Source: Patescibacteria group bacterium (GTDB taxonomy: Bacteria; Patescibacteriota; Patescibacteriia; Patescibacteriales; UBA12465). Taken from it: 64,000 bases of DNA. The notes under the pieces are model-generated. The model saw only the letters and a list, made by a program, of their open reading frames with translations, ran no database searches and was not told the origin of the DNA. The stretch covers positions 13,824-77,823 of the forward strand of contig JBMOHE010000002.1 in the NCBI GenBank assembly GCA_049318005.1. Direction: 5' to 3'. Shown here one piece after another: positions 1-64,000 of this stretch; position 1 is the first letter of the stretch, and every line of letters starts with the position of its first letter. The position numbers and the translations under genes are program-made.

Positions 1-90
1 GTCACGAATAATAGATAAGCCAATGATTCCGGAAATAAGAATCATGGCAAAAAAAGCTAAATAAACTTTTGGTGATTTCCAGTCAGTCAT
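1..90 (-). CDS. Partial CDS (N-terminus only, continues past the window start): small membrane protein
   Basis: ATG at 88-90 on minus strand; reads MTDWKSPKVYLAFFAMILISGIIGLSIIRD, one hydrophobic helix; open to the window edge. Confidence 0.35.
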   Translation of the reverse strand, partial: MTDWKSPKVYLAFFAMILISGIIGLSIIRD

Positions 91-214
91 ATAATTTTTT
101 TGTATTTATTAATTTTAATTATTAAATTTAATTATAGCACTTTTTAAAAAAACAACATCATATTTAGACCATATTTAGGCTACTTATCCACCGTTTAACA
201 AAATCGCAATTAGG

Positions 215-682
215 CTATGCCTCATCATCGGCTTTAACCTGTTTTTCGCTATTTAGCTCTTTAGAACTTATTTTAACTTGTGCATCAACTAAATCAGGAT
301 TTAAATCTATATGGGCATTTTTTATCTCCCAAGCAATAACGGATAAAGCCTCATAAAAAGTTTTTCCGCCGGCCATTTTCTCCTTTAAGCTATCAGGCGA
401 ATATACTAATTTAACATATTCGGCCGCTAGACTATCGGGTAAGGCGCCTTCTTGATAATTAAACATCTCAAATATTTTTTTTGCATCTTTCTCGCCTAAA
501 TTTTGCAAAATATCGCGCGCTTTGCCAAGCGCATAATCTTTATTATTTAAAACAATTTCTCTGAACTGAATATACAGCTTATCCATCTCTAGCTTAGCGG
601 CGCGATTGTCTTTTGAAAAAGCTCCACCTGATTCATATTTATTCATATATTTTTGGGCTCGATACTTTGATATATCAAGCAA
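215..682 (-). CDS. Hypothetical protein (helical, 155 aa)
   Basis: Long ORF immediately downstream of and co-oriented with the alkD-like gene; no motif recognised. Confidence 0.55.
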   Translation of the reverse strand: MLDISKYRAQKYMNKYESGGAFSKDNRAAKLEMDKLYIQFREIVLNNKDYALGKARDILQNLGEKDAKKIFEMFNYQEGALPDSLAAEYVKLVYSPDSLKEKMAGGKTFYEALSVIAWEIKNAHIDLNPDLVDAQVKISSKELNSEKQVKADDEA

Positions 683-685
683 TAT

Positions 686-1399
686 TTACTTCTTTAAATA
701 ATATTCCCTATTTTTTGGCTCTAAATGCTCAATTGCATAACGTAGTGCTGTTCTCGGCATCTCCTTTACGTTTTCATCAAGAAATTTTAATAACTTTTTT
801 CTATCAACTCGTTTTCCGACTTCTCTAAGCATCCAACCCACTGCTTTATGCATCAAATCATGCTCATCTTTTAATAACTTCTTAGCTAAATAAAGCGCTT
901 CTTCCGCTCGTCCTTTTTGAATAAAAGCATAAGTTGAAATCATGGCCATGCGCCGCTCCCAAAGATTCTTTGACTCGGCAAGTTTATCTAAAATATCATT
1001 CTTTCCTTCCTCAAGTAATAAATAGTTTCCTAAAATTTTTGCGACTGATAAATCAACCAAATCCCAATTATTAATATGGGTCGTGTGCTTCAAATAAAAT
1101 TTAACGATATTTCCCTTAACTTTTCTATCATCAGTTTTCTCATACTTTTCAACTAAAATGAGTAAGGCCGCTAATCGAAATTCATGATATTTATTTTTTA
1201 ATAATTTCGAAACATCGTCCAAATCTAAAGAAACATATTTCTTAGCAATTTTTCGAGTTACCGGAACCTTAAGGCCTAAAAATACATCGCCATATCCGTA
1301 TTGACCTTTAGCGGTCTTAAAAAAACGCTGTAAATTAGATGCCTGTGGCTTATTTTCAGAAGCCCTTAGCTCTTTTATAATTCCGTTTAAATTAATCAT
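686..1399 (-). CDS. DNA alkylation repair protein (AlkC/AlkD-like HEAT-repeat glycosylase family)
   Basis: N-terminal block NLQRFFKTAKGQYGYGDVFLGLKVPVTRKIAKKY and HEAT-like helical repeats typical of the family. Confidence 0.8.
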   Translation of the reverse strand: MINLNGIIKELRASENKPQASNLQRFFKTAKGQYGYGDVFLGLKVPVTRKIAKKYVSLDLDDVSKLLKNKYHEFRLAALLILVEKYEKTDDRKVKGNIVKFYLKHTTHINNWDLVDLSVAKILGNYLLLEEGKNDILDKLAESKNLWERRMAMISTYAFIQKGRAEEALYLAKKLLKDEHDLMHKAVGWMLREVGKRVDRKKLLKFLDENVKEMPRTALRYAIEHLEPKNREYYLKK

Positions 1400-1432
1400 A
1401 TTTTTAAAAAAATTAACCCCTAAGGATTAATA

Positions 1433-1894
1433 TTAATAATGGTAATTCTTTTTTTGTAAAATCGTAGCGGCACGATATAGCTGTTCTAACATGACGACTC
1501 GAGCAAGTTCATGAGGGAAAGTTAGGGGAGATAGAGATAGACCTGGGTAACTACTATATAATTTATCACTAAAGCCCAAGGAGCCACCAAGGACTAAGAT
1601 CAAAGGTGATTTTTTATTAAGCCAATTAGCTAGAGCAACTGAATCATAAATTTCGCCACGCTCAGCGAGCAAATAAACGGCCGCATTATCTTTTTGCTTA
1701 TTCAAAAAATTCTCAATTCGTTCTGCCTCAAATTCTTTAGCCTTTTCTTTAGTCTTTTCAGAAAATGAAACCGCTTCAAGCTCAATTACTTTTAGACGCG
1801 AATATGGCTTTAGTCTTTTTTGATACTCAGAAGATAGGCCTAAATAGGATTTATCTTTTATTTTTCCGATTGTAACTAAAGTTATATCGAGCAT
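1433..1894 (-). CDS. rlmH: 23S rRNA (pseudouridine1915-N3)-methyltransferase RlmH (SPOUT)
   Basis: 153 aa; C-terminal LVLGGSLGFS...LSLSPLTFPHELARVVMLEQLYRA matches the RlmH knot motif. Confidence 0.9.
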   Translation of the reverse strand: MLDITLVTIGKIKDKSYLGLSSEYQKRLKPYSRLKVIELEAVSFSEKTKEKAKEFEAERIENFLNKQKDNAAVYLLAERGEIYDSVALANWLNKKSPLILVLGGSLGFSDKLYSSYPGLSLSPLTFPHELARVVMLEQLYRAATILQKKNYHY

Positions 1895-1921
1895 AAATTT
1901 ACGAAACCGATTTAAATTTAT

Positions 1922-2824
1922 TTACCAGCCGCCACTACTTCCGCCACCACCAGAGCCTCCGCCACCAAATCCTCCAAATCCACCGCCGCCAGATCTACCG
2001 CCACCGCCGCCACCCAAAAACCAGAAGCCGCCGCCATTATTTTTTCCCTGCGGCTTAGGTTGAGGTAAAACACGAGAAACTAAATAATCGGCAATTAAAC
2101 CAAAGATAGCGACTGAAATAGGTAAAATAATAAAATAAACAAAAGTTCTAAAAAATACAGCTGCAATAGTTAGTCCTATAACCAAACCAATAACACCGCC
2201 CTCCCACCAAGACTTACTCTTAGCTAAATAACGCCATAAAGCACTTAATGCATAAAAAATTCCAATAAAAATCCAAAAAATAGAATCAATACTGAGATTT
2301 TTAAAACTTAACTTAGTAGAAACTGGATCGGCTGTATACTCACCTCGAGTCGCTGAAATTATTTTATCAACGCTCGCGTTTATTCCCTCGTAATAATTAC
2401 TATTTTGAAAAGCTGGTTTTAAAGTATTAGTTACAATCTCGTAAGCCGTTGCGTCTGGCAGCGCTCCTTCAAGACCATAACCAACTTCTATTCTCATTTT
2501 TCTATCGCTTAGCGAAATAAGAAGTAAAACGCCATTATCTTTTTTATCTTTCCCAATCTTCCAATCAGCAAACAATTTAACGGCATAATTTTCAATCGTA
2601 TCGCCCTCAAGAGTATTTATAGTTACTACCGAAATTTCATTACTCGTATCTTTACTAAACTGGATTAGTTTATTATTTAATTCAGATACCTGAGCCGAGC
2701 TCAGCATTCCAGCATAATCATTAACAAAACCGGCCGGTTTCCCTGGGTTAGAATAAGCCCGAGCGGAAAATCCGACCGATAAGAATACGCAAAAACAAAA
2801 TATGTATAAGAAAAACTTTTTCAT
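1922..2824 (-). CDS. TPM-domain (YgcG-like) membrane protein with Gly-rich C-terminal tail
   Basis: Signal peptide, TPM-like block FVNDYAGMLS...ISVVTINTLEGD...RIEVGYGLEGALPDA, TM helices, poly-Gly tail; paired with LemA as commonly seen. Confidence 0.85.
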   Translation of the reverse strand: MKKFFLYIFCFCVFLSVGFSARAYSNPGKPAGFVNDYAGMLSSAQVSELNNKLIQFSKDTSNEISVVTINTLEGDTIENYAVKLFADWKIGKDKKDNGVLLLISLSDRKMRIEVGYGLEGALPDATAYEIVTNTLKPAFQNSNYYEGINASVDKIISATRGEYTADPVSTKLSFKNLSIDSIFWIFIGIFYALSALWRYLAKSKSWWEGGVIGLVIGLTIAAVFFRTFVYFIILPISVAIFGLIADYLVSRVLPQPKPQGKNNGGGFWFLGGGGGGRSGGGGFGGFGGGGSGGGGSSGGW

Positions 2825-2833
2825 CAGTGAAAC

Positions 2834-3409
2834 CTACTTAGTAACTTGAAGATCAACTTTTGGTGCTTCAGCGGCTACTGGAGCAACTTGGAAATATGCT
2901 TTCTGAGAATAATTAAATATTGAAGCCATTAAACTCATAGGAAAACGCTTAACTAAGATATTATAGTTTCTAGCCTCTTCATTGAAGCGACTACGTTCAA
3001 CGCTTATTCTGTTTTCTGTTCCCTCTAGCTGAGCCATTAAAGTATTTACCGTATCAATAGATTTTAATTGAGGATAGTTTTCCATGATAACGAGTAATCG
3101 ACTTAAAGCGCCTTCAACCTGAGAAGCAGCTTCAGCTTTAGCATTGGTAGTATTAGCCCCACTATAATTTTGACGAGCAGCGGCTAAATCACCAAAAACT
3201 TTTTGTTCTTGACCCATAGCGCCTTTAACAGCTCCCACTAAGTTAGGGATTAAATCAAAACGTCTTTGGTACTGAACCTCAACTTGTGCCCATTGTTGAT
3301 CAACCTGCTCATTAACAGTAACGAGAGTATTGTAAGAACTCCAGAACCAGCCAATTAATAGAACAACAATGCCTAAAATAGCCAGTAAAATAATTGAATT
3401 TTTTTTCAT
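2834..3409 (-). CDS. LemA family protein
   Basis: N-terminal TM helix then YNTLV...QWAQVEVQYQRRFDLIPNLV and ENRISVERSRFNEEARNYN, classic LemA blocks. Confidence 0.9.
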   Translation of the reverse strand: MKKNSIILLAILGIVVLLIGWFWSSYNTLVTVNEQVDQQWAQVEVQYQRRFDLIPNLVGAVKGAMGQEQKVFGDLAAARQNYSGANTTNAKAEAASQVEGALSRLLVIMENYPQLKSIDTVNTLMAQLEGTENRISVERSRFNEEARNYNILVKRFPMSLMASIFNYSQKAYFQVAPVAAEAPKVDLQVTK

Positions 3410-3580
3410 AATTTCGTAGTCCGCGATACGCGGATATTATTATTTATTTAATATTTAAGATGCCTATATTTTAGCACATTTTTATGAAAAAATCAACAAA
3501 AGCTCAAAAATATTGGGATTTTTACGTGCGGCTGTAACGGTTCCCTCCTTTCAACGTATTATTATATGAGTATAAATAAT

Positions 3581-3706
3581 ATGAAAAGAATAAATTGGAA
3601 AAAATCTCAAGCTCAAGAATGTGCAGCTCACGGCTACATGTTTTTTACTATTAATTTAGTCGATCCAAGAGCCGGGATTTTTAATGATTTTTATTTTAAG
3701 ATATAA
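3581..3706 (+). CDS. Candidate leader peptide (41 aa; alternative in-frame ATG at 3566) upstream of the MFS gene
   Basis: ATG 3581 to TAA 3704-3706, read by hand; 3' part encodes segment 1 (GCCGGGATTTTT, 3671-3682) of an alternative-hairpin set; no clear SD. Confidence 0.3.
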   Translation: MKRINWKKSQAQECAAHGYMFFTINLVDPRAGIFNDFYFKI

Positions 3707-3732
3707 ACTATAACTATTAAATATAAACAATC

Positions 3733-3769
3733 AAAAAAATCCCGACTATAAATTAGCCGGGATTTTTTT
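3733..3769 (+). terminator. Intrinsic terminator / attenuator hairpin in the MFS leader
   Basis: AAAAAAATCCCG...CGGGATTTTTTT; stem ATCCCG/CGGGAT with a 7-T run, 27 nt upstream of ATG 3796, followed by SD AAAGGAG (3782-3788). Confidence 0.6.
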
Positions 3770-3795
3770 AAATTAAACTAGAAAGGAGTAAAAAC

Positions 3796-5007
3796 ATGAA
3801 AAATTTAAAAAAAACCGCCGTAAAATCGCTAGTAAACCGTTTCTTAATCTTGTCCTTTTTAATCGCCCTAGTTGGCTCAGTTTCCGCCGCAACCTATGTT
3901 CTATTCTTAAAAAGTAAGGGGCTAGATCTTCTACAAGTAAATATAATTAATGCCTTTTTCATGGCAACGATTATCTTAATGGAGATGCCAACCGGATCAT
4001 TCGCTGATAAATTCGGTCGTCATCGCTCAATCACAGTTAGCTTTTTCTTATTTACGATTGCTCTCGTTACTTATTATTTCGCTGATAGTTTCTGGCTCTT
4101 TATTCTATCTGAAGTAATTGCGGGTCTGGCTCTAACTTTTTCTTCTGGCGCGCTAGAAGCTTGGCTAGTTGATTCACTTAAATTTCACGGTCTTGTTCAT
4201 TTAAAATTTAAATTATTTAGAAAGGAAGCTTACTTTGTTTCGGCCGGATTAGTTATTGGTAGCTTATCAGGATCATATCTTGGTGACTATGACTTATCTT
4301 GGCCTTGGATTTTAGGCGCTATTAGTTCACTATTAGCAGGAATATATTCTTTATCAATTAAAGAAGACTATCACGAAGCAGGAACTAAACGAGTCAAAAC
4401 GGGGCTAATAAAGCAAATAAAAATTGCTAGTCAACATGGTTTCAATAATCGTCATATTGTTATATTTATGTTTCTGGGGGCGATATTTAATCTATCTATT
4501 CAGGCACTTAATATGCAATGGACACTAGTATTTCAAAATGTATACCAAGTTGAAACAAAGTATTTAGGTTGGATATTTGTGGCCACGGCAATAATTATTT
4601 CTCTAGGCAGCACTTTATCTAAATATAGTCTTAAATATATTAAAGATGAGAAGAAATCATTAGCCATCACTCAAATATTAACGGCTATATTTATTATCAT
4701 TCTAGCTTTATCTAGCAATTTAATTATGGCCCTAAGCTTCTTCTTTCTTCATGAACTAACACGTAGTTTCTTCGGTCCTATAAAGAAAAATTTTCTTAAT
4801 GATCACATTCAATCAGAAACCAGGGCGACGGTTCTTTCCCTTGATTCGATGATGGCAAAAGTTGGAAGTTTAATTGGGCTTATTTCAAGTGGCTGGATCG
4901 CTAATAACTATTCAATTAAAACTGCTTGGCTAGCTTCCGGAATATTTCTCTTGGTTGTGCTCCTAGTATTCTTAATAGCAAAACCAAAAAACAAAAACGG
5001 ACTTTAA
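3796..5007 (+). CDS. MFS transporter
   Basis: 403 aa, about 12 predicted TM helices, motif-A-like MPTGSFADKFGRHRS; strong SD upstream. Confidence 0.85.
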   Translation: MKNLKKTAVKSLVNRFLILSFLIALVGSVSAATYVLFLKSKGLDLLQVNIINAFFMATIILMEMPTGSFADKFGRHRSITVSFFLFTIALVTYYFADSFWLFILSEVIAGLALTFSSGALEAWLVDSLKFHGLVHLKFKLFRKEAYFVSAGLVIGSLSGSYLGDYDLSWPWILGAISSLLAGIYSLSIKEDYHEAGTKRVKTGLIKQIKIASQHGFNNRHIVIFMFLGAIFNLSIQALNMQWTLVFQNVYQVETKYLGWIFVATAIIISLGSTLSKYSLKYIKDEKKSLAITQILTAIFIIILALSSNLIMALSFFFLHELTRSFFGPIKKNFLNDHIQSETRATVLSLDSMMAKVGSLIGLISSGWIANNYSIKTAWLASGIFLLVVLLVFLIAKPKNKNGL

Positions 5008-5018
5008 AGTCCGTTTTT
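4995..5018. terminator. Bidirectional intrinsic terminator between convergent MFS and deacetylase genes
   Basis: AAAACGGACTTTAAAGTCCGTTTT: perfect palindrome flanked by A and T runs, overlapping the MFS stop codon. Confidence 0.7.
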
Positions 5019-5033
5019 AATTTATCTAAATTT

Positions 5034-5990
5034 TTAATACAGAGACATCTCCCAGTCCTTAAGCCAAGAAATGAAAATTGCGCCCGACCTATTATCAGGC
5101 CTAATCCTTCTCAAAATCCATTTATTTTCTTCCCCCTGTCTTGAACCAGGGATAACTGAGACGGCCGTTAAGTATGGAGTTGAGGAAGCAAGCGCAAAAA
5201 ACTCTGGTTTATATAGGCCAAAAGGATAGGCGAAACTCAAAACTTTTTGGCCAGAAATTTGCTCTAATTTTTGACGACTAGCTTCTATTTCAAATCTTGC
5301 ATCTTTAAACTTTAAATTTCTTAAATCGGGATGATTAAAAGTATGCGAACCAATTTCCACTAAACCGCTTGAGGCCAATTCTTTTACCTGGGTTTTAGTT
5401 AAGTATCCCGGAGTGTCTAGAGCATTAATAATTACATAAAGAGTCGCCTTATAATTATACTTTACAAGCAAAGGGTAAACTTTAGTATAAAAATCTTCAT
5501 AGCCGTCATCGAATGTCAAAACTATATTATTATTACTCAACTTGTTTTTACTATTTATACTACTAGCCACATCAGAGATAAATAGCGAACTGTAGTTATT
5601 ATTTTTAAGTTCTTGAAGCTGGCCTTCAAATATTTTTGGATCTAAATATAACCCTTTTAGAGTGGACGAGGCCGGCGCAATTCCAATATAGTGATACATC
5701 AAAATTGGCACTGTTTCCGAGAAACCATTTAGTCTTGTGCTTTGTTGCGCTAAAGTATCGGTTTTTAATTTTGTCAGATTATTTATTAGCGGTAAATTTT
5801 CTTTAGTATTGGTCTTAGTCAAACTTTCATAAACTTCTATATTAGAGTTTGTAATCGTTTCACTGGGCTTTAAAATTTTTCTACTAAAAATATAAAATAT
5901 AATCAATAAAAGAATAACTAAAAATAGACTATAAATTATAACTATAGCCTTTTCTTTTTTTGATTTTTTAGACTCAAATAATTTAAACAT
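5034..5990 (-). CDS. Polysaccharide deacetylase (NodB homology domain), membrane-anchored
   Basis: N-terminal TM helix; LTFDDGYEDFY (TFDDG motif) and GSHTFNHPDL (HxxH motif). Confidence 0.85.
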   Translation of the reverse strand: MFKLFESKKSKKEKAIVIIYSLFLVILLLIIFYIFSRKILKPSETITNSNIEVYESLTKTNTKENLPLINNLTKLKTDTLAQQSTRLNGFSETVPILMYHYIGIAPASSTLKGLYLDPKIFEGQLQELKNNNYSSLFISDVASSINSKNKLSNNNIVLTFDDGYEDFYTKVYPLLVKYNYKATLYVIINALDTPGYLTKTQVKELASSGLVEIGSHTFNHPDLRNLKFKDARFEIEASRQKLEQISGQKVLSFAYPFGLYKPEFFALASSTPYLTAVSVIPGSRQGEENKWILRRIRPDNRSGAIFISWLKDWEMSLY

Positions 5991-6030
5991 AGACTCGTGT
6001 TTACTACATCTTAATAGATATATCTCAAAA

Positions 6031-6050
6031 ATAAAAGACCGGTCTTTTAA
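6031..6050 (-). terminator. Intrinsic terminator after the Cys-rich protein gene
   Basis: Minus strand reads AAAAGACCGGTCTTTTATTTTT, a palindromic stem plus T run. Confidence 0.55.
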
Positions 6051-6075
6051 ACCGGCCTTTTAGCTTTTCAAAATA

Positions 6076-6585
6076 TTATTTAAATGGGGTAGTAGTAGAA
6101 ATTACCTTTACTCCAGTTACACCAGTAGCTCCCGTTATAGTTATAACTTTGCCCGGTACTTGAGATTGTTCCATCATTGGACAAATTCCTTGTGTAGGAC
6201 CATTTTCTCGAGAATACTGGCATCCTCCTTGAGCACCGTTTTCTTGATTAAATTCTTTATTCATTTTTTGACATCCACCATGAGCACTATTTCCTTGAAA
6301 ATCGCCACGACTACCGTAGCCCATCATTGAACCGCGACCTTCATAGTTTCCAAAACGCTCAGAATGTCTTTCGCCAAATCTTGCTCCAATACATAAAAGA
6401 GTTAAAACGATAATCACCGCTAAAACTATCTTCATAATTTTATGGCCCATAGGACAACATTTATTCATCAAGGATAGAGATTTTTTATCTCCACAGCAAG
6501 ACTTTTGTTCACAACAGTCTTTCTCCTCACAACACCCCTTATCTTTACAACACTCTTTTTCCTCTAAATTTTTAATCTCTTCCAT
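6076..6585 (-). CDS. Cys-doublet-rich single-pass membrane protein (hypothetical)
   Basis: N-terminus ECCKDKGCCEEKDCCEQKSCCGDKK...KCCPMGH (five CC pairs), one TM helix, Gly/Gln-rich C-terminal part with further Cys. Confidence 0.6.
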   Translation of the reverse strand: MEEIKNLEEKECCKDKGCCEEKDCCEQKSCCGDKKSLSLMNKCCPMGHKIMKIVLAVIIVLTLLCIGARFGERHSERFGNYEGRGSMMGYGSRGDFQGNSAHGGCQKMNKEFNQENGAQGGCQYSRENGPTQGICPMMEQSQVPGKVITITGATGVTGVKVISTTTPFK

Positions 6586-6627
6586 AAATTTTTTTTAAAA
6601 AATAAGCTTTTTTAAAGCTGTTTTTAA

Positions 6628-7230
6628 TTATTTTTTTAAATCCTTAATATTAATACGCAAAGCAAGGCTTTTTTCTTTTAAATAGAAAACTTTAACTAAA
6701 TATGCACTCCCTATTCCTAAAATCGCCCCCGCTAAAATATCACTCGGATAATGAACCCCTGAGTATATTCTCGCCAAACCCATAAGGCCTGAAGCAATAA
6801 AAAAGGCTAAACCCAACTTTTTGTTTGAAAAATAGACAACCATTGATAGAGCAAAATAGATGAGTGCATGGCCCGAGGGGAAAGACTGTAAATTTTCACT
6901 CAGCGGAACAGTTACTAGTTGATGAATATTATTTAAGGCAATAAAAGGACGTGGACGACTAATAAATATAACTATAATTGGTTTTATAAAAACTATAGCA
7001 AATACACTTGATATAGAAGCAAACAGAACTAATTTCAAGGCACTTGTCTTTACTAGAGACTTATCTCTTAGGGCCAAAATAATATAAATTAAAAAGACAA
7101 CTATTAGAACATAACCTAAATAGTCGGCCAAAAATATGCCAAAATAATCAAGCCAAATATTTTTACCGGCTAAATTATTAAGGGCAAAAAAAATAATTAA
7201 ATCGAAATTCATTATATAATTGTAATACAA
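6628..7230 (-). CDS. PAP2-family lipid phosphatase (undecaprenyl-diphosphatase-like)
   Basis: PAP2 motifs SRPRP, PSGH and ARIYSGVHYPSD; polytopic membrane protein. Confidence 0.85.
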   Translation of the reverse strand: MYYNYIMNFDLIIFFALNNLAGKNIWLDYFGIFLADYLGYVLIVVFLIYIILALRDKSLVKTSALKLVLFASISSVFAIVFIKPIIVIFISRPRPFIALNNIHQLVTVPLSENLQSFPSGHALIYFALSMVVYFSNKKLGLAFFIASGLMGLARIYSGVHYPSDILAGAILGIGSAYLVKVFYLKEKSLALRINIKDLKK

Positions 7231-7330
7231 TCTGATAAATTATTACAATGGACATAAATTTCTAATGGTTATATAGTATTTAAGGTGGGTTTAATTAAAA
7301 TTTTATTAAAAATTATTAAAATATAATTTT

Positions 7331-8374
7331 ATGGCCAGAATTATTGCTAAAGGATATTCGTTTAACGACGTCCTTATTTCTCCTAAATATAATAAAATTG
7401 TCTCTCGACGGGACGTAAAATTTGAGACTCATATTACTAAAAATTATAAATTAGATATTCCTTTGGTCGCGGCCAATATGGACACTATTTGCGAAAGCGA
7501 AATGGCTATCGCCCTGGGTCGATTAGGCGGTCTCGGCGTTATTCATCGTTTTTTAAGCATTGAAGAACAAGCTGAACAAGTAAAAAAAATTAGATCCCAG
7601 AATTTAATTGCGGCAGCTGCAATTGGCGTTAAGGATTTCGAAGAAAGAGCGGCCGCCCTTGAAAAAGCCGGTGTAAATATTATTGTTTTAGATGTTGCCC
7701 ATGGCCATTCAAAACGGGCCGGAAAAACTCTTGATTATTTAAAAACCAATCATCCTAAAATTGATATTCTAGTCGGCAATATTGCGACTAAAGACGCCGC
7801 CGAGTATTTTATCAGTAAAAAAGCTGATGGAATTAAGGTCGGTATAGGCCCAGGATCAGCTTGCACGACACGAATCATGACTGGAGCTGGTGTGCCCCAA
7901 ATTACGGCCATTATGGACGTCTACGAGGCCTCTCAGGGGAGAGTTCCTGTTTGTGCTGATGGCGGAATAAAATGCCCAGGTGATATCGTAAAAGCAATTG
8001 GTGCTGGAGCTGATACTGTTATGAGCGGCTCGATATTTGCTGGCTGCGATGAGACTCCGGGAGAAATAATTGAAAAAGATGGCGAGAAGGTAAAAGAGTA
8101 TCGCGGTATGGCTAGTTTTCTAGCAACTGTTAAAAAATTAAAGCTTGATGGCCAAAAAATAGAGGAGGACGTTCATGTTGAAGGTGAAGCATCGGTTGTT
8201 CCCTGTCGTGGTCCAATTTCTAAAGTCGTACACCGCTATTTAGGTGGTTTAGCCTCTGGTATGACTTATGTAGGGGCGGATGAAATCGAAAAGTTAAAAG
8301 GCAAGGCTGACTTTATAGAAATATCAGCAGCGGGATATGCTGAAAGTGTGGCTAATATAAAAGCTCAAGATTAA
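7331..8374 (+). CDS. IMP dehydrogenase/GMP reductase family protein (short form without CBS pair)
   Basis: 347 aa TIM-barrel; catalytic loop GIGPGSACTTR; ADGGI...GS phosphate-binding blocks. Confidence 0.8.
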   Translation: MARIIAKGYSFNDVLISPKYNKIVSRRDVKFETHITKNYKLDIPLVAANMDTICESEMAIALGRLGGLGVIHRFLSIEEQAEQVKKIRSQNLIAAAAIGVKDFEERAAALEKAGVNIIVLDVAHGHSKRAGKTLDYLKTNHPKIDILVGNIATKDAAEYFISKKADGIKVGIGPGSACTTRIMTGAGVPQITAIMDVYEASQGRVPVCADGGIKCPGDIVKAIGAGADTVMSGSIFAGCDETPGEIIEKDGEKVKEYRGMASFLATVKKLKLDGQKIEEDVHVEGEASVVPCRGPISKVVHRYLGGLASGMTYVGADEIEKLKGKADFIEISAAGYAESVANIKAQD

Positions 8375-8394
8375 AAAAAATTATTTAGACAAAT

Positions 8395-8427
8395 AAAAAA
8401 AGCCAGTACTGATGTACGGGCTTTTTG
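8395..8427. terminator. Bidirectional intrinsic terminator between guaB-like (+) and phoH-like (-)
   Basis: AAAAAAAGCCAGTAC-TGAT-GTACGGGCTTTTT, 8 of 9 bp stem with A and T runs on both sides. Confidence 0.65.
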
Positions 8428-8470
8428 AGTTTTAAGCTTATTGCTTAAGCTTTTTACATTTACATTTCAA

Positions 8471-10003
8471 CTAAAGATACTTTTCAGCTAGTGACGCTAT
8501 GAAGCCACGAAGAGTTTGAACAAGCGTTACGGCGGCAATTTTCGTTGACTTATCAGCCAAATCCTTAATCGCATGGGCTAACCCGGAAGAATATTTATCC
8601 AGGTAATGACTGTCAATTTGAGCAAGGTCGCCGGTGAAAACAATCTTCGAATTTTCTCCAACACGAGTTAACATTGTTTTTGTCTCATGTAAATTCAAAT
8701 TCTGAGCATCATCAACAATAATAAACGCATCGTCAATTGTTTCACCTCGAACGTATTCTAGAACCGCAACTTCAATTCCGTTTTGTTCAAATATTTCATC
8801 AACATGCACCTCAAGATTAGAGGTTTTTTTACTGACTGGAAGCGGTTGAGAGGTTTGTCTTACTTTTTTCTCACTTCTTTCCGGTTTTGAATCTGCGCTT
8901 ATCTCCTCTCTTTCCAGTTTGATCAACGTTTTATCGCCCTTCAAAATTTTTAAAAGAGCTTGTTGAATTGGGCGAAGATAAAGACCAATTTTTGCACCAG
9001 CATCACCTGGCAGCAAACCAAGAGTTTTCTTGGGATCAACCGGAGCCGGAACACGATAAATTAATATTCGAGGATATATTCCCTTTCGTCTTTGTTCAAT
9101 GGCTGCGGCCATAGCAAGCAAAGTTTTTCCCGAACCAGCACCACCCTGCATAAAAATACATTGGTAAAATGGATCCAGCAAATAAAAAAGAGAAGCTGCT
9201 TGTTCCCAATTCGGTCGATTGTACTCTGGTTTTGTTTTTGGATGTATTCCGCATGATTCAATTTTCGGATTAACAATTTCGAAAATATCTCCTCGTCTAA
9301 TTGCAACAAATTCACCTTTCTTGGCATTCTTTTTATGAGAATAACCTATAAACGGCGAGCCATCAGGAACCTTTTTCGACCAACCATTAGATGGAAAAGT
9401 AAATTTCTTTTCCCAATTACCGTGAACTTTATCAAGAGGCACAAAAAAACTTGGTATATCCAGATCCTTTTTGTCAATTTTGGTTCTGGTTTTTTGATAC
9501 ATTTCAATAACTAAGTCTTTTTTATCTACTATTCGTCTAGCGACAACTTTAGCCCCTCTATCATTAGTAATAAACTTTACTTTGTCGTAACCGCGATATG
9601 GTTCGTGGCCCTTTGCGAAGTGATATAAAACGTAATTCAAAGTTGCAACAATCCGGTGATCTGGTTTGTCGGGATTAAGATTTAACTTACTAAAAATCAT
9701 ACCTGATTCTTCAATAAAATTTTTATCTCCGATTTCCTGGAAATGATCCATTTGTCGAATCGCCTCACGACATTCAAAACCAACTCTTTGATCATATTTT
9801 TTTCCATCTAGTTCGTCGGTTGTTGTAGCCGGAATAACTAATAGATTACCGCCTTTGCGAAGTATTTCGAAAGCTTCGGTATCGTCGATCGGAACGTTTG
9901 TATCAACAAGAATAATATTTTTTCCTGTCGGTTCAATTGGCCTAAGTGGCTCTTTTTTCTGTGCTCTCGGACGACTCTGTGAATTCCTTTTTTGATTATC
10001 CAT
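8471..10003 (-). CDS. PIN-domain plus PhoH-like ATPase (YlaK-type)
   Basis: N-terminal PIN-like ILVDTNVPIDD; Walker A GGAGSGKT; C-terminal PhoH blocks IIVDDAQN, FTGDLAQID. Confidence 0.85.
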   Translation of the reverse strand: MDNQKRNSQSRPRAQKKEPLRPIEPTGKNIILVDTNVPIDDTEAFEILRKGGNLLVIPATTTDELDGKKYDQRVGFECREAIRQMDHFQEIGDKNFIEESGMIFSKLNLNPDKPDHRIVATLNYVLYHFAKGHEPYRGYDKVKFITNDRGAKVVARRIVDKKDLVIEMYQKTRTKIDKKDLDIPSFFVPLDKVHGNWEKKFTFPSNGWSKKVPDGSPFIGYSHKKNAKKGEFVAIRRGDIFEIVNPKIESCGIHPKTKPEYNRPNWEQAASLFYLLDPFYQCIFMQGGAGSGKTLLAMAAAIEQRRKGIYPRILIYRVPAPVDPKKTLGLLPGDAGAKIGLYLRPIQQALLKILKGDKTLIKLEREEISADSKPERSEKKVRQTSQPLPVSKKTSNLEVHVDEIFEQNGIEVAVLEYVRGETIDDAFIIVDDAQNLNLHETKTMLTRVGENSKIVFTGDLAQIDSHYLDKYSSGLAHAIKDLADKSTKIAAVTLVQTLRGFIASLAEKYL

Positions 10004-10247
10004 TATCAGATTTTTTTAATTTACAATTACAACTATTTTTCAAAATATTAGTCATGCCCCCTCCAGTTGGCGTTTTTAGTGGTTAATATATATTATTTAT
10101 TCATAAATTGTTAAAGAATGTTTATATATAATCTTATTCTTTATTTAAAAATATTTCAAGTCTAAAAAATAGCTAATAAAAGCCCTATTTTTAAGATATT
10201 TTGACCGAACGAAAAACGCAACGTATAATAAATATATATAAATTATT

Positions 10248-10745
10248 ATGCAAACTCCCTATCGCCGCAAAGAAACCTATGTGAAGCCAAAACCGGATCC
10301 CTTTTTAACCGAGGCTAAGTTTTTAGAACTCAAAAATAAATTAGAACGCATGAAAGCTTCGCACCCCGCTCTTGCGACTGAAGTTAAGCGCTTAGCAGAA
10401 ATGGGCGACTTTTCTGAAAACGCCGGTTATCAAGATGCAAAACATAAACTACGAGGTTTGAACCAAAGAATTTTAGAACTCGAAGCTCATTTAAAAGTCG
10501 CCGAAATTTTTCATCCTAATAAAAATATTAATAAGGTTCAGTTAGGACACCATGTTACAATTGAAACTGGAGGCAAAGAAAAAACCTATACTATTTTAGG
10601 CGGGTCAGAAACTGATCCAACGGCCGGAATAATTTCTCATAGCTCACCAATTGGCGCCGCCATTTTAAATCATAGCGTTGGCGATATTATTAAGGTTATA
10701 ATTAATGATAAAGAAAAAATTTATAAAATATTAAAAATTTTTTAA
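10248..10745 (+). CDS. greA: Transcription elongation factor GreA
   Basis: Coiled-coil tip MGDFSENAGYQDAK (acidic D/E pair) and C-terminal GreA domain ISHSSPIGAAIL. Confidence 0.9.
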   Translation: MQTPYRRKETYVKPKPDPFLTEAKFLELKNKLERMKASHPALATEVKRLAEMGDFSENAGYQDAKHKLRGLNQRILELEAHLKVAEIFHPNKNINKVQLGHHVTIETGGKEKTYTILGGSETDPTAGIISHSSPIGAAILNHSVGDIIKVIINDKEKIYKILKIF

Positions 10746-10774
10746 TAATATTTAAATAAAATATCAAAACAAAA

Positions 10775-10802
10775 AAGAAGGGATCAATTCCCTTCTTTTT
10801 TT
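10775..10802. terminator. Bidirectional terminator between greA (+) and the SIMPL gene (-)
   Basis: AAAAGAAGGGATCAATTCCCTTCTTTTTTT. Confidence 0.7.
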
Positions 10803-10819
10803 ATAAACTTTTTTTAATT

Positions 10820-11557
10820 TTATTTTACTTCGTAAGTTAAGGTCACATCGACTTTAATTTCATTCTGACCTGATTGAATACTAGGAGAAGTAATTCCACC
10901 ACCAATTGCGGCTGAATCCATCTTAGCATTAGAATAACTCATCATAATTGGCTGACCTTGATCAGCGTTTTCATAAACGCCTTTTAACTCACCCAATTTT
11001 AATCCAGACTGTTTGGCGATTAACGCTGCTTTTTCCTGAGCTTTTTTAATAGCTAACTCACGAGCCTGATTCTTTAAAGCGAACTCATCGTCAATCGTAA
11101 AGCTAACATTACCGATTTGGTTAGCGCCTTTTTCGGTAGTTTTAGAAATTACATCACCAATTTTACTTAGATCTCTAATCTTTAATGTTAAATTCTGAGT
11201 AACTTCATAACCAACCAACTCTTGACCCTTTTCATTAGTATAATTATAAACTGGGCTTAAGCTATAGTTTGAAGTTTTGATGTCTTTATCTTCTATTCCT
11301 AAAGTTTTTAAAGCACTAATAATATCATTCATTTTATTTGTACCTTCGACAGTCGCTTCAGCTGCAGTTTTTTTAGCACCTGTTTTTAAACCAACTTCAA
11401 GATTAGCAATGTCCGCTTTAGCATAAACAGTCCCTGAGCCATTTACAGAAAAACGTTCTTGATTATTAATTCGATTAGCCATAACAAGCGCAACGATAAC
11501 AATCGCCGAAACAGCTAAGACCCCTAAACTAATCAGAAAGATTTGTGATTTTTTCAT
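10820..11557 (-). CDS. SIMPL-domain (DUF541) secreted/membrane-anchored protein
   Basis: N-terminal TM/signal helix; block resembling SIMPL family: ADIANLEVGLKTGAKKTAAEA...IKTSNYSLSPVYNY. Confidence 0.75.
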   Translation of the reverse strand: MKKSQIFLISLGVLAVSAIVIVALVMANRINNQERFSVNGSGTVYAKADIANLEVGLKTGAKKTAAEATVEGTNKMNDIISALKTLGIEDKDIKTSNYSLSPVYNYTNEKGQELVGYEVTQNLTLKIRDLSKIGDVISKTTEKGANQIGNVSFTIDDEFALKNQARELAIKKAQEKAALIAKQSGLKLGELKGVYENADQGQPIMMSYSNAKMDSAAIGGGITSPSIQSGQNEIKVDVTLTYEVK

Positions 11558-11639
11558 ATAATTATTTACTCCGCCTTAAGCGGAAATTTAATATTAACAA
11601 ACATATTATAGCACAAACTGGTTGATTCTGCGAACAAAT

Positions 11640-11665
11640 AAAAAAGAAGGGGGGCCCCTTCTTTT
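11640..11665. terminator. GC-rich bidirectional terminator hairpin
   Basis: AAAAAAGAAGGGGGGCCCCTTCTTTT; lies downstream of the 87-aa minus-strand ORF. Confidence 0.6.
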
Positions 11666-11692
11666 ATCAAATCTTTATCATGAAATAACAGG

Positions 11693-11956
11693 TCACTTAA
11701 AATATTTTGAGCCCTTAGCGAAACAAATGCAGGCCACGCAAATGCAAGTAAATGCCACCATACCAATACCACCAAATAGCATTAAATCAAAATTTTCTTT
11801 CGTATTTATGGCATGCGTATACATTACAAATTCTGGAGAAACACGACATATTATCGAAAGAATTATCATAAGTATTCCTGGAGGGCATAAAGTTAGTAGA
11901 ATTGGACGACTACCTTCCATTCTGTCCAAAAAAGAATTTAATTTTTTCATTACCAA
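11693..11956 (-). CDS. Small membrane protein (87 aa, two TM helices)
   Basis: Of three overlapping ORFs, the only one that ends before the 11640-11665 terminator; hydrophobic helices. Confidence 0.45.
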   Translation of the reverse strand: MVMKKLNSFLDRMEGSRPILLTLCPPGILMIILSIICRVSPEFVMYTHAINTKENFDLMLFGGIGMVAFTCICVACICFAKGSKYFK

Positions 11957-12035
11957 TAATTTTGAAGTTATACAATTATTTTATAATTTGTTAAAGTAAT
12001 AGATAATATTATAATAGTATACGTATTCTGTCAAT

Positions 12036-12068
12036 AAAAAAACCACCTTTTTTAAAGTGGCTTTTTTT
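12036..12068 (-). terminator. Intrinsic terminator after eno
   Basis: Minus strand: GCCACTTTAAAAAAGGTGGTTTTTTT. Confidence 0.6.
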
Positions 12069-12078
12069 ATTCATCTTA

Positions 12079-13368
12079 CTATTTCTTTAAAAATGGGAAG
12101 CTAACATATTCTGATTTGCCCTCAAGTTCGGCTTCAATCGCCATTAAACGATTATACTTAGCTGTTCTTTCGCTACGAGCTGGTGCGCCGGTTTTAATTT
12201 GACCAGTACCAAGAGCAACAACTAAATCAGCAATGAAAGCGTCTTCTGTTTCACCGCTACGATGAGAGATAACCGCTGTCATACCGTTAGCCTGAGCTTC
12301 ATTTACGGCTTTAATAGTTTCAGTTAATGATCCAATCTGATTTAGTTTAATTAAAATTGAGTTAGTAATTTTTTCGGCGATCCCCCTTTCTAATCTTTTA
12401 ACGTTAGTAACATATAGATCATCTCCTACTACTTGAACCTCCCAGTTAAACGCATCCGTGAAAGCTTTAAAACCAGTCCAATCATCTTCAGCTAAAATAT
12501 CTTCAAATGATAAAATAGGATGACGTTTACTTAAATCTTGATAGAAAGAAATTAATTCCGCGCTAGTCATTACTTTATTTTCTTTTTTCAAGTGATAGGC
12601 GTTATCAGAGAAAAATTCAGTCGCGGCTGCATCAATACCATAAACAATATCTTTGCCCAATTCATACCCAGCTTTTTTAACCGCCTCAGTTAATAAATCA
12701 AAAGTTTCTTCGTTAGATGATACGGCCGGAGCAAAACCTCCTTCGTCGCCAACACTAATACTATATCCTTTATCTTTCAAAACTTTTTTCAAAGCTTGAT
12801 AAATTTCCGCACACATCTGGACTGCTTGAGAAATTGATTTAGCGCCAACTGGTAAAATCATATATTCTTGAATATCAGTTGCCCAATTAGCATGTTTACC
12901 GCCATTTAAAACATTCATCATCGGCACAGGCATTTTATATGTTCCAGAAAAATTAGGATTAAACTTTGATAGATATTGATATAAAGGCTGGTTTAAACTA
13001 GTCGCCGCTGCACGAGCCACCGCCATGGAAACGCCTAAAATAGCATTAGCTCCCAAAACTGCTTTATTCTCAGTCCCGTCTAGATTAATCATAATACTAT
13101 CAATTTTTTCTTGCTCAGTTGCATCCTGGCCGATTAAGGCTGGAGCAATCTTTTCTTCGATATTTTTAACCGCATTTAAAACACCAGCGCCACCATAAAC
13201 AGCCTTATCGCCATCACGAAGCTCAACCGCTTCATAACTCCCAGTTGAAGCGCCACTTGGAACCGCCGCCCAACCACTAACACCGTTTTCTAAAATAACA
13301 GTTGCGGATAAAGTTGGATTCCCTCTTGAATCTAATATTTGAAGTGCTTTAATTGATTTTATTTTCAT
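12079..13368 (-). CDS. eno: Enolase (phosphopyruvate hydratase)
   Basis: 429 aa; ILDSRGNPT, SHRSGETED, IKTGAPARSERTAKYN signature blocks. Confidence 0.97.
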   Translation of the reverse strand: MKIKSIKALQILDSRGNPTLSATVILENGVSGWAAVPSGASTGSYEAVELRDGDKAVYGGAGVLNAVKNIEEKIAPALIGQDATEQEKIDSIMINLDGTENKAVLGANAILGVSMAVARAAATSLNQPLYQYLSKFNPNFSGTYKMPVPMMNVLNGGKHANWATDIQEYMILPVGAKSISQAVQMCAEIYQALKKVLKDKGYSISVGDEGGFAPAVSSNEETFDLLTEAVKKAGYELGKDIVYGIDAAATEFFSDNAYHLKKENKVMTSAELISFYQDLSKRHPILSFEDILAEDDWTGFKAFTDAFNWEVQVVGDDLYVTNVKRLERGIAEKITNSILIKLNQIGSLTETIKAVNEAQANGMTAVISHRSGETEDAFIADLVVALGTGQIKTGAPARSERTAKYNRLMAIEAELEGKSEYVSFPFLKK

Positions 13369-13410
13369 AGATTTATCTATTCCGCCTCGAGCGGATAAAT
13401 TTATTAATTT

Positions 13411-14448
13411 TTAATCTGCAATATATGTTTTTTGCAAATATTCTTCAGTTCTCACTATAACTTTCTTTAATGTTTTAACCGCCGCAACACAATGATCCCC
13501 AACAGTTGTTTCGTCAGACAACATAATCATATCAGCCCTATCAAAAACTCCATTAGCAATATCACTAATTTCAGCGCGAGTTGGATGTGGGTTTTTAATC
13601 ATTGAAGTCATGACCTGAGTCGCTAAGATAGCTGGTTTATTGTGCCAATGAGCATGTCTAATTATATTCTTTTGGATAATAGGCAAATCTTCAATCGGTA
13701 CTTCAATTCCTAAATCACCACGAGCAACCATAATAACATCAGAAGCAGTTATAATTGTATCAATATTCTTTAAAGCAATACCGCGTTCAATTTTTGAAAT
13801 AATTTTTACCTTACTATCCTTGCCTAACATTTTTCTTAAACGATTAACATCATCTTCAGTTTGCACGAAAGACAAAGCAATGTAATCCATTCCCTCCTTT
13901 AAACCGAATTTAACATCTTCTAAATCTTTAGCAGTCATTCCGCCCTTTTTAATATTTGTATGAGGGACATTAATTCCTTTATTAGAACTTAAAACGCCAC
14001 CAATAATTACCTCGGCAGTAATAACTTTATTTTTTACCTCTAAAACAGTTAATTCAATTGCGCCATTACATAAAAATAATGACTCGCCTTTTTGAATATA
14101 TTTATATAAATCAGCATTATCGATTGGAATAATACCACCGTCTTTATATGGTAACTTTGAATAAGAAAACTTATGAATCTCGTCAACGTGTAACATAATT
14201 CCATTTTCAGGCATTTTGCCAACGCGAATACGTGGACCCTGAAGATCAAGCATTAAAGAAACTTTTCTGTCTTTATGTTTTCTATTACGAGAATCAATTA
14301 TTTTCTTAATTCTCTTATACTGCTCGTAAGAAGCATGGGAAAAGTTAACGCGCACCATATCAACGCCAGCGTCAATTAAGGCTAGTAAATCTTTTTCTGA
14401 TTCAGTCTTTGGGCCGACTGTAGCGACGATTTTTGTGTTCATAGTCAA
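13411..14448 (-). CDS. pyk: Pyruvate kinase, short form lacking the C-terminal regulatory domain
   Basis: 345 aa; TKIVATVGP, MVARGDLGIEVP, LSDETTVG blocks; ends right after the A domain. Confidence 0.9.
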   Translation of the reverse strand: MTMNTKIVATVGPKTESEKDLLALIDAGVDMVRVNFSHASYEQYKRIKKIIDSRNRKHKDRKVSLMLDLQGPRIRVGKMPENGIMLHVDEIHKFSYSKLPYKDGGIIPIDNADLYKYIQKGESLFLCNGAIELTVLEVKNKVITAEVIIGGVLSSNKGINVPHTNIKKGGMTAKDLEDVKFGLKEGMDYIALSFVQTEDDVNRLRKMLGKDSKVKIISKIERGIALKNIDTIITASDVIMVARGDLGIEVPIEDLPIIQKNIIRHAHWHNKPAILATQVMTSMIKNPHPTRAEISDIANGVFDRADMIMLSDETTVGDHCVAAVKTLKKVIVRTEEYLQKTYIAD

Positions 14449-14497
14449 TTTATATAAAATATTATTAAATTTTTACCTCTCTTAGTATAAAGTAAAT

Positions 14498-14833
14498 TTA
14501 CTTTTTTGCCAAGGTTTCTTGATTTTTAATAAGTTTAATATTTCTCAAACCTAGAATTAATGAAGCAAGAATTATTAGCTTTAAGACATAGTGTCCATTT
14601 AAATCAATAAAGTCCTTAAACATCTGAGTCTTAGCACTAAAAATGAAGTGAAATATAAGCCCAATTGGTAAGGTCAAAAATACCCAATTTAACCTTGGCA
14701 CGTCTAAATTTATTTTTTTACACCACTTTGAAAGACGAGGCGCTAGAAGATAAATTCCAATGAATGATACGACTAAATCAAAGATTGCATAACCCCCTAA
14801 TCTAAACTGACGTATAAATTCAAGTACATTCAT
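14498..14833 (-). CDS. Hypothetical membrane protein (111 aa)
   Basis: Three or four hydrophobic helices; co-oriented between ackA and pyk. Confidence 0.55.
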   Translation of the reverse strand: MNVLEFIRQFRLGGYAIFDLVVSFIGIYLLAPRLSKWCKKINLDVPRLNWVFLTLPIGLIFHFIFSAKTQMFKDFIDLNGHYVLKLIILASLILGLRNIKLIKNQETLAKK

Positions 14834-14850
14834 GTTTGATATTTTATAAT

Positions 14851-16038
14851 TTAAAGACTAGCTGAAAGCTTATAAGCAATTTTTGCGATCTCTTCCATCT
14901 CGTCAGTCTTAACAACTAAAATCTTTACCTTAGAGCCAACTTGACTTAATTCAACTTCAACGCCTTCTGATATATTATTTAATTCCTTATTCAACTCTAC
15001 TCCCAAAAATTCCATATTCTCACAAATTCTTTCACGCATAACAAATGAACGTTCGCCAACAGTTCCGGCTAAAATAATTAAATCAACTCCGCCTAAAACA
15101 GCGGCCATACGGCCAATGTATTGCTTAATGCGATTAACGTAAATTTTTAAAGCTAAGGTTGAATCAGCATGTCCAGCCGCTTCGCTGGCAAGTAACTCTC
15201 TAAGATCATCGCTCTTGCCAGATAAACCAAGCAAACCGCATTCATTATTAAAATACTTTCCTAACTCTTTATAATCTTTATTTAATTTTTCCGATAAATA
15301 TAAAACGGCTCCCGGATCAAGATCGCCAACTCGAGTAGCCATAACCAAGCCTTCAAGCGGCGTAAAACCCATTGAAGTATCAATACTTTCACCATTTTTA
15401 ACAGCGGTTATACTGGCGCCGCCGCCTAAATGACAAACAATAACTTTTTCAGGCAGCGCTCCTAAAGTTTCGGCCGCCTTAGAAACAACAGACTGAACTG
15501 AAATTCCGTGATAACCGAAACGACGCAATCCTAATTCTCGTGAATCTTTAATCGGAATAGCATAATAACGAGCCGCCTCAGGAATACTAGCGTGAAAGGC
15601 GCTATCGGAAACGCCAGCTACGGGATGATTATCGCCAAAAACTTTTTTCAAACATTTGATTTCTTCAAGCGCCGGTGCTAAATGAAGAGGAACTTTTTCC
15701 AGGGCAGCGCTCGCCATTTCTAAATACTCATTATCAATGATTTTATTTGTTAAAAAATACTCACCCGGAGCGACAATTCTAATACCAGACAAATCAACTT
15801 CTTCACGCGAGTTAATTAATTTATTTCTAACTAATGACTCGGCAATAAACTCAACCGCATTAATATAAATATCTTTATCAATTGTGGTTTTTACAGACTC
15901 GTTATTAAATTTTTCCGCAACAACATAGATTCCGTCCTCCATCTCAAAATGCGCCGTATAAACTTTTTTCTCATCACTATAAAAGGAATATTTTTTAGAT
16001 GTGCTGCCGGTGTTGATAATTAAATATTTCTTAGCCAT
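14851..16038 (-). CDS. ackA: Acetate kinase
   Basis: YLIINTGSTSKKYSFY N-terminal motif, RFGYHGIS, ASKHA-fold length (395 aa). Confidence 0.92.
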   Translation of the reverse strand: MAKKYLIINTGSTSKKYSFYSDEKKVYTAHFEMEDGIYVVAEKFNNESVKTTIDKDIYINAVEFIAESLVRNKLINSREEVDLSGIRIVAPGEYFLTNKIIDNEYLEMASAALEKVPLHLAPALEEIKCLKKVFGDNHPVAGVSDSAFHASIPEAARYYAIPIKDSRELGLRRFGYHGISVQSVVSKAAETLGALPEKVIVCHLGGGASITAVKNGESIDTSMGFTPLEGLVMATRVGDLDPGAVLYLSEKLNKDYKELGKYFNNECGLLGLSGKSDDLRELLASEAAGHADSTLALKIYVNRIKQYIGRMAAVLGGVDLIILAGTVGERSFVMRERICENMEFLGVELNKELNNISEGVEVELSQVGSKVKILVVKTDEMEEIAKIAYKLSASL

Positions 16039-16058
16039 AAAATATACTTAGTATGAAT

Positions 16059-16085
16059 AAAAGAGTGATTATTCATCACTCTTTT
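16059..16085. terminator. Terminator hairpin between nrdB and ackA
   Basis: AAAAGAGTGAT-TATTC-ATCACTCTTTT, 10-bp stem with flanking A/T runs. Confidence 0.6.
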
Positions 16086-16111
16086 ATAAATATATCATTA
16101 TATTTGCCAAA

Positions 16112-17158
16112 TTACCACTCTAGGCTCCCCGTTGAATATTCCTTTACCGTCGACTCAAAAAAATTACTTTCTGTCATATTTCCCTGAGTAAATTCATCTA
16201 ACCAAGAAAAAGGATTTTCGGAGTTCCATTTTTTAGGTAAACCAAGTGCTTTTAATCTTAAATCGCCAACGAAATGGAGGTAGCTCGTTAAATTATCTTT
16301 ATTTAGACCGAGAATACCATCCTGAATGCAGGATATTCCCCAGGCAAGCTCATGATCAACTGCCCCTTCAATGTTTTTAATAATCCTTTCTTGAAATTCC
16401 GGTGTCCAAAGTTCGGGTTGCTCATGCTTTATTGTATTTACAATATTAATAAACAGTTTTAGATGCATATCTTCATCACGATTTATAAACTGTATCATCT
16501 GAGCGCTACCGGGCATTTTATTATTACGACGTAAAACATAGAAATTTAAGAAAGCGCTATAAAAATAAATGCCTTCTAAAATAACATTCCCTACGCATGC
16601 CTCTAAAAATAATTGATCATTTTCAAAACTTCCAGTTTGAAAAGTTGGGCTACCAATTTTATTAATAGCTGATAAAACATACTGATTTTTAGAATATAAT
16701 TCCTTATCGTTCTTATACATTCCGTATATTTCATCTGGATTAAAACCTAAAGCTTCAATCATGGTTGCATAACTATGCACATGAAGCGCCTCTTCAAAAG
16801 CCTGTCTAACGATTGCTAAAATTATTTCTGGTGACGTTATCTGATTAACAATATTTGTCGTTAAATTACCAGTTTGAATTCCATCTAAATTTGAGACAAA
16901 AGATAAACTGCGCATATAAACACGTCTTTCATTTTCTGTTAGAATATCTGTTTTACGCCAAGTTTCAATATCTTCCTGGAGATTAACTTCTTGCGGTACC
17001 CAATTATTCTTTAACATCGTCTTAAATATCTCATCAGCAAATGGATGCTTTAAGGGCGCAACTTGCATTAAGCCATCGTCTTCCCCATTTATAACGCGTC
17101 TATTATTTATTACCTCAGCATTCGACAAGGTATTCATCTTTCCTATTACTCTTCCCAT
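16112..17158 (-). CDS. nrdB: Ribonucleotide reductase class I beta subunit
   Basis: Di-iron ligand blocks EEALHVHSY and NRDEDMHL; acidic C-terminal tail for alpha binding. Confidence 0.92.
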   Translation of the reverse strand: MGRVIGKMNTLSNAEVINNRRVINGEDDGLMQVAPLKHPFADEIFKTMLKNNWVPQEVNLQEDIETWRKTDILTENERRVYMRSLSFVSNLDGIQTGNLTTNIVNQITSPEIILAIVRQAFEEALHVHSYATMIEALGFNPDEIYGMYKNDKELYSKNQYVLSAINKIGSPTFQTGSFENDQLFLEACVGNVILEGIYFYSAFLNFYVLRRNNKMPGSAQMIQFINRDEDMHLKLFINIVNTIKHEQPELWTPEFQERIIKNIEGAVDHELAWGISCIQDGILGLNKDNLTSYLHFVGDLRLKALGLPKKWNSENPFSWLDEFTQGNMTESNFFESTVKEYSTGSLEW

Positions 17159-17199
17159 ATATTTATGTGCTCGCCTAGCGCAAGCTTAATTTTAATTTA

Positions 17200-19611
17200 T
17201 TACTGACAAGCCTCACAATCAGGATTATTTATCAGACAGGCTTTAGGTTCAACTTTCTCAACTGGCGCAACTACTTGCTCTTTGGGCATTTCAATAGTTT
17301 TAGAAATCTGAGAAGCCGCTAAGGTTCTTAAATAATAAGTTGTCTTAAGTCCCGTCTTCCAGGCATCAATATATAAATCGCTCAAGGCCTTACCACTACT
17401 AGTTGAAACAAAAATATTAGTCGAAGCACTTTGATCTATCCATTTCGCTCTATAAGCCGCCGCTTTAACAACCCACTCAGGCTCAACTTCAAAAGTTTCC
17501 CTATATTTATTTTTTAATTTATTTGGAATAGAGCCAATACTTGCAACAGATCCATTATTGTATTTTATCAAATCAAGAGTGGCTTTATTCCAGAGACCGG
17601 CCAAAATTAAATCATCTACTAAATATTTATTAATAACCAAGAAGCTACCAGACATATTCTCCTTACTATAAATATTTTTAAATATTGGCTCAACGCAAGG
17701 AGCCACGCCGGTAATATTTGAGATAGTAGCCGTCGGCGCGATTGCTAAGCAGTTAGAATTTCTCATTCCCTGACTCTTAATCTTTTCTCGTAAAGCGTTC
17801 CAATCAAGACTAGAATTTTTATCAATCGTTAAAGCTAAGCCACGTTCTTTTTCTAGTATATCTAAGGTATCAATAGGTAAAATTCCGCGACTCCATTTAC
17901 TTCCCCTATAAGTTTCATAAGCGCCTCTCTCTAAAGCTAAATCCGAACTGGCTGAATATGCATAATACGAAATTAACTCCATTGAATAATCAGCGAATTT
18001 TAAATTTTCATTACTAGCAAAATCAATATCAAGCTGATAAAGAGCGTCCTGATAGCCCATCAATCCTAGTCCAACCGGTCGATGACGATTATTAGATTTT
18101 TCAGTTTCAGGGATTGTATAGAAATTTATATCAACTACGTTATCAAGCATACGCATGCCCGTTTTAACTGACTCCCTTATTAAATCACTATTGAGCTTTC
18201 CGTCTTTAATCATTAAGCTCAAATTCAAACTAGCTAAATTACAAACTGCTACTTCATCAGCCGAATTATTTAAAGTAATTTCTGTGCACAAATTTGAATT
18301 ATGAATCACGCCAACATGATCCTGCGGCGAACGTAAATTACAAGGATCTTTGAACGTAATCCACGGATGACCAGTTTCGTAAAGCATAGTTAAAATTTTC
18401 TTCCATAATTCTTTAGCCGATATTTTTCGCGCCCCAAGGATATCCTTTCTTTCATATTCTTCATATTTTTCCTCGAACTTATGTCCGTATAAATCATGAA
18501 GCTCGGGAACGTCGCTCGGAGAAAATAGAGTCCAATCGCCGTCACTCAAAACTCTTTTCATAAATAAATCAGGAATCCAACAAGCGGGATGAATATCATG
18601 AGACCGGCGACGTTCGTCTCCAGTATTCTTCTTGAGTTCTAAAAACTCTTCGATATCGTTATGCCAAACTTCTAGATACGCCGCGAGCGCTCCGCGACGT
18701 TTTCCGCCCTGATTAACAGCAACCGCGATATCATTAAAAATTTTGATGAATGGAATTATTCCTTGAGAGTCACCGTTAGTTCCTTTTATTTTTGACCCCA
18801 TTGATCTAACAGGCGTCCAATCGGTTCCTATTCCGCCCGACCATTTTGACAAACGAGCCACGTCAGAAAATGATTTAAAAATCCCTATTAAAGAGTCGTC
18901 GACCGTATTAAGGAAACACGAACTTAATTGACTATGGATGGTCCCACTATTAAATAGAGTTGGCGTTGATGGAACTAGTAAAAACTGAGACATTAAATTA
19001 TAAAACTCAATCGCCCTATCTTCGCGCTTATCTTCTTTTAAGGCTAAACCCATAGCAATTCGCATCCACATCCACTGCGGCAGTTCAAATATATGCCGAG
19101 GCTTAGTCGGTGTTTTTAATAAATATCTATCATAAATAGTCTGGGCACCTAAGTATTGAAAATTATTATCGCGATTTTTATCAAGCGCGCCGGATAATTT
19201 AAATAAATCAAACTTAGCTAGCTCTGGATTTAGTAGTTCGTATTTGATTCCTTTAGAAATATAATCAATAAACCCTTGTCTATGCTTTTTAAGGCTTAAA
19301 TCTTCACCTAGCAGCTCTTTGTCATAATCAAGTCCAAGGACCTCCTCGCATAATTCATCAATTAATAAACGGGCTGCTAAATAGGAATAGTTATAATGTC
19401 TCTCAATCAAGAAAGTCGTCGCATTAATAATCGTTTTTTTAAGTTCGCTAACTTTAATTCCTTCATAAAGATTCTTATTTATTTCTTCGAGAATAATTTC
19501 AATATCAATGTGCTCGAGATCTTGCGATATAATTTTCAATTTTTCTTTAATTTTATCTTCGGAAAAATTTTCGACACTGCCGTCGTTTGCAATAATTTTA
19601 TGGATACTCAT
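17200..19611 (-). CDS. nrdA: Ribonucleotide reductase class I alpha subunit with N-terminal ATP-cone (start moved to M28 of the track ORF)
   Basis: SNLCTEITL active-site block, C-terminal CxxC (CEAC); the first 27 track codons overlap the promoter, ATG at 19609-19611 starts MSIHKIIANDGSVENF. Confidence 0.92.
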   Translation of the reverse strand: MSIHKIIANDGSVENFSEDKIKEKLKIISQDLEHIDIEIILEEINKNLYEGIKVSELKKTIINATTFLIERHYNYSYLAARLLIDELCEEVLGLDYDKELLGEDLSLKKHRQGFIDYISKGIKYELLNPELAKFDLFKLSGALDKNRDNNFQYLGAQTIYDRYLLKTPTKPRHIFELPQWMWMRIAMGLALKEDKREDRAIEFYNLMSQFLLVPSTPTLFNSGTIHSQLSSCFLNTVDDSLIGIFKSFSDVARLSKWSGGIGTDWTPVRSMGSKIKGTNGDSQGIIPFIKIFNDIAVAVNQGGKRRGALAAYLEVWHNDIEEFLELKKNTGDERRRSHDIHPACWIPDLFMKRVLSDGDWTLFSPSDVPELHDLYGHKFEEKYEEYERKDILGARKISAKELWKKILTMLYETGHPWITFKDPCNLRSPQDHVGVIHNSNLCTEITLNNSADEVAVCNLASLNLSLMIKDGKLNSDLIRESVKTGMRMLDNVVDINFYTIPETEKSNNRHRPVGLGLMGYQDALYQLDIDFASNENLKFADYSMELISYYAYSASSDLALERGAYETYRGSKWSRGILPIDTLDILEKERGLALTIDKNSSLDWNALREKIKSQGMRNSNCLAIAPTATISNITGVAPCVEPIFKNIYSKENMSGSFLVINKYLVDDLILAGLWNKATLDLIKYNNGSVASIGSIPNKLKNKYRETFEVEPEWVVKAAAYRAKWIDQSASTNIFVSTSSGKALSDLYIDAWKTGLKTTYYLRTLAASQISKTIEMPKEQVVAPVEKVEPKACLINNPDCEACQ

Positions 19612-19636
19612 ATGAGAATTCTTTTTATATAAATAA

Positions 19637-19685
19637 ATACTACACATTGTGGTAGTAATTAATATTATACCACAACATATAGTAC
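19637..19685 (-). promoter_or_regulatory. Two candidate NrdR boxes (19637-19652 and 19670-19685)
   Basis: Minus strand GTACTATATGTTGTGG and CCACAATGTGTAGTAT, each about 11-12/16 to the remembered consensus acaCwAtATaTwGtgt; centres 33 bp apart; they flank/overlap the -10. Confidence 0.45.
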
Positions 19686-19692
19686 TCGCCAA
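19664..19692 (-). promoter_or_regulatory. Sigma-70-type promoter of nrdAB
   Basis: Minus strand TTGGCG-17 nt-TATAAT with TGg extended -10. Confidence 0.6.
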
Positions 19693-19704
19693 GATGCTAA
19701 AACA

Positions 19705-19735
19705 TTAAAAAAAGAGCGATATTTTAAGTCGCTCC
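19705..19735 (-). terminator. Intrinsic terminator after the 67-aa ORF, insulating nrdAB
   Basis: Minus strand GAGCGAC-TTAAAATA-TCGCTC followed by TTTTTTT. Confidence 0.65.
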
Positions 19736-19750
19736 GTTTTACAAGTTTAA

Positions 19751-19954
19751 TTATTTAACTTTTGATTTATAAGTTATAATAACTCTTCCATCTTTTGGAT
19801 CCCAAATTACGCAATCATCATCCTTCTTGAATATCTTCCAAGAGGCATAATTTATGCAAAATTTCCATCCATTTTCTTTGAAATACTCTTCTTTGAGTAT
19901 TTGGTCCTCAAAAACCTCACGAGGTTTTACTTTTTTCTCTCCGGGATCATCCAT
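19751..19954 (-). CDS. Hypothetical small protein (67 aa)
   Basis: ORF with its own downstream terminator; no motif recognised. Confidence 0.45.
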   Translation of the reverse strand: MDDPGEKKVKPREVFEDQILKEEYFKENGWKFCINYASWKIFKKDDDCVIWDPKDGRVIITYKSKVK

Positions 19955-20040
19955 GAATTAAGTTGTTATATTCGATTAATACTATTATTTATAAAATGAA
20001 CTAAAAATAATATATCATATTATTTATATTATGTCAATAT

Positions 20041-21267
20041 CTATTCTATTCTTAGGGCTTCAACCGGATCTAAATTAGCTGCCTGCTTAGCTGGTCTATA
20101 ACCAAATAACAGACCGCATAAAATTGAAAATAGTAAAGAAGCGCCAATTCCCTGCCAAGGGAAAATAAACTGCCAATTTAAATTAAAATATTTAGCCAGT
20201 AAGGTTAAAAGAAAGGAAAAAATAACTCCCAAGATAGTTCCTAGCAACCAGCCCCAGAAAGTAATTAATAATGATTCAATTAAAAACTGCCAGACAACAT
20301 CTTTTTTAGTTGCGCCCAGCGCTTTACGCAAACCAATCTCTGGAGTTCTCTCAACGACAGTAACATACATAATATTCATAATACCGACTCCTCCGACCAA
20401 CAAAGAAATTAAGACAATCGCTAGTAATAAATATGTAACGGCATTAGTAACCGTTCCCAGTGTGTTTAACATTTCTTCCATGGTCGAGACCCTGAAATCA
20501 TCTTTATCGGGGTTAGTGATATTATGGCGCTCGCGCAACAAACCTTTAATTTCTTCGGCCGTCTCGGGCGCTCGATTAACATCCCTAACTTGATGCATGA
20601 AATAAATTGCATAATCAATGCCCAAGATACTTTTATGGAGAGTATTTATAGGAACATAAACAATATTATCGAAATCAATGAATGCCGCTCCTCCTCCCTG
20701 AGCGCTCAAAACGCCAACGACTTTAAATTTCTTACTACCTAATTTAATTGATTTTCCTACCGCCTCCTGATTACCAAATAAATAATCTTTTAAAGAAGCC
20801 CCTAAAACGGCGACCATGGCCTGACTTTTGTCATCATCTTCACTGAAAAATTCCCCTGATGCTAATTTAGTTTTAGAATCTATCTGTGCATAAGGAGCGC
20901 TAGTTCCAAAAATAAATACTTTCTTACTCTGCGATTCATAACTAACCCTCTGCTGCGCCAATGAGGCGGCATAGCTCATTGAAACATTACTAATTCTATT
21001 AATCGCCGACATGTCATCCATTTTCAAAGAAGTAACTTCAACCACGCCATTAGGGCTATTACCTGGAGCCTTAGCCTCGGTCTGGATAACATTAGTTCCA
21101 TATGATTTAATCTCGCCTGAAACAAGATTGCTCAACATGCTCCCGGCTGAAAAAACAATAATAATCGCCGAAACTCCGATAACCACGCCTAAAACAGTTA
21201 AACTTGTTCTAAGAAGATTCAAGCGTAATGATCTGTAAGCTAATTGGAAGGCAATGATAATCCGCAT
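20041..21267 (-). CDS. ABC transporter permease, MacB/FtsX type (second copy)
   Basis: N-terminal TM, large extracytoplasmic domain, C-terminal FtsX block GIMNIMYVTVVERTPEIGLRKALGA. Confidence 0.9.
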   Translation of the reverse strand: MRIIIAFQLAYRSLRLNLLRTSLTVLGVVIGVSAIIIVFSAGSMLSNLVSGEIKSYGTNVIQTEAKAPGNSPNGVVEVTSLKMDDMSAINRISNVSMSYAASLAQQRVSYESQSKKVFIFGTSAPYAQIDSKTKLASGEFFSEDDDKSQAMVAVLGASLKDYLFGNQEAVGKSIKLGSKKFKVVGVLSAQGGGAAFIDFDNIVYVPINTLHKSILGIDYAIYFMHQVRDVNRAPETAEEIKGLLRERHNITNPDKDDFRVSTMEEMLNTLGTVTNAVTYLLLAIVLISLLVGGVGIMNIMYVTVVERTPEIGLRKALGATKKDVVWQFLIESLLITFWGWLLGTILGVIFSFLLTLLAKYFNLNWQFIFPWQGIGASLLFSILCGLLFGYRPAKQAANLDPVEALRIE

Positions 21268-21269
21268 AA

Positions 21270-22517
21270 TTATTCGTAACGTAAGGCTTCTATAGGACTT
21301 AAGCGACTAGCTCGTTTAGCGGGATAATAACCAAAAATAACTCCAATTAAAGTCGAAAGGCCGATAGCAACTATAATAGAAGATAAAGATACAACAAAAT
21401 CCCAACGATAGCCCAAGGAGCGTACAACAACGGCCGTTAAATAAGATATAAGTGATCCCATAAATAGACCAATTAAGCCGCCAAACAAAGTCAAAATGAT
21501 TGCTTCAAATAGAAATTGATTTAATACCTGGCGATTTGTTGCGCCAAGTGCTTTGCGCAAACCAATTTCCCTGGTTCTCTCAGTAACACTAACCAGCATT
21601 ATATTCATAATTCCAATACCACCAACAATTAAAGATAGACCAGCCATGGCTGCTAGAAAATAACGAATTGAATCAGTTATGGTTGTAATTAGAGCGAGCG
21701 CATCACGAAAACTTCGAACTGAAAAATCATCGTCAGCTGGATTATCTATTCCATGACGCTCACGTAATGTCTGACTAACATTTTCCATTACCTCGTCAAT
21801 ATTAACAGCGTTATCAACCTTAACTCTAACAGCACTTAAATAATTAATTCCGGCAATTTCTTTTTGTGCGAATAAAAGAGGCGCGAAAACTAAATTATCA
21901 TAACTTTGAAAACCAACCTGCCCTCTTTTTTTCATTACTCCTATTACCGTAGCGGTTTGATTTTTAATTTTTATTTTTTGACCTACCGGATCAGTTCCAC
22001 CAAATAATTCAGTGGCGGCCGTACTTCCTAAAACCGCTAAACGTAAATCGGATGAAAGTTCTTCTTTAGAAAAAAAGCGACCTGACTCAACTTCTCCACC
22101 GTCAACTGCCAAATAATCACCATATATTCCCTGCAAATTTGCGTCATAACTTTGATCACGCCAATAAACAGTTGCGCTAGATTGATAATAAGCAAAAACG
22201 GCCGAAACATGCAAAACATTTTTAGGATCTCTAAAGGCCTCAGCATCGCTAAGTTTTAAACTTGTAACCTTAACACCAAAAACAGACGCTGGTGGTCCTT
22301 TCTCATCAGACTGACCTGGCAAAACCCCTACCAAATCGCTACCAAAACCCGATAACTGACCAAGAATTAATGATTTGGCACCAGCTCCCAGCGACATGAT
22401 CAGAACAACGGCACCAACGCCAATAATAATTCCCAGCATAGTTAAAAAACTCCTGGTCTTATTACCAAGCAAAGAAATAAAAACTATTTTGAGTAATTGG
22501 CGAAAATTTTCTAACAT
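21270..22517 (-). CDS. ABC transporter permease, MacB/FtsX type (first copy)
   Basis: Same architecture; GIMNIMLVSVTERTREIGLRKALGA. Confidence 0.9.
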   Translation of the reverse strand: MLENFRQLLKIVFISLLGNKTRSFLTMLGIIIGVGAVVLIMSLGAGAKSLILGQLSGFGSDLVGVLPGQSDEKGPPASVFGVKVTSLKLSDAEAFRDPKNVLHVSAVFAYYQSSATVYWRDQSYDANLQGIYGDYLAVDGGEVESGRFFSKEELSSDLRLAVLGSTAATELFGGTDPVGQKIKIKNQTATVIGVMKKRGQVGFQSYDNLVFAPLLFAQKEIAGINYLSAVRVKVDNAVNIDEVMENVSQTLRERHGIDNPADDDFSVRSFRDALALITTITDSIRYFLAAMAGLSLIVGGIGIMNIMLVSVTERTREIGLRKALGATNRQVLNQFLFEAIILTLFGGLIGLFMGSLISYLTAVVVRSLGYRWDFVVSLSSIIVAIGLSTLIGVIFGYYPAKRASRLSPIEALRYE

Positions 22518-22519
22518 AA

Positions 22520-23242
22520 TTATTTCAAAGTTTCACCTTCAGTAGCAAAGCGTCTATGCTTGACTATCTCATCGCCAACTATTTTTCCGTCATGAACTCG
22601 AATAATGCGCTTAGCATGTTCAGCGGTATATGTTTCATGGGTAACCAAAATAATTGTTTTACCCTGTGCATTTAAATCTTGTAGAATTTTCATTACCTGA
22701 ATACCGGATTTTGAATCAAGGTTACCGGTTGGTTCATCAGCAAAAATAACCGAAGGATTATTAACCAAAGCTCTGGCAATTGCAACTCTCTGCTTTTCCC
22801 CGCCAGAGATTTGATTAGTATGATAGTTAAGTCGATGATCAAGGCCAACGCTTTTTAAGACATCGGCCGCTCTATCGTCCATTTTTAATTTATTATCGGA
22901 ATAAATTAAAGGCAACTTAACATTATCTAAAACACTAGTACGTGCTAAAAGATTAAAGGCTTGAAAGACAAAGCCAATTTCCTTGTTTCTTAAATGTGCT
23001 AATTCTTCATCATCTAATTTACCAATATCACGACCAGCAAAAAAATAATGACCTAAAGTCGGACGTTCTAGTAAACCAAGAATATGCATTAAGGTTGACT
23101 TGCCAGAACCAGATGGACCCATAATAGAAACGAATTCCCCTTCTTTAATTTCAAAATTTACATCCTTTAAAACTTCAGTCGTCAAATCTCCAGTAATATA
23201 CGTTTTTGTGAGATTGCTAATTTCAATCAAAGCTTTTGTCAT
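22520..23242 (-). CDS. ABC transporter ATP-binding protein (MacB/LolD-like)
   Basis: Walker [10 protein letters not shown], signature [15 protein letters not shown], Walker B IFADEPT. Confidence 0.95.
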
Positions 23243-23249
23243 AATTTTA

Positions 23250-25193
23250 TTATTTAGCTGGAGCTGGGGTAGTTGTTTTAATAAAAGTTATCACATTGTC
23301 ACCTTCTTTTAGACCACTTAAAATCTCAACCATGCCCTCATCTCCTCGTAAGCCGGTTTTAACAGCAACTTCCTGAACCAAGCCGTCCACCAAAAGACGG
23401 ACGATAGTTTGCGAGTCTTTTTCAATTAACGATCGGGCTGGAACCTGCAAAGCCTGATCTCTCTTCTCTGTCATAATAACAACATTAGTCGTCATACCGG
23501 ATTTAAGGCTTAAACCCTTAGAATCAAGGAGACTAATTATTTCATTGATATTTGTAAAATCAATTTTAACTTTATAATAAACAACGTCTTGAATTACGGT
23601 TTGAGCGGGCTCGATAAAACTTACCTGTCCCTTCAAAATTAAATCTCCCGGGAAAGCATCAAGAGTTAAATCAACTTGATTGCCAATCTTAATTTTACTG
23701 ATGTTTGATTCAGCAATATCAACTTCAACATTAAAACTATTATTCACCAAAATTGAAACCATTGATTTAGCACTTGGAGAAAACTGTTCACCAACTTCAA
23801 AATTAACCTGGTTAACAACGCCATCTAAAGGAGAAACTAATAAAGAATCTTTAATTTGTTGATTAATACCATCAAGAGTTGCTTGAGCTTGATTAACTTG
23901 AGCTTGGGCGACAGAAATATCTTGGGCACGAGCCGGAGCAACGGTATTAATATATTGTGCCTGAGAAACCGCAAGACTATTATTAGCACTATTTAGGCGA
24001 GCCTGAGCAGATGAAATCTGCTGATCACCACTTAGTTTAACGCTACTCAAAGCGTTACGAGCGGCTAGTTTAGCATTATCAAGATTAACTTGGGCCTGTC
24101 CTAAATTATCTTCAGCGCTAGCAACACTTGTTTGCTTATTTAAAACTGCATTATGAAAATTCTGAATAGACACTTCTAAGGCGGAGCTAGCTCCATTAAC
24201 CTGGCTAACTTGAGAGCTTATAATAGTTTTATAGGAATCTAATTTAGTTTGAGAGAATGAAGAGCTAACTATACTTGATTCAAGCATAGCGTAAGCATAA
24301 TCAAGCGCATCATCAGTAGCAATTAAAAGCTTCTTAACAGCTTCTCCGGCCAGGCTAATAGAATTTTCATCGTTCTGTTGCCTAGCTTTAGTCGCTAACG
24401 ATTCGGCGGATGGTATTAAAGCGAGGGCCGCCAATCTAGCGTCTTTGGCTTGGTTTAGAGAGGATGAATTTTTGGCGCCTAATACATTCGTCGCACTATC
24501 ATCAGTTAAAAGCGTATTTATATTATCAAGCGCAATTTTCGCGTTTAATATCTTGTCGTTGATAGTTAAAACAGCTGAACTCCTAGTATTATCAATAGTT
24601 TTTTGACCATTTTTCTGTGCATTATCAAGGGCTGTTTTGGCTTGCGCAACTGATTGTTCTTGAGGGGTAATAGTTGATGAGCTAGTCGATTCTAAATCAG
24701 CTGAAGTTTTTTCAGCTTGGCGAATATTTTCAGCGACAGTTTTTTTGATTTTTTCTAAATCAGTTTTGGCTGAAGCAATTGTAGCTTGAGCCTGAGCAAG
24801 ACTTGAACGACTAATGTTAACTGTTTCGCTACTTGCACCAGCCATAAGCTTTGAAAGAGTCGCCTTGGCCATGCTAAGGCCAGCCTCAGCTTCTGTTTTT
24901 CTAACCTGCAAAGAGCTATCATCGAGTGAAGCCAAAACTTTATCTTTAGTTACTTTATCGCCAACCTTTACGTTTACAGTTTTAATTCGTCCTGAAGACA
25001 AAAAATTCAAGGCAATTTCCTTAATAGGCATAACCGTTCCAGATTCATTGACGGTTTGAAGCAATGGGGCTGATTTCACTAAAATAGTTGAATAATCAAC
25101 TTTTTTATTCTTACTTGAAAGCCACCACCAAATACCAATAATAGCCAAAATTACTATAACTAAAATCCAAAGCCAACGCTTATTTTTTTTCAT
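23250..25193 (-). CDS. HlyD/MacA-family periplasmic adaptor with greatly extended coiled-coil (start moved to M22, MKKNKRWLW)
   Basis: TM anchor, lipoyl-like halves GRIKTVNVKVGDKVTKDKVLASLD and SPLDGVVNQVNFEVGEQF separated by roughly 370 aa of Ala/Ser/Gln-rich helix. Confidence 0.85.
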   Translation of the reverse strand: MKKNKRWLWILVIVILAIIGIWWWLSSKNKKVDYSTILVKSAPLLQTVNESGTVMPIKEIALNFLSSGRIKTVNVKVGDKVTKDKVLASLDDSSLQVRKTEAEAGLSMAKATLSKLMAGASSETVNISRSSLAQAQATIASAKTDLEKIKKTVAENIRQAEKTSADLESTSSSTITPQEQSVAQAKTALDNAQKNGQKTIDNTRSSAVLTINDKILNAKIALDNINTLLTDDSATNVLGAKNSSSLNQAKDARLAALALIPSAESLATKARQQNDENSISLAGEAVKKLLIATDDALDYAYAMLESSIVSSSFSQTKLDSYKTIISSQVSQVNGASSALEVSIQNFHNAVLNKQTSVASAEDNLGQAQVNLDNAKLAARNALSSVKLSGDQQISSAQARLNSANNSLAVSQAQYINTVAPARAQDISVAQAQVNQAQATLDGINQQIKDSLLVSPLDGVVNQVNFEVGEQFSPSAKSMVSILVNNSFNVEVDIAESNISKIKIGNQVDLTLDAFPGDLILKGQVSFIEPAQTVIQDVVYYKVKIDFTNINEIISLLDSKGLSLKSGMTTNVVIMTEKRDQALQVPARSLIEKDSQTIVRLLVDGLVQEVAVKTGLRGDEGMVEILSGLKEGDNVITFIKTTTPAPAK

Positions 25194-25392
25194 AAAATCA
25201 AATATATATTCATTTATATTATAAATACTTACGATAATAAAATACCATAAATACACAAAAATAACAAAACAATCGACAAAAAATAGCTAGTACATATGTC
25301 TGAATATATACTCTTGACAAATAGTGATTAATTATGCTAAGTTAATCTAGCAACTTAACAATTAATATTACAAACAAAAAAATGCAACTGCG

Positions 25393-25854
25393 ATGACTAA
25401 AGAAACGGAATTAATCCCTGTAACCAGAAAAACTTACGAAATTATGCTCAAAAAAGAAAATGAACTTAACGAGCTGATTGGCGATGGACAAAAAGAAAAA
25501 GCTCTGGAGAACGAAAACAGAAACGAGAATTTACAAGATTCAACCGCCGAGTTTCATGAAGACTTAAAAGTGTATCGATCTCGTCGTGAAGATCTAAAAA
25601 AAGATTTAGAAAAAATCGAAGTGATACAACCGGAACCACAAAACAAAATTGTAAAAATTGGTAACGCCGTTGTCTTACGAACAAAAACAAATGAAGTTGC
25701 GACCCGCATTCTTGATGGACTAAGTTACTCAAAAAATGTCTGTAGCTTAAAAAGCGCCCTCGGGAACCTTATTTACGGGAAAAAAGTTGGCGATATAGTA
25801 TCTTTAAATAACAAAGAATATACTATCCAGGAAATACTACTTCCTGAATTTTAA
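25393..25854 (+). CDS. GreA/GreB-family paralogue (Gfh-like?)
   Basis: Coiled-coil N-half, tip NLQDSTAEFHED only partly matches the GreA acidic tip; C-terminal IVKIGNAVVL...GKKVGDIVSL GreA-C-like. Confidence 0.5.
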   Translation: MTKETELIPVTRKTYEIMLKKENELNELIGDGQKEKALENENRNENLQDSTAEFHEDLKVYRSRREDLKKDLEKIEVIQPEPQNKIVKIGNAVVLRTKTNEVATRILDGLSYSKNVCSLKSALGNLIYGKKVGDIVSLNNKEYTIQEILLPEF

Positions 25855-25892
25855 ATTTTTTCTTATTTAATCGTATTTATTGCCTCATTAAA

Positions 25893-25925
25893 AGAGTCTC
25901 CTTTCACAGGAGGCTCTATTTTTTT
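25893..25925 (+). terminator. Intrinsic terminator after the greA-like gene
   Basis: AGAGTCTCC-TTTCACA-GGAGGCTCT then ATTTTTTT. Confidence 0.7.
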
Positions 25926-25984
25926 ATAGAAACATATACCAAGCTATGGTATAATTAATATATAAATTTATTAAACATTAAAAT

Positions 25985-26878
25985 ATGTCGATTGAAAAAA
26001 TTACAACTGCAGTTATCCCGGCTGGAGGCTGGGGCACACGCTTTATGCCGGCCACTAAAAGTATTCCTAAAGAAATGTTCCCTCTTGGCAGCAAGCCAAT
26101 TATATTACATGTTGTTGAGGAATTAGTCGCTTCGGGAATAACTAATATCATTTTTGTCGTCTCACACCACAAACAGTCTATTGAAAGTTTTTTTGCTCCC
26201 AACGAAATACTCGAAAATTATATATCAAAGATTAGCGACAAAAACAAAGGTGACGAATTAAAATCTATTCCAAATCTAGCAACCTTTGATTTTGTTTATA
26301 CTCATGAACCGATGGGAAATGGTGGCGCTCTAAGCTCAGTTAGACACTTAGTAAAAGACAAGCCATTTGTCTTAATTTGGTCTGACGAAATTATCTTATC
26401 GAAAACCAAACCACGGGTCGCGCAATGCCTTGATGCTTATTATAAATACGGTAAACCAGTTATCTCCGCTATTAAAATTGAAGACCCATTTAAACGCTCA
26501 AAATATGGGATGGCCGAATTAAATGATTTAAAAGGAGAAACAGAGATAAAAGAAATAAAAAACATTATCGAAAAACCAGCCTTTGGAAAGGCGCCGTCTA
26601 TGTATGCAACTCATGGCGCCTACGTTTTAACTCCAGCTATTTTTGATGCCCTAGATAAGACTAAGGCCGGAGCCAATGGCGAAATTTGGCTAACGGACAT
26701 AATAAATATTATGAGGAAAGAAACCGGACTACTAGCAAAAATAATTAGTGATGGCCATTACTTAGATTGTGGCGATCCTATGCAATACTTATTGTCACAA
26801 GTCGATTACTTTATTAATTACTCAGAATTTGCTGACGAAGCACTTATGGCTCTGGCCCAACCAGTTTGTCATCGTTAA
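25985..26878 (+). CDS. galU: UTP--glucose-1-phosphate uridylyltransferase
   Basis: AVIPAGGWGTRFMPATKSIPKEMFPL N-terminal signature; extended -10 TGgTATAAT at 25947-25955. Confidence 0.9.
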   Translation: MSIEKITTAVIPAGGWGTRFMPATKSIPKEMFPLGSKPIILHVVEELVASGITNIIFVVSHHKQSIESFFAPNEILENYISKISDKNKGDELKSIPNLATFDFVYTHEPMGNGGALSSVRHLVKDKPFVLIWSDEIILSKTKPRVAQCLDAYYKYGKPVISAIKIEDPFKRSKYGMAELNDLKGETEIKEIKNIIEKPAFGKAPSMYATHGAYVLTPAIFDALDKTKAGANGEIWLTDIINIMRKETGLLAKIISDGHYLDCGDPMQYLLSQVDYFINYSEFADEALMALAQPVCHR

Positions 26879-26885
26879 TTTTCTT

Positions 26886-28403
26886 ATGCAAGGTATAAAA
26901 AGAAAATTAATAACCTATATATCATATCTATCTTTAGTAAGTCTATTTTTTTATTTCATTTTGAGAGTCTATATTTATTATAGTCAGAGTTATGGATTTA
27001 TAAATTCTCTTTTTGGCGCGCTATTACTAGCCGCTGAAACGCATTCCGTTCTTCAGTCTTTAGGATTTATCTCAAATATAATTCGCTTAAGAAAAACTGG
27101 GGTTAACTATCAACGACACGTTAAACTTGATTTAAAAAATCTACCAGAAGTTACTATTCTTGTTCCAGCAAGAAATGAGCCACTAAAAATTCTCGAGGAA
27201 ACTTTTATTTGTTTGAGGTCTTTGAACTACGACGCTAAAAAAATTATGTTTCTAGACGGATCAGATAAGGAATACCTAAAAGAAAATAAAAAATTAGCTG
27301 ATAAATATGGATTGGAGCATTTTGTTCCACGCGTCCCTTCTAAAAATAAAGCAGAAATAGTGAATCTTGCTCTAAAAAATATAGATACTAAATATCTTTC
27401 AATTTTTGACGCCGACCAAAATCCGATGCCAAATTTTTTACTTGAAACGGTTGCTGTCGCGGAATATTCAGAAAATATATCATTTGTTCAAACACCACAA
27501 CTCTACACAAATATCAGCGTCGGTCCGATTGCCAAAGGAGCTGCTCTGCAGCAGTCGATCTTTTTTGAAAATATTTGCGAAGGTAAAGGCACTAGCAACG
27601 CCATGTTCTGCTGTGGCACAAATTTTCTTATGCGAACTAAAGCTCTTAAAGAAGTTGGTGGTTTTGATGAAAATTCAGTAACTGAAGATTTTGCAACCTC
27701 CGTTAAAATACATGCACTTGGCTATCGATCTGTTTACTATAATCATGTTCGCGTTTTTGGTATGGCGCCGGAGACTCTCTCAGCTTACTTTAAACAACAA
27801 TATCGATGGTCAGCGGGAACTGTCGGTGTTGTTAGAAAATTAAGCTCTGAAGTCTATCACGGTCGAATTAAACTAAATTTACGCCAAGTTTGGGAGTATT
27901 TTTTATCGGCGACTTACTATTTTACTGGCTGGTCTTTCTTTCTATTAATTATGTGTCCGGCCCTTTATTTACTATTTAATATTCCATCCTACTTCGCCAA
28001 CCCTATCTTTTATCTAATCACTTTCGTTCCCTACTATATTTTAACAGCCACGGTTTTTTATGCGACCATGAAAGGAAGAAATTATTCGATGAAAGATGTT
28101 TTTACAGGAAATATTATGAGCTCATTAAGCTTTCCGATTTTAATGCAATCAACCCTATCAGGCATATTAAATAAAAAAATTTCATTTCAAATAACTGATA
28201 AAGGTAAAAGTGATATTCTTCCTGTCTGGAAATTATGGCCCTGGATAATAGTTATCCTATTTAATCTGCTTGCTATCATAAAAGGTTTTTCCAGATTGCA
28301 AGAAAACTACTACGCGATTGGGATTAATATGTTTTGGTGCACTTATCACGTTCTTCTTCTGTCTAACATTTTTAAATTAAATAAAATTCCTAAATATAAA
28401 TAA
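26886..28403 (+). CDS. bcsA: Processive GT2 beta-glycan synthase, BcsA/cellulose-synthase-like, no PilZ domain (start moved to ATG 26886)
   Basis: ILVPARNE, DADQNP, QTPQ, TEDFATS (TED), QQYRWSAG (QxxRW), gating-loop-like FQITDK (FxVTxK); only two TM helices follow. Confidence 0.75.
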   Translation: MQGIKRKLITYISYLSLVSLFFYFILRVYIYYSQSYGFINSLFGALLLAAETHSVLQSLGFISNIIRLRKTGVNYQRHVKLDLKNLPEVTILVPARNEPLKILEETFICLRSLNYDAKKIMFLDGSDKEYLKENKKLADKYGLEHFVPRVPSKNKAEIVNLALKNIDTKYLSIFDADQNPMPNFLLETVAVAEYSENISFVQTPQLYTNISVGPIAKGAALQQSIFFENICEGKGTSNAMFCCGTNFLMRTKALKEVGGFDENSVTEDFATSVKIHALGYRSVYYNHVRVFGMAPETLSAYFKQQYRWSAGTVGVVRKLSSEVYHGRIKLNLRQVWEYFLSATYYFTGWSFFLLIMCPALYLLFNIPSYFANPIFYLITFVPYYILTATVFYATMKGRNYSMKDVFTGNIMSSLSFPILMQSTLSGILNKKISFQITDKGKSDILPVWKLWPWIIVILFNLLAIIKGFSRLQENYYAIGINMFWCTYHVLLLSNIFKLNKIPKYK

Positions 28404-28404
28404 T

Positions 28405-28635
28405 ATGACTAGTAAAAAGCAAGCCGTCATAGAAAAAATTAACGAAGCCATGATAAAAGAAGAGCTGGCCATTCCCTTATACGTTAGCCACATTCAGCAA
28501 AGTCTATTTTGGTCAGGTCTAAGCAAGAAAAAACAAGAAACTATTATTATAGGTTTAAAAACATTAGCGGCTGAATCTAAAATGCATGTTACATACTTAA
28601 ATAAAGTTTTGGATATTTATAAAAAATCAAAATAA
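28405..28635 (+). CDS. Small helical protein (76 aa), hypothetical
   Basis: Starts 2 nt after the synthase stop; all-helical, no TM. Confidence 0.5.
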   Translation: MTSKKQAVIEKINEAMIKEELAIPLYVSHIQQSLFWSGLSKKKQETIIIGLKTLAAESKMHVTYLNKVLDIYKKSK

Positions 28636-28639
28636 ATAT

Positions 28640-28828
28640 ATGTTTAATAAAAAAGATTACTTACAATACTTTAATGAACTATACGAGGTTGAGACAGTTA
28701 TGAAAGAAGAGATGAATGATTTACTTAAAATAATTGAACTCGAGGATGCCAGAAAGATTATCAAACAAATAAAAAAAGACGAAATCAGACATGCAAAAAT
28801 TGTCCAATCCCTAATTAAACTTATTTAA
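28640..28828 (+). CDS. Small helical protein (62 aa), hypothetical
   Basis: Tightly follows the previous ORF; DEIRHAKIV contains an ExxH-type motif; with its neighbour it could be a split four-helix bundle (speculative). Confidence 0.45.
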   Translation: MFNKKDYLQYFNELYEVETVMKEEMNDLLKIIELEDARKIIKQIKKDEIRHAKIVQSLIKLI

Positions 28829-28837
28829 TTTCAAAAG

Positions 28838-30409
28838 CTACTTAAAGAGATAACTAGAAGATTTAACCTGGAGAGAGTCACTGAGACGATCCCAGGTTTT
28901 ATTATTATTAAGCTTATAAAAAAGACCGCCGTTGTTTTGCAAGATTGTTCCTGTTTGGTTTTCGGAAACCAGGTCTGTTTTTGGAAGGTTATTTAATAAG
29001 CTTGCCTGATTTAAATTAGCCGAATCAAGAGGATTGATTAATAATAATCTTTTCAACAACTCAGACAAAGCTAAATAACTCACTCTTTCATTAATATAGC
29101 TAGTTTTGATCTCACTACTTTCATTAAAACCAGGTCCAAATATTTTAATTGCAACTGGAACTTGAGTAATTGAGGGTAGTGGAATTTCACGAACCGTAGC
29201 TGTTTGAACCGCTGAGCCGCGAAGAGCAGCGCCATGTTCGCCAATTACAATAACAATTGTCCGCCTATTACTCTTTTTTATGTCTGAAAAAAAACTATCC
29301 AGGTCACTAGTTAAATTATTCAAAGCTAGATTATATTGATCAACACTCGGCAAGTATTCTCCGTCAACATAATAACCGCCGGTATGAAGAGTGATACTAT
29401 TATAAAACAAGGCTGATTTTTTATTATTATCTTTTTCTCTAGTTACAGACCAGAGATTTAAAGCTTCTTTATCGCTATAAACCGGAGTATTATCAAAGCT
29501 ATTTTCCTTAGCCTTAAGTTGTGAATTATCTAAAGGCGTGTCAGCATGACCATACTTTAAAATTGCATCTCTAAAACCAGAGTAATAACCATCGTGATTA
29601 ATACTAGTATAAGTCGAATAGCCTATATTTCTAAGGCTATCAATTAAATAGCATTCTTTATTGGCCTCAGCAAATAAGTTTCCCTCGGAAACCTGACCAC
29701 AGGTAGAGCGCAAAAGGCGCAAGACGGCTGGATTACTATAGGTCGCCGCGGAATTAAAATTAGTAAATACAAAATCAAACTGTTTAAAGAAAGGCTTCAT
29801 GTCTAAGCTTGCATAATCAAAATCATCCCAAGAGAACGAGCATAACTGAAGAATAACTATATCATATTCACTTTCGGGATTATTTATTAAACTAATATTC
29901 TTTTTCGCCTCGTCAGAATAGAAATTACCTAATAAATTATCTTTAAGCGACTTTACTTCCGTAAAACCAACCACAAAGAAAAAAATTATAAAAAATATTG
30001 ATGAATATTTTCTTAACCTAGTAAATGAAATTAGATAAGAGAATAAAAGCAGGCTTAAAAAAAAGGCGATTAGCTTAAAATTAAAAATAGATAAAATAAA
30101 ATGCCAAACAAACGCCGAACTTGGCTGAAGAGAATTAACGGTTAAAAAATTCCAAAGAACACTAAAAGATGGCAAATATGACTCGTGCCATAACAGGACA
30201 ATCGCTAGAATAATTGCGACGCTATTTTTAATTAATTCCCAGAGTCTTATTTTCTTCAATCTTTCCGAAATTGGAAAAAATATAAAAATAATTAAAAAAA
30301 GATTAAAGAAAGCATGGGCGGCAATTATTCCTAAAAGATGCAAAGAGAAAACTAATAAAAAATATAAGCTCCAGAACATTAACTTAAAACCACTAACTTT
30401 ATAATTCAT
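28838..30409 (-). CDS. bcsG: BcsG-like membrane phosphoethanolamine transferase (alkaline-phosphatase superfamily)
   Basis: N-terminal polytopic TM region; blocks LQLCSFSWDD, FTNFNSAATYSNPAVLRLLRSTCGQ, FYNSITLHTGG, IVIGEHGAAL, REIPLPSITQVPVAIKIFGP match remembered enterobacterial BcsG blocks. Confidence 0.75.
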   Translation of the reverse strand: MNYKVSGFKLMFWSLYFLLVFSLHLLGIIAAHAFFNLFLIIFIFFPISERLKKIRLWELIKNSVAIILAIVLLWHESYLPSFSVLWNFLTVNSLQPSSAFVWHFILSIFNFKLIAFFLSLLLFSYLISFTRLRKYSSIFFIIFFFVVGFTEVKSLKDNLLGNFYSDEAKKNISLINNPESEYDIVILQLCSFSWDDFDYASLDMKPFFKQFDFVFTNFNSAATYSNPAVLRLLRSTCGQVSEGNLFAEANKECYLIDSLRNIGYSTYTSINHDGYYSGFRDAILKYGHADTPLDNSQLKAKENSFDNTPVYSDKEALNLWSVTREKDNNKKSALFYNSITLHTGGYYVDGEYLPSVDQYNLALNNLTSDLDSFFSDIKKSNRRTIVIVIGEHGAALRGSAVQTATVREIPLPSITQVPVAIKIFGPGFNESSEIKTSYINERVSYLALSELLKRLLLINPLDSANLNQASLLNNLPKTDLVSENQTGTILQNNGGLFYKLNNNKTWDRLSDSLQVKSSSYLFK

Positions 30410-30502
30410 AATGTAAATATTATAACAAAATAAATATAAAAAGTCCCTAACTCAAAAATATATATAAAAAAAGGAAACCAAAACTGATTCCCTTAATAAG
30501 CA

Positions 30503-30898
30503 CTAAGAATTGTCTAATAAAAGATTAACCGCTTGAAGTAAATGATCGCTTTCCCTATTCTTTAATAAAAAAAATATCTTTGGATCATTTTTATAAATTA
30601 CTTCTTCCCTGCCAAAACCTTCTTTTCTAAACCATAAAATTACCGGAAGGCTAAATTCCTTGAGCTTCTCTTCGTAAAGCATTAAACCAGTCTTCGTGTC
30701 GACTAATACCTCCTTGCTAGAAAAGTAAGAAGTGGGACCAATTTCAAGAACAACTAAATCATAGCAATTCTCCCTGTTCAAGCGAAGTAAGGCGCTGCTA
30801 GGATAGGTAAATTCGTCAACTAAGTACTTATCTTTTAATTTTTCAATATATGAAACATCTCCGATAAGCCTACTTGCAATCAATAAAATCCTTTTCAT
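30503..30898 (-). CDS. Stand-alone degenerate receiver-like (pseudo-receiver) protein
   Basis: 131 aa with CheY-like beta-alpha periodicity: RILLIAS (no DD), YDLVVLEI (E at the phospho-Asp position), PVILWF, FFLLKN. Confidence 0.35.
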   Translation of the reverse strand: MKRILLIASRLIGDVSYIEKLKDKYLVDEFTYPSSALLRLNRENCYDLVVLEIGPTSYFSSKEVLVDTKTGLMLYEEKLKEFSLPVILWFRKEGFGREEVIYKNDPKIFFLLKNRESDHLLQAVNLLLDNS

Positions 30899-31009
30899 GA
30901 TGCATGTTTTTTAAGGTTAATATATGTGTTTTTACAACTTTTCCTTTTTTTTGAATTGTTAAGGTAATTAGTCAATATAGACTATTTATCAAAATTGGTC
31001 AATAATCAT

Positions 31010-31459
31010 TTATTTATTTTTCTTTAACTGTTCTAGGTCTAAATTTATTTTCATTAGATTGTCCTGAATGTCTTTCATCAATCGTCTATCAGCCTCTTCC
31101 TCGTTTTCCTCCTCAGCATCTTCCTCCTGGAGTTCTTCGACATCTTCCGCAATTTCTTCGACGTCTTCAGCAATTTCATCAACATCTTTTTGAATCTCAT
31201 CAATATCTTTTTCGACCTCTTCTAAGCTCTCAGTATTTCGATTAATAGACATCTGAATAAAGATTGCCAAATATATAGCCTCCAAGGAAACAAGCGTCGT
31301 AAGCACAAGCAAAATTGTATCCCAATTCCCCCAAACTAATCCTGCCATAAGACAAGACAGGAACAATAAAGTATGTATAATTAAGGAAGTAAAAGAACCA
31401 ACCCATTTAATAAATGAGTTTACTTTTTCATCAATAGATTTAATTTTTTGTGGAGTCAT
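31010..31459 (-). CDS. DUF1003-family membrane protein with acidic coiled-coil tail
   Basis: Two TM helices ending SLEAIYLAIFIQMSINRN; then repeats of DIDEIQKDVDEIAEDVEEIAEDVEEL. Confidence 0.7.
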   Translation of the reverse strand: MTPQKIKSIDEKVNSFIKWVGSFTSLIIHTLLFLSCLMAGLVWGNWDTILLVLTTLVSLEAIYLAIFIQMSINRNTESLEEVEKDIDEIQKDVDEIAEDVEEIAEDVEELQEEDAEEENEEEADRRLMKDIQDNLMKINLDLEQLKKNK

Positions 31460-31535
31460 TTTTTTAAAAAATAGTTATTTTATTTGCAGAAAACATTGCT
31501 TATATAATTATAGCACAATATGCCAATACAAGCTC

Positions 31536-32432
31536 TTATAAACAGCATTTCTTAGATAAGGGGCATTCTTTTAATCTAATCAAATTGGCTAATGATTTTT
31601 TATATATATCAGACTTCGATTTTTTATTGTAAGCCGCCATAATTGAGGCTTCTAAGATAATCGAATTTAAATATACATTTTTAATATTTATTTTTCTTCT
31701 ACTCAATTTCTGATAATAATTAATTATTTCTATGCTCAAGCTTGGACTAGTTGAGAATAGATGAGAGAATTCCCTGTCTATATTTTCAACGGCCACGTCA
31801 CTAAAATCAAAAACTCCTACAATATTCTTGTTTTTCCTATCATAAGCGATATTATCGCCGTGCAAATCATTAAAAGCAATAATAAATTTCAACTCTTGTC
31901 GTCTTAAAATCTGATATTCCTTTAAGGCTAGTTTAATAAATGCTAAAAGTGAGCTATCTTTAATTGTATTTAATAAATATTTTCTTATAATTAATGGTCG
32001 CCAAGTTTCACCGTCTTTTTTTAAATTAAATTTTTTGATCAATCTTATCGGCAACGCCTCATGAAACTCATAAAAGAATACAGCAATACTTTTAGCCAAT
32101 GCTAAACTTTCTTTTTTGTTAAGAGAAAGTATAACTTCAGGAGTCAAAGAATCGCCAATTATTTTTTTATAGCCAACATATTTAATTTTTTTGCCAACAA
32201 ATTCATAGTTAGGAATTTCCAAAGTAATTTTATCTTTCAAATATTTAAGAACTTCGATTTCTTTATTCAAGTTAAATTCATCTTTTTTGGGAAAACGAAA
32301 AATATATCCTTTATTTATTTCAAAAACAAAATTATCCCAACCACCCTTTAGAGGCTTGATTGATTTAACTTTAAATTCCGAATAATCAGATTTCAAAACT
32401 TGCTTAACTTTTGTAACTGAAATTGTTTTCAT
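31536..32432 (-). CDS. Aminoglycoside-phosphotransferase-family (APH/ePK-like) kinase
   Basis: FNDLHGDNIAYD catalytic loop and VGVFDFSD (DFG-equivalent). Confidence 0.75.
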   Translation of the reverse strand: MKTISVTKVKQVLKSDYSEFKVKSIKPLKGGWDNFVFEINKGYIFRFPKKDEFNLNKEIEVLKYLKDKITLEIPNYEFVGKKIKYVGYKKIIGDSLTPEVILSLNKKESLALAKSIAVFFYEFHEALPIRLIKKFNLKKDGETWRPLIIRKYLLNTIKDSSLLAFIKLALKEYQILRRQELKFIIAFNDLHGDNIAYDRKNKNIVGVFDFSDVAVENIDREFSHLFSTSPSLSIEIINYYQKLSRRKINIKNVYLNSIILEASIMAAYNKKSKSDIYKKSLANLIRLKECPLSKKCCL

Positions 32433-32941
32433 TTTTTCAAAACTTTTTTATATATATCACTGCCACGAACATTTAAACCTTTAGTCTTAGCTTCATATTT
32501 AAGTTTCAAAATAAGATATTTATTATTTACAGTTATTCTCGACTTAACCAGGTTAATGAGTTTTTCGGTTGGTTTGAAAGCTTCATTAATTAGCCAAACA
32601 TCAATTTTCCATTTTCTCTTTTTAAACTCAGTCTTTAATCCAATATAATAACCCCTAGGAAAACCAACGTGATATTTTTTAGTCCAATCATAATATAAAT
32701 ATCCCTTGAAATCCTCCTCCATTATTAAATGTTTTAGAATATCGATGCTCTTCTTTTTATCTATATTTTTATTAACAATAAATAAATCTATGTCACCGTC
32801 CATCATTAAATCAAGGTAATAGCTACCACTAATAACCACCTTCCCAAATTTGGAAAGTTTTTCTATTAGTTTTGTCTTTCTCAATAAATTATCGGCGTCT
32901 CCATGAAGAGAGTTCGACAATTTTATTAAATCTAATCCCAT
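32429..32941 (-). CDS. Pol-beta-superfamily nucleotidyltransferase-like protein
   Basis: ISGSYYLDLMMDGDIDLFIV (GS...DxD NTase signature); 4-nt overlap with the kinase gene. Confidence 0.55.
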   Translation of the reverse strand: MGLDLIKLSNSLHGDADNLLRKTKLIEKLSKFGKVVISGSYYLDLMMDGDIDLFIVNKNIDKKKSIDILKHLIMEEDFKGYLYYDWTKKYHVGFPRGYYIGLKTEFKKRKWKIDVWLINEAFKPTEKLINLVKSRITVNNKYLILKLKYEAKTKGLNVRGSDIYKKVLKK

Positions 32942-32945
32942 ATAT

Positions 32946-33185
32946 TTAATATATTAACTCTAATTTTTCTTTTCTAGATAGTTTTTTTAATTTCATCTCA
33001 GCCGAAGTAGCCAAGGAACGACTCTGAAACTTTTTAAAATATACAAGCTTGACTGGTCTTCTTGACGAAGTATATTTAGCGCCTAATTTAGAAAAATTAT
33101 GCTCATGAACCCGCCGTTTTAAATCGAGCGTAATCCCGGTATAAAGAGTCTTATCAAAACATTCAAGAATATATAAAAAATACAT
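32946..33185 (-). CDS. GIY-YIG nuclease family protein (stand-alone, 79 aa)
   Basis: YFLYILECFDKTLYTGITLDLKRRVHEHN. Confidence 0.85.
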   Translation of the reverse strand: MYFLYILECFDKTLYTGITLDLKRRVHEHNFSKLGAKYTSSRRPVKLVYFKKFQSRSLATSAEMKLKKLSRKEKLELIY

Positions 33186-33194
33186 TTTAGGAAA

Positions 33195-33734
33195 TTAATT
33201 ATCCAGCTTTATGACGCCGTTATAATTTTCACTAATAATTATTCCTGAATATTTTGGCAAAGCTTGCGTCCCCTCTAAAGGATACCTTTTTGGCTGAGAA
33301 AAAAATATTCTAGAAACACAATTTTTCTCTAATAATTTATCAGCGAAAGAACATTTATCCAAATCACCGGAGAAAATAACTAATTTTAAATCTTTTACAG
33401 CTTCAAATATTTTTTCACTATAATTCTCCATATTTTTTATTAGAATAACCCGTCCATCTAAATTCTCAATCTTTTCAATAGTATCAAGAAAATCCTGCTC
33501 TTCGCCAGATTCAATAATTATGGCATTGTCCTCATTATTAATTATCTGCTCTCTAAAAGCTTCTTTAGCGGCAGGATAAGCCGAAAAAAATATCACCTTT
33601 TTTCCTGAATTTAATAAATTAGCTATAAGACAAATGCTAAAAAATGATGTTCCAGTTTTTTCGGCCCCAGAAATTAATATCGGAAAATCACCACTAGAAA
33701 AATTTGTCTCTTGGTTATTTACTAAAATATTCAT
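33195..33734 (-). CDS. Hypothetical protein with degenerate P-loop
   Basis: ILISGAEKTGTSFF resembles Walker A but has T in place of the conserved K; alpha/beta pattern. Confidence 0.5.
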   Translation of the reverse strand: MNILVNNQETNFSSGDFPILISGAEKTGTSFFSICLIANLLNSGKKVIFFSAYPAAKEAFREQIINNEDNAIIIESGEEQDFLDTIEKIENLDGRVILIKNMENYSEKIFEAVKDLKLVIFSGDLDKCSFADKLLEKNCVSRIFFSQPKRYPLEGTQALPKYSGIIISENYNGVIKLDN

Positions 33735-33741
33735 ATTTTTT

Positions 33742-34206
33742 CTATATTATTTTACTAAATATTTTCATATTATTTTCAGTCTTACCAATAGCCTCATAGC
33801 CCATATTTTTATAGAAGCCATAGGCAGTGTCCTTATAACGCTCCGCACTCCTAATAAATAATTCCGTATAGCCCTGATTCCTAGCCTCCTGCTCTAAAAA
33901 TTCTACCATCTGTCTTCCGGCGCCCTTGCTCTGATGAATACTATTAATATATAATATTTTAATTTCTCCTGGTTTTTTAGACTTCGATAATGATAATATT
34001 TTAGGCAATGGCTCAGCTAAGCCGCCAACTCCAATTACAAATTTTCCGTCTTTAACAACCCAGAAGTTCATAGAATATTCTGTATACCCATTAATTTCTG
34101 ATTCTATTCTGGATAAGTATTTTTCAACCTCTTCTTTTTCGGTCCACTGTTCTAGAATCTGAGCTATCGCTTTTAAATCTTCAATTTTTGGTTTTTCGAT
34201 TAACAT
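33742..34206 (-). CDS. GNAT family N-acetyltransferase
   Basis: Acetyl-CoA motif HQSKGAGRQMVEFLEQEA. Confidence 0.85.
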   Translation of the reverse strand: MLIEKPKIEDLKAIAQILEQWTEKEEVEKYLSRIESEINGYTEYSMNFWVVKDGKFVIGVGGLAEPLPKILSLSKSKKPGEIKILYINSIHQSKGAGRQMVEFLEQEARNQGYTELFIRSAERYKDTAYGFYKNMGYEAIGKTENNMKIFSKII

Positions 34207-34231
34207 ATTTTAATTATATAACTGCAAAAAG

Positions 34232-34573
34232 TTATTTAAAAAAATCATCATTAACATCTATCAACTCTATTAAATTTCCATCAGTATCTCTTAAAAAATT
34301 CTGCAAGTTATCATCTGAAAAATCAAAAATATTTATACCTTTATTCTTTAAATTAATTTTATAATCAGTTAAATTATCAATTTCAATTGCAAAATGATAA
34401 AAAGTATTAGGAACGGGAACGCCAGAATTCTCCGTAATATGAAGATATTGCTCACCGATTTTTATCCAGAGCCTCCCTCCGATTTCTTTTGACTCAAAGC
34501 CCAATATCTCAGTATAAAATTTCCTTGATACATTTTTATCTTTGACGAGTATTGTAACGTGATTAATTCTCAT
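34232..34573 (-). CDS. VOC/glyoxalase-family protein
   Basis: MRINHVTILVKDKNVSRKFYTEILGF and HFAIEI, typical VOC half-sites. Confidence 0.8.
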   Translation of the reverse strand: MRINHVTILVKDKNVSRKFYTEILGFESKEIGGRLWIKIGEQYLHITENSGVPVPNTFYHFAIEIDNLTDYKINLKNKGINIFDFSDDNLQNFLRDTDGNLIELIDVNDDFFK

Positions 34574-34627
34574 ATTTTTAGATTTGTTCTTAGTCTAATC
34601 ATATTATATCCCAAAAACTACTAATTT

Positions 34628-34667
34628 AAAAACAAACTACCGTCAGCAAAGTAGCCGACGGTAGTTT
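34628..34667 (-). terminator. Intrinsic terminator after the YtxH-like gene
   Basis: Minus strand AAACTACCGTC-loop-GACGGTAGTTT then GTTTTT. Confidence 0.65.
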
Positions 34668-34688
34668 AGTATTTTTATATTTTTGAGT

Positions 34689-35087
34689 TTATTTTTTACC
34701 AACTACTTTTTTACCAACCACCTTTTTTGCAACTTTTTTATTTACTTTTTTATTTTTTACGGCTCCATTAAGTGTTTTCCAATGTTTCTTTAATTCTTGA
34801 GCTAGTTCATTTACTTCTTTAGAGTTTAACTTCATTATTTTTTCATGTTTGGCGGCTACCGAATCAATAATTTCATGGTATATTGGCTCCGTAACATCGC
34901 GAGCGGCCTCAAGTTTCTCAACTACATCACCCTTCATTTTAATCGCCCAAGCTTTAGCATATTTCTGGTTTTCTTTTCCTTTGGCGCTAAGAAAAAAATA
35001 GGCACTTGCAGCTAGTCCAGCTAAACCCGCTCCTAAAGTCAGTAATGTAGCCGCTCCCGAACCATTCTTCTTAATCATTTTTTTCAT
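34689..35087 (-). CDS. YtxH-like membrane-anchored protein with Lys-rich tail
   Basis: Gly/Ala-rich TM helix GAATLLTLGAGLAGLAASAYFF, helical body, C-terminal KKVAKKVVGKKVVGKK. Confidence 0.55.
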   Translation of the reverse strand: MKKMIKKNGSGAATLLTLGAGLAGLAASAYFFLSAKGKENQKYAKAWAIKMKGDVVEKLEAARDVTEPIYHEIIDSVAAKHEKIMKLNSKEVNELAQELKKHWKTLNGAVKNKKVNKKVAKKVVGKKVVGKK

Positions 35088-35128
35088 ACGTTTGAAAATT
35101 ATTTAATTTAATTAAATATAACTATTAT

Positions 35129-35515
35129 TTAAGTGATAGTAACTATTAAATTCTTTCTAATTTTGTCATCGAGCGTAAAATCTTTAAGTTTACCAGGTTT
35201 ACTAGCCAAATTTTCAATGCCCATCTTATTGTAACGTGGAACTAAATGCCAGTGAACGTGATTAATTTCGTCCATATAGAGTAAGTATACTTTTTTGACT
35301 TTCAGGGTTTTCATCATGGCCCGTCTAAGCTCGCTAACTCTATCCATTAAATATTCATAGTCTTTACGGCTCAACATCTGTAAATCTTTTATTTCCTTAT
35401 TCCAAACAACAACTACGTGACCACGAACAATAGGACTGTTAGCCAAACAAGCGTATAATTTATCATCTTTATAAATTATTGCATTCTTAAAAGGTTTTGG
35501 AAATATATTTTTCAT
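35129..35515 (-). CDS. HIT family hydrolase
   Basis: Histidine triad HVHWHLVPR. Confidence 0.85.
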   Translation of the reverse strand: MKNIFPKPFKNAIIYKDDKLYACLANSPIVRGHVVVVWNKEIKDLQMLSRKDYEYLMDRVSELRRAMMKTLKVKKVYLLYMDEINHVHWHLVPRYNKMGIENLASKPGKLKDFTLDDKIRKNLIVTIT

Positions 35516-35547
35516 AACTAAATAATACCATTTATAGAATATATTAA

Positions 35548-35575
35548 CAAAAAAACAGACTTTTTTAAGGTCTGT
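35548..35575 (-). terminator. Intrinsic terminator after dinB
   Basis: Minus strand ACAGAC-CTTAAAAAA-GTCTGT then TTTTTTT. Confidence 0.6.
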
Positions 35576-35719
35576 TGATTAGAACGCAGTTTGCATATTT
35601 AAATAGCTGGAAAGCCGTATTCGTGGTTGAATACTTTTATATTTTTTATGCCGGTTGCATTTAAAAGCAAAACAATATTATTTAAAATACTTTAAAAAAT
35701 TAATCACTCCGGTCATTCA

Positions 35720-37042
35720 TTATATTACCACCCCCAAAAAAGGAATAGCTAATCTTTTCCTGGCCGTCTCTCCTTGGAAAAGATTATCCTTGCGCTCGGC
35801 TGCTATTTGACGATCTCCTTTGTGCTGATTCTTACTCATAGCCGATAAACTAGAGCCAAGAAATAAAGTGTGTTTACCGTAACGTTTAGAAATACCGTCA
35901 ACGCTACCAAATATTTTAGAAATCTTCTCAGCCATAACTACTTCATTAAACAAATCGGCCTGCCTTGATACATTCTCAACTAAATCAATTAAAACTATGC
36001 CGCTAGCTCTAAATAGCTTACCAGCTGAGAATACTGAGTCAAAATACTTATCAATCATTTTAATAATCTCAACCGGATTATCAGTCGGGCGAACAAGTTT
36101 AAACTCATAACCTTGGCAAGCAAAATCTTGAGTCTTTAAAAAGAAGAACACCTTCTTGGCGGCTAACTTATAGCGTCGTAATTTAATACAAGAGTTCTCG
36201 GTATTTTTAGAAAGCTGACTAAAAACATACTCTCTATCGTTAGATGGCGGAGTAAACGTCTTAGTCTTGCTTATCGATTGATAGCTACTCTTTTTCCCGG
36301 GATCAACTTTATAAATCATCTGCCCTCTTAACTCCTGCCATATTTCTTGATGCGGTTTAGTTAATTTATTTTTAATCCAATCCTCATCTTTTTCAGCAAA
36401 TTGCAGAGCAGTAGTAATTCCCAGTTTATTTAAATAAGCAGTCGTCTGCGGCCCAATACCCCAAACAGATTCAATTTTTAACTTGCCAAGGTAACTATTG
36501 ATTTCATTACTAGGAATAATAGTTAAACCGGACGGCTTCTTCCATTTAGAACCTAACTTAGCTAGAACTTTAGTCGGCGCTAAGCCAACCGAGAAAGTAA
36601 AACCTAATTCACTGTCTAAGGTAGCTTTAATCTTCTCGGCCATCTTCTCGTAAGACATCTTATTAGGCCTCTGCAGTCCCGTTAAATCCGCAAAGCATTC
36701 ATCAATACTATATTCTTCAACATCTGGCGTAAAGCGCCTAACTATACTAAACATCCTTAGAGAATAAAGACTATAGGTCTCATAATCAGAGGGTAAAAAT
36801 ATTACATCAGGGCAAATCTTTTTCACCTCTCTCGGCGACATCGCTCTTTTAACTCCTCTAGCTTTTGCTTCGTACGTTAAGGAAGAAACAATGCCACGTT
36901 CTAAACCAGTTACTACCGGCTTTCCTTTTAACTCAGGATGACGAGCAACTTCGCAGGAAGCAAAAAAAGAATCCGCATCGATATGCAAAATCGCCTGCGG
37001 AAATGATGACAAACTATAAGACATATTAATATTTTCTAACAA
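35720..37042 (-). CDS. dinB: Y-family DNA polymerase (DinB/UmuC-like)
   Basis: ILHIDADSFFASCEV, SIDECFADLTG, HhH GIGPQT; 17-nt overlap with the upstream lexA-like gene. Confidence 0.9.
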   Translation of the reverse strand: MLENINMSYSLSSFPQAILHIDADSFFASCEVARHPELKGKPVVTGLERGIVSSLTYEAKARGVKRAMSPREVKKICPDVIFLPSDYETYSLYSLRMFSIVRRFTPDVEEYSIDECFADLTGLQRPNKMSYEKMAEKIKATLDSELGFTFSVGLAPTKVLAKLGSKWKKPSGLTIIPSNEINSYLGKLKIESVWGIGPQTTAYLNKLGITTALQFAEKDEDWIKNKLTKPHQEIWQELRGQMIYKVDPGKKSSYQSISKTKTFTPPSNDREYVFSQLSKNTENSCIKLRRYKLAAKKVFFFLKTQDFACQGYEFKLVRPTDNPVEIIKMIDKYFDSVFSAGKLFRASGIVLIDLVENVSRQADLFNEVVMAEKISKIFGSVDGISKRYGKHTLFLGSSLSAMSKNQHKGDRQIAAERKDNLFQGETARKRLAIPFLGVVI

Positions 37043-37592
37043 CTGCTTTAACTACCGCAGCAATCTTTAATTCCTCAGTCGGATAAATATTTGAAAACTT
37101 TTTATTAGCCGGCTCTAAATAAAATTCTTTACCATTTTTACGTAAATATTTTATAGTCCATTGATTATCAATTTCAGCAATTACTATATCACCGTCAGTC
37201 GCCGTTGAGCTTCTATCAACCAAAACCATATCGCCAGGCATAATGCCAGCATCTTTCATTGAGTCGCCGCTAACCTTTAACATATAAGTAGCTTCTTTAT
37301 TTTTTATAAGATACTCATCCATACTCATAGTATCAGCCAATTCTTCTTCGGCCGGAGATGGAAAGCCAGCTTCAACCTGCCCCAAGACTCTTAATTCTCC
37401 ATAGAGATGTTTTGGAATTAATTTCCCTTTCTCGTCTTTAGTTAAAAAATTATCCTCTTTTAATTTATTAACTAATTTAAAAACAGCGTTCTTAGATTTA
37501 AAACTTAAGAGCGCCATGATTTCGCCATAGTTGGGCATGCGTCTATTTTTTTGATAGAAACGAATAATTTGTTTTTTATACTTCTCTAGCAT
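37026..37592 (-). CDS. lexA: LexA-like repressor (wHTH plus S24 peptidase)
   Basis: N-terminal wHTH, cleavage-site-like VEAGFPSP, Ser-Lys dyad blocks SGDSMKDAGI and IKYLRK. Confidence 0.85.
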   Translation of the reverse strand: MLEKYKKQIIRFYQKNRRMPNYGEIMALLSFKSKNAVFKLVNKLKEDNFLTKDEKGKLIPKHLYGELRVLGQVEAGFPSPAEEELADTMSMDEYLIKNKEATYMLKVSGDSMKDAGIMPGDMVLVDRSSTATDGDIVIAEIDNQWTIKYLRKNGKEFYLEPANKKFSNIYPTEELKIAAVVKAVVRKY

Positions 37593-37612
37593 ATGTTTTT
37601 ATATATAAATAT

Positions 37613-37641
37613 AGTATAGTAAACATTCGTTCACCTGTAAA
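37613..37641 (-). promoter_or_regulatory. lexA-dinB promoter with SOS (Cheo-type) box in the spacer
   Basis: Minus strand TTTACA-GGTGAACGAATGTTTAC-TATACT; box GAACGAATGTTT (37621-37632) is GAAC-N4-GTTC with one mismatch. Confidence 0.6.
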
Positions 37642-37652
37642 GCAAAAGTAAT

Positions 37653-37683
37653 AAAAAAACCCTGCAACATTTAAGTTACAGGG
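37653..37683 (-). terminator. Intrinsic terminator upstream of the lexA promoter
   Basis: Minus strand CCCTGTAAC-TTAAAT-GTTGCAGGG then TTTTTTT. Confidence 0.7.
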
Positions 37684-37717
37684 CTAATGCGATATTAAGG
37701 TATTATCCATAGAGATA

Positions 37718-37921
37718 TTACCCATATAGTTGATTCAGAAAATGCTCCTCAACTATGTCCACCTGACTTTCAAGTTCTGGATTAGCTTTAAGAAGCTCTT
37801 GAACCTCTTTCTCGTATACACGATGCTCTTCTTCAGCCTTTGTATTACCAAAGCTTGCTCTTTTCCAGGCTTTTTCTCTTTTACCAATTAACGTGTGCAG
37901 TTGCATTCTTGGAGTATCCAT
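37718..37921 (-). CDS. Hypothetical small protein (67 aa)
   Basis: Monocistronic: consensus promoter upstream and terminator downstream. Confidence 0.5.
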   Translation of the reverse strand: MDTPRMQLHTLIGKREKAWKRASFGNTKAEEEHRVYEKEVQELLKANPELESQVDIVEEHFLNQLYG

Positions 37922-37967
37922 TATTTCGTGTTTTTTTAATGTTCGACAATCAAATTTAACTAAAATT

Positions 37968-37996
37968 ATTATATCACATATTTAAATATTTGTCAA
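37968..37996 (-). promoter_or_regulatory. Consensus sigma-70 promoter
   Basis: Minus strand TTGACA-17 nt-TATAAT, preceded by an A/T-rich TTTTTTATTATA UP-like tract. Confidence 0.65.
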
Positions 37997-38002
37997 TATA
38001 AT

Positions 38003-38030
38003 AAAAAACCCGTTCGTTTTATTGAACGGG
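38003..38030 (-). terminator. Intrinsic terminator after the HD gene
   Basis: Minus strand CCCGTTC-AATAAAAC-GAACGGG then TTTTTT. Confidence 0.7.
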
Positions 38031-38061
38031 CTAATATAAAGTTAGTGGCTTCTACTTGTAT

Positions 38062-38703
38062 TTAAGAATAAAGATTGTTAATTGCTTTCTCAATATTTTC
38101 TCTCGCTGTTTTTTCATACTTCTCTTGAAAAAATTCAGTTAGATAAATACTTGGCCTATCCAAAAACGATTGCAAGATATTTGATCTACCACTATTAAAC
38201 GCATTTTCCGGGGCAAAAGAATATTCTTCCCGTACTAATTTATTAGTTTCTTTAAATTTATCAGCCGAACCAATATTAGATATATCGATATCTAACATTA
38301 ACTTCGCATCAAAACTCTTAGGAACTTCAAGGTGTTTTGTAGCGATTATTATATCACGAACTTTCGTAATTAAGTCTTCAGCTAATAAGAAGTCTCTCAT
38401 TACTCCTTCAACTAAATCAGCGCTGCGTTCTTCATTATCATTAGCACCAATATCATAGATTGCATCATGATACCAAATAGCTAGCGCTAGAACACTTGGT
38501 TCTTCGGTCCATAACCAAACTGAGTTAAGCTCCGCCAAGCAGTGATTAATGTGCCCAAGGTTATGATATTTACGATGCGGCTCATTATAACGTTCTAAAA
38601 GATCTATGTAGGCATTAAAAATCTTGTCGACGGAGCAAACGCCTAATCCACGCCAAAGCCTTAACCAATGCCTTTTGTCGCAAAAATTTATACAATTCTC
38701 CAT
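38062..38703 (-). CDS. HD-superfamily metal-dependent phosphohydrolase-like protein
   Basis: H...HD pattern: YHNLGHINH and AIWYHDAIYD. Confidence 0.65.
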   Translation of the reverse strand: MENCINFCDKRHWLRLWRGLGVCSVDKIFNAYIDLLERYNEPHRKYHNLGHINHCLAELNSVWLWTEEPSVLALAIWYHDAIYDIGANDNEERSADLVEGVMRDFLLAEDLITKVRDIIIATKHLEVPKSFDAKLMLDIDISNIGSADKFKETNKLVREEYSFAPENAFNSGRSNILQSFLDRPSIYLTEFFQEKYEKTARENIEKAINNLYS

Positions 38704-38826
38704 TAATTTAATGTTTTAAAAGTTCAAAACAAATTTTAACTATCAAAGTAAAATACCACGAGGCATGCTTTTTGTCAATGTAATAAAAAAGCTCAATCTT
38801 GCGAAAGAGCTGTTGACTTGAATAAT

Positions 38827-39201
38827 TTATTTAACGCTTAATACGCTTAGCATGCGTTCAATAATCACATCAAATTCTTTTTGCTTTTTGCGATCAAAAT
38901 TGCTGCAATAGAATTGGGATGGGTTCTTAGCGTCTCTTTTTAATAACAAGCTTTTTTCTTTTTTTGAATCTTTAATACCGTAGCGAATACGAATTATAGA
39001 ATCACCCTGAACAGTCATTGCCATAATTAACTGCCTGTTACTGTCATAACGATAATAACTTTGCTCTCTGGCTCCATCTTTCGAAAAATAGTCAGAGAAT
39101 TTACTCGCGTCTACATAAACCGGTTTTTTAGCGTAGCCAGAAGCAGGTAAACATAAAAATGCGACAAGCAAAATACTTTTAAAAAGGACTAACTTTTTCA
39201 T
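38827..39201 (-). CDS. Secreted hypothetical protein (124 aa)
   Basis: Signal peptide MKKLVLFKSILLVAFLCLPASGYA; candidate promoter TTGACG-17-TATTAT at 39257-39285. Confidence 0.55.
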   Translation of the reverse strand: MKKLVLFKSILLVAFLCLPASGYAKKPVYVDASKFSDYFSKDGAREQSYYRYDSNRQLIMAMTVQGDSIIRIRYGIKDSKKEKSLLLKRDAKNPSQFYCSNFDRKKQKEFDVIIERMLSVLSVK

Positions 39202-39324
39202 GATGAATATAGTTTTTGTGTGAATAATAATATTTTAAAGACCAATACCTACTCTTATAATAAAATAATTTATGCTTTTCGTCAATTTTGTATGATTTGA
39301 GTTTAATATTTAAATATATGCCAC

Positions 39325-39756
39325 TTACCAATCTTTAGCACATTCAATATATTTCTCACCAATATCATATTTCTGTTTTTTATAGAAATCCAAGGTTTTC
39401 TTATTATTAGTAGCTGCATAAAGAACTGTCCAGGAGCAGCCATCTTGCTTAGCATTTTTTTCAAATTCTTTGAGCAGTTTTTTACCTATTCCCTGACCCC
39501 TAAATTTTTTATCTACCACAATTACCCAAACAATAGAACCGGCGGCTTTTAACTTCTCACCAAAAATTAGACCAATAACTTTTTTATCTTCTTCGGCGAT
39601 TAAAAAATAATTCTTGTTTAGAAGATGCTTAAGATGGCCAACAGTAAAATGTCCGCCGTTAGGATAAAATAATTCCGGAGAGTTACATAAATCTTCACAC
39701 TGTTTTAAGTCAATTGTTTTGCATGGCTTAATATTCATAATCCTCATATTACTCAT
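39325..39756 (-). CDS. GNAT family N-acetyltransferase
   Basis: VVDKKFRGQGIGKKLLKEFE acetyl-CoA motif. Confidence 0.8.
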   Translation of the reverse strand: MSNMRIMNIKPCKTIDLKQCEDLCNSPELFYPNGGHFTVGHLKHLLNKNYFLIAEEDKKVIGLIFGEKLKAAGSIVWVIVVDKKFRGQGIGKKLLKEFEKNAKQDGCSWTVLYAATNNKKTLDFYKKQKYDIGEKYIECAKDW

Positions 39757-39841
39757 AAATTATATCAAATTTTTTTGGAAATAAAAAACCCTGAAACTGC
39801 ATTAGTCCCAGGGATTAATTTTTACGATTTTATCGTTTCTC

Positions 39842-40303
39842 TTACTTAATAAGGCCGATTTTTTTCGCGCACCGAATGGACATACAATATCCATTAGTGT
39901 ATTTAAATTCCGAAAGAGTTCTGGCTTCAGGATCAACAACGAATGCCCAGGCATCAATACACATTTCAACCAGTGCGGATTTTCTCAAATTTTTCAAAGC
40001 ATTATTTAGTGACCAGCGCCAACTATTTGCTAATAGATTTTCTGCCACATATTCTTGAAAGCGAATAATATCTCCCTCCACTTCCAAGGCCTGTTCGCAA
40101 ACCGGAGTAAACGTATGACATTCATCTAAGCGTTTTTGGGTAATAATGTCTTCAAAAAGACTTCTTTTCATTGACCAACTATTACCATGCTTGGTAAATA
40201 TCTTAATGATAATATCCAACATGCCGTCATTTTCGACGCTATAAAAAAATTTTTGATTCCAGCCCGTTTTTACATTACTCGGACTATTGCTTTGCATCTT
40301 CAT
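39842..40303 (-). CDS. Hypothetical protein (153 aa)
   Basis: Long ORF, no recognised motif. Confidence 0.5.
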   Translation of the reverse strand: MKMQSNSPSNVKTGWNQKFFYSVENDGMLDIIIKIFTKHGNSWSMKRSLFEDIITQKRLDECHTFTPVCEQALEVEGDIIRFQEYVAENLLANSWRWSLNNALKNLRKSALVEMCIDAWAFVVDPEARTLSEFKYTNGYCMSIRCAKKIGLIK

Positions 40304-40336
40304 CTTTTACTAGTATTTGATTGTTGTTAATGTAAT

Positions 40337-40360
40337 AAAAAAACATACCATATGGTATGT
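40337..40360 (-). terminator. Intrinsic terminator following repeat copy R1
   Basis: Perfect palindrome ACATACCATATGGTATGT followed on the minus strand by TTTTTTT. Confidence 0.7.
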
Positions 40361-40376
40361 CTTTTGTCAATACTTC

Positions 40377-40453
40377 TCCGCGAACTGAATCTTATTAGAG
40401 CTTGTTTAATTAGTTAATTTTACCCCCAGGGTAACTCACTATATATTAGTCAC
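40377..40453 (-). repeat. Copy R1 of a ~70-nt 3'-flank element (orphan copy)
   Basis: TCCGCGAACTGAATCTTATTAGAGCTTGTTTAATTAGTTAATTTTACCCCCAGGGTAACTCACTAT aligns along its length with 42337-42405 and 48951-49020. Confidence 0.75.
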
Positions 40454-40555
40454 GATAGCGTAACCGCTTTTGGTTTCGCTAGCAATATAGAGAGAGGTGG
40501 TAAAAATAAAAAAGAGAGGTCTATTGCTAGCCTCCCTGATTTTAATTTTAATTAA

Positions 40556-40810
40556 TCATAAATTACCAAGCGCTTTTCCTAATTTATCCAATTGATCTTT
40601 GCTATACCCAGCCTGAGTAAAAGAATTAGGATTGTCAAAGTCTGATGGATGAGATATATGACGGATATGATACCCCTGGCCACCACAATCCGTACAAGTT
40701 TGTTTTCCGCTTCCATACTTTTTCCAGGAAGAAGTGTCTCCGCATATCCATTCAAAATTTCTTTCTTTACCTGATCCATTACAGGTAGTACAAGTTACCT
40801 TTTTTTCCAT
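40556..40810 (-). CDS. Small DnaJ-type zinc-finger protein (84 aa)
   Basis: CTTCNGSGK...CTDCGGQG (two CxxCxGxG motifs). Confidence 0.6.
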   Translation of the reverse strand: MEKKVTCTTCNGSGKERNFEWICGDTSSWKKYGSGKQTCTDCGGQGYHIRHISHPSDFDNPNSFTQAGYSKDQLDKLGKALGNL

Positions 40811-40879
40811 GACAGTGTTTTTTACAAGATTAATACTAATACGTTTTTTAACGATTTAATAACAAATTAACCAAAATAA

Positions 40880-41068
40880 TTACTGTGTGTAGTCAGTGTA
40901 AGTAGTGCTTACTGTGACTTTACGACGACCATCACATTCTGTACAAGTAACTTGTTTTGGTTTCTCATCCCAATAACGGCCACCAAAGCTGTAATGCCAG
41001 TTAGATATTTTACCTACACCATTACAACGTGAGCAATTTTCTTCTGTAACAACCAACTTTTGTCTCAT
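40880..41068 (-). CDS. Small zinc-finger protein (62 aa), paralogue-like of the 84-aa protein
   Basis: CSRCNGVGK...CTECDGRRK. Confidence 0.55.
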   Translation of the reverse strand: MRQKLVVTEENCSRCNGVGKISNWHYSFGGRYWDEKPKQVTCTECDGRRKVTVSTTYTDYTQ

Positions 41069-41169
41069 CTTATTTGCTTTTTAAATTAGTACTTATTAAA
41101 TTTTTAAAGTTCTATTAGCTATTAACAAATTATTTTAATACAAATATTGAATAATGTCAAACAAAATTA

Positions 41170-41198
41170 TTGACTAATTACAGATAATGAATTATATT
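41170..41198 (+). promoter_or_regulatory. Sigma-70 promoter for the plus-strand trio 41269-42125
   Basis: TTGACT-17 nt-TATATT. Confidence 0.55.
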
Positions 41199-41268
41199 AA
41201 ATAGTTGAGTTATATAAATAAAACTTACAAATTTAACTAGTTTTTTTAACAATTAAATACTTATTAAA

Positions 41269-41733
41269 ATGGAAAGAGTAATTGTAGATTTTAGTGTAGA
41301 TTATAGTATTTCACTTGAAGACATGATTGACGATAGCTCATTCGTGTCACAAGGCAGCGGAGCTCATTGCCTAAAAGAAATTGATTGTGATTTATTTACT
41401 CACCCTAATGAATTAGATGGCAATACAGATTATCTTGAAGGGACACTATTCAGTTTTTATCACTCAGCTCACGGTATGCATGTAATTCCAGAAGAAAGAA
41501 TTATCGAAGAAATGGAGCGCGAGGGGTATCGACCAGCTAACGTAGCCGAACTTTTAGCTTATTGCCAAGCTGCTTTAGATGATAATTTTTTAGAAGAAGG
41601 CTGTATTATGGCAGTAGGACAAAACGAAACTGAGGCAAGAAGTACTCGGTGGCCATGTATTAACTTGGAGGAAAAAACTATTTTTACTGATCTTAATTTG
41701 TATTATAAACATAGTTTTCTGGGCGTAAGATAG
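41269..41733 (+). CDS. Hypothetical acidic protein (154 aa)
   Basis: Long ORF downstream of the promoter; no motif recognised. Confidence 0.5.
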   Translation: MERVIVDFSVDYSISLEDMIDDSSFVSQGSGAHCLKEIDCDLFTHPNELDGNTDYLEGTLFSFYHSAHGMHVIPEERIIEEMEREGYRPANVAELLAYCQAALDDNFLEEGCIMAVGQNETEARSTRWPCINLEEKTIFTDLNLYYKHSFLGVR

Positions 41734-41765
41734 AATAAAACATTAATAATTTAAAAAGGTAAGCA

Positions 41766-41993
41766 ATGAAAACAGTTATTGTAGTAATTGACAAAGTTAC
41801 CATGGAACCAATTCCTGGTAAACGTATTGTACTGGGATTTTCCTGGGGTATGAGTAAAACAGTTTATACCGATGATGACGGTGAGGCTGAAATCGAACAC
41901 ACTAGTTCAGCAATGGCAGAAGTTTATATTAACGGCACTTATGTCGACAAAATACAAACTCCGACCAGAAAAAAGTTTTATGTGAAAAATTAA
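41766..41993 (+). CDS. Hypothetical small beta-rich protein (75 aa)
   Basis: SD-like AAAGGTAAG upstream; same transcription unit. Confidence 0.5.
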   Translation: MKTVIVVIDKVTMEPIPGKRIVLGFSWGMSKTVYTDDDGEAEIEHTSSAMAEVYINGTYVDKIQTPTRKKFYVKN

Positions 41994-42013
41994 TAACCGT
42001 TTAAAAAACAGAT

Positions 42014-42125
42014 CATGGACACTAAAAACAGCTACTGCCCAAGATGCAGTAAGGTTACCAGTCAAACAAAAGTTAGCAAAAACACAATGGATTATCGTTG
42101 TGATGACTGCGGAAGAGTTTCTTAA
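42014..42125 (+). pseudogene. Frameshifted zinc-ribbon mini-gene (CPRC...CDDC)
   Basis: ATG 42014 reads MDTKNSYCPRCSKVTRSNKS*; the second Cys pair (MDYRCDDCGRVS*) is in the +1 frame; removing one G of CCAGG at 42057-42061 gives one 36-aa ORF. Confidence 0.4.
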
Positions 42126-42145
42126 GAGTAAAGTAAATAATTAAA

Positions 42146-42180
42146 ACCGCATTTATGAAAATTAAATGCGGTCTTTTTTT
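42146..42180 (+). terminator. Intrinsic terminator of the plus-strand unit
   Basis: ACCGCATTTA-TGAAAAT-TAAATGCGGT (10-bp perfect stem) then CTTTTTTT. Confidence 0.85.
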
Positions 42181-42299
42181 ATTAAAAAAGGAGACTCAAC
42201 TATAAAAAATTTACTATTTTACTTTTTAAAATACTTATATTTCAGTCACAATAACGTCACACTTTGATATTTTAGGCAGTGTATTTTACGTGTTTACAA

Positions 42300-42326
42300 C
42301 AAAAAATAGGCTAATGTTAGCCTATT
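42300..42326 (-). terminator. Intrinsic terminator after repeat copy R2
   Basis: Minus strand AATAGGCTAACATTAGCCTATTTTTT. Confidence 0.65.
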
Positions 42327-42336
42327 TAATGTTTGC

Positions 42337-42405
42337 TCCGCGAACTGAAGCTTATTAGAACCTGTTTGATGAGTTAATCATACCCCATGGTAACTCACTA
42401 TGTGT
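42337..42405 (-). repeat. Copy R2 of the ~70-nt 3'-flank element, directly after the giant-gene stop codon
   Basis: TCCGCGAACTGAAGCTTATTAGAACCTGTTTGATGAGTTAATCATACCCCATGGTAACTCACTATG. Confidence 0.8.
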
Positions 42406-45400
42406 TTATTTTAAATCACCCACATCTATTTTTCTAATATTTTCATTACTTATTCCAAGAGATAACTGTCTCATTATTTGATAAGCAGCCTCTCCGTTAG
42501 CGAGATAATATCTGTAACCATCAGTTGGGTTAATATACCAGGCTTCCCCGTTATTTTCTACTTGAAGAACTATTCTGCCTTTTAATCTATTAGTTAGAGC
42601 GGTTGAATAATTAGTATTCTTGATATAATCACTTGGTAAGACAGAAGTAGGAGCAACTGGTATTTTGTTTAAATCGGCATTAGTTATTCCTAACCCAAAC
42701 TTACGTAGAGCTTGATAGGCAGCTGGTCCATCAGCTAGATAATATCTTGATAAAGAGACCTTGTCTAAATACCAGGCTTGGCCTTTAGTTTCTACTTGGA
42801 GTAATATGCGGCCAGCTAGTTTAGTTGAAAGCTTCTTATCTATTATCTTAGATAGTAGTGATCTTTCATATTGATAGATGCTGGAAATATAATTATTAGC
42901 CTGACCATCTTTGGTTGGCTCATTGACTTCTGGGGTAGTAGGGGATCCGCAACTTCTTTCAGTGAGAGCTCTTTGCTCAGCTGTTAGTGAGCAGAAGTTT
43001 GGAGATTTAGCTAGAACGTTTCTAAATTGTTTACCGCCGATACAAGTGGTTTGCCAAGCGTCGTAAGTTACTTCAGAGCAGCTAGAGATAACTAGAGGAG
43101 AATATGAGCTGCCACTTGCAGGGCTAGCTACTGGATTATTACCAGTATAGACAACGTATTCGGAAAAGTGCTTAGTCCAGACAATCAAATCGCTGCCAAC
43201 ATTAATTTTACAATCGCCATTAGCTATTAAGGCGTCACCGTCTAACTGGGAATCACCGGAGCAAGTATTACTAATTGGCCTAAACTCTCCCATATTGTTA
43301 ATAAAGCCAACATTATTACCAGCCTGACCGAAGAATGTCACTCTAACTGCTTTATTTAGAGTTAAGGTGGCGTTAGGGTCGCCGATTTCGAAAATGGAGA
43401 TAATGTCACTAGTTTTAAGAGATATGGACCCCGCTGCTTTTTGCTGAGGCAAACTAAATACCTCCGACCAAGCTAAAGTATTAGCAGTCATAGTTGTTCC
43501 ACTAAATACTTCCAAGCGAATATCTGAGGAGATATTAGCAATTAATTTCTCAGCGAAAGTGACTGTTTTACTACCACTAACAGTTTCAACGACAGAAGAA
43601 AGGTCAAGAGATATTTTATTAACACTATCAACACTACTAATTGTTGTTTGGGCATGCTTCATGTCTGGTGAAAATGCGATAGCTTGTGAATTACTAGTAT
43701 TTATGTATATAGGCTGAACGTTTATTAAAGTAACTGATTTAGCAAAATAGTTAGAGACTAAACCGCTACTATCTTTTGACCAGGCGTAAAGATTGTTTCC
43801 AAACGATGAGGTATAAATATTATTTCCAGATACAGCAATCAGGTCAGAGCCTCTATTAGAAGCAGCGACCAAAGATCCACTAAGGGTAGAATTAAAACTA
43901 GTCCAATTAGCGCCACCATCTAGAGACTGGTAACCATTACTTCCAGACAAAGCTATAATGTGTTTATCATCCTCTCCTGAGATGATAAAGGAATTAATAG
44001 ATGTGTCTTGAATCTTAAACTCTGTCCAAGTATTACCATCGTCTTCTGAAAAATACTTACTATCAACTCCGTCATTATTAACCGTCGCTACTAATTTAGT
44101 TCCGTAAGATGAGTATTTCAAACCGCCGCTAATTAGTGTTCCCGATGGACGAGTCTTTTGCAAATAGTTAACACCACCATCTGTTGACACCCAGATAAAA
44201 TTACCAACTTCAGAATTACCAGCCGCAATTTTTTCACCATTTCTAGTCATTGTGATTGCTAGCCAGTCACTAACAGCCACTGATGAAGAAGCCCAGGTGG
44301 CTCCACTATCACTGGACATATAGATGTCGGTAGCGTTACCAGTAACAACAATCTTTGAGCCATCAGAAGATGAATCTATTACTCTGAAATTTCCAGTAGT
44401 AGCACTAGACCAAGTAGAGCCGCCATTAATAGATTTCGAAACACCGCTTGAACCAGCTAGATATAATTTTAGGCCATCAGCGGAGGCGCCAAGATCATAC
44501 CAAGTACCAGCCTCTGTGCTTACAGAACTCCATATTTGACCATAGTCAGAGGAAGTTGAGATGGTGCTGTTATTTATTAGAGCAAAAATCTTCTTACCAT
44601 CAGCTGCGCTAATTATTTTCTGAATAGCGTTAGAAGTAGTGGTTGATAAAGTCCAGGTAGCTGGATGACTTGGCTTTAGACTACTAAAGGCGTGGCTGGT
44701 TGGCGCCTGAGATCGCCAGCGAGAATTATTAGATAACGGCTTTTGATCTGTTTCGGTTAACAGATAGGCGGCAGCATTAGTTACTGGACTGAGGATTAGA
44801 GAAACAACTGAAGAGCTAGACACAAGAGGAATAGACAAAGAATCGGAATTGGAAGTAACTAAAATTTTCCATTGGCCATAAGCTGTTTCTTCGTTATTAG
44901 TAGCATAGGCACGGTAGTAATAGACAGTACCAGAAGTTAATCCCGACAAATCATATGAATAGTTACTATCAGAGAATGGACTACTTTCTGTAGTAGTGGC
45001 ATAGTTATTAATACTTGCCCCCCAGTTGAATCCTCTAACCGTTGGATCAAAAACATCTACATATTCAATGTTACCATTAATGGTTGCTGAGCTTGATTCT
45101 AGATTAGAAACTTCATCTGTTATTATCTTTTCAGATTTAAACTTGATTATGAAGATATCCATATTTCCATCTGAAACAAGATTAGAAACACCATATCCTG
45201 TGTCAAAATCGACGGTACCAGGAAAATAACCAGTGACATAGACGTTACTCAAAGAATCTACGGTAACTGATTCTCCATAATCATTACTAGTTGCACCAAT
45301 ACTTTTAGCCCAGGCGAATGCTCCATCAGCATTTAATTTAGAGATGAAGATATCTACATTGCCAGCTGAGACAAGATTATAAACACCAGACCCTGGGTCA

Positions 45401-48400
45401 AAATCAACAGTACTAGAAAAAGAACCAGTTGTATAGACATTGCCTGAGAAGTCTACAGTAATTGAATGCCCAGTATCATAACCAGTTCCACCCATCTTTT
45501 TTGCCCAAACAAAATTACCATTACTATCTAATTTTGAGATGAAAATATCATCACTAGCTGAAGTGAGATTATATACCTCCTCTCCTGGATCAAAATCACC
45601 GACGCCACGAAAATAACCAGTAGTATAAATATTACCTAAAGAGTCTACAGTGATTGAGTTTCCTCGATCATCACTAGTTCCGCCCATCTTTTTTGCCCAA
45701 ACAAAATTACCATTACTATCTAATTTTGAGATGAAAATATCATCACTAGCTGAAGTTAGATTATATACCTCCTCTCCTGGATCAAAATCACCCGTACCAG
45801 AAAAATAACCGGCGGTATAGACGTTACCCAAAGAATCTACAGTGATTGAATATCCATGATCATTACTAGTTGAACCAATCTTTTTTGCCCAAACAAAATC
45901 ACCATTATTATCTAACTTTGAAATAAAGATGTCAGCACTACCAGTTGAAACAAGATTGTAAGCGCCAACTCCGGGATCAAAATCAGCGATATAATCAAAA
46001 TAACCAGTGGTATAGATATTGCCCAAAGAATCTATAGTGATTGATTTTCCTGCCTGACCAGAAATTCCGCCAATTTGTTTAACCCAAATAAAATCACCAT
46101 TACTATCTAGTTTTGAAATAAAAATATCACTTTCACCAGATGAAACAAGATTATGTGTCCCCTCTCCTGGATCAAAATCAACGGTACCTCGGAAAGAACC
46201 AGTAGTATAAATATTACCAAAAGAATCTACAGTAATCGAATATCCATGATCATCACTAGTTGAACCCATCTTTTTTGCCCAGGCAAATGTTCCATCGGCG
46301 TTTAATTTAGAGATGAAAATATCTTCATTGCCAGCTGAGACAAGATTATACACGCCAGATCCTGGGTTAAAATCAACAGTATCAGAAAAACTACCAGTAA
46401 TATAAACATTATCCAAAGAATCTACAGTTATTAAGCGTCCATTATCACCACCATTTCCGCCAATCTTTTTTGCCCAAACAAAATTTTGTTCATAATTAGG
46501 GGACTTGGTTTTGAATACCGTCCAATCCCCATAAACAGTGTCTTCATTATTACTAGTAGCGTAAGCCCGATAATAATATATCGTATCAATTTCTAGATCA
46601 GTTAATTCATAAGAAAATGTTCCCGCTCCAAATGTACCATTCTCTGTAGTTGTGGCAAAAGTGCTAGTACTTATTCCCCAATTAAAACCCCTAGTCGTTA
46701 AGACAATTGAGCCTATTCCTAAAATATCACCCCTAAGAATGGCTGTATGTTCATCAATACTGTTTAAAATTAGCGCTTCTACGGAAAAGCTATTAAAAGA
46801 TTTCCACTCGCTATAACTGGTTCCCATATTATCAGTAGCATAGGCCCGGTAATAATATATAGTACCAGGAACAAGATTTGAGAGATTATAAGAATAAGTT
46901 CCTTCGCTGAAAGTGCCATTCTCTGTAGTTGTGGCAAAAGTGCTAGTACTTGTTCCCCAATTAAATCCTCTGACATTCGGATTACTTTCACCAATAGATA
47001 ATATATCGCCATTTAAGATAGCTGAATCTCTATTTAAGCCACCGACAATTGAGTTAAGTTCTAAAACTCTGTTAGTAGTAAACGAAGTCCACTCGCTATA
47101 ACTGGTTCCCATATTATCAGTAGCATAGGCCCGGTAATAATATATAGTACCAGGAACAAGATTTGAGAGATTATAAGAATAAGTTCCTTCGCTGAAAGTG
47201 CCATTCTCTGTAGTTGTGGCAAAAGTGCTAGTACTTGTTCCCCAATTAAATCCTCTGACATTCGGATTACTTTCACCAATAGATAATATGTCGCCATTTA
47301 AGATAGCTGATGATGTGCTAATATTATTAACAGTGGAAGAAACCATAGCTAAATCTATTTTCCGTATTTTTAAAATATAAGCATCAGATAGACCGGCTGA
47401 GACAAGATTGGAAACACCGACCCCTGGGTCAAAATCAACCGTGCCAGAAAAATAACCAGTGGTATAGAGGTTACCCAAAGAATCTACAGTGATTGAATAT
47501 CCATGATCATTATTATTTACACCAATATTCTTAGACCAAATAAAGTTACCACTGCTATCTAATTTAGAGATAAAGACATCGTTGCCGCCATTTGAAGTCA
47601 GATTATATACTCCACTTCCTGGATCAAAATCACCTGTACCAGAAAAATAACCAGTGGCATAGATATTACCCAAAGAATCTACAGTGACTGAGTTTCCTTG
47701 ATTGCTATTAGTTGAAACTATCTTTTTTGCCCAAACAAAAACGCCATTACTGTCTAACTTGAGAACAAAAGTGCCACCGTTCATCAGACTAGAAACACCA
47801 GTTCCTGGGTCAAAATCAACCGTGCCAGAAAAATAACCAGTGGTATAGACATTTCCCGAGGAGTCTAAAACAATTGAAGCCCCTCCATCTACTACAAAAG
47901 ATTTGCCAATTTTCTTATACCAAAGAGAATTCCCATTAATATCTAATTTGGAAATAAATATATCAGATCCATTCTCGCCAGTTATATAGGTATTTCCAGA
48001 TGGATCTACGGTGATTGATTTTCCTTGATTATAATGACCAGCGGTAGATCCGCCTATCTTTTTGGCCCAGGCAAAAGTACCATTAGCATATAGCTTAACG
48101 ATAAAATCAGAGGAGTCATTCGTCGAAGTTAGGTTAAAAACACCAGCTCCCGGATCAAAATCAACGGTGCCTTGAAAAAAGCCAGTGGCATAGATATTAC
48201 CCAAAGAATCTACAGTGACTGAGTTTCCTCGTCCTCCATAAATTCCGCCGCCCATATTCTTAGCCCAAGCGAATGTTCCATCGGTATTTAATTTTGAAAT
48301 GAAAATGGAATCGGCGCCACCAGAAACAAGATTAGAAACACCAGCTCCTGGGTCAAAATCAACGGTGCCATAAAATACACCAGTTGTATAGACATTACCC

Positions 48401-48756
48401 GAGGAATCTAAAACAATTGAATGCCCAGCATCATAACTAGTTCCGCCCATCTTTTTTGCCCAAACAAAATTACCATTACTATCTAATTTTGAAATAAATA
48501 TGTCATAATTACCAGCTGAAACAAGATTAGAAACACCAGCTCCTGGGTCAAAATCAACGGTGCCATAAAATACACCAGTTGTATAGACATTACCCAATGA
48601 GTCTAAAATGATTGAATATCCAATATCATCGCCAGTTCCACCAATCTTTTTAGCCCAATCAACAGCAACATCTTCCGCTAACGCTGGCCTAGAAGAGAAA
48701 AAAATTAGAGCGAAAACTAAAATAAAAAAGCATTTTTTGAAAGTTTTTAAATTCAT
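42406..48756 (-). CDS. Giant secreted surface protein (2116 aa): two SBBP-type beta-propeller repeat arrays, four FN3/Ig-like modules, Asp-box (BNR-like) region, Cys module, two C-terminal ~60-aa repeats
   Basis: Signal peptide ...SSRPALA/EDV; many repeats of the type G.S.D.G.SI.VDS.GN.Y.TG.F.GT.DFDPG....L.S.G..D.FISKL; SxDxGxTW-like boxes (SSDYGQIW, SDSGATW, EDDGNTW, LDGGANW). Confidence 0.85.
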   Translation of the reverse strand: MNLKTFKKCFFILVFALIFFSSRPALAEDVAVDWAKKIGGTGDDIGYSIILDSLGNVYTTGVFYGTVDFDPGAGVSNLVSAGNYDIFISKLDSNGNFVWAKKMGGTSYDAGHSIVLDSSGNVYTTGVFYGTVDFDPGAGVSNLVSGGADSIFISKLNTDGTFAWAKNMGGGIYGGRGNSVTVDSLGNIYATGFFQGTVDFDPGAGVFNLTSTNDSSDFIVKLYANGTFAWAKKIGGSTAGHYNQGKSITVDPSGNTYITGENGSDIFISKLDINGNSLWYKKIGKSFVVDGGASIVLDSSGNVYTTGYFSGTVDFDPGTGVSSLMNGGTFVLKLDSNGVFVWAKKIVSTNSNQGNSVTVDSLGNIYATGYFSGTGDFDPGSGVYNLTSNGGNDVFISKLDSSGNFIWSKNIGVNNNDHGYSITVDSLGNLYTTGYFSGTVDFDPGVGVSNLVSAGLSDAYILKIRKIDLAMVSSTVNNISTSSAILNGDILSIGESNPNVRGFNWGTSTSTFATTTENGTFSEGTYSYNLSNLVPGTIYYYRAYATDNMGTSYSEWTSFTTNRVLELNSIVGGLNRDSAILNGDILSIGESNPNVRGFNWGTSTSTFATTTENGTFSEGTYSYNLSNLVPGTIYYYRAYATDNMGTSYSEWKSFNSFSVEALILNSIDEHTAILRGDILGIGSIVLTTRGFNWGISTSTFATTTENGTFGAGTFSYELTDLEIDTIYYYRAYATSNNEDTVYGDWTVFKTKSPNYEQNFVWAKKIGGNGGDNGRLITVDSLDNVYITGSFSDTVDFNPGSGVYNLVSAGNEDIFISKLNADGTFAWAKKMGSTSDDHGYSITVDSFGNIYTTGSFRGTVDFDPGEGTHNLVSSGESDIFISKLDSNGDFIWVKQIGGISGQAGKSITIDSLGNIYTTGYFDYIADFDPGVGAYNLVSTGSADIFISKLDNNGDFVWAKKIGSTSNDHGYSITVDSLGNVYTAGYFSGTGDFDPGEEVYNLTSASDDIFISKLDSNGNFVWAKKMGGTSDDRGNSITVDSLGNIYTTGYFRGVGDFDPGEEVYNLTSASDDIFISKLDSNGNFVWAKKMGGTGYDTGHSITVDFSGNVYTTGSFSSTVDFDPGSGVYNLVSAGNVDIFISKLNADGAFAWAKSIGATSNDYGESVTVDSLSNVYVTGYFPGTVDFDTGYGVSNLVSDGNMDIFIIKFKSEKIITDEVSNLESSSATINGNIEYVDVFDPTVRGFNWGASINNYATTTESSPFSDSNYSYDLSGLTSGTVYYYRAYATNNEETAYGQWKILVTSNSDSLSIPLVSSSSVVSLILSPVTNAAAYLLTETDQKPLSNNSRWRSQAPTSHAFSSLKPSHPATWTLSTTTSNAIQKIISAADGKKIFALINNSTISTSSDYGQIWSSVSTEAGTWYDLGASADGLKLYLAGSSGVSKSINGGSTWSSATTGNFRVIDSSSDGSKIVVTGNATDIYMSSDSGATWASSSVAVSDWLAITMTRNGEKIAAGNSEVGNFIWVSTDGGVNYLQKTRPSGTLISGGLKYSSYGTKLVATVNNDGVDSKYFSEDDGNTWTEFKIQDTSINSFIISGEDDKHIIALSGSNGYQSLDGGANWTSFNSTLSGSLVAASNRGSDLIAVSGNNIYTSSFGNNLYAWSKDSSGLVSNYFAKSVTLINVQPIYINTSNSQAIAFSPDMKHAQTTISSVDSVNKISLDLSSVVETVSGSKTVTFAEKLIANISSDIRLEVFSGTTMTANTLAWSEVFSLPQQKAAGSISLKTSDIISIFEIGDPNATLTLNKAVRVTFFGQAGNNVGFINNMGEFRPISNTCSGDSQLDGDALIANGDCKINVGSDLIVWTKHFSEYVVYTGNNPVASPASGSSYSPLVISSCSEVTYDAWQTTCIGGKQFRNVLAKSPNFCSLTAEQRALTERSCGSPTTPEVNEPTKDGQANNYISSIYQYERSLLSKIIDKKLSTKLAGRILLQVETKGQAWYLDKVSLSRYYLADGPAAYQALRKFGLGITNADLNKIPVAPTSVLPSDYIKNTNYSTALTNRLKGRIVLQVENNGEAWYINPTDGYRYYLANGEAAYQIMRQLSLGISNENIRKIDVGDLK
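46804..47310 (-). repeat. Intragenic near-perfect tandem duplication, 285-bp period (two FN3-like modules)
   Basis: 46804-47025 and 47089-47310 are nearly identical (one mismatch noticed: ATATATCGCC vs ATATGTCGCC); a diverged third unit lies at about 46505-46790. Confidence 0.85.
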
Positions 48757-48950
48757 AAAGAATATACTATTTTATTTTAACATATATATAGATTTATTTT
48801 AACATATAGAATTAAAAGCATCAAAAAAATTAATTAAACAAAGATAAAAATATTCTAAGATAGGAGTGGTAAGCTTTTATTAAACCGTTTTACTAAAATA
48901 ACTTAAATATAGCAAAAACAAGCATTTCTTCCTATTTTTGAATTACTAGC

Positions 48951-49020
48951 TATGCGAACTGAAGCTTATTAGAACCTGTTTGAGGAGTTAATTATACCCC
49001 CAGAGTAACTCACTATTGTT
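48951..49020 (-). repeat. Copy R3 of the ~70-nt 3'-flank element, directly after the truncated-paralogue stop codon
   Basis: TATGCGAACTGAAGCTTATTAGAACCTGTTTGAGGAGTTAATTATACCCCCAGAGTAACTCACTATTG. Confidence 0.8.
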
Positions 49021-49965
49021 TTATTCTAAGTCACCAACACCTATCTTTCTAATATTTTCATTACTAATTCCAAGAGATAACTGTCTCATTATTTGATAAG
49101 CAGCCTCTCCACTGGCAAGATAATATCTATAACCATCAGTTGGATTAATGTACCAGGCTTCCCCGTGGTTTTCTACTTGAAGAACTATTCTTCCTTTTAA
49201 TTTATTGGCTAAAGCGGTTGAATAATTTGAACTTTTTACATAATCACTTGGTATCGCTGATTTTGGCGCTACAGGTATTTTAGCGAGATTGACATTATTA
49301 ATACCTAAACCAAACTTACGCAAAGCCTCATAGGCGGTTGGGCCATCAGCTAGGTAATATCTCTGTAGTGACACGGCATCTAAATACCAAGCTTGACCAA
49401 AACGCTCTGTTTGCAGCAATATCCTGCCAGCCAAACGTTTAACTAGGTTTTTATCAATTTTTATTGTTAATTTTTTTTCGTCCAATATAACGCTAGACGT
49501 TTTAGAATTGATAATGTTACCTAAATTTTTTATTTCTAAAATTGATTCAGTGGACGTTGCTTCTTTAAGTATTTGTTCAGTTGATGTGGCTAATTCACAA
49601 ATCCTACTAGATGCTATTTGCTGAATTGTGGTTAATGTACAAGAAGCTGGAGTACTAGTTAAAACTTTACGAAATTGTTGATTGCCAACGCAAGTCTGCC
49701 AAGGAGAATAAGTTATATCCGAACAATAAGTTGTGGCTGGTCCACCACCGCCACCGCCACCTCCTCCGCTTGTAACGGTCGCTGTTTGAGTATATGTAGC
49801 AAAACTAGTAAAATGCTTAGTCCAAATTACTAAATCTGAACCTGAATTTATTTTACAGTCTCCGTCAATAATTAAATTTGCATCTGCCCAAGTTTGAGAG
49901 TTTTCTCCGCAAGCAGTTGATATCTCAGTAAAATCAATTTCTGTTCTTATCATGTTTTCTTGCAT
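49021..49965 (-). CDS. 5'-truncated paralogue of the giant protein C-terminus (314 aa, no signal peptide); possibly a pseudogene or silent cassette
   Basis: Colinear with roughly the last 330 aa of the giant protein (GDCKIN.GSDL..WTKHF, Cys module, two GRI.LQVE..G.AWY repeats); last ~200 nt highly similar at DNA level. Confidence 0.6.
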   Translation of the reverse strand: MQENMIRTEIDFTEISTACGENSQTWADANLIIDGDCKINSGSDLVIWTKHFTSFATYTQTATVTSGGGGGGGGGPATTYCSDITYSPWQTCVGNQQFRKVLTSTPASCTLTTIQQIASSRICELATSTEQILKEATSTESILEIKNLGNIINSKTSSVILDEKKLTIKIDKNLVKRLAGRILLQTERFGQAWYLDAVSLQRYYLADGPTAYEALRKFGLGINNVNLAKIPVAPKSAIPSDYVKSSNYSTALANKLKGRIVLQVENHGEAWYINPTDGYRYYLASGEAAYQIMRQLSLGISNENIRKIGVGDLE

Positions 49966-50055
49966 TTTGGCTTGTTTCCGAGAAGTATCTCGGTCAACAG
50001 CACAAAAAATGTGTTGGCTCCCAGGGTCGGATTCGAACCGACGACCAATTGGTTA

Positions 50056-50621
50056 CACTTATCCAATAGTTTCCTAAAGGGGTGGACTATATCATCATCC
50101 ATACGCTTATGGATGCAAGGCGCTTCGGGCCGTCTACCGACGGACCTACTCCCTTTCGGGATAGTCTCTGAACCTTCCCTAAACTCTAGGGCTTGGCTGC
50201 TGATTACCATATCCTTACAGATTTAGGCTTCCAGACAATTCACCTTGTTTTTCGACCTCAATTACTTGAGGAAGCTGCGTAGAACCTTCGTGCACTTCAC
50301 GATGACAATTTGCACATAATAGCATACATTTATTAAGCTCTTCCTTTATCATTTTCCAACTTCTTGTATATCCTTTTGCAGATATACCAAAATCTTTTTT
50401 ATCAGATTCTAGATGATGGAATTCAAGAGCTTTTAAACATTTACTATAACCACAAACTGAGCATCTACTGCCTTTGTATTCAAGAGATAATTGACGAATC
50501 TTTTTACGTCTTCTATCAACTGCCTGTTTTAAATACTCGGCACGATCGGCATATTTTCTTTTATCTTTTGTCATACAAATATATAAATATATTCATAGTA
50601 GCTAAAGATAAAAAAGAGTTC
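50056..50621 (-). mobile_element. Group I intron (P7.1/P7.2-bearing, IA-like) with HNH ORF in the P1 loop
   Basis: IGS GCAGCT (50273-50278) pairs with exon GGCTGT incl. U.G; P2 CCTCAA-GTAA-TTGAGG; P3 CAAGGTG/CGCCTTG; P6 CCCTA/TAGGG; P7 GACTAT/ATAGTC; P8 CATCCATA-AGCG-TATGGATG; GTTCAGAGACTA and GATATAGTCC core elements; omega-G 50056. Confidence 0.8.
50215..50574 (-). CDS. Intron-encoded HNH endonuclease (119 aa)
   Basis: CSVCGY...LEFHHL...NKCMLLCANCHREVH (CxxC...HH...N...CxxCH HNH motif); last ~35 codons overlap IGS, P2, P3, P4; stop codon in L5. Confidence 0.85.
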   Translation of the reverse strand: MTKDKRKYADRAEYLKQAVDRRRKKIRQLSLEYKGSRCSVCGYSKCLKALEFHHLESDKKDFGISAKGYTRSWKMIKEELNKCMLLCANCHREVHEGSTQLPQVIEVEKQGELSGSLNL

Positions 50622-50708
50622 ACAGCCAACTGCGCTACCGCTGCGCTACCTGGGAATATTAAGTTGTCTCAAAAAAACAAAAATGTTTTTTAAACATCTT
50701 ACTATCAT

Positions 50709-50736
50709 ATTTTAGCAGATGCCAATATTATGTCAA
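50709..50736 (-). promoter_or_regulatory. Candidate promoter of the tRNA-Asn gene
   Basis: Minus strand TTGACA-16 nt-TAAAAT, about 50 nt upstream of tRNA position 1. Confidence 0.5.
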
Positions 50737-50798
50737 CATTATAATAAGCTTAAAATACGCATCTAAAAACCTAATTTTAAGGTCATATTTCTATATTA

Positions 50799-50827
50799 TT
50801 GACATTTTAGTATAAATATGTTATAAT
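50799..50827 (+). promoter_or_regulatory. Perfect consensus sigma-70 promoter
   Basis: TTGACA-17 nt-TATAAT, 50 nt upstream of ATG 50878. Confidence 0.7.
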
Positions 50828-50877
50828 TATCTTAGTTAATTAACATTAATAATCAATCTAAAAACCCATAATAGATA

Positions 50878-51186
50878 ATGGAACAATCAATAAGCATTAT
50901 TCTTGCAATTTTACTCCTTGTGTTTATCTTCAGCCCTGGTAAGAATACCAGCAAGCACCTTAAGGGAATTAAACTTCCCTCCTGGGCCAAACGCTTAAAA
51001 TCATCTGATAGATGGACAATCAGCGGACGCGAAATATTCGCACGTCTTCGCCTGGTAAAATGGTTCCTGCTCGCAATCCTTAAATTAGCGCTCATTAGTC
51101 TTTCTTTGACTATTGCTCTTTTAAAGGTTTCATTGTCGGCAGCGATAAATCTCATGCCGGGAGTAAAAAAAGTTGCTAAACCATAG
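50878..51186 (+). CDS. Small membrane protein (102 aa), hypothetical
   Basis: Preferred over the antisense 116-aa ORF: consensus promoter upstream, terminator just downstream, hydrophobic N-terminal helix. Confidence 0.45.
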   Translation: MEQSISIILAILLLVFIFSPGKNTSKHLKGIKLPSWAKRLKSSDRWTISGREIFARLRLVKWFLLAILKLALISLSLTIALLKVSLSAAINLMPGVKKVAKP

Positions 51187-51201
51187 TGACTAGCACAAAA
51201 C

Positions 51202-51230
51202 AAAAAACTGCCTTAAAAAAGCAGTTTTTT
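51202..51230. terminator. Bidirectional terminator (ends rpoD on minus, the small ORF on plus)
   Basis: AAAAAACTGC-CTTAAAAAA-GCAGTTTTTT. Confidence 0.7.
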
Positions 51231-51253
51231 CATATCTAAAATATATTTCTTTC

Positions 51254-52618
51254 TTAGTAATCTCTTAACTTCTCAAGCCCCTTAAACTTTCTAATTTTTT
51301 CTAAAGCCTTAGACTCAATCTGACGAATACGTTCACGAGTAACTTCAAACTCCTGACCAACTTCTTCTAAAGTATGCGCAACACCGTCAACTAAACCAAA
51401 ACGCATTTCTAAAATCTTTTGTTCACGAGGCGAAAGTTGAGCAACAATGTTTTTTACATAATCTTTTAATAACTGAAGAGCGGCGGCGTGATCCGGAGTA
51501 ACGTTCTTAACGTCCTCAATAAAATCTTCTAGAGTTGAATCTTCCTCATCGTCTCCAATAGTAGTTTCAAGAGAAATCGTGTCTTGAGAAATTTTCATAA
51601 TGTATCTAACCTTCTCAATTTCCTCTCCCATCTCAGCGGCAATTTCATCGGCTAGCGGTTCTCTTCCTAATTCTTGAATTAAATTTCTCTGCACCTGTTG
51701 GAATTTATTGATTGTTTCAACCATATGAACAGGAATGCGAATTGTTCGAGATTGATCAGCGAGCGCACGAGTAATCGCCTGACGAATCCACCAAGTAGCA
51801 TAGGTTGAAAATTTATAACCTTTTCTATATTCAAATTTTTCTACCGCACGGAATAAGCCAATATTTCCTTCTTGAATTAAATCTAGAAGACTCATGCCTT
51901 TGGCGCCAGCAAATTTTTTAGCAATAGAAACAACTAAACGTAAATTAGCTTCAATAATTCTCTTCTCTGCTTCCTTATCACCTTTTTCTTTTCTCTTCGC
52001 AAGTTCTACTTCCTCTTCGCCAGTTAAAAGCGCGACTTTACCAATCTCCTTCAAATACATCTGGATTGAGTCAGCGCTTAATTTTGATAAATCGATATTC
52101 ATCGCGTTATGGTGAGCTAAAGCTTTTCCAGTTAGCGGCGGTTCATTGGCTTTCTTTTCGGCCATATCTAAAATTCTTCCTGAATCTTCGGCAATTCTAA
52201 TTCCATTTCTCTGAAGATCACCAAGGAAAACATCATAATCATAAACATATTCTTCAACTTCCGGAAATAAATATAAAAGCTCAGTTTCAGTTATGAAACC
52301 ACGTAAACGTCCTTTATCTATTAAACGCTTCATCGATTCTTCTGATGGTTTAGCAACTGGCTTAGCCTCTCTTTCTTGATGTTTAACCAGCTTAATAGTT
52401 GGCTTATGCGCTTTTTTTGGCGCCACCTTTTTAACAGTTTTTTTAGCAACCGGACTTTTCTTCTTTTCAATCTTTTTGATTACTTTTTTGACTGTTTTTT
52501 TAGCAACTGGAGCCTGCTTCTTCGGCGTGGGTTTTTTAATAACTTTCTTGGCCACAGTTTTAGAATTGGTCATTTTTTTTACAGATTTTATAATTTTTTT
52601 TGGCTTTTTTTTTGCCAT
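51254..52618 (-). CDS. rpoD: RNA polymerase sigma factor RpoD with Lys-rich repetitive N-terminus
   Basis: Region 2 [40 protein letters not shown]; region 4 [20 protein letters not shown]; N-terminal VAKKTVKKV repeats. Confidence 0.95.
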
Positions 52619-52625
52619 ATAAATT

Positions 52626-54452
52626 TTAACCTAAATTAATCATTTTTATTTGATCCATCAAACTTTTTAACTCTTGCATTAATATTTCTAAATCTTCTTG
52701 ACGCCCATCTTTCTCCGCATTCATTATCGTCTTCTCTAATTTTTTTATTTTCTTCTGCAAACCATATTTCTTTAACTCAACAATAATCTTAATTATTTCT
52801 GATTTAGCCGCCATGGCATCGAAATCATAAAAATCTTTTTCTCCTAAAAGAATAAGCTTATCTAATAGCTTTTCAGCCTCTTCTCCTTGATCCTCTAAAT
52901 ATACTCTAAATTCACCATAATCTAAAGAGGCAGTCTTATTATAGTAGATTATTAGGCTCTTGTAAATTCTAATATCCTCTTCTCCGTTTAAAAAATCCGG
53001 CTCTAAGTTGCTTAAAGTATATCCAATAAAGTCGGGAAATTTAACGATTAGGGCTAGTAATAATTCCGATAAACGCTCTTCTCTTGTTCTATACTCGGTC
53101 CTAACGTCTGGTTTTTTTTCTGTTTTTAAAACACTAGGCTTTTGCTTATTTACCCAGTCCTTAAACTCGTTTCGCATGTCCTCCTCGGAGAATCCAAGCT
53201 CTTCGCTAATCTTTTTTAAATAGAATCCTTGCTCGGTCTGATTTTTAACTAAATCAATCATGATAAACATTTGATCACGTATCTTAGTTTTATTATCAAA
53301 TTTTTCTAAATCTAAATTAGCACTTATTTTTTCAAAATAATATTCAAGCATCGGTTTGGCGTCCGTAACTGCTTGCTTAAAATCGTCGGGATTATTACGC
53401 AAACATTCATCCGGATCTTTTCCATTAGGAAGCACAATAATTTTTAAACTTAGCTCTTGAGCCAATACTTCTCTTATCCCTCTATCAGCTGCCATTTGAC
53501 CGGCATTATCCATATCAAAAGATAAGGCAACGTTACTAGTAAATCTTTTTATTAAAGTAACTTGCTCAGTTGTTAAGGCTGTTCCTGATGAGGCAACTAC
53601 GTTCTGAAAGCCGTGCTGATGGCAAGAAATGGCATCCATTTGCCCTTCTACGACAATTGCGAGATCTTCCTTCCTAATAGCATTTTTAGCCTTATTTAAT
53701 GCAAATAGGACCCGGCTTTTATCATAAACTTCAGTCTGGGGACTATTAATATACTTGCCCATTTTTTCCGTCAGTTCCTTCTCTGGATTAATACGCGCCG
53801 TGAAAGCAATTAAGTTATTATTTACATCCCAAATTGGAAACATTATTCGATCACGGAATCTATCATAGTAACTTCTTGAGCCTGTTACCGCTCGGTCTTT
53901 CTTAATAATTAAACCTGCGGCTAATATTTCATCGTCCGTATACTTTTTTCCAGTTAAAGGACGGGCTTTTAAAAAACTATATAAACTATCCCAGGAATCA
54001 GGGCTATAACCAAGACTCCATTCACTAATCGTATTTTCTTTTAACTCACGCTTGGCCAAGTAATCTTTAGCAACTTTTCCAGTCGCATTATTTAAAACAT
54101 GCGCATAATATTTTCCAGCTATTTCAAGGATATCAAGTAGGCGATTACGCTTCGAATAATTATCGGGATTTTCATATTGAAGGGTTACCCCAGCCTTTGG
54201 GGCAAGTAATCTCAAGGTCTCCATAAAACCCAATGACTCTTTTTCCATTACAAAAGCTAAAACGTCTCCCCCGCGGCCACAACCGAAACAATGCCAAATC
54301 TGTTTATCTGGCGAAATCACAAAAGACGGTGACTTCTCATTATGAAAAGGACAAAGAGCTTGAAAGTTAGCGCCCACAGCTTTAACCGGAGTGTATTCAC
54401 GAATCACCTCCACGATATCGAGTTTAGATTTTATTTCTTCCGCTTGTCCCAT
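52626..54452 (-). CDS. dnaG: DNA primase
   Basis: Zinc finger [30 protein letters not shown]; TOPRIM VVEGQMD. Confidence 0.95.
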
Positions 54453-54469
54453 ATTTAAATTTTATAAAT

Positions 54470-54799
54470 TTAAAGTAAAAAATCCGGTAATAATAAACTT
54501 TTTAAACGATCAATTTCTCCTTCAACCAAATCTCCATCATATTCCGCATTATGACGATTTTGCCCGGCGTATCCCGGACGCTTCTGATCAAGATGTAAAT
54601 TAAAGGTTACAATTTCATCCCCAGTCGTCGTCTTCTGTGAAGTAAAGTAAATATGAAAACGCGGATAAAAATCACGCGACATGCGACGCGCAAAACTTGC
54701 TTGACCGTCTTCGCGTTCAGGAATAAAAGTATAGCCTGCCGATCTAAGCCAAATCTCCGGCGCTTGCGATAGAAGTTTTTTGTTCGTTATTAATTTCAT
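54470..54799 (-). CDS. Hypothetical protein (109 aa)
   Basis: ORF between the gtrA-like gene and dnaG; 56-nt overlap with the upstream ORF, so one boundary may be wrong. Confidence 0.45.
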   Translation of the reverse strand: MKLITNKKLLSQAPEIWLRSAGYTFIPEREDGQASFARRMSRDFYPRFHIYFTSQKTTTGDEIVTFNLHLDQKRPGYAGQNRHNAEYDGDLVEGEIDRLKSLLLPDFLL

Positions 54800-55289
54800 G
54801 TTTGACGTTTTTAAAGACTACTAAGCGATAAATAAAAAAATTATATATTCCAATCACTACATTAACTATAACTTGGGATAAAAGATACCAAATATTTAAT
54901 TCAACTACCAGGGTGTGCATGAAAATTCCATTTAAATTCAAAGTTACAAATGCATTAAGCATGTAGAGTGCAAACTGGCGCGCGGTTTTATTATTATTAA
55001 AATTCCTAAAAGTCCAAAATTTCTGAAGATTAAAACTAACTATAAATGATAGAATAAAGGCAAGACTAGTCGATACAACAATCCCCCAATGAAATAAACT
55101 ATGGAAAATATAAAGAAAAACTAAATCGGTCGTACTCGCTACGCAACCCGCGAAAAAAAATTTAATAACCGATTTACGATTATCACAAAAACAATATAAT
55201 TTTGGGTGCTGACAAGATAAAAAATTTCTGAATTTAAAATATAATCTATTTATATGGGGCATAAAAAATAAAATGCTTAAGGACGCCAA
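54744..55289 (-). CDS. GtrA-family membrane protein (start possibly at M10, 55262)
   Basis: Four TM helices, IKFFFAGCVASTTDLVFLYIF GtrA-like first helix. Confidence 0.7.
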   Translation of the reverse strand: MASLSILFFMPHINRLYFKFRNFLSCQHPKLYCFCDNRKSVIKFFFAGCVASTTDLVFLYIFHSLFHWGIVVSTSLAFILSFIVSFNLQKFWTFRNFNNNKTARQFALYMLNAFVTLNLNGIFMHTLVVELNIWYLLSQVIVNVVIGIYNFFIYRLVVFKNVKHEINNEQKTSIASAGDLA

Positions 55290-56146
55290 TCATAATTATT
55301 AAAAACCCAGTTAACTAAACTCTTACTTTCTTTAAAACGCTCGTTTTTTCCACTACTATTTAAAACAACTGAAATTATCTCACGTCCATTACCATCTTTA
55401 AATCTTCCCACGAAGCAATAGCCCGCCTTATCTGTATATCCAGTCTTCCCCCCTAAAACGGAAAAATTGTTTTTTTCTGAATCAAATAATAAGTTATCGG
55501 TTGATTCAATTTTTTTTTCTCTTCCATTTAGAGTCTTAAAATTATACTCCTTAGTTTCGGTTGCCTCTCTGATTTCTTTTTTTGATAGTGCTTCTTTCGC
55601 TAGTAAAGCAACTTCCTTGGCGCTAGAAATATTATTATCGCTAAGACCAACCGTATCGACAAAACTTGTTTTTTTAAGACCAAGCGCGAACGCTTTCTCA
55701 TTCATTTTTTTTATAAAATCATCTTCACTTAATCCACTTGAATGAACCAGCGCGAGAGTTGCTCCATTATCAGAGGCGATTAGGCTTGTCTTAAATATAT
55801 CTTTGATTTTTAACTCTTCCCCAATAAATAAGTTCAATCGTCCACCCTCGACACTATCTTTATCAGTAATTGTATAATTTGTTTCCCAACCAGGATTATT
55901 TTCTAGAAAAACTAGGGCGGTCATTAACTTACTTATACTAGCAATTGGCTGAACGAGATCAGAATTTTTACTGTAAAAAAACACCCTATCATTAACTGAT
56001 AATACCGCCCCCTTGTCTGCACTTAAAGTAAATTCTGGAGCAGCCGGATTAAGCTTAATTATTTTAAAATCATTATTAACTAGAACGTTACCATTTGATT
56101 GTAATAAAATTAAACTTAAAATTAAATTTGAAAACCAATGCCACAT
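55277..56146 (-). CDS. D-alanyl-D-alanine carboxypeptidase (S11 penicillin-binding protein)
   Basis: SxxK ASISKLMT, SxN IASDNGA, KTG GGKTGYT. Confidence 0.9.
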   Translation of the reverse strand: MWHWFSNLILSLILLQSNGNVLVNNDFKIIKLNPAAPEFTLSADKGAVLSVNDRVFFYSKNSDLVQPIASISKLMTALVFLENNPGWETNYTITDKDSVEGGRLNLFIGEELKIKDIFKTSLIASDNGATLALVHSSGLSEDDFIKKMNEKAFALGLKKTSFVDTVGLSDNNISSAKEVALLAKEALSKKEIREATETKEYNFKTLNGREKKIESTDNLLFDSEKNNFSVLGGKTGYTDKAGYCFVGRFKDGNGREIISVVLNSSGKNERFKESKSLVNWVFNNYDWRP

Positions 56147-56157
56147 TTTATTTTAGT

Positions 56158-56712
56158 TTAATTCTTCTCAATTTCTAAGATCGTCTCTATTACTTCGTTA
56201 ACCTTCTCGTCAGCTCTAAGTTTTTTATATTCAGGCAAATCATCGACACTATTTATTCCTAAAAATCTGACAAAATCATGCGTTACTGTATAATAATTTT
56301 CTTCTTTACTCTTCTCAAATTTTTCTTCAATTAAACCGCGTAATAATAAATTTCTTAAAATCAAACTACAGTTAACGCCTCTGATTTTTTCAAGCTCTAA
56401 CTTCCCAATTGGGCCACGATAAGCAATAATAGTTAGCGCTTCTAAACTTGGCTGAGATAATTCGCCACTTGTTTCGTCTTTTAAAAATTCTTGAATAATT
56501 GCAGCGTTAGCAGGAGAACTTGTTAACTGATATTGATTATTATTTTTTATTAAACTCAAACCCCTTTCTTCCCCAGAATAATCTTTCTCAAGATCAGCTA
56601 AAGCTTCTTCGACTTCCTTATTTTTCGTATTGGTAAAAGCGGCCAGTTCTTTTATGGCTAGTGGTTTAATAGCAACAAATAATAGAGACTCTAGTTGTGA
56701 TTTTAAGGACAT
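56158..56712 (-). CDS. scpB: Segregation and condensation protein B
   Basis: LESLLFVAIKPL N-terminal motif, two wHTH repeats; follows scpA. Confidence 0.88.
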   Translation of the reverse strand: MSLKSQLESLLFVAIKPLAIKELAAFTNTKNKEVEEALADLEKDYSGEERGLSLIKNNNQYQLTSSPANAAIIQEFLKDETSGELSQPSLEALTIIAYRGPIGKLELEKIRGVNCSLILRNLLLRGLIEEKFEKSKEENYYTVTHDFVRFLGINSVDDLPEYKKLRADEKVNEVIETILEIEKN

Positions 56713-56733
56713 ATTTTAATTTTAATTTTTATT

Positions 56734-57468
56734 TTAATTTTCAATCTGCTCCTCAAAGCGGGTGATATTTATTTCTCCAAATAGCTCATCTTGTTCAAAG
56801 TTTAACTCTTTTTGTTTGGCTAACTCGAGCACCGCTAAGAAACTAACTATTACCTCAGTTTTATTCTCAGCCGCCGCAAGCAATTTAGAAAAGTTTATTT
56901 TTATTTTATCAAGCAACATTCTTTTTATTGATAAAATTCTATCTTCAATATTTATTTTAGGTTCAAGATGCTCTTCTGGTAATTTTTCTTCCTGCTGTTT
57001 TTCTAGAACGGTTAAAAGTTTAATTAAAACTTCATGTAAAATCTCTGGACTGACTTTTGTCGGAGCGGTAAAAACCGGAAGATTAAATTGATGACGGCGA
57101 TTTTTAATTAATGGTGGTAAAAATAGGAAATTTTTATTTAAAATAGTTTCTTTTATTTTTTGACTAGCCGTAACAAACTCTTTATACATTCTAAGTTGCC
57201 TCTCTAAATCCTCAACTTCAACTTCATCTTCTTTGGTATATAAATAAGGTAAAAGAGCTTTTGATTTAATCAACAATAGCTTCGCAGCCACGACCAGAAA
57301 ATCAGCCATCTCATCAGGATCAATATCTTCAGCTGAGCGGATATAATTAACATACTCATCAGCAATTTTTGCCAAAGCAATTTCCGTTATATCCATTTCC
57401 TCACTCTCAATCATGCTTAAAAGCAAGCCGAGCGGTCCAGAAAATTTTTCAGTCGTAAAATCCATCAT
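56734..57468 (-). CDS. scpA: Segregation and condensation protein A
   Basis: FSGPLGLLLSMIESEEMDITEIALAKIADEY kleisin N-terminus; C-terminal VSFLAVLELAK. Confidence 0.9.
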   Translation of the reverse strand: MMDFTTEKFSGPLGLLLSMIESEEMDITEIALAKIADEYVNYIRSAEDIDPDEMADFLVVAAKLLLIKSKALLPYLYTKEDEVEVEDLERQLRMYKEFVTASQKIKETILNKNFLFLPPLIKNRRHQFNLPVFTAPTKVSPEILHEVLIKLLTVLEKQQEEKLPEEHLEPKINIEDRILSIKRMLLDKIKINFSKLLAAAENKTEVIVSFLAVLELAKQKELNFEQDELFGEINITRFEEQIEN

Positions 57469-57470
57469 AA

Positions 57471-58427
57471 CTAGTTAACTATTGTAGTAGTGGCTGGCTC
57501 TGCCTTAATAACTGACCAAAGATTTCCTGGTACACATTGATAACCAGCGGCATGATTTTTATCGCCAGGAGAAGACGGATAGACCTGATAAGGAGTAGCA
57601 ACATCGCGACCACTTGAATCTTTTCGGCTATCGGTTCTAAAAGTTGCGCAGAATTTAAATTCAGTCTCACTTACTTTTTGATAAACGATCGCTTGTTTTG
57701 TTTCTGGGTCAACTAAGGAAAAATTATCTAAATAAAAATTCTTCCCCGTCTTAAGGGCTTCTAAATTATCTGGTAACTTTTTATAGCTTTCATAATAACT
57801 ATTAACTGAATTTTCTAGATTAGAAATATTGTTAATAACTTTTTCATCAAGTAGACGATTTCTCGCATTTTTAGGAGATTCAACAAAAAAGAAAGCAGCA
57901 ATAAAAGCAGCCACTACTAAGGCTAAAGATATAATAAAGAAAAGACGAATTACTAAATCTTTTTTAATTAAATCCTCTCTCTTAATATCATAAAAATAGA
58001 AAGAAAAAGAACTAGCTGAGATTATAAAAACAGTCAGCGCTTTTAAAATAAAGCGGCTAGTAAGTTCACCGGATAAAAAATTATTTATAACGCTAATTAA
58101 AGTACCAAGAATAATAACTGAGGAAACTAGAAGAATAAAATAAGTTAACCAGCGACGAACACCAGAATCTTTCTCCAAATCGCCTTTTTTAAGACCTCTT
58201 AAAATTAAACTGGAAAGAAAATAAAAAATAGGAGTAGCAATAATTAAGGCTGAAATTGCAAATTTTAACTGGCCATCATAATTTCCATAATAAATATACA
58301 AAGCATCAGGAACGGTTTTATCAATTATGCTATAAACAATCATCCCAACTGAAATTGAAACAAAAATCAAGGCAACTAGTGACAACAAGTAGTAGAAGGC
58401 GTATTTGGCGTTTTGTTTATTATTCAT
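57471..58427 (-). CDS. Polytopic membrane protein with extracytoplasmic C-terminal domain (DUF5671-like); start moved to M32
   Basis: MNNKQNAKYAFYYLLSL then about 6 TM helices; the 31 upstream track codons run through the 58471-58589 hairpin. Confidence 0.6.
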   Translation of the reverse strand: MNNKQNAKYAFYYLLSLVALIFVSISVGMIVYSIIDKTVPDALYIYYGNYDGQLKFAISALIIATPIFYFLSSLILRGLKKGDLEKDSGVRRWLTYFILLVSSVIILGTLISVINNFLSGELTSRFILKALTVFIISASSFSFYFYDIKREDLIKKDLVIRLFFIISLALVVAAFIAAFFFVESPKNARNRLLDEKVINNISNLENSVNSYYESYKKLPDNLEALKTGKNFYLDNFSLVDPETKQAIVYQKVSETEFKFCATFRTDSRKDSSGRDVATPYQVYPSSPGDKNHAAGYQCVPGNLWSVIKAEPATTTIVN

Positions 58428-58470
58428 ATATTTTTTGTTATATGTTGATTTTAATTTATTTAATATAATG

Positions 58471-58589
58471 TTTAATTGCTCTGGATATGTTTTCGAAGCG
58501 CATATGATTTCGTACCGCAAAAACGAACGTCAGTGAGTTTTTGCCCCAGAAATCATCTAAGCGCAGAAAATAAATCCAGAGCAATTAAA
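58471..58589. other. 119-nt extended imperfect hairpin (16-bp perfect terminal inverted repeat)
   Basis: TTTAATTGCTCTGGAT (58471-58486) vs ATCCAGAGCAATTAAA (58574-58589); inner pairs GATTTC/GAAATC and GCAAAAAC/GTTTTTGC; 12-nt apical loop. Confidence 0.6.
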
Positions 58590-58612
58590 ATTCAATAGTT
58601 AAACTTCAATAA

Positions 58613-60004
58613 TTAAAACTCAGCATTCTTAGGCGTACGTGGAAAAGGAATAACATCACGAATATTGGCCATGCCAGAAAAATACATAATCAATCTTTCA
58701 AAACCAAGCCCAAAGCCAGCATGCTTAACTGATCCAAAGCGACGTAAATCTAAATACCAGTCATAATCTTCTTGAGACAAACCAAGTTCTTCCATTCTTT
58801 TAATTAAAACTTCTAAACGTTCCTCTCTCTGACTACCGCCAATAATTTCACCAATTCCAGGAACAAGTAAATCAACAGCCGCTACAGTTTTATTATCATC
58901 ATTAAGGCGCATGTAAAAAGCTTTAATTTCTTTTGGATAGTCAGTTAAAAAAACTGGACCACCTACGACCTCTTCACAAAGATAACGTTCATGTTCAGTT
59001 TGCAAATCAATCCCCCAAGAAACCGGATATTCAAATTTCTTCCCACTCTTTTCTAAAATATCTATTCCCTCCGTATAAGTCATGCGACGGAAATCAGAGT
59101 TAGCAATTTTATTTAATCTTTCAAGTAAAGTGTTATCAATAAATTTATCAAAGAATTCCATCTCTTCAGGAATTTCTTTTAAGACATAATTAATTAAATA
59201 TTTAATCATTTTTTCTTCCATATCCATATCATCATTAATATCGGCGAAAGCCATTTCTGGTTCCATCATCCAAAATTCAGAAGCGTGACGAGTTGTGTAA
59301 GAATTTTCAGCTCTAAAAGTTGGGCCGAATGTATAAACCTTATCAAGGCCCATAACTAATGCTTCAGCATTTAATTGACCACTAACAGTTAAACCCGCTT
59401 TTTTACCAAAAAAATCTTCTTTGTAATCAATTTCTCCTTTATCATCAGTCTTTGGTTTTTTCAAATCAAGAGTAGTTACTTGAAACATTTCGCCCGCTCC
59501 TTCAGCATCGCTAGTTGAAATTATTGGTGTATGAATATAAGAAAAACCTTGTTCTTGAAAAAACTTATGAATCGCATAGCTAAGAGTTGAACGAAGACGA
59601 AAAACCGCTGAAAAAGTATTGCTTCGTCCACGTAAATGAGCGATGGTTCTTAGAAATTCAAAACTATGTTTCTTTTTCTGAAGAGGATAATTTTCTGGGG
59701 CTAAACTAATAATAGTAATTTTGGTTGCTTTAAGTTCAAAAGCCTGACCAGCGGCCGGCGATTCAACTAAATCACCTTCAATTTCAAGTGAAGAACCAAC
59801 ACTAACTTTTTCTACTTCAGAGAAATTATTTAAATTATTATCAAATACGATTTGCAATCCCTTAAAGAAAGAACCATCATTTAATTCAATAAAACCAAAT
59901 TCCTTTGAGCTTCTTGACGTTCTTACCCAACCAGAAACTAAAATATTTTTTCCTAAATATTTTTCTGTTTCACGATATAATGATTTGATTATAATTTTTG
60001 ACAT
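58613..60004 (-). CDS. asnS: Asparagine--tRNA ligase
   Basis: [69 protein letters not shown], close to remembered E. coli AsnS blocks. Confidence 0.95.
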
Positions 60005-60033
60005 ATGTTTATACCCGACGTAAAGGGTTTTAT

Positions 60034-61830
60034 TTATTTGTTTTTTACTTCTTTGATATTTATTGAGAGTTCATCAAGTTGATTAGGATAAACTTCGCTC
60101 GGACTATCCATCATTAAATCTTTTCCATTTCCATCTTTTGGAAAAGCATAAATATCGCGAATAGAATCCCAATCATTTAAAACCATCAGTATTCTGTCGA
60201 CGCCAGGCGCATTACCTCCATGAGGTGGGGCGCCATAAGAGAAAGCGTTAATCATTCCACCGAATCTATTATCGACTTCCTCACGACTATAACCAGCGAT
60301 CTTAAAAGCTTCATACATTATTTCTGGTTCATGATTACGAATAGCGCCGCTTGAAACTTCAAAGCCATTTAAAACTAAATCAAATTGAAAAGCTAAAATA
60401 TCAAGTGGATTTTTTTCTTGCAAAGATTTTAAACCACCTTGAGGCATGGAAAAAGGGTTGTGACCGAAATCAATTCTTCCCTCTTCGATATCTGAATAAT
60501 CATACATCGGGAAATCAACTACCCAGGCCCAAGCCGCTTTAGAATTATCCTTAAGACCTAAGCGTGTTGCTACTTCATTTCTAATAACGCCTAAGACATT
60601 ACAAGCTGTTCGCCAAACGTCAGCCGCAAAGAAAACAATATCGCCTTCTTTAACTTCACATTCTAGGGCTAAAGAATTTAATTTCTCTGGGCTTAAAAAT
60701 TTTGCAAATGGTGAATTCAAAGCTCCTTCTTTCATCGATAAATAAGCCAAGCCTTTAGCGCCACGTTTTTTTGCAATTTCGGTTAATTCATCAATTTCTT
60801 TACGAGTAAACTTTGCCCCGCCATCAATTTTCAAAGCATGGACAACGCCATTATTTTTAATTGCTTCTTCAAAAACACTAAAACCGCAATCAGCAACTAA
60901 ATCACTAACATTTTTAATTTCTAAATCAAATCGTAAGTCTGGCTTATCAACACCATATCTTTCCATTGATTCCTTCCAAGACAATCTTTTAAAGCGACCG
61001 GAATCTAAAAGTCCAACAATTTTCTTTTCACTAAATTTATCAGTTAAATTTTTTGCGAATGGTTCCATTAAAGCAAAGATATCTTCTTGATCAACAAAAC
61101 TCATTTCAATATCTAATTGATAAAATTCGCCATAGGCCCTATCCATACGTGGATCCTCATCTCTAAAGCATGGGGCAATTTGAAAATATTTATCAATCCC
61201 GCCCACCATTAATAATTGTTTGAATTGCTGAGGCGACTGAGGGAGAGCATAAAACTTACCTGGATATAAACGAGAAGGGACTAAAAAATCACGTGCCCCT
61301 TCAGGAGATGAATTGGCTAAAATAGGAGTCTGGACTTCAATAAAACCATTATCATGGAAATACTCCCTGCAATAAGTAAAAAACTTATCTTTAACGGCTA
61401 ACATTTTCTGAAGTTTAGGGCGTCGCAAATCTAAATAACGATATTTTAATCTTAAGGCTTCATTGGCCTCACCATTTTTATCTTCATTAAGCTCAAAAGG
61501 CATAACCTGAGCCTCACTTAAAACTTCAATACTTGAAATAATTATTTCAATTTCGCCAGTGGCTATTTTTTTATTCTGCATTTCCTGTGGTCTAGCTTCA
61601 ACATAACCTATAATTTTTACAACCCATTCGGAATGTAATTTTTCTGCAATCTCAGCCGCCTCTTTATTTGTAGTAGGATCAAGTTTGGCTTGAGTTATGC
61701 CATAGCGATCGCGCAAATCAATAAAAATCAAACCACCTAGATTACGCGCACTAGCCACCCAGCCAGACAAAGTTACAGTCTCGCCAACATGACCCGTATT
61801 TAATTCTCCGCAAGTATGAGTTCTTAACAT
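60034..61830 (-). CDS. aspS: Aspartate--tRNA ligase (bacterial type with insertion domain)
   Basis: [10 protein letters not shown] start, [11 protein letters not shown] motif 2, GGLAYGVDR-like [11 protein letters not shown] motif 3. Confidence 0.95.
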
Positions 61831-61918
61831 AAAAAATTAAACGAAATTTGTCGTTTTTTATCTTAAATTATATATATTCAACTACCTAAATTTTAACTTA
61901 TTTTAGGCGTCTTAGCAA

Positions 61919-61949
61919 GAAAAAACGACCCCAATTTGAGGCCGTTTTT
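61919..61949. terminator. Terminator hairpin after recO
   Basis: AAAAAACGACC-CCAATTTGA-GGCCGTTTTT (6 of 7 bp) with flanking A/T runs. Confidence 0.5.
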
Positions 61950-61971
61950 ACTTAGAATACTAGAAAATATG

Positions 61972-62721
61972 TTAGACATGAAAATTTAAAAAATTAGTGG
62001 TTAAATTTGACAATTCCTTGATAACCTTTTTATCCAATTTTAATTTTTTAGCCATATCAAGTTTATTATCCATAATGAAACGCATTAACTTGATACAATT
62101 ATCAGATATTGTCAATATTTCAGCCGCTGAAAATACTTGTGTCTTGCGTTCTCTCTCAAGGCAAGGCCCACAAACCAGGCCACCATTTTTTAAATTAAAA
62201 TAATTCTTACCTGGCTCAATTAAATTTCGACAGTTTAAACATTCATACATTTCCGGCTTATACCCTAACTCGGTCATTAGTTTAAGTGCAAAAAAGATAA
62301 AAAATAGTTCCCCATTCTCTTTAGTAAAATCGTCTTCAAAATACTTATCCGTAACCTCTAGCCAGCGCTTTAAAAGAAGAAATAGGCGCTCGTCGCGCTC
62401 ACCATCACGCACTAAACGACTAAACCAGCTTATTACTCTACCCGAATAATATATTTTATTTAAATTATCCTTCAAATTTAAATACGCATTCTCGCCTAGC
62501 GCACTACCTATATAATCAAACCCCTTCCCCTTGATAATTAATATGTTTACTAAACTAAATGGCTCTAAATGACCCGCTAATTTTGAGTTTATTTTTTTTG
62601 TTCCTCGTGCCACTAGAGATAATTTGCCGAATTCCTTAGTATAAACCGTAACTAAAGAATCGCTCTCGCGATAGTCGGAGCGATTCAAAATTATTGCGCT
62701 TGAAATTCTAGTCTCGTCCAT
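61972..62721 (-). CDS. recO: DNA repair protein RecO
   Basis: OB-fold N-terminus AIILNRSDYRESDSLVTVYT, zinc finger CLNC...CGPC. Confidence 0.88.
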   Translation of the reverse strand: MDETRISSAIILNRSDYRESDSLVTVYTKEFGKLSLVARGTKKINSKLAGHLEPFSLVNILIIKGKGFDYIGSALGENAYLNLKDNLNKIYYSGRVISWFSRLVRDGERDERLFLLLKRWLEVTDKYFEDDFTKENGELFFIFFALKLMTELGYKPEMYECLNCRNLIEPGKNYFNLKNGGLVCGPCLERERKTQVFSAAEILTISDNCIKLMRFIMDNKLDMAKKLKLDKKVIKELSNLTTNFLNFHV

Positions 62722-62722
62722 C

Positions 62723-63103
62723 TTAATTACTATCTAAATAGTCTTGTAAAATAATAGTCGCCGCAATTTCATCGCGCTCAGCTTTATCTTTTTTTTCTCC
62801 ACTTAAAGCATCGGCCGCTAAGCTACTGAGTCGCTCGTCTAAAAAATTTATTTTCTTGCCACTCTTTATTTCTAATTGCTCAACAAAGTTTAACCAAAGT
62901 GGGTTATTGGCCACATCGCCATTCATTTTCTTAGGACTGCCAATAACTATCTCATCAATTTCTTCTTCTTTAATTACAGCCAAAAGCTCAGTCAAGCTAC
63001 TCACCGTTTTAAAAGGCAAAGCTAAACAAGTCTCCTCGTCAGCCAAGGCAAGCCCGATTCTCTTTTCACCCCAATCAATTCCTAAATATTTTTTATCGTC
63101 CAT
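62723..63103 (-). CDS. ruvX: Holliday junction resolvase-like nuclease RuvX (YqgF)
   Basis: YLGIDWGEKRIGLALAD N-terminal motif, DERLSS block. Confidence 0.9.
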   Translation of the reverse strand: MDDKKYLGIDWGEKRIGLALADEETCLALPFKTVSSLTELLAVIKEEEIDEIVIGSPKKMNGDVANNPLWLNFVEQLEIKSGKKINFLDERLSSLAADALSGEKKDKAERDEIAATIILQDYLDSN

Positions 63104-63104
63104 A

Positions 63105-63935
63105 TTACCTAGTTAATATCTCGCATCCATGACCAGTAACGGCCACTGTATGCTCGAAATGAGCGCTCAGAGAATGATCATTGGTAACAACAGTATAGCT
63201 GTTACGCGCCATTTTAACGCGATAATCGCCGAGATTAATCATCGGCTCAATCGCTATAACCATTCCCGGTTCAAGAACTATATTTTCTTTGGCATCTTCA
63301 TTAATTTCAAAATTAAAAACATCAGGTTTTTCATGAGCAAAATATCCAACCCCGTGTCCGACTAAATCACGAACCACTCCGTAACCATATGACTCAGCAT
63401 AATCTTGGACAGCCCTCGCTAAATCATTAATTGTATTTCCTGGCTTAACTTTTTTAATTGCTCGATATAAACATTCCTCGGCAACTTGTAAAAGTTTTTT
63501 TGCGTCTTTATTTATTCTACCTGCTGGAACAGTAGTGCACATATCTGTAAAAAAACCACCGCCTTTAGAATGCTTATTAATAGGGGCTTTAAATTTTTCC
63601 CTTAAATCAGGGGTCATTGGCCATTCCATACCAATATCGAGATCAACTATATCTCCTTCTTTAATAATTCTGTTAGGAAGAGCTGCGCCGTGAACAACTT
63701 CATTATTTATTGAAACACAAACACCAGATGGAAAAAATATTCCGCCACCCATAGGATAATTTTTAAAAGCCGGGCGGCCACCAATTTCACGAACCATTTT
63801 ATCAAATAGCTCTTCAATCTTAGCCGTCTCTGCTCCCGGTTTAACTTCTTTGGCTAAGCAAGATAAAATTGCGGACAATCTTTTTCCGCCTTCTCTAATA
63901 ATTCTAATTTCTTCCGTCGATTTTATGTAAACCAT
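63105..63935 (-). CDS. map: Type I methionyl aminopeptidase
   Basis: Metal ligand blocks DIVDLDIG, GHGVG, IAIEPM, HFEHTV. Confidence 0.93.
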   Translation of the reverse strand: MVYIKSTEEIRIIREGGKRLSAILSCLAKEVKPGAETAKIEELFDKMVREIGGRPAFKNYPMGGGIFFPSGVCVSINNEVVHGAALPNRIIKEGDIVDLDIGMEWPMTPDLREKFKAPINKHSKGGGFFTDMCTTVPAGRINKDAKKLLQVAEECLYRAIKKVKPGNTINDLARAVQDYAESYGYGVVRDLVGHGVGYFAHEKPDVFNFEINEDAKENIVLEPGMVIAIEPMINLGDYRVKMARNSYTVVTNDHSLSAHFEHTVAVTGHGCEILTR

Positions 63936-63942
63936 ATTTACT

Positions 63943-64000
63943 TTAAGATATAAATGTTTCTAACAGATCTTTTAAATCATCCAAATCAGTTCGGCTAAGG
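63943..64000 (-). CDS. Partial CDS (C-terminal 18 codons; gene starts beyond the window end)
   Basis: Minus frame reads ...LSRTDLDDLKDLLETFIS* with stop at 63943-63945, 7 nt before the map ATG; identity not determinable (adk would be the usual neighbour). Confidence 0.35.
   Translation of the reverse strand, partial: LSRTDLDDLKDLLETFIS

Follow-up and report, generated by a model that had tools for sequence, protein, structure and literature searches.

The window, a 64-kb stretch of DNA from a Patescibacteria group bacterium, carries a LemA gene on the minus strand (2834-3409) and, on the plus strand, a gene for a 403-aa MFS transporter of the DHA (drug:H+ antiporter) type (3796-5007; MFS_1 match, 2e-31). 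Between them lies a spacer of 386 nt (3410-3795). The Shine-Dalgarno sequence of the MFS gene (GAAAGGAG, 3781-3788, plus strand) is located 7 nt ahead of the ATG and outside all of the alternative helices described below; AGAAAGGAG is conserved at this site in the group A relatives. To place the transporter, we compared it with curated families. The best NCBIfam matches were Tet(40) at 82 bits (cut-off 800), TetA(P) at 58 (750) and Mef(A) at 23 (675); TIGR00900 ('H+ Antiporter protein') was matched weakly, far below its cut-off, and the PDB match was NorA (E = 1.6e-4). An exact look-up of the protein returned no record. These matches suggest that the protein is merely DHA-type and is a member of no named resistance family. 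The intergenic region is unchanged in two further public assemblies (L051 and L052), which rules out an assembly artefact. A tRNA/tmRNA scan of the 64-kb window detected none.

A sequence-only reading had described this spacer as a long leader with two mini-ORFs, a repeated motif and the complement of that motif, and we found each of these where it had placed them. Mini-ORF 1 (3484-3537) encodes MKKSTKAQKYWDFYVRL followed by a stop codon, and the second ORF (3581-3706, plus strand; stop codon 3704-3706) has 41 codons and encodes MKRINWKKSQAQECAAHGYMFFTINLVDPRAGIFNDFYFKI. The motif AGCCGGGATTTTT is an exact 13-nt direct repeat with copies at 3670-3682 and 3755-3767 and its complement in between, at 3733-3746; GGGATTTTT(A) occurs additionally at 3515-3524. 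The inverted repeat 3733-3748/3754-3769 is 94% complementary with a 5-nt loop. The corresponding hairpin, 3733-3769, is a predicted terminator (-16.6 kcal/mol, z = -7.7, with 0/200 shuffles as good) that, together with its seven T, ends 26-27 nt ahead of the MFS start. A second inverted repeat, 3670-3697/3720-3747, is also present and corresponds to an alternative hairpin (3670-3747; -17.7 kcal/mol, z = -4.6), in line with the proposed pairing of the middle segment with either the downstream or the upstream copy. The whole 3560-3800 stretch has a folding z of -3.1. A similar hairpin-T terminator closes the MFS gene (4993-5018), indicating that such signals are used by the same organism. We rejected the hairpin at 3733-3769 as a terminator of the LemA gene, since LemA transcription runs in the opposite direction, away from it, and we rejected a mobile REP/MITE-like repeat, since the motif is locus-specific and co-varying. 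A permissive Rfam search of 3300-3900 gave Thr_leader as the best match, at 27.5 bits against a gathering score of 55 and over the terminator part only; the other sub-threshold matches were terminator look-alikes such as sRNA 3' ends. At gathering thresholds, 11 related loci gave no Rfam match.

Ahead of the second ORF we identified a promoter-like motif on the plus strand, TGTAAC-N16-CGTA, composed of a -35-like box (TGTAAC, 3533-3538) and a -10-like box (CGTATTAT, 3555-3562), in which CGTA (3555-3558) overlaps TATTAT. It occurs only once within the 64-kb window, where 0.01 occurrences are expected. The TGTAAC motif is present in most relatives at an unchanged distance from the leader ORF; CGTA/CGTC is invariant among lineages and TATTAT is variable. 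A Gracilibacteria locus, L005 (MFS identity 26%), is without the motif. No sigma-70-like promoter was found on the plus strand of the spacer. ECF-sigma promoters have AAC in the -35 and CGT in the -10 with a spacer of 14-17 bp, and the sigma-W type -10 is CGTA (Gaballa et al. 2018, PMC5758882). The motif resembles these promoters, and in particular those of B. subtilis sigma-W/X/M/V, in its AAC, its CGT and its 16-bp spacer, a likeness to the consensus in PMC5758882 that does not imply recognition by a Patescibacteria ECF sigma. It differs from ECF promoters in that the T-rich stretch adjoins the -10 here and the -35 there. A search of 20 mid-size ORFs of the window (143-249 aa) turned up no sigma-70 r2/r4 (ECF sigma) protein. 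We consider the motif a candidate promoter, from which transcription would start at ~3565-3572. Mini-ORF 1, whose stop codon falls within TGTAAC, and the third copy of GGGATTTTT (3515-3523) both lie upstream of the motif, and neither is kept in relatives. The conserved unit does not include them, and probably neither does the transcript. Both items, as pointed out by the sequence-only reading, are real, but neither belongs to the element.

To determine if the leader is conserved, we fetched 46 related loci, plus L047 and L048, and compared ~30 relatives, which represent 13 sequence-unrelated Patescibacteria lineages with MFS identities of 31-74%. The relatives have a common architecture consisting of the promoter-like motif, an ORF, a hairpin ending at a UUU codon, two pairing segments (B and A, defined below) and a terminator, and the order LemA-leader-MFS holds in close relatives. 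An ORF of 39-57 codons is found at the same place in all ~30 relatives examined, so that the 41-codon leader ORF of the window is a conserved feature. Dinucleotide shuffles put the probability that such an ORF arises by chance at 0.001-0.03 per locus, for 13 lineages without nucleotide similarity, and an ATG-initiated ORF is kept in each lineage at GC contents of 25-45%. At every usable locus, the ORF is followed by a terminator within 20-42 nt, with the leader stop codon consistently at this distance ahead of the terminator 5' arm, and in most loci the terminator lies 25-60 nt ahead of the MFS ATG. Two more distant MFS homologues from beyond the clade, L049 (29% identity) and L050 (Clostridium), lack a comparable leader. 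An alternative in-frame ATG at 3566 would extend the ORF of the window to 46 codons; we rejected it as the conserved start because the frame is lost in L009, L001 and L014. The leader ORF has no clear Shine-Dalgarno sequence. Constraint on the leader amino acids is weak: dN/dS is 0.6-0.7 in the real frame, compared to 0.4-1.0 when the frame is shifted, and for group C both shifted frames are more constrained than the real one. It is thus the maintenance of the reading frame, and not protein-like selection, that speaks for translation.

The leader of the window can be divided into four segments and one internal hairpin, all on the plus strand. Segment A (3587-3608), the 5' strand of a putative anti-antiterminator, spans codons 3-10 and is thus within the first ~10 codons of the ORF. 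Segment B (3670-3699) spans codons 30-40; its core, 3673-3682 (CGGGAUUUUU), pairs with either A or C, and its extension, 3685-3699, pairs with 3717-3733. Segment C (3733-3748, AAAAAAATCCCGACTA) is the terminator 5' arm and pairs with B or D, and segment D (3754-3769, TAGCCGGGA) is the terminator 3' arm, including the run of seven T at 3763-3769. In the A:B helix, 3600-3608 pairs with 3674-3682 and 3587-3594 with 3690-3697; in the B:C helix, 3673-3682 pairs with 3735-3744. Hairpin P1 (3615-3645; stem 3615-3623/3637-3645, inner stem 3625-3628/3632-3635) lies within the ORF between A and B, and its 3' strand continues into a U tract that contains the near-invariant in-frame UUU of the family (UUU UUU, Phe codons 21-22, 3641-3646). 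A hairpin ends at this UUU in nearly all lineages. The ORF start, the UUU codon and segment B occupy fixed codon positions, with B at about codon 30 and the UUU ~20-40 nt upstream of B in most lineages. We rejected a slippery U UUU UUA frameshift site at 3640-3647, as relatives do not keep it.

To examine if these pairings are maintained by evolution, we performed swap tests with RNAduplex. An ungapped 8-mer alignment of B, C and D had missed bulged B:C helices and chosen other sites, and the swap tests were used in its place. Terminator sequences differ wholly between lineages, and a complement of the terminator 5' arm is present in 27 of 31 cases, starting 79-110 nt into the ORF; most of these duplexes have energies between -15 and -21 kcal/mol and z values between -3 and -5. 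For B:C, cognate pairs gave -16.7 kcal/mol compared to -11.3 kcal/mol for non-cognate pairs, and for A:B the values were -16.8 and -11.4 kcal/mol; in neither case did any of 20000 permutations do as well. In group A, the A:B helix comprises 23 pairs that are 91% paired, with 4 pairs changed on both sides, and P1 has both-sided changes in 4 of 5 pairs. Overall, 93% of cells in group A are paired compared to 43-50% when slid, with 12 both-sided pair changes (0/500 shuffles). The antiterminator of group B is 92.6% paired compared to 25-46% when slid, with a compensatory CG<->UA exchange between B and C. We saw no aptamer-like nucleotide motif common to the lineages apart from the U tract.

We then modelled the leader with and without a ribosome. 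The minimum free energy structure of the free leader combines A:B with the terminator (-35.0 kcal/mol). When D was withheld, it was the B:C antiterminator (-31.1 kcal/mol). A 28-nt ribosome mask at codon 8 or 22 also gave the antiterminator, and a mask at the stop codon gave A:B with the terminator. In a partition-function scan of the window leader, the probability of the terminator was 0.95 for the free RNA and ~0.1-0.4 when a ribosome had its P site within codons 3-16. For codons 17-25 of the window, the two mask analyses disagree, and the outcome hinges on how much of D is included. The same ribosome-mask switch was obtained for 5 of the 7 other group A leaders scanned. Outside group A, only a few lineages switched clearly in the equilibrium scan; for the leaders of groups B and C, the terminator was thermodynamically dominant at every ribosome position, so that a switch there must be kinetic. 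Thus the elements, their conservation and co-variation, and for group A and these few lineages a thermodynamic switch, are shown in silico. The proposal that ribosome position selects the hairpin gains from the ORF kept in ~30 relatives, from B at a fixed codon co-varying with unrelated terminators and from the switch at codons 3-16; as first put forward, it had missed segment A, hairpin P1 and the UUU at codons 12-22.

Collectively, these results suggest, with a probability that we put at about 0.75, that the element is a four-segment, ribosome-dependent transcription attenuator of the classical type, located between a specialised promoter and the DHA-type MFS gene. We infer the transcription start, actual termination, the direction of regulation, a pause and the signal as follows. 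Transcription would begin ~10 nt upstream of the leader ORF. In the OFF state, A would pair with B (3673-3699), and C, left unpaired, would join D (3754-3762) in a hairpin that makes up the intrinsic terminator with the U tract at 3763-3769; in the ON state, B:C pairing would block the terminator. Without a ribosome, A:B would form once B is made and transcription would terminate, so that the A:B anti-antiterminator sets the default state to 'terminate'. A ribosome that reaches the stop codon smoothly would sit between B and C, with A:B re-forming behind it, and termination would again follow. A ribosome delayed in approximately the first 25 codons would cover A or occupy the A-B loop, and B:C could then form and allow read-through into the MFS gene. 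The simplest reading of P1 and the U tract is that they act as a polymerase pause signal that synchronises the ribosome with the polymerase; alternatively or additionally, they may be a programmed stall site. Ordinary translation, and not stalling, could be the ON condition should ribosomes usually trail the polymerase by a long distance.

The logic of the element is familiar from several studied systems. As in E. coli trp-type leaders, there are four segments with 1:2, 2:3 and 3:4 pairings and segment 1 within the ORF, termination would be the default without translation, and a possible pause hairpin is present. Unlike trp-type leaders, the leader has no regulatory codon run, the regulated gene encodes a drug-antiporter-type transporter, and the ORF is closed by a stop codon well past segment 2, not by one between segments 1 and 2. 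In bmrB-bmrCD of Bacillus subtilis, an attenuator proven by experiment, a 162-nt leader ORF needs to be translated, and a terminator, an antiterminator and an anti-antiterminator are predicted; slowed translation there leads to the antiterminator and to read-through into the drug exporter (Reilman et al. 2014, PMC4191407). Judged by its description, this system has a similarly long leader ORF, the same three alternative structures and an exporter downstream. It differs from the present leader in that the bmrB terminator is inside the coding region, whereas the stop codon here precedes the terminator by 20-42 nt, and in that bmrCD is an ABC transporter, whereas an MFS transporter is regulated here. 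The conserved A:B helix and mid-ORF hairpin with UUU also set this family apart from bmrB. Defined macrolide stalling motifs are present in the mef/mel and ermK leaders, which are also far shorter; in contrast, the leader here has 39-57 codons and, on inspection by eye, no known stalling motif was recognised in its peptide. Attenuation has been experimentally proven for ermK, mef/mel and tetM (reviewed in PMC5418344), and in mef(E)/mel and ermK (Chancey et al. 2015; Kwak et al. 1991) stalling on the leader favours the antiterminator over an intrinsic terminator before the resistance gene (PMC5418344). Mef is itself an MFS efflux pump (PMC5418344), to which the transporter studied here is only distantly related (23 bits compared to the Mef(A) cut-off of 675). 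Our literature search on leader peptides, attenuation and antiterminators in Patescibacteria/CPR returned nothing relevant.

By analogy with bmrB-bmrCD and mef/mel, the signal may be any slowing of elongation on the leader, for example by ribosome-targeting compounds, which would induce an efflux-type pump; we favour this tentatively and at somewhat less than even odds. Of the erm/cat/bmrCD-type, drug-inducible logic that the sequence-only reading had invoked, the attenuator core is supported by the comparative evidence, and 'drug-inducible' is only an analogy, the MFS being merely DHA-type. The same attenuator could instead respond to a specific signal, either charged tRNA-Phe (or tRNA-Asn/Gln) at the UUU, as in pheA/trp leaders, or a small molecule sensed by an arrest peptide, as in TnaC/SpeFL. 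This we consider rather unlikely, though several observations speak for it. The UUU is near-invariant, at codons 20-27 and mostly 22 (F22 in at least 90% of 29 aligned peptides; by another count, F at position 22 in 21 of 29), and a second aromatic codon often comes next (FAF, FAY, FAW, FF). Pro frequently occurs near positions 14-15, as does Gly at position 20, and Asn and Gln are enriched 2.2-fold and 2.6-fold in the early codons. The UUU lies ~20-40 nt upstream of B, so that a ribosome held there would leave B exposed. However, the leader has no run of identical codons, with only one to three Phe codons, and the MFS looks like an exporter of the DHA type rather than an amino-acid importer. 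Since the U tract doubles as the 3' flank of P1, conservation of the UUU may be at the RNA level, and the Asn/Gln enrichment may only reflect A-rich sequence that pairs with a U-rich stretch after B. In the strongest form of this idea, which we find more doubtful still, the leader peptide would be a new family of regulatory arrest peptides in Patescibacteria (M-N-N ... P ... G-x-F, the invariant Phe codon being at position 22). On sensing a specific antibiotic or other small molecule, the nascent chain would halt the ribosome at one defined position; B would thereby be freed and a dedicated exporter switched on, and a stress promoter of the ECF-sigma type would drive the whole unit.

The polarity may also be the reverse of that proposed, with ordinary leader translation as the ON state, since a ribosome at any of codons 3-25 as C emerges would allow read-through, and lost initiation as the OFF state. 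The element would then report translational capacity rather than stalling. The terminator does form without a ribosome (P = 0.95), A:B also buries the start region of the leader, and the leader is only ~190 nt long, so that a late or lagging ribosome would still be in the early codons as the terminator is transcribed. However, the hairpin-U tract at codons 12-22 looks like a pause for ribosome catch-up, which favours tight coupling; the stop codon is 20-42 nt ahead of C, so that a terminating ribosome would separate B from C; and the studied precedents operate through stalling. We therefore regard reversed polarity as improbable.

More improbable by far is a genuine RNA switch that is independent of translation, in which a ligand, protein or tRNA stabilises A:B/P1 or B:C and the ORF is incidental. 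Such a switch would account for the RNA-level co-variation in P1, A:B and B:C and for the weakly constrained peptide, and an RNA-level constraint is also hinted at by the Phe codon, which was TTT in every leader inspected by eye, including GC-richer leaders with TTC elsewhere. Against it stand the ORF of 39-57 codons in every lineage, at p = 0.001-0.03 each, and the fixed codon positions of the start, the UUU and B, and we saw neither a shared aptamer-core motif nor an Rfam family match. The least probable reading, to which we give very little credence, is that the ORF encodes a functional small protein with its own, perhaps leaky, terminator and that the MFS gene is expressed separately with no sensing: the NCBI and JGI pipelines do call the ORF as a gene, F22 and an Asp near 29-30 are conserved and group A peptides have a hydrophobic tail, but the C-terminal half is not conserved, dN/dS is near 0.7, no promoter-like site lies in the gap between the terminator and the MFS start of the window, and the co-evolution of A:B and B:C with the terminator would go unexplained. 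The C-terminal half in fact varies in length and character, the version in the window being without the hydrophobic tail and the group B tails being hydrophilic. The peptide has no Pfam match; an exact look-up returned identical copies only, recorded as 'hypothetical protein ACOYL8_01025' of Patescibacteria group bacterium (P0109), and its relatives in the database are likewise named only 'hypothetical protein'.

Patescibacteria (candidate phyla radiation) are mostly uncultured and have reduced genomes, and to our knowledge their regulatory RNAs and gene control have been little studied. As judged from its sequences, the leader family matches no curated Rfam leader or riboswitch family; the mechanism itself is a familiar one, to which this family from uncultured Patescibacteria is a new addition. 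The presence of a complete, co-varying four-segment attenuator in many lineages suggests that these bacteria depend on tight coupling of transcription to translation, and also on intrinsic termination. In annotation, the 40-57-codon 'hypothetical proteins' of this family should become leader peptides, and TGTAAC-N16-CGTA might serve to mark an ECF-like regulon in these genomes. If the arrest-peptide reading were true, the candidate phyla radiation would gain its first example of a nascent peptide that acts as a sensor and its first demonstrated device for coupling transcription to translation. The cassette of ~200 nt also provides an experimental handle, as it could be moved to a heterologous or cell-free system to find the inducer of the transporter. 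Should that signal turn out to be a specific metabolite or a compound that targets the ribosome, this would point to the function of a widespread, unannotated MFS family.

The MFS gene (3796-5007, plus strand; 403 aa) is separated from a divergent LemA gene (2834-3409, minus strand) by a 386-nt spacer at 3410-3795. This spacer carries an exact 13-nt repeat, AGCCGGGATTTTT, at 3670-3682 and 3755-3767, the complement of the repeat at 3733-3746 and a third copy of a shorter repeat, GGGATTTTT, at 3515-3523. The repeats, the complement and two mini-ORFs described in the sequence-only reading were all found in the window. Folding of the 3733-3748/3754-3769 hairpin, which has a run of seven T, gave -16.6 kcal/mol (z = -7.7 against shuffles), and a competing hairpin at 3670-3747 gave -17.7 kcal/mol (z = -4.6). 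A pattern scan scored hairpin 3733-3769 as terminator-like on the minus strand; the plus strand bears the seven-T run. The GC content of the window is ~34%. An Rfam scan of the spacer region returned no family match, just sub-threshold leader/sRNA models on the terminator part, and a tRNA scan found none within the 64-kb window. The MFS gene converges on a polysaccharide deacetylase gene, and between the two, at 4993-5018, is a symmetric hairpin with A and T runs on its flanks (AAAAACGGACTTTAAAGTCCGTTTTT). It has the appearance of a bidirectional intrinsic terminator, which indicates that this genome uses intrinsic-terminator signals. The window also contains two GreA/GreB-like ORFs (10248-10745 and 25393-25854), one complete and one with a weak C-terminal match alone, and an ORF of 2116 aa at 42406-48756. 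At 3419-3435, ~10 nt upstream of the LemA start codon, lies a GC-rich inverted repeat, GTCCGCGATACGCGGAT. Inverted repeats of other sequence occupy the same place in the related loci L047 (1078-1092), L001 (~2592-2617) and L002 (~2594-2618), and could be a LemA 5'-UTR structure or an operator.

Related loci fetched by the MFS protein came from species genomes (five) and metagenomes (41), and the set also included the two closest relatives (68% and 74% identity). The upstream regions were compared directly. The relatives belong to Falkowbacteria and other Patescibacteria. Down to ~31% MFS identity, almost every locus had the same order of parts: a TGTAAC-N16-CGTA (or CGTC) motif, often extended as CGTATTATTA; an ATG ORF, 39-57 codons long, whose start is 10-25 nt past the motif; and a hairpin with a T-run, as in a terminator, which follows the stop codon by 20-42 nt and mostly precedes the MFS ATG by 25-60 nt. 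The leader accompanies the MFS gene irrespective of the upstream neighbour, and a comparable leader was absent from more distant MFS homologues outside the clade. By eye, the leaders were sorted into 13 lineages (groups A to M) without recognisable nucleotide similarity between them. Group A comprises the window, L047, L048, L001, L002, L007-L012 and L014. L047, the relative with 68% identity, has an inserted GC-rich hairpin, CCGCCCCGGGCGG, at 1210-1236, between the motif and the start codon of the leader; neither the window nor the other group A loci contain this hairpin.

The 64-kb window has a single TGTAAC-N16-CGTA motif, against 0.01 expected, and a pattern scan of the spacer found no sigma-70-like site on the plus strand. 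AAC, the 16-nt spacing and CGT(A/C) are invariant across lineages. In the window the motif reads TGTAAC-N16-CGTA(TTATTA) at 3533-3564, and it also precedes the leader ORFs of L001-L004 and L007-L044. ECF-sigma promoters are characterised by AAC in the -35 and CGT in the -10 element, CGTA being the sigma-W type of -10 (PMC5758882), and the motif resembles such a promoter. No ECF sigma gene was found among 20 mid-size ORFs of the window. From the motif at 3533-3558, we infer a transcription start near 3565-3572, which would leave mini-ORF 1 (3484-3537) outside the transcript. The TAA stop of mini-ORF 1 sits within the TGTAAC box, and upstream of TGTAAC the relatives have no conserved ORF and no conserved GGGATTTTT. 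The earlier proposal of attenuation by ribosome position was largely right, except that mini-ORF 1 and the third repeat, lying beyond the probable transcript and not conserved, do not belong to the element. The region 3486-3524 resembles a shortened copy of two leader ORF segments, A and B: GAAAAAATC at 3486-3494 is identical to 3598-3606, AAGCTCAAAAAT at 3500-3511 is close to 3609-3620, and GGGATTTTTA at 3515-3524 is identical to 3674-3683. A partial duplication may have left it behind. In L001 the reverse complement, AAAATCCC, is found about as far from TGTAAC.

The leader ORF of the window (3581-3706, 41 codons) aligns from its ATG with the MNNKHWQKS... peptides of relatives. An in-frame ATG at 3566 was rejected as the conserved start because the frame is not kept in L009, L001 and L014. 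Dinucleotide shuffling of each leader produced an ATG ORF matching the real one in length in just 0.1-2.7% of trials. Judged from these sequences, the retention of a 39-57-codon ORF in 13 independent lineages cannot be due to chance, and the conservation asked of the leader ORF by the sequence-only reading is there. The peptide is weakly constrained (dN/dS 0.6-0.7 vs 0.4-1.0 in shifted frames) and the C-terminal halves vary in length and character, as would be expected if the product is a leader peptide and not a working protein. In public pipelines these ORFs are annotated as 'hypothetical protein' (the exact peptide of the window is protein record P0109, ACOYL8_01025), and Pfam gave no match for the window's peptide and no domain on its database relatives. 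Across all lineages, codons 2-25 are enriched relative to the long ORFs of the window in Asn (12.6% vs 5.7%), Gln (6.9% vs 2.6%) and Cys, and depleted in Asp and Glu; of 29 leaders, 17 have Asn at position 2. The Asn/Gln enrichment may reflect A-rich RNA for pairing with a U-rich stretch after B, or regulatory codons.

For each locus, the best-pairing site for the terminator 5' arm (C; 3733-3748 in the window) was sought in the upstream RNA. In 27/31 cases, this partner (B; 3670-3699) lies inside the ORF, beginning 79-110 nt from its start (about codons 27-37). The B:C duplexes were mostly -15 to -21 kcal/mol, with z mostly -3 to -5 against shuffles. The terminators are unrelated between lineages (5' arms include ATCCCGAC, AATCCCTCGGC, ACGCCCTCGGT, AATCCCCGCCC, CCTATTCAGCC and AGGCGCTTGAAGC), and when ORFs were swapped between lineages, cognate B:C pairs averaged -16.7 kcal/mol compared to -11.3 for non-cognate pairs, a difference equalled in 0/20000 permutations. 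In group B (L004, L018, L024-L026, L030 and L041), the B:C helix is 99% paired and includes a CG<->UA compensation between its two strands. A second partner of B and the adjoining downstream stretch is segment A (3587-3608), within the first ~40 nt of the ORF. The group A A:B helix has 23 pairs and is 91% paired, with four pairs altered on both strands, apparently in the window's own sequence. The A:B swap across lineages gave -16.8 vs -11.4 kcal/mol (0/20000 permutations). Together with the terminator pairing between C and the 3' arm D (3754-3769), these pairings form the classical 1:2 / 2:3 / 3:4 arrangement, of which the sequence-only reading had already described 2:3 and 3:4. Group B leaders also have an extra co-varying hairpin near the ORF end (e.g. 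L004 2867-2888), with a Shine-Dalgarno-like (G)GAGGAAUC(C) loop and ending exactly at the stop codon, and, between stop codon and terminator, an invariant AUGUUG whose pairing partner in the ORF is CAACAAC or ACAAC.

A Phe codon is present at codons 20-27, usually 22, in at least 90% of aligned peptides, and by eye it is TTT in every leader read. A small hairpin, P1, ends just ahead of this codon or takes it in. P1 stems differ among lineages and co-vary within group A, where 4/5 pairs are altered on both sides. The 30-nt stretch ending at the Phe codon is among the most stable per ORF, equalled on average by 10% of other stretches. Neither segment A (segment 1) nor this mid-ORF hairpin and UUU had been noticed in the sequence-only reading. 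Polymerase pause signals of the trp and his leaders take the form of a hairpin followed by a U tract inside a leader ORF; P1 and its U tract may serve as a polymerase pause, a ribosome stall or both.

Minimum free energy folding of the window gave A:B plus the terminator for the free leader (-35.0 kcal/mol) and the B:C antiterminator when D was withheld (-31.1 kcal/mol). Masking 28 nt for a ribosome at codon 8 or 22 turned the terminator into the antiterminator despite the presence of D; a ribosome at the stop codon restored A:B plus the terminator. In a partition-function scan of the window, the terminator probability was 0.95 without a ribosome, ~0.1-0.4 with the P site at codons 3-16 and at least 0.8 at most later positions. 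L047, L002, L008, L012 and L014 behaved similarly. In groups B and C the terminator prevails at equilibrium for every ribosome position, so a switch in these groups would need to work kinetically: unless B is sequestered, B:C would form ahead of the synthesis of D. The stop codon is always between B and C, so that a terminating ribosome would physically part them, a geometry that fits kinetic control. Should ribosomes in these organisms trail polymerase, the polarity might be reversed, with ordinary translation as the ON state. We favour a leader-peptide transcription attenuator (probability about 0.75) in which the absence of a ribosome would allow A:B to form, followed by the terminator (OFF), smooth translation up to the stop codon would again give the terminator (OFF), and a ribosome delayed within roughly the first 25 codons would free B for B:C and read-through into the MFS gene (ON). 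Elongation stress or an antibiotic is a tentative candidate for the inducing signal.

The MFS product matches MFS_1 (Pfam). Among curated models its top scores are to drug:H+ antiporters, each far under the family cut-off: Tet(40) (82 bits), TIGR00900, TetA(P), Tet(A/B/C), MdtH and Mef(A). The nearest solved structure by sequence is NorA. The transporter is efflux-type on sequence criteria and outside any named resistance family. The closest working analogue of the leader is bmrB-bmrCD of B. subtilis, in which a 162-nt ORF needs translation, a terminator, antiterminator and anti-antiterminator are predicted, and read-through is induced by ribosome-targeting antibiotics (PMC4191407). The same attenuation principle operates in ermK, mef/mel and tetM (PMC5418344). 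Compared to known systems, our leader has its stop codon ahead of the terminator, is long and conserved in position, carries a hairpin and UUU feature, has an ECF-like promoter motif and is found in Patescibacteria hosts. The leader family of the related loci matched no Rfam model, and a literature search found nothing on such leaders in Patescibacteria or the CPR. The principle is textbook; less ordinary are the completeness and wide conservation of this candidate phyla radiation example and its unexplained invariant codon. The TGTAAC-N16-CGTA motif could mark an ECF-like regulon in Patescibacteria, and the attenuator offers a concrete experimental handle.

Follow-up and report, generated by a model that had tools for sequence, protein, structure and literature searches.

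A Patescibacteria gene cassette with a BcsA-like synthase, BcsG and two small ferritin-like proteins, possibly for a phosphoethanolamine-decorated beta-glucan

A bacterium with a tiny genome encodes a sugar-polymer cassette that resembles the one for phosphoethanolamine (pEtN)-decorated cellulose in E. coli, arranged around a stripped-down synthase. It consists of five genes at 25985-30409 in a 64,000-nucleotide stretch of a Patescibacteria MAG (this whole stretch is called the window here), and all five open reading frames were found at these coordinates in an ORF check of the window:

25927..25955, + strand: promoter-like site (TAGAAA, 17 nt, TG-TATAAT), from a consensus scan
25985..26878, + strand: galU, GalU-like UTP--glucose-1-phosphate uridylyltransferase, 297 aa (Pfam NTP_transferase, 93 bits)
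26886..28403, + strand: GT2, BcsA-like processive synthase, 505 aa (Pfam, NCBIfam, AF2 model, Foldseek)
28405..28635, + strand: sA, predicted 76-aa soluble helical protein with a half-ferritin (EncC-like) hairpin (alignment, profile search)
28640..28828, + strand: sB, predicted 62-aa soluble helix-loop-helix protein with an E18...E48-x-x-H51 dimetal-type motif (alignment, profile search, AF2 model)
28838..30409, - strand: full-length BcsG phosphoethanolamine transferase, 523 aa (Pfam PF11658, PDB match, residue alignment)

A terminator-like hairpin (25893-25917) is followed by the promoter-like site and then by galU, and this site is probably the start of a galU-GT2-sA-sB transcript, a reading weakened by the fact that promoter-like sites in the region do not exceed shuffled expectation. 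The gene at 28838-30409 was already annotated as BcsG by NCBI; no description of the cassette arrangement was found in the searched literature.

The synthase, GalU and BcsG

The best NCBIfam match of the galU product was GalU (TIGR01099): at 225 bits it fell short of the 327-bit equivalog cut-off and left RmlA and GlmU far behind. The enzyme presumably supplies UDP-glucose to the cassette. The synthase gene starts 8 nt after the galU stop with an ATG that agrees with the 505-aa NCBI protein P0121, and the original prediction of galU followed by a BcsA-like GT2 was thus borne out by coordinates, Pfam (Glyco_trans_2_3, Glyco_tranf_2_3, Glycos_transf_2 and Cellulose_synt) and NCBIfam. The translation contains DADQNP, TED, QQYRWSAG and FQITDK, so the predicted D,D,D,QxxRW set and gating-like motif are present, and invariant positions across the family include D175, D177, T266-E267-D268, Q304-Q305, R307-W308 and the gating-loop residues F434, T437 and K439. 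The claim that PilZ is missing also held, as a Pfam search of the 505-aa protein found no such domain and the match to the NCBIfam CelA model (positions 61-557 of 714) excludes the PilZ part. The AF2 model (pLDDT 87.2, pTM 0.86) has six TM helices, a GT-A domain, interface helices and the FQITDK gating loop, with the last TM helix ending 7 residues from the C-terminus; the protein aligns to E. coli BcsA 229-685 and lacks the N-terminal domain and TM1-2 as well as PilZ. Best Foldseek PDB matches of the model were the BcsA proteins of E. coli and R. sphaeroides (TM-score 0.82-0.85, E 1e-27 to 1e-25), compared with a TM-score of about 0.5 to hyaluronan synthases, and both sequence and predicted fold group GT2 with bacterial BcsA and not with hyaluronan or chitin synthases.

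The 523-aa protein had been proposed to be BcsG, and Pfam agreed: it scored 396.5 bits (E 2.1e-118) with CBP_BcsG (PF11658) against 24.9 bits with Sulfatase, all five sequence blocks quoted for that identification are present, and its PDB match is E. coli BcsG (9b8v_B, E 1e-73). Five N-terminal hydrophobic segments precede an extracytoplasmic alkaline-phosphatase-fold domain, and homology extends to the membrane domain (invariant W13, Y16 and L72). Nine of nine functionally important E. coli residues are kept (C243, Y277, S278, C290, C306, H396, E442, H443 and R458, corresponding to C190, Y224, S225, C237, C253, H342, E391, H392 and R407), and with the predicted metal-site and nucleophile residues thus intact and the Pfam scores so far apart, a generic sulfatase or LTA synthase was rejected. 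The gene runs towards sB, and 9 nt separate the two stop codons.

As the original prediction had noted, the usual partners are not visible: neither BcsB, BcsC, BcsE and BcsF nor BcsQ and a GH8 domain were found in the ORFs searched, namely those of the window of at least 200 aa (except 21270-22517) and a number of shorter ones, or in the precomputed Pfam listing of this stretch at L085.

A widespread synthase family and its two small partners

A motif scan for the GT2 family found it in 472 GTDB species genomes with at least eight phylum-level labels, including diderm Elusimicrobia, Omnitrophota and other phyla. GT2 is followed by sA and sB in about 75 of 84 loci, and a reverse scan seeded with sA found GT2 directly upstream in 12 of 13, making these two proteins the most constant partners of the synthase. 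BcsG is present in only 12 of the 84 loci, in some Patescibacteria and Elusimicrobia, and galU adjoins GT2-sA-sB at 19 of the 22 loci of Patescibacteria type but at none of 63 others; BcsG is therefore a lineage-specific accessory and galU a Patescibacteria-specific addition. Patescibacteria (Falkowbacteria and others) and Elusimicrobia cassettes carry the same genes in differing order and orientation. Within a widespread family of GT2-sA-sB synthases, for which the searched literature gave no description, this cassette represents the Patescibacteria form.

This distribution alters several earlier claims. A stripped-down Bcs system tied to a reduced genome does not fit a subfamily with diderm members, and a reduction of the proteobacterial bcsEFG/bcsABZC genes was rejected in favour of a separate, widespread family, the core of which is GT2 followed by sA and sB, with BcsG an accessory. 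Adjacency of GT2 and BcsG does recur in related genomes, but only in the minority of loci given above. The two tiny helical ORFs, described as standing where known partners are missing, proved real and conserved in related loci, but that framing failed, as they are what most constantly accompanies the synthase, two small ferritin-like proteins across many phyla that were previously undescribed.

In the alignment, sA residues E19, H29 and H61 are invariant and Y26 and S58 nearly so, and its best PDB profile match was EncC (7s8t, E 0.008). Profile matches of sB were stronger, namely Due Ferri DF1 (E 7.4e-9), EncB (2.8e-5) and the TM1526 ferritin-like protein (7.3e-5), with bacterioferritin and symerythrin also among them; its AF2 model (pLDDT 78.7) is a hairpin of helix 4-31, a loop and helix 35-61 and gave no significant Foldseek matches (E >= 0.6). 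By hhalign the two are related to each other (probability 87.7%, E 3.4e-6), and they are distant paralogues resembling half-ferritin E...ExxH helical hairpins of the EncFtn or Due-Ferri type. In EncFtn and DF1 a dimetal site is completed by E...ExxH ligands only once dimerisation has produced a four-helix bundle, and the 30-residue spacing of E18 and E48 in sB is, we take it, that between the EncFtn glutamates, as the i+7 pair E19/Y26 of sA presumably also matches EncFtn. Diverged paralogues encoded side by side imply a heterodimer. Because sA has Ser in place of the ExxH glutamate, a canonical diiron site is not guaranteed.

Ten loci, in some Omnitrophota, have sB fused to a PilZ domain with canonical c-di-GMP-binding motifs (in L064, 28.6 bits on PF07238, with RxxxR and N-x-S-x-x-G), and one has a stand-alone PilZ directly 3' of sB. 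Because of these fusions, and because BgsA of Sinorhizobium meliloti shows that c-di-GMP binding by a BcsA-like synthase does not require PilZ (PMC5567048), the earlier description of the system as c-di-GMP-independent is not supported.

Proposed function and alternatives

On balance we lean towards these five genes serving to make a surface beta-glucan decorated with pEtN in this Patescibacteria (CPR) bacterium, the product most likely being pEtN-decorated cellulose or mixed-linkage glucan. GalU would make UDP-glucose, as its family and operon conservation suggest; GT2, to judge from its fold and motifs, would polymerise the sugar and export the chain without BcsB through its own six-helix channel, the equivalent of BcsA TM3-TM8. 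sA and sB would pair in the cytosol to give a four-helix bundle, a heterodimer of half-ferritin type that probably carries one or two metal ions; this bundle would dock on the synthase as an obligatory regulatory or activating subunit and so fill the niche of the PilZ domain fused to BcsA. Near-universal gene linkage, translationally coupled spacing and the Omnitrophota sB-PilZ fusions all point to this. The catalytic domain of BcsG would lie outside the single membrane and, given its catalytic residues, may move pEtN from phosphatidylethanolamine to the glucose C6-OH of the emerging chain. BcsG also occurs elsewhere in bona fide bcsA(PilZ)-bcsB-GH8-bcsC clusters, so its usual acceptor is the BcsA product, and as it is absent from most family cassettes the polymer does not need it. 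Against the pEtN-glucan reading count, besides this absence of BcsG, the GT2 identity of only 21-29% to characterised BcsA, its CelA score of 204 bits (far under the 699-bit equivalog cut-off), the TIGR03368 score of BcsG (381 bits, slightly under the 410-bit cut-off), the serine of sA, the non-significant Foldseek matches of the sB model and the lack, in GT2, of the N-terminal BcsA domain through which E. coli recruits BcsG.

The product had been called cellulose-like, and cellulose is not established. It is possible, if less probable, that the polymer decorated by BcsG is a beta-glucan other than cellulose, such as a mixed-linkage (1,3;1,4)-beta-glucan like that of RiGT2 and BgsA. Cassettes of other phyla have a secreted Lic26A-like GH26 glucanase in place of the Patescibacteria accessories, and not the GH8 BcsZ of cellulose operons; it is closest to the GH26 module of C. 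thermocellum Endoglucanase H (E 1e-51, against 1e-14 for mannanases), which we take to be the lichenase CtLic26A. The family also has FCCGT at the site of FFCGS in E. coli BcsA. In Romboutsia (PMC10374906) and Sinorhizobium (PMC5567048), mixed-linkage glucan is made by BcsA-like enzymes that share the motifs of GT2, and structure models cannot separate the two products (same sources). Conversely, GT2 comes closest to cellulose synthases in both sequence and fold, BcsG stands beside canonical cellulose synthases in all the other contexts looked at, and the locus survey found no GH26 in the Patescibacteria cassettes themselves.

An independent role of sA and sB in iron handling or oxidative stress, as a small ferritin-like system that shares the operon without supplying synthase subunits, seems unlikely to us: their closest analogues (EncFtn, EncB/C, bacterioferritin and DF1) do handle iron and at one locus (L101) sA lies apart from any GT2, but the pair is tied to one GT2 subfamily over all the phylum-level labels above, only 51 relatives of sA at E <= 0.001 were found among 1.84 billion representative proteins, and fusion of sB to PilZ, a classic synthase-activating module, suggests a role at the synthase. 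Least probable by our estimate is a glycolipid, teichoic-acid-like polymer or surface protein as BcsG acceptor, with adjacency to the synthase mechanistically meaningless, since, for all that GT2 lacks the BcsG-recruiting domain, most cassettes lack BcsG and EptA, EptC and LtaS of the same superfamily use other acceptors, the two genes again lie side by side at no fewer than four distinct loci of Patescibacteria and five of Elusimicrobia, in three gene orders, and in further metagenome contigs, and the BcsG-specific Y277 and R458, proposed glucan contacts, are kept.

Comparison with known systems

The type II Bcs system of E. coli and Salmonella (BcsA-BcsB, BcsE, BcsF, BcsG), which makes pEtN-cellulose, shares with the window a BcsA-type GT2 beside a full-length BcsG, the GT2 motifs D, DxD, TED, QxxRW and FxVTxK, and, in BcsG, the Zn site, nucleophile, disulfide and glucan-facing residues. 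It differs in that the scanned window ORFs lack BcsB, C, E, F, Q, R and Z, the organism has a single membrane, the operon adds galU and two ferritin-like mini-proteins, and the synthase lacks both PilZ and the BcsA N-terminal domain, which in E. coli (about 140 residues) recruits a BcsG trimer (PMC11379886). Three non-enterobacterial bcsA(PilZ)-bcsB-bcsZ(GH8)-bcsC clusters (L086, L087 and L088) have bcsG without bcsEF, as in the window, and BcsE and BcsF are therefore not universal partners of BcsG; these clusters keep the PilZ-bearing BcsA, BcsB, GH8 and BcsC, none of which the window has.

Streptomyces CslA-GlxA, which has no BcsG, is a BcsA-like synthase without PilZ or BcsB in a monoderm that needs an unrelated metalloprotein partner; likened by description only, it resembles the window in this combination, and contrasts in that GlxA is a large extracellular copper oxidase whereas sA/sB is proposed to be a cytosolic mini-ferritin. 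According to the available parts of their descriptions, RiGT2 (Romboutsia ilealis, a (1,3;1,4)-beta-glucan synthase; PMC10374906) and BgsA (PMC5567048) are, like the window GT2, BcsA-like enzymes without a clustered BcsB; those parts contain no mention of BcsG or small ferritin-like partners. RiGT2 likewise lacks the BcsA N-terminal TM helix and has a Gram-positive monoderm host, and BgsA likewise lacks PilZ but carries a C-terminal c-di-GMP-binding domain, for which the window GT2, so soon ended after its last TM helix, has no counterpart.

EncFtn, EncB/EncC and Due Ferri DF1 are, like sA and sB, helix-loop-helix proteins of about 50-140 residues. sA departs from EncFtn and DF1 in its Ser for the ExxH glutamate and its extra invariant His29, and sA and sB are linked to a polysaccharide synthase, where EncFtn, EncB and EncC are linked to an encapsulin.

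Layout and surroundings of the cassette

The original prediction had read this cassette as a phosphoethanolamine (pEtN)-cellulose-like module pairing a BcsA-like synthase without a PilZ domain with BcsG, and each of its five genes was located in the ORF list where it had been placed, with all of the quoted motifs and sequence blocks present in the translations. The genes and their flanking transcription signals are as follows.

25893-25917: terminator-like hairpin ahead of galU (consensus match)
25927-25955: extended -10 promoter-like site ahead of galU, after the hairpin (consensus match)
25985-26878, + strand: galU, 297 aa, NTP_transferase, GalU being the closest NCBIfam family
26886-28403, + strand: GT2, the 505-aa BcsA-like synthase, with its ATG at 26886, 8 nt past the galU stop
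28405-28635, + strand: sA, small ORF of 76 aa (ORF list)
28640-28828, + strand: sB, small ORF of 62 aa (ORF list)
28838-30409, - strand: bcsG, 523 aa, convergent, with 9 nt between its stop and the sB stop
30494-30471, - strand: terminator-like site upstream of bcsG (consensus match)

The promoter-like and terminator-like sites would fit two convergent transcription units, galU-GT2-sA-sB and bcsG. GalU was the top NCBIfam match to the galU product by a wide margin, at 225 bits (under the equivalog cut-off of 327 bits), and GT2 matched processive-GT2 families, Cellulose_synt and NCBIfam CelA (model positions 61-557 of 714). Two proteins of the cassette are present in NCBI in identical form, from a Patescibacteria-group MAG, under the names “cellulose biosynthesis protein BcsG” and “glycosyltransferase family 2 protein”, so the BcsG and GT2 annotations are already known from GenBank, and BcsG and BcsA are well-known families; confidence in the identities of BcsG, GT2 and GalU is high. 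No BcsB, BcsC, BcsE, BcsF, BcsQ or GH8 domains were found among the scanned window ORFs (those of at least 200 aa minus 21270-22517, some shorter ones and the L085 stretch), which bears out the predicted absence of the first four. Scans for tRNA and Rfam families gave no RNA gene relevant to the cassette.

The window has a GC content of approximately 29-38% and carries housekeeping genes outside the cassette, consistent with a Patescibacteria-group genome. Directly upstream of the cassette, at 20041-25256 (- strand), lie a MacB/FtsX permease pair, an ABC ATPase and a 668-aa YknX-like periplasmic adaptor, an efflux-type system in a bacterium that is presumed to have a single membrane. Just before the bcsG start codon, on the far side of bcsG, a 131-aa ORF (30503-30898, - strand) resembles by eye a degenerate CheY-like receiver with Glu in place of the phospho-acceptor Asp; it had no Pfam or NCBIfam match and is not kept beside bcsG in relatives. 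Further away, a 2116-aa ORF (42406-48756, - strand) with SBBP beta-propeller repeats and fn3 and purple-acid-phosphatase-N-like domains probably encodes a giant surface protein, and a complete group I intron was found at 50063-50293 (- strand; Rfam RF00028, 90 bits, E 1e-21) with no recognisable tRNA or rRNA host within the window. A 119-aa ORF (50215-50574, - strand) with an HNH-endonuclease-like Cys/His pattern overlaps the 5' end of this intron.

BcsG and the PilZ-less synthase

The 523-aa protein scored 396.5 bits against the Pfam BcsG family PF11658 (cut-off 24.8) compared to 24.9 bits against Sulfatase, the reverse of what a generic sulfatase would give, and so its proposed identity as BcsG was upheld, although it fell narrowly under the stricter NCBIfam equivalog TIGR03368 (381.2 bits, cut-off 410.2). 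It aligned with the E. coli BcsG of the cryo-EM complex 9b8v (chain 9b8v_B) at E 1e-73, and in this alignment E. coli C243, Y277, S278, C290 and C306 correspond to C190, Y224, S225, C237 and C253 of the window protein, and E. coli H396, E442, H443 and R458 to its H342, E391, H392 and R407. These nine positions, which comprise zinc ligands, the catalytic serine, a structural disulfide and BcsG-specific residues proposed to contact the glucan (PMC8892547, PMC11379886), each showed at least 90% conservation or full invariance among 24 aligned BcsG sequences spanning Patescibacteria, Elusimicrobia, Nitrospinae and Proteobacteria. The zinc site of the E. coli enzyme is formed by Cys243, Glu442 and His443 and its nucleophile is Ser278 (PMC8892547), and the corresponding metal and nucleophile residues of the window protein are kept (C190, E391 and H392, and S225), with E. 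coli Tyr277 and Arg458 (both BcsG-specific), the Cys290-Cys306 disulfide and His396 all matched as well. As read from the sequence, five hydrophobic segments (residues ~9-150) precede the catalytic domain, as they do in E. coli; homology to the E. coli N-terminus was weak yet present, and W13, Y16 and L72 of the membrane domain were invariant in the 24-sequence alignment.

A rough neighbour-joining tree placed the Patescibacteria BcsG proteins in a single clade, apart from the proteobacterial clade and adjoining an Elusimicrobia protein that belongs to a GT2-sA-sB cassette. BcsG relatives from other lineages lie within ordinary bcsA(PilZ)-bcsB-GH8-bcsC clusters, without bcsEF.

The catalytic motifs of GT2 (DADQ at 175-178, TED at 266-268 and QQYRW at 304-308) and its gating loop (FQITDK at 434-439) align with the motifs of E. 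coli BcsA and are invariant across the GT2 family. The protein aligns to residues 229-685 of E. coli BcsA and 95-508 of R. sphaeroides BcsA with the catalytic motifs and FxVTxK loop in register. An AlphaFold2 model built from 17 family members (pLDDT 87.2, pTM 0.86) consists of two N-terminal TM helices, a GT-A domain, interface helices and four further TM helices, six in total, and the chain stops 7 residues past the last of them. No PilZ domain was matched in Pfam and the alignment to E. coli BcsA ends at residue 685, confirming that the synthase is PilZ-less as had been proposed. A grouping with non-glucan synthases was not seen, as a Foldseek search with the model placed bacterial BcsA (E 2.8e-27, TM-score 0.85) far ahead of plant CesA (~1e-13) and hyaluronan synthases (~1e-13, TM-score ~0.5). 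GT2 nevertheless scored far under the CelA equivalog threshold (203.6 bits against a cut-off of 699.1 for TIGR03030; 158 against 992 for PRK11498) and is therefore named BcsA-like rather than BcsA. Every match in a tblastn search of GT2 against plasmids was 25-29% identical, to BcsA and generic glycosyltransferases, and this search does not tell cellulose synthases from other glucan synthases.

No PilZ domain was found in any Patescibacteria cassette, and no GGDEF, HD-GYP motif, PilZ or GH26 was found within the 64-kb window. This is compatible with c-di-GMP independence of the Patescibacteria cassette, as judged from these 64 kb.

Gene linkage and the two small proteins

An alignment of the GT2 subfamily was scanned against 185,579 species genomes, of which 472 encode relatives, and the best 80 loci were examined. 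The record titles of these 80 name Patescibacteria lineages, Elusimicrobiota, Omnitrophota, Planctomycetes, Fibrobacteres, Latescibacterota, Verrucomicrobia, Sumerlaeota, Desulfobulbales and Chlorobium. When the loci were searched with local profiles, the counts were as follows.

Genes accompanying GT2, as number of loci in each group
Patescibacteria-type (22 loci): sA and sB 20, galU 19, BcsG 7 (4 distinct), GH26-like 0, PilZ 0
Elusimicrobia (14 loci): sA and sB 13, galU 0, BcsG 5, GH26-like 13, PilZ 0
Other phyla (49 loci): sA and sB 42, galU 0, BcsG 0, GH26-like 35, PilZ 12

Most of the loci missing sA and sB are truncated at the end of a contig, and BcsG is present in 12 of 84 loci when distinct loci are counted. 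The surroundings of three BcsG relatives showed the same gene set in differing arrangements: a Falkowbacteria genome has BcsG-GT2-small-small-GalU, all on one strand, a second Patescibacteria MAG has a convergent layout identical to that of the window, and an Elusimicrobia genome has BcsG convergent with GT2-small-small and a GH26 gene beside BcsG. A reverse scan of metagenomes seeded with a Patescibacteria-only sA alignment gave 16 contigs, and GT2 was directly upstream of sA in 12 of the 13 having upstream DNA. The sole exception to this linkage is L101:4971-5171, where an sA homologue lies at the end of its contig and the genes before it encode ribosomal proteins (L10 and L7/L12 by eye) in place of GT2.

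Five loci with the Patescibacteria-type order GT2-sA-sB-galU (L008, L012, L014, L015 and L020; GT2 48-66% identical to that of the window) are titled “uncultured Gammaproteobacteria” or “Pseudomonadales”, labels which look unreliable. GT2 variants of ~610 aa (L045:7995-9827, L040, L049, L060, L074, L084 and others) carry a beta-rich C-terminal extension of ~100 aa, and some of the genomes with them hold two GT2/sA/sB sets; the extension, that of the Omnitrophota variants included, matched neither a Pfam family nor the sB-PilZ profile and may be a degenerate PilZ. In Elusimicrobia cassettes, sB and bcsG are separated by a gene for a 266-269-aa protein (L004:11600-12400, - strand; L026:10928-11737, + strand), which has a signal-peptide-like N-terminus, lacks Pfam matches and is a candidate for a component of the outer membrane or periplasm.

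Neither sA nor sB belongs to a Pfam or NCBIfam family, Pfam Rubrerythrin matches being under the cut-off. Both proteins are soluble and helical. Among 49 sA sequences E19, H29 and H61 were invariant and Y26, F35, L54 and S58 nearly so, and in an 80-sequence local alignment of sB D6, Y7, Y10, E18, E48 and H51 were kept in 84-95%, the E18 and E48-x-x-H51 residues each at 84%. Profile-profile comparison found the two to be related (probability 87.7%, E 3.4e-6), pairing sA E19 with sB E18 and sA S58-x-x-H61 with sB E48-x-x-H51. Against the PDB, the sB profile matched the designed diiron “Due Ferri” hairpins (DF1) at E 7.4e-9, followed by EncB and EncC (ferritin-like proteins associated with encapsulins), a Thermotoga ferritin-like diiron protein, bacterioferritins and symerythrin, and the best profile match of sA was EncC (E 0.008), with the E, Y-x-x-H and E-x-x-H positions in register. 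In its AlphaFold2 model sB folds as a helix-loop-helix hairpin, and the top Foldseek matches of this model were DF1, EncC and EncFtn, all at E >= 0.6 and so not significant but consistent with the profile results. An exhaustive search with sA found 51 small relatives and one repetitive protein of 2253 aa (P0265), which was dropped as its Pfam matches were uninformative; a word-index search with sB returned 8 close relatives only and hence gave no view of domain fusions.

In hairpins of the EncFtn and DF1 type the dimetal site is complete only upon dimerisation, and the sA and sB genes of the family lie back to back, often with an overlap of ~10 nt. Because two diverged paralogues are encoded side by side in this way, this suggests that sA and sB may together form a heterodimeric four-helix bundle.

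In other phyla PilZ is fused to sB or encoded directly after it. The fusions were found at ten loci (L064:10649-11176, L038, L042, L043, L050, L062, L063, L066, L076 and L083), mostly Omnitrophota by title, where sB is ~160-175 aa long and has a PilZ domain as its C-terminal half (PF07238, 28.6 bits for L064), in which the canonical motifs RxxxR and N-x-S-x-x-G are present; L063 also has a stand-alone PilZ (685-978) after a second sA-sB pair. In BcsA the gating loop is released by the PilZ domain. The joining of PilZ to sB is the strongest argument for sA/sB sitting on the synthase. Our confidence in a role for sA/sB at the synthase is lower than that in the gene identities or in a pEtN-decorated product, and it is a speculative and rather doubtful extension that a dimetal bundle of sA and sB would sense iron, oxygen or redox state and so switch the PilZ-less BcsA-like synthase on or off, with PilZ on sB adding c-di-GMP control in some lineages. 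If true, this would be a second-messenger-independent control of synthase-dependent exopolysaccharides that hundreds of uncultivated species share, from the Candidate Phyla Radiation (CPR) to Omnitrophota.

Probable product and comparison with known systems

A beta-glucan is indicated as the product of the cassette: galU is conserved in the operons of Patescibacteria, GT2 resembles BcsA in its fold and gating loop, and BcsG elsewhere occurs with cellulose synthases. Confidence in a pEtN-decorated beta-glucan is moderate; BcsG would add the decoration by moving pEtN to the chain from phosphatidylethanolamine. A GH26-like secreted protein is encoded between GT2 and sA in non-Patescibacteria loci (L026:9485-10474, L046:9500-10432 and 46 more), and in none of the Patescibacteria-type loci. 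A mannan was ruled out, as this GH26 of the sister cassettes is ~37 orders of magnitude nearer to the corresponding module in Endoglucanase H of C. thermocellum, which we take to be the lichenase CtLic26A, than to mannanases (E 1e-51 against 1e-14). This likeness leaves both cellulose and a mixed-linkage glucan; the BcsA-like enzymes RiGT2 and BgsA have been shown to make (1,3;1,4)-beta-glucan, and structure models do not tell cellulose synthases from mixed-linkage glucan synthases (PMC10374906, PMC5567048). The mechanistic model of the cassette as a whole we regard as somewhat favoured.

Literature searches on BcsG in Patescibacteria or Elusimicrobia, and on BcsA in the CPR, returned nothing. 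Within that searched literature, four features appear to be undescribed: the occurrence of BcsG in Patescibacteria and Elusimicrobia; the pairing of this BcsG with a synthase that has no BcsB, no PilZ and no BcsG-recruiting domain; the widespread family of GT2-sA-sB synthases and its putative ferritin-like mini-subunits; and PilZ in trans on such a mini-subunit. Synthase-dependent polysaccharide systems with the GT2-sA-sB unit form a widespread class, apparently regulated via ferritin-like mini-proteins, with PilZ in trans in some phyla, which bears on the gating of processive synthases. The predicted polymer of the cassette is a candidate adhesive surface polymer for CPR organisms, whose presumed way of life is attachment to host cells as episymbionts.

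pEtN cellulose is known from Enterobacteriaceae, where a large multi-subunit machine is required. In the ultra-small and presumably single-membrane Patescibacteria an intact BcsG lies beside a minimal synthase, which suggests that the pEtN modification is older and more portable than previously assumed. Compared to BcsA, which has eight TM helices, GT2 lacks TM1-2 (the BcsB-pairing helices), PilZ and the ~140-residue N-terminal domain with which BcsA of pEtN-cellulose producers recruits a BcsG trimer (PMC11379886). With the E. coli-type (type II) Bcs system (bcsEFG and bcsRQABZC) the window shares only the BcsG and BcsA-like genes. The four to five genes of the cassette, without BcsB, C, E or F, would make a tractable minimal system which could serve the engineering of modified glucans.

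Follow-up and report, generated by a model that had tools for sequence, protein, structure and literature searches.

A non-coding block of about 63 bases, which we call block E, stands three times on the minus strand of a 64-kb stretch of Patescibacteria DNA (the window, by which we mean the whole of the DNA analysed) and once more in a related but distinct genome. A hairpin/T-run signal lies 3' of all four copies, although at one of them it is just a decayed hairpin, and between the two genomes the block is better conserved than an orthologous gene nearby. We tentatively favour, at somewhat less than an even chance, the reading that E is a sequence-constrained transcribed block situated 5' of the hairpin and T-run in a modular cassette of terminator or terminator-promoter type. 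According to this model, the intergenic regions of accessory islands in the lineage would be assembled from a few modules, namely an upstream module U, a pre-hairpin block and a hairpin with its T-run. The pre-hairpin block, of some 35-65 nt and ending in ..GAGC(A), would be E in the window and at the locus of the related genome (L012), a second block, Q, elsewhere in L012, and yet another in the loci L002 and L006, and the hairpin/T-run would come in two forms, a plain intrinsic terminator (T2) and a terminator on which a strong sigma-70 promoter is superimposed (P). Transcription of E, its role at the RNA level, which we read from its position, and the identity of any partner are inferred.

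Block E and its copies

A scan of the window with the 20-mer TCTAATAAGNTTCAGTTCGC (at most 3 mismatches) gave 3 matches where shuffled sequence is expected to give 0.02, with 3 matches reached in 0 of 100 shuffles, and the 5' part of the block, ATAGTGAGTTAC..GGGGGTA, likewise gave 3 matches against an expectation of 0.00. With exactly three copies, these scans bear out the original prediction of a minus-strand element present three times (R1, R2 and R3; Table 1); all three copies are where they had been placed, with shared cores slightly narrower than the extents first given. By self-BLAST, block E is the sole dispersed intergenic repeat of the whole 64 kb.

Two of the copies had been described as standing right after the stop codons of a giant gene and its truncated paralogue, and R2 and R3 indeed each begin 4 nt past a TAA, that of the 2116-aa ORF (stop codon 42406-42408) and that of the 314-aa ORF, respectively. 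R1, predicted to lie about 100 nt after an unrelated zinc-finger mini-gene, is found about 110 nt past the stop codon of a CXXC zinc-ribbon ORF of 84 aa (40556..40810). R2 and R3 match at 58/63 positions (92%) and R1 shares 86-87% identity with the rest; the giant gene starts 195 nt downstream of R3. The four copies, including that in L012, all point the way the genes around them are transcribed, and downstream of every copy, at a distance of 0-200 nt and on the same strand, a gene starts or a dead gene start is found. The three pairs of complementary stem arms noted earlier (TGAGTTA/TAACTCA, GAGTTA/TAACTC and AGTTA/TAACT) are present in the sequence, and the spacing between the half-sites differs by 1 nt among copies. 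A coding reading of E was rejected on direct reading, a 1-nt indel between copies shifting the frame and stops being present in every frame.

Table 1. Features of the window around the three copies of block E.
Feature	Position	Strand	Description
Module P	40324..40372	-	sigma-70 promoter, TTGACA-N17-TATGTT, TG before -10
Block E, copy R1	40380..40442	-	free-standing, between module U and promoter/terminator module P
Module U	40447..40509	-	directly 5' of R1; overlaps ATAGTG at start of E
Dead copy of giant-gene 5' leader/start	42202..42242	-	ATG changed to ATA
Half copy of module U (AAAGTGTGACGTTATTGTGACTGAAATATA)	42237..42265	-	downstream of T2; direct reading
Module T2	42298..42339	-	GGAGCAAAC..., hairpin 42304-42327, T-run; intrinsic terminator of giant gene
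Block E, copy R2	42340..42401	-	3'-UTR of 2116-aa giant gene
Giant surface-protein gene, 2116 aa	42406..48756	-	signal peptide, SBBP beta-propeller repeats, fn3-like domains
Decayed T2 remnant after R3	48914..48939	-	weak A/U-rich hairpin, one G-C pair
Block E, copy R3	48954..49016	-	after 314-aa truncated paralogue
Truncated paralogue, 314 aa (P0001)	49021..49965	-	without signal peptide
High-identity tract	49024..49215	-	common to 42409-42600 (last 64 codons); continues through E

Beyond the window, a search of GTDB genomes returned one match, the copy in L012 (L001/L012), and no match was found in two scans each of JGI metagenomes and IMG/VR or in GenBank phages. An nhmmer profile of E run over all 22 loci compared found no further copies, and none was present in the stretches read of the related genomes L013, L019 and L022. 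The only other assembly of the strain (L021, from the SRR30676215 community) is identical, its contig beginning inside the final 76 nt of the giant gene, just upstream of R2. The census accordingly stands at four copies in two genomes; so rare an accessory element cannot be essential, and the individual importance of E, known so far from these two genomes, is limited.

The 3' tract of the surface-protein genes

The giant gene encodes two GRIxLQVE..GEAWY repeats at its C-terminus. The paralogue begins about 50 nt past an intron-containing tRNA gene, and its 314-aa product is encoded by just one contig of the collection searched. R2 and R3 lie inside one 478-nt duplicated tract. Nucleotide identity between the two genes is 72.7% (56% at third positions) over the 72 codons upstream of the high-identity part and 89.6% (80% at third positions) over the last 64 codons. 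The homology then runs through E and ends exactly at its 3' end, after TTCAGTTCGC, with 43% identity just beyond. All classes of substitution are represented in the tract, with no adenine bias.

The suggestion that the element is a recombination substrate that moves the 3' cassettes of this gene family finds partial support here, since a tract ending exactly at the 3' end of E fits it. In its full form this alternative, which we regard as unlikely but the most serious of the rivals, treats E as a DNA-level anchor for homologous recombination or gene conversion, by which the 3' cassettes of genes and whole adjacent genes are exchanged, so that the block persists through repeated homogenisation and not through any activity of a transcript. 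The two-tier identity of R2 and R3, rising from 72.7% to 89.6% and to 92% in E itself, agrees with such an anchor, as does the fact that a copy without signal peptide adjoins the full gene in the way a silent cassette would. E is, moreover, joined to varied partners, with U or coding sequence on its 5' side and P or T2 on its 3' side, and homology between the window and L013 begins exactly at a module edge. However, homogenisation within a genome cannot yield 93.5% identity of E between genomes whose GNAT orthologues are 76% identical, and the C-terminal cassette in common with L006 ends before the stop codon and so excludes E. There is, furthermore, a single candidate silent copy, no 5' homology anchor at the nucleotide level, and no recombinase gene nearby.

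In Neisseria, Sma/Cla is a conserved 3' repeat common to pilE and the silent pilS copies, and serves as an anchor of this kind for recombination at the pil loci. The likeness to our locus is that a truncated copy lacking a signal peptide stands beside a full surface-protein gene and that a common 3' non-coding block ends the high-identity tract; the differences are that one truncated copy is present here, that no variable mini-cassettes were seen between conserved anchors, and that the free-standing copies of E are unrelated to the gene family.

The link that had been drawn between the element and the gene family is not supported by comparison with other genomes. Block E is absent from every 3' flank compared among the closest homologues (P0002-P0005, P0013 and P0022; loci L002-L011), and in L006, where the C-terminal coding part is 85% identical at the nucleotide level, homology ends about 20 nt before the stop codon. 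Nor does R1 retain the last codons of the family (GTGAC TAA), as had been proposed, because this sequence belongs to module U, which is present twice in L012; on the same ground, the view of R1 as an orphan of the gene family is not supported. For the cassette reading that we favour, the copies of E would have come about through tandem duplication within the gene family, a gene-conversion tract reaching to the 3' edge of E, and recombination between modules.

Modules flanking block E

Module U recurs in L012 at 9658-9727, ahead of E, and at 15922-15994, ahead of a start codon, such that the U-E junction of R1 is found again among unrelated genes. T2 likewise recurs there, at 9784-9830 and 12240-12284, and the order of T2 followed by half of U, seen downstream of R2, is repeated at 12240-12350 of L012. 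The L012 arrangement is U (as at R1), E and T2 (as at R2), set between different flanking genes. Where E is free-standing, at R1 and in L012, it stands behind the terminator of another gene, whereas at R2 (and at R3, if its ORF is expressed) E would constitute the 3'-UTR of a surface-protein mRNA, from stop codon to terminator. No sigma-70 promoter was called in module U by consensus scan, and the combination GTGACG-N14-16-TATAGT, picked out by eye, was rejected as a sigma-70 promoter, its spacers being too short.

At R1, R2 and the L012 copy about 12-16 nt separate the end of E from the start of the hairpin. The original prediction that E closes minus-strand transcripts at their 3' end is supported, E standing directly ahead of these hairpin/T-run signals, although their nature differs between copies. 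Strong intrinsic terminators had been reported after R1 and R2 and none after R3. The hairpin and T-run of T2 confirm the terminator at R2; between R2 and L012 one stem pair of T2 is altered on both sides with pairing kept. After R3 there is no intact terminator but a weak A/U-rich remnant, which can be aligned to T2 just in the 3' arm and the T-run. The signal after R1, in contrast, was rejected as a strong intrinsic terminator, as it is in reality the spacer and -10 of a promoter. This promoter, module P, has its -35 hexamer at 40370-40365 and its -10 hexamer at 40347-40342 (10/12 consensus matches, plus the TG), and the spacer and -10 together make a hairpin (40343-40360) that is followed by T7. 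Module P drives the downstream 153-aa gene and probably terminates transcription arriving from upstream as well.

Both the 153-aa gene and its module P are orthologous in L013 (84% amino-acid identity), where nucleotide homology with the window begins at TATTGACA, a module edge, and no block E lies ahead of the promoter. E is consequently dispensable for the promoter of the 153-aa gene, because the orthologous promoter in L013 works from a locus lacking E. The full family of P modules has 17 members, six in L002, four in L012, three in L013 and two each in L006 and the window, and on direct reading the arms of the P hairpin vary between copies yet remain complementary.

The slot ahead of the hairpin is not occupied by E alone. 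In L012, block Q takes the place of E ahead of a P or T2-like hairpin, and in L002 at least nine P or T2-like hairpins within 5 kb have a conserved block, CCGTTCCAACTATATCCCAAACTCCGAGCA, ahead of them; some pre-hairpin blocks stand ahead of hairpins with a terminator function alone. Over the 40 nt leading up to the R1 -35 hexamer, 21-22 of 40 positions agree with the L002 block in a fixed register (z 4.0-4.5, from three L002 copies that are not mutually independent). The similarity is weak, and about eight of these matches fall in the 10 nt beside the -35 and may belong to module P. Homologous genes of L002 and L006 are trailed by an analogous block of different sequence, and their flanks align with a z of 16.7, the last 24 nt being about 95% identical and the whole alignment of gene end plus flank about 70%. 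A distant homology of E itself to these L006 and L002 flanks, suggested by eye, was rejected by a Smith-Waterman shuffle test (z -1.1 to +1.1).

The close apposition of E and promoter at R1, where the block abuts the -35 hexamer and covers roughly -36 to -100, raises the possibility that E is an operator or activator site in the DNA, at which a factor bound to TGAGTTA-N12/13-TAACTCA or to repeated GTTC motifs controls the downstream promoter. The gene start or dead start 0-200 nt downstream of every copy, on the same strand, is compatible with this proposal, and blocks of the L002 type are also found directly upstream of many -35 hexamers. We nevertheless consider it very improbable, given that at R2 and in L012 a terminator lies between E and the next promoter, that the L013 promoter works without E, that the half-site spacing varies by 1 nt, and that pre-hairpin blocks precede terminator-only hairpins as well.

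Promoter-early stem-loops (PeSLs) of T4-type phages are intergenic cassettes that join a strong sigma-70-type promoter to a terminator stem-loop; they recur between small accessory genes whose function is unknown, and homology between related genomes begins and ends at them, in keeping with shuffling mediated by the cassettes (PMC2839356, PMC4122927). The P modules beside E, two in the window and 15 in L002, L006, L012 and L013, have the same anatomy of promoter plus terminator stem-loop. They are repeated between accessory genes, with homology between the window and L013 beginning at TATTGACA and modules common to the window and L012 lying between unrelated genes. PeSLs would also serve as a known phage analogue for E as a recombination anchor (PMC2839356, PMC4122927). 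It should be noted, however, that the setting here is a Patescibacteria chromosome and not a phage, that the promoter overlaps the hairpin where in a PeSL it lies beside it, and that E is neither promoter nor terminator but an additional conserved stretch on the 5' side of the hairpin. Mini-circles and recombination, moreover, belong to the PeSL, while the modules described here are known from their sequence.

Conservation of block E and its possible roles

R2 and the L012 copy are identical at 58/62 positions (93.5%). For the same pair of genomes, a GNAT orthologue is 76% identical, with 82%, 89% and 58% identity at codon positions 1, 2 and 3 and 13/30 four-fold sites identical. The identity of E hence exceeds that of the second codon positions as well as that of the third and four-fold sites, and the probability of at least 58 matches in 62 at the third-position rate of GNAT is 3e-10. 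Within the genome the block (58/63) is likewise more alike than the third positions of the adjacent codons (51/64; Fisher p = 0.04). Conservation so far above that of the GNAT orthologue indicates that E is under selection or recently transferred, and not a neutral scar; the benchmark is one orthologous gene and is compatible with recent horizontal transfer of E. The linker and T2 beside E are only about 81% identical between the window and L012, and this uneven conservation along E, linker and T2 speaks against a simple recent transfer of the segment in its entirety. On these sequence comparisons, the reading of E as a neutral remnant appears strained. The search of other genomes produced a further copy, that of L012, which is too conserved for a neutral duplication scar.

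A remnant of this kind would be a 3' flank copied in tandem duplications, with R1 as the leftover of a lost third paralogue. That R2 and R3 lie within the 478-nt duplicated tract speaks for it, as do the lack of covariation among copies and a dead copy of the giant-gene 5' end after R2 (81.6% identical over 38 nt to 48755-48795; repeat family D17), which shows decay of a tandem array. We give it little weight, since it accounts neither for a between-genome conservation well above that of third, four-fold and second positions nor for the excess over adjacent third positions within the genome (p = 0.04), and since the U-E junction of R1 is found again in L012 among unrelated genes.

Conservation of E does not extend to its pairing. 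Folded alone, the three copies have z-scores of +0.26, +0.72 and -0.43, no better than shuffled sequence, and the 15 pairs predicted from the four-copy alignment include 0 compensatory changes, the covariation term being +0.88 (a penalty; with n=4 the power of this comparison is low). The functional hairpin that had been proposed is not supported by these values, and a structured cis-regulatory RNA of the riboswitch or leader type was rejected, as there is neither excess stability nor compensatory change among the four copies. At gathering thresholds, Rfam gave no match on E in the window or L012, matching elsewhere a group I intron, a tRNA and a SAM riboswitch. In E-value mode R1 and R2 gave only matches far below threshold, mostly over the hairpin region or on the opposite strand; STnc370, with 37 bits where 54 are required, is one such case and covers the hairpin on the opposite strand. 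These searches agree with the earlier remark that E was not recognised as any known RNA family.

Integron attC sites, including the VCR of Vibrio, are genome-specific repeats of about 60-130 nt that follow small co-oriented accessory ORFs and have hairpin potential. E resembles them in size, placement and hairpin potential, and toxin-antitoxin genes are a further likeness (a weak HicA match in L012). It lacks R''/R' core sites, however, is not palindromic over its full length, and has neighbour genes that carry their own promoters; an attC site was rejected, as no GTTRRRY/RYYYAAC cores stand in the required positions, the sole inverted repeat lies within the 5' half and no integrase was found. 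A MITE, IS end or REP was rejected in view of the ends of E (ATAGTGAGTTAC and TTCAGTTCGC), which are on direct reading not inverted repeats of each other, of the low copy number (three in the 64 kb, one in the L012 genome) and of the lack of a transposase among the neighbouring ORFs. The template or variable repeat of a DGR was rejected on account of the spread of R2/R3 substitutions over all classes and of the lack of an RT domain in the ORFs scanned. We therefore give almost no credence to E as a known structured RNA or mobile-element class (riboswitch, tRNA-like, attC, MITE/IS end, REP or DGR), for which its short inverted repeat and its place at gene 3' ends could be cited, but which is opposed by these end and core features, by a substitution spectrum without adenine bias, by the lack of any match from Rfam, ARAGORN or the phage and viral collections, and by the absence of transposase, integrase and reverse transcriptase genes from the neighbouring ORFs.

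Enterobacterial 3'-UTR-derived sRNAs such as CpxQ, SroC, DapZ and MicL lie between the stop codon and the intrinsic terminator of an mRNA. The same succession of stop, E and intrinsic terminator on the sense strand is found at R2; at R3 the terminator has decayed, and two of the four copies (R1 and L012) lie outside a 3'-UTR. E shares with these sRNAs its placement, conservation above neutral both between and within genomes, and little structure besides the terminator, but it is confined to two known genomes, and processing site, chaperone and target belong to the enterobacterial sRNAs while E is known from sequence alone. A trans-acting sRNA of about 90-110 nt, comprising E and the downstream hairpin and beginning near ATAGTGAG, would be 3'-UTR-derived at R2 and R3 and have its own start site at R1 and in L012, with the invariant 12-nt and 20-nt stretches as seeds. 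Base-pairing sRNAs are usually built in this way: the primary sequence is strongly conserved, the pairing is not, and a terminator follows. Promoter-like sites lie over the stop codons ahead of R2 and R3 (TAGAAA-N17-TAAAAT and TAGAAA-N17-TAGAAT, which would put a start at the first bases of E) and at 9600-9627 of L012, between the upstream terminator and U-E-T2, while module U ends in a -10-like TATAGT both ahead of E and ahead of a real L012 start codon. Yet these promoter matches are weak (9/12) in a genome of 34% G+C, a promoter scan of 39800-50100 gave 45 sites where shuffles led us to expect 37.9, no promoter was called in module U, and RNAduplex against the 75 gene starts of the window, a crude scan, did no better with E than with shuffled E. 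We regard such an sRNA as quite unlikely.

For the modular cassette, retention of primary sequence but not of pairing makes a single-stranded recognition sequence at transcript 3' ends the most likely role of E. A protein or a complementary RNA could bind the block and so influence termination, read-through or 3'-end stability, and a 3' fragment of about 100 nt could be set free by processing. A more speculative extension, which we hold to be a long shot, is that pre-hairpin blocks (E, Q and the CCGTTCCAAC...GAGCA block of L002 and L006) together with their hairpins serve as chromosomal sites of cassette punctuation and shuffling in Patescibacteria, with lineage-specific trans factors. The block of each lineage could then co-evolve with a dedicated protein or RNA factor, which could coordinate termination, read-through or expression across accessory islands and surface-gene 3' ends, and E with T2 may in addition be a small RNA.

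Patescibacteria have small genomes and have not been brought into culture, and their gene control and the variation of their surface proteins are poorly understood. That E has remained about 94% identical while GNAT has drifted to 76% would point, as far as sequence comparison can indicate, to a real recognition signal at transcript 3' ends. By analogy, the promoter-in-terminator cassettes suggest that accessory islands may be built and reshuffled much like the hyperplastic regions of T4-type phages. If confirmed, such reshuffling of cassettes would be a concrete mechanism of genome plasticity in Patescibacteria. The cassettes also offer a starting point from which to identify regulatory RNAs in metatranscriptomes.

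Copies of block E and their genomic setting

A non-coding block of about 65 nt, here called E, was read by sequence alignment at all three minus-strand sites (R1, R2 and R3), and the predicted occurrence of a 3'-flank element in three copies was confirmed by pattern counts, alignment and self-BLAST. When up to three mismatches are tolerated, the invariant 20-mer TCTAATAAGNTTCAGTTCGC has exactly three matches in the window against 0.02 expected from shuffles, as does the 5' block ATAGTGAGTTAC..GGGGGTA (0.00 expected), and whole-window self-BLAST identified E as the sole dispersed intergenic repeat across the 64 kb. R2 starts 4 nt past the TAA codon of the giant gene (a 2116-aa ORF, 42406..48756) and R3 4 nt past that of its truncated paralogue (a 314-aa ORF, 49021..49965), while R1 lies about 110 nt beyond an 84-aa CXXC zinc-ribbon ORF. 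The finding is real.

Features of the E-containing locus and related modules
Feature	Location	Strand	Description
E copy R1, shared core	40380-40442	-	sequence read and alignment
E copy R2, shared core	42340-42401	-	sequence read and alignment
E copy R3, shared core	48954-49016	-	sequence read and alignment
T2 after R2	hairpin 42304-42327 + T-run	-	good intrinsic terminator
Decayed T2 remnant after R3	48914-48939	-	sole hairpin signal after R3
P module after R1, promoter	-35 TTGACA 40370-40365; 17-nt spacer; TG-n-TATGTT 40347-40342	-	strong sigma-70 promoter
P modules in window	40324-40372; ~38730-38778	-	TTGACAAAA, then hairpin containing -10 hexamer, then T-run
Module U, ~65 nt	window 40447-40509; L012 9658-9727, 15922-15994; L005 ~3528-3600	- (window)	conserved intergenic block
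Different 3'-flank block ..GAAAGCYGTCCCTCCAAGCGAGCA	L002 1805-1869; L006 10531-10598		conserved, after homologous genes

The window is chromosomal DNA of a Patescibacteria MAG, with neighbouring genes for RpoD, DnaG, ribonucleotide reductase, AspRS/AsnRS-type synthetases, ScpAB and RecO; no integrase, transposase or reverse transcriptase was found among the neighbouring ORFs. The giant gene product is secreted, combines SBBP beta-propeller repeats with fn3-like domains and has two GRIxLQVE..GEAWY repeats in its tail. The 314-aa ORF (NCBI protein ACOYL8_01260, encoded on a contig of 161.5 kb) is a C-terminal paralogue without a signal peptide, and its start lies about 50 nt beyond a tRNA gene that harbours a group I intron. 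Within the giant gene two 235-nt segments (46791-47025 and 47076-47310) are 98% identical and a repeat of about 195 nt, corresponding to the SBBP units, occurs 10-14 times between 45098 and 48742 at 60-90% identity, pointing to duplications that arose recently inside the surface protein. The anticodon loop of the tRNA gene (50015-50655, minus strand), which ARAGORN missed on the raw sequence, is split by an intron of about 570 nt with an Rfam RF00028 core at 50063-50293 (90 bits); splice-site rules are compatible with tRNA-Thr(UGU) and with tRNA-Asn(GUU). A 119-aa ORF inside the intron (50215..50574) gives a sub-threshold HNH match (20.1 bits, cut-off 21.4).

The search for copies beyond the window yielded one more. 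The exact 20-mer has a single match in 185,579 GTDB species genomes, which is a genuine full-length E copy, and none in JGI metagenome contigs (two patterns) or in IMG/VR and GenBank phages. The matching contig (CAZCQW010000012.1; L001, extended as L012) has 31.6% G+C and has a GNAT orthologue and intergenic modules in common with the window; its label, "uncultured Gammaproteobacteria", looks wrong, either as a bin label or as a contig assignment. Its GNAT gene is 76% identical to window 39325..39756 at the nucleotide and 79-80% at the amino-acid level, a 94-aa protein is 52% identical to a 124-aa ORF of the window, and the gene order around E differs, so L012 represents a related but distinct genome. 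A 4066-nt Logan contig (SRR30676215) is an independent assembly of the window's own strain, with R2 and R1 at 100% identity; it begins no more than 76 nt from the end of the giant gene, directly before R2, which is compatible with an assembly break at the repeat.

An nhmmer profile of the four E copies found no further copy in any of 22 fetched loci, including the GNAT-orthologue genomes L013, L019 and L022, as well as the loci (L002-L011) with the closest homologues of the 314-aa ORF. In L006 a C-terminal coding cassette (10119-10512) is 84.8% identical to the final 394 nt or so of the giant gene's coding part (window 42427-42820), and this stretch of the giant gene is nearer to L006 than to its own neighbouring paralogue; nothing else on the contig aligned to the window. 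These relationships suggest exchange of the C-terminal domain cassette across lineages. The homology ends some 20 nt short of the stop codon and the flanking sequence differs, which indicates that E is no general attribute of the gene family.

Conservation and folding of E

Between genomes E is conserved above the coding benchmark. R2 is identical to the L012 copy at 58/62 positions (93.5%) and R3 at 59/63, with R1 at 86-87% identity to any other copy. The benchmark is one gene, the GNAT orthologue, with 82%/89%/58% identity at codon positions 1/2/3 and 13/30 four-fold sites identical; at its third-position rate 58/62 has p = 3e-10. The linker and T2 (a hairpin plus T-run terminator module) adjoining E reach only about 81% between R2 and L012, as derived from 87.8% over 115 nt including E. 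Conservation is thus uneven along the segment, which argues against its recent transfer as a single unit. In the window itself, R2 and R3 agree at 58/63 positions, and the third positions of the adjacent 64 codons at 51/64 (Fisher p = 0.04). By this one-gene benchmark, either E appears to be under sequence-level constraint or E itself has been exchanged recently. That E is a neutral remnant is improbable beside this conservation.

This conservation comes without evidence of a conserved fold. E alone folds no better than dinucleotide shuffles (z +0.26, +0.72 and -0.43). Among the four known copies RNAalifold retained a single hairpin, (G)UGAGUUA/UAACUCA(U), in which the five central pairs are invariant; differences between copies merely shorten the stem, no compensatory pair was found, and the covariation term of +0.88 is a penalty, although four sequences give little power. 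The argument from a hairpin with variable but complementary stems therefore does not hold. E matched no Rfam family at the gathering threshold, and E-value mode gave chance-level matches only. On the evidence available E is neither a structured nor a known RNA; a trans-acting sRNA is quite unlikely, and a known family or mobile element extremely so.

Terminator and promoter modules around E

The original prediction placed strong terminators after R1 and R2. That after R2 stands, whereas the hairpin after R1 (40343-40360) sits within a sigma-70 promoter. This P module, a promoter overlaid on a hairpin and T-run, recurs in several Patescibacteria genomes, set between small accessory genes (counting full TTGACAAAA matches only, six in L002, four in L012, three in L013, two in L006 and two in the window), with hairpin arms that vary between copies yet remain complementary. 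The supposed R1 terminator is thus a composite terminator/promoter cassette, sharing its anatomy with the PeSLs described for T4-type phages, which combine a promoter and a terminator stem-loop (PMC2839356, PMC4122927). The promoter and the 153-aa gene that follows are orthologous in L013 (proteins 84% identical), where nucleotide homology begins exactly at TATTGACA and E is absent before the promoter. E as a transcription-factor site, which its position ahead of this promoter could suggest, is very improbable; R2 lies ahead of a terminator.

In most P modules A(C/T)TTAACAA(T)TT lies about 8-12 nt past the T-run (window ~40318-40335, minus strand; L012 ~5960-5975 and ~9960-9975; L002 ~5280-5295). 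The motif bears a close resemblance to the E. coli rrnB boxA / A/U-rich enhancer tgctctttaacaatttatcag (PMC2176067); at the 5' end of island transcripts it could serve in antitermination or enhance translation.

R1 had been taken for an orphan carrying relic codons of the surface-protein family, a view that has to be abandoned: the sequence 5' of it is module U, which lies directly ahead of E in L012 as well. BLAST of L012 against the window revealed several such short intergenic modules in otherwise unrelated neighbourhoods. A second U in L012 immediately precedes a start codon, and that in L005 follows a homologous gene. U includes CCACCTCTCTCTATATTGC and a pair of GTGAC/GTTAC-type pentamers at a distance of about 11 nt. 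It ends in TATAGT(G), its 3' end ..ATATAGTG overlapping the first six bases of E; a consensus promoter scan did not call it as a promoter. L012 has two copies of T2, one of them with a half copy of U behind it exactly as at window 42237-42265, and it joins U (as at R1) to E and then T2 (as at R2).

Other blocks occupy the slot of E. In L012 a block of about 65 nt, Q, ends in ..CCGCAGAGC before a P or T2-like hairpin, and in L002 CCGTTCCAACTATATCCCAAACTCCGAGCA stands before each of at least nine such hairpins in a 5-kb stretch. In the 40 nt that precede the R1 promoter, 21-22/40 positions agree with the L002 block (register fixed from the -35; z 4.0-4.5), a weak signal partly adjacent to the -35, while most other P upstream regions give background scores. 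The 3' block after homologous genes in L002 and L006 (flanks z 16.7, last 24 nt about 95% identical, gene end plus flank about 70% overall) has no significant similarity to E, and is analogous to it in position, not demonstrably homologous. The shared modules, together with Q and the L002 blocks, suggest that E is this lineage's version of a pre-hairpin block in a modular cassette system.

The L012 island lies near a 114-nt Rfam tRNA (5065-5178; insertion about 30-40 nt; missed by ARAGORN) just before its first P module, so that in both genomes the accessory island begins beside a tRNA gene. The L012 tRNA has a SAM riboswitch upstream of it (2643-2749).

History of the locus and a possible role for E

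Homology between the R3 and R2 regions spans 478 nt and stops precisely at ..TTCAGTTCGC. Identity is 72.7% (56% at third positions) in the first 72 codons that they share and 89.6% (80%) in the last 64; E follows at 92%, with a drop to 43% beyond it. This two-tier identity looks like a later gene-conversion tract over the last protein repeat and E. After R2, T2 and half U, the leader and start of the giant gene recur as a dead copy of its 5' region (42202-42242, minus strand, similar to 48755-48795; ATG changed to ATA), evidence that a further paralogue once stood there. Together with the R2/R3 duplication it makes the locus read as a decayed tandem array, in minus-strand order: tRNA gene, 314-aa fragment, R3, decayed T2, giant gene 5' region and giant gene; R2, T2, half U and dead 5' region; then unrelated small genes, U, R1, P and the 153-aa gene. 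E is oriented with transcription, sits directly 5' of a hairpin/T-run and is located at the edges of mosaic homology. The proposal that E is a recombination substrate is upheld in part; that it is purely a DNA-level recombination anchor seems unlikely.

The placement of E at the 3' end of transcripts was likewise partly borne out: R2 lies between a stop codon and T2, and by position is surely in the mRNA 3' end if the giant gene is expressed. The reading we favour, tentatively, is that E would be transcribed as the last ~65 nt of the mRNA ahead of the terminator and would be recognised in single-stranded form by a protein or complementary RNA, whose binding may alter termination, read-through or the stability of the 3' end; a ~100-nt 3' fragment carrying E may be released. 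E, known from two genomes only, is probably functional, its role being predicted from sequence. The more general result is a PeSL-like cassette system of Patescibacteria accessory islands, of which E is one module.
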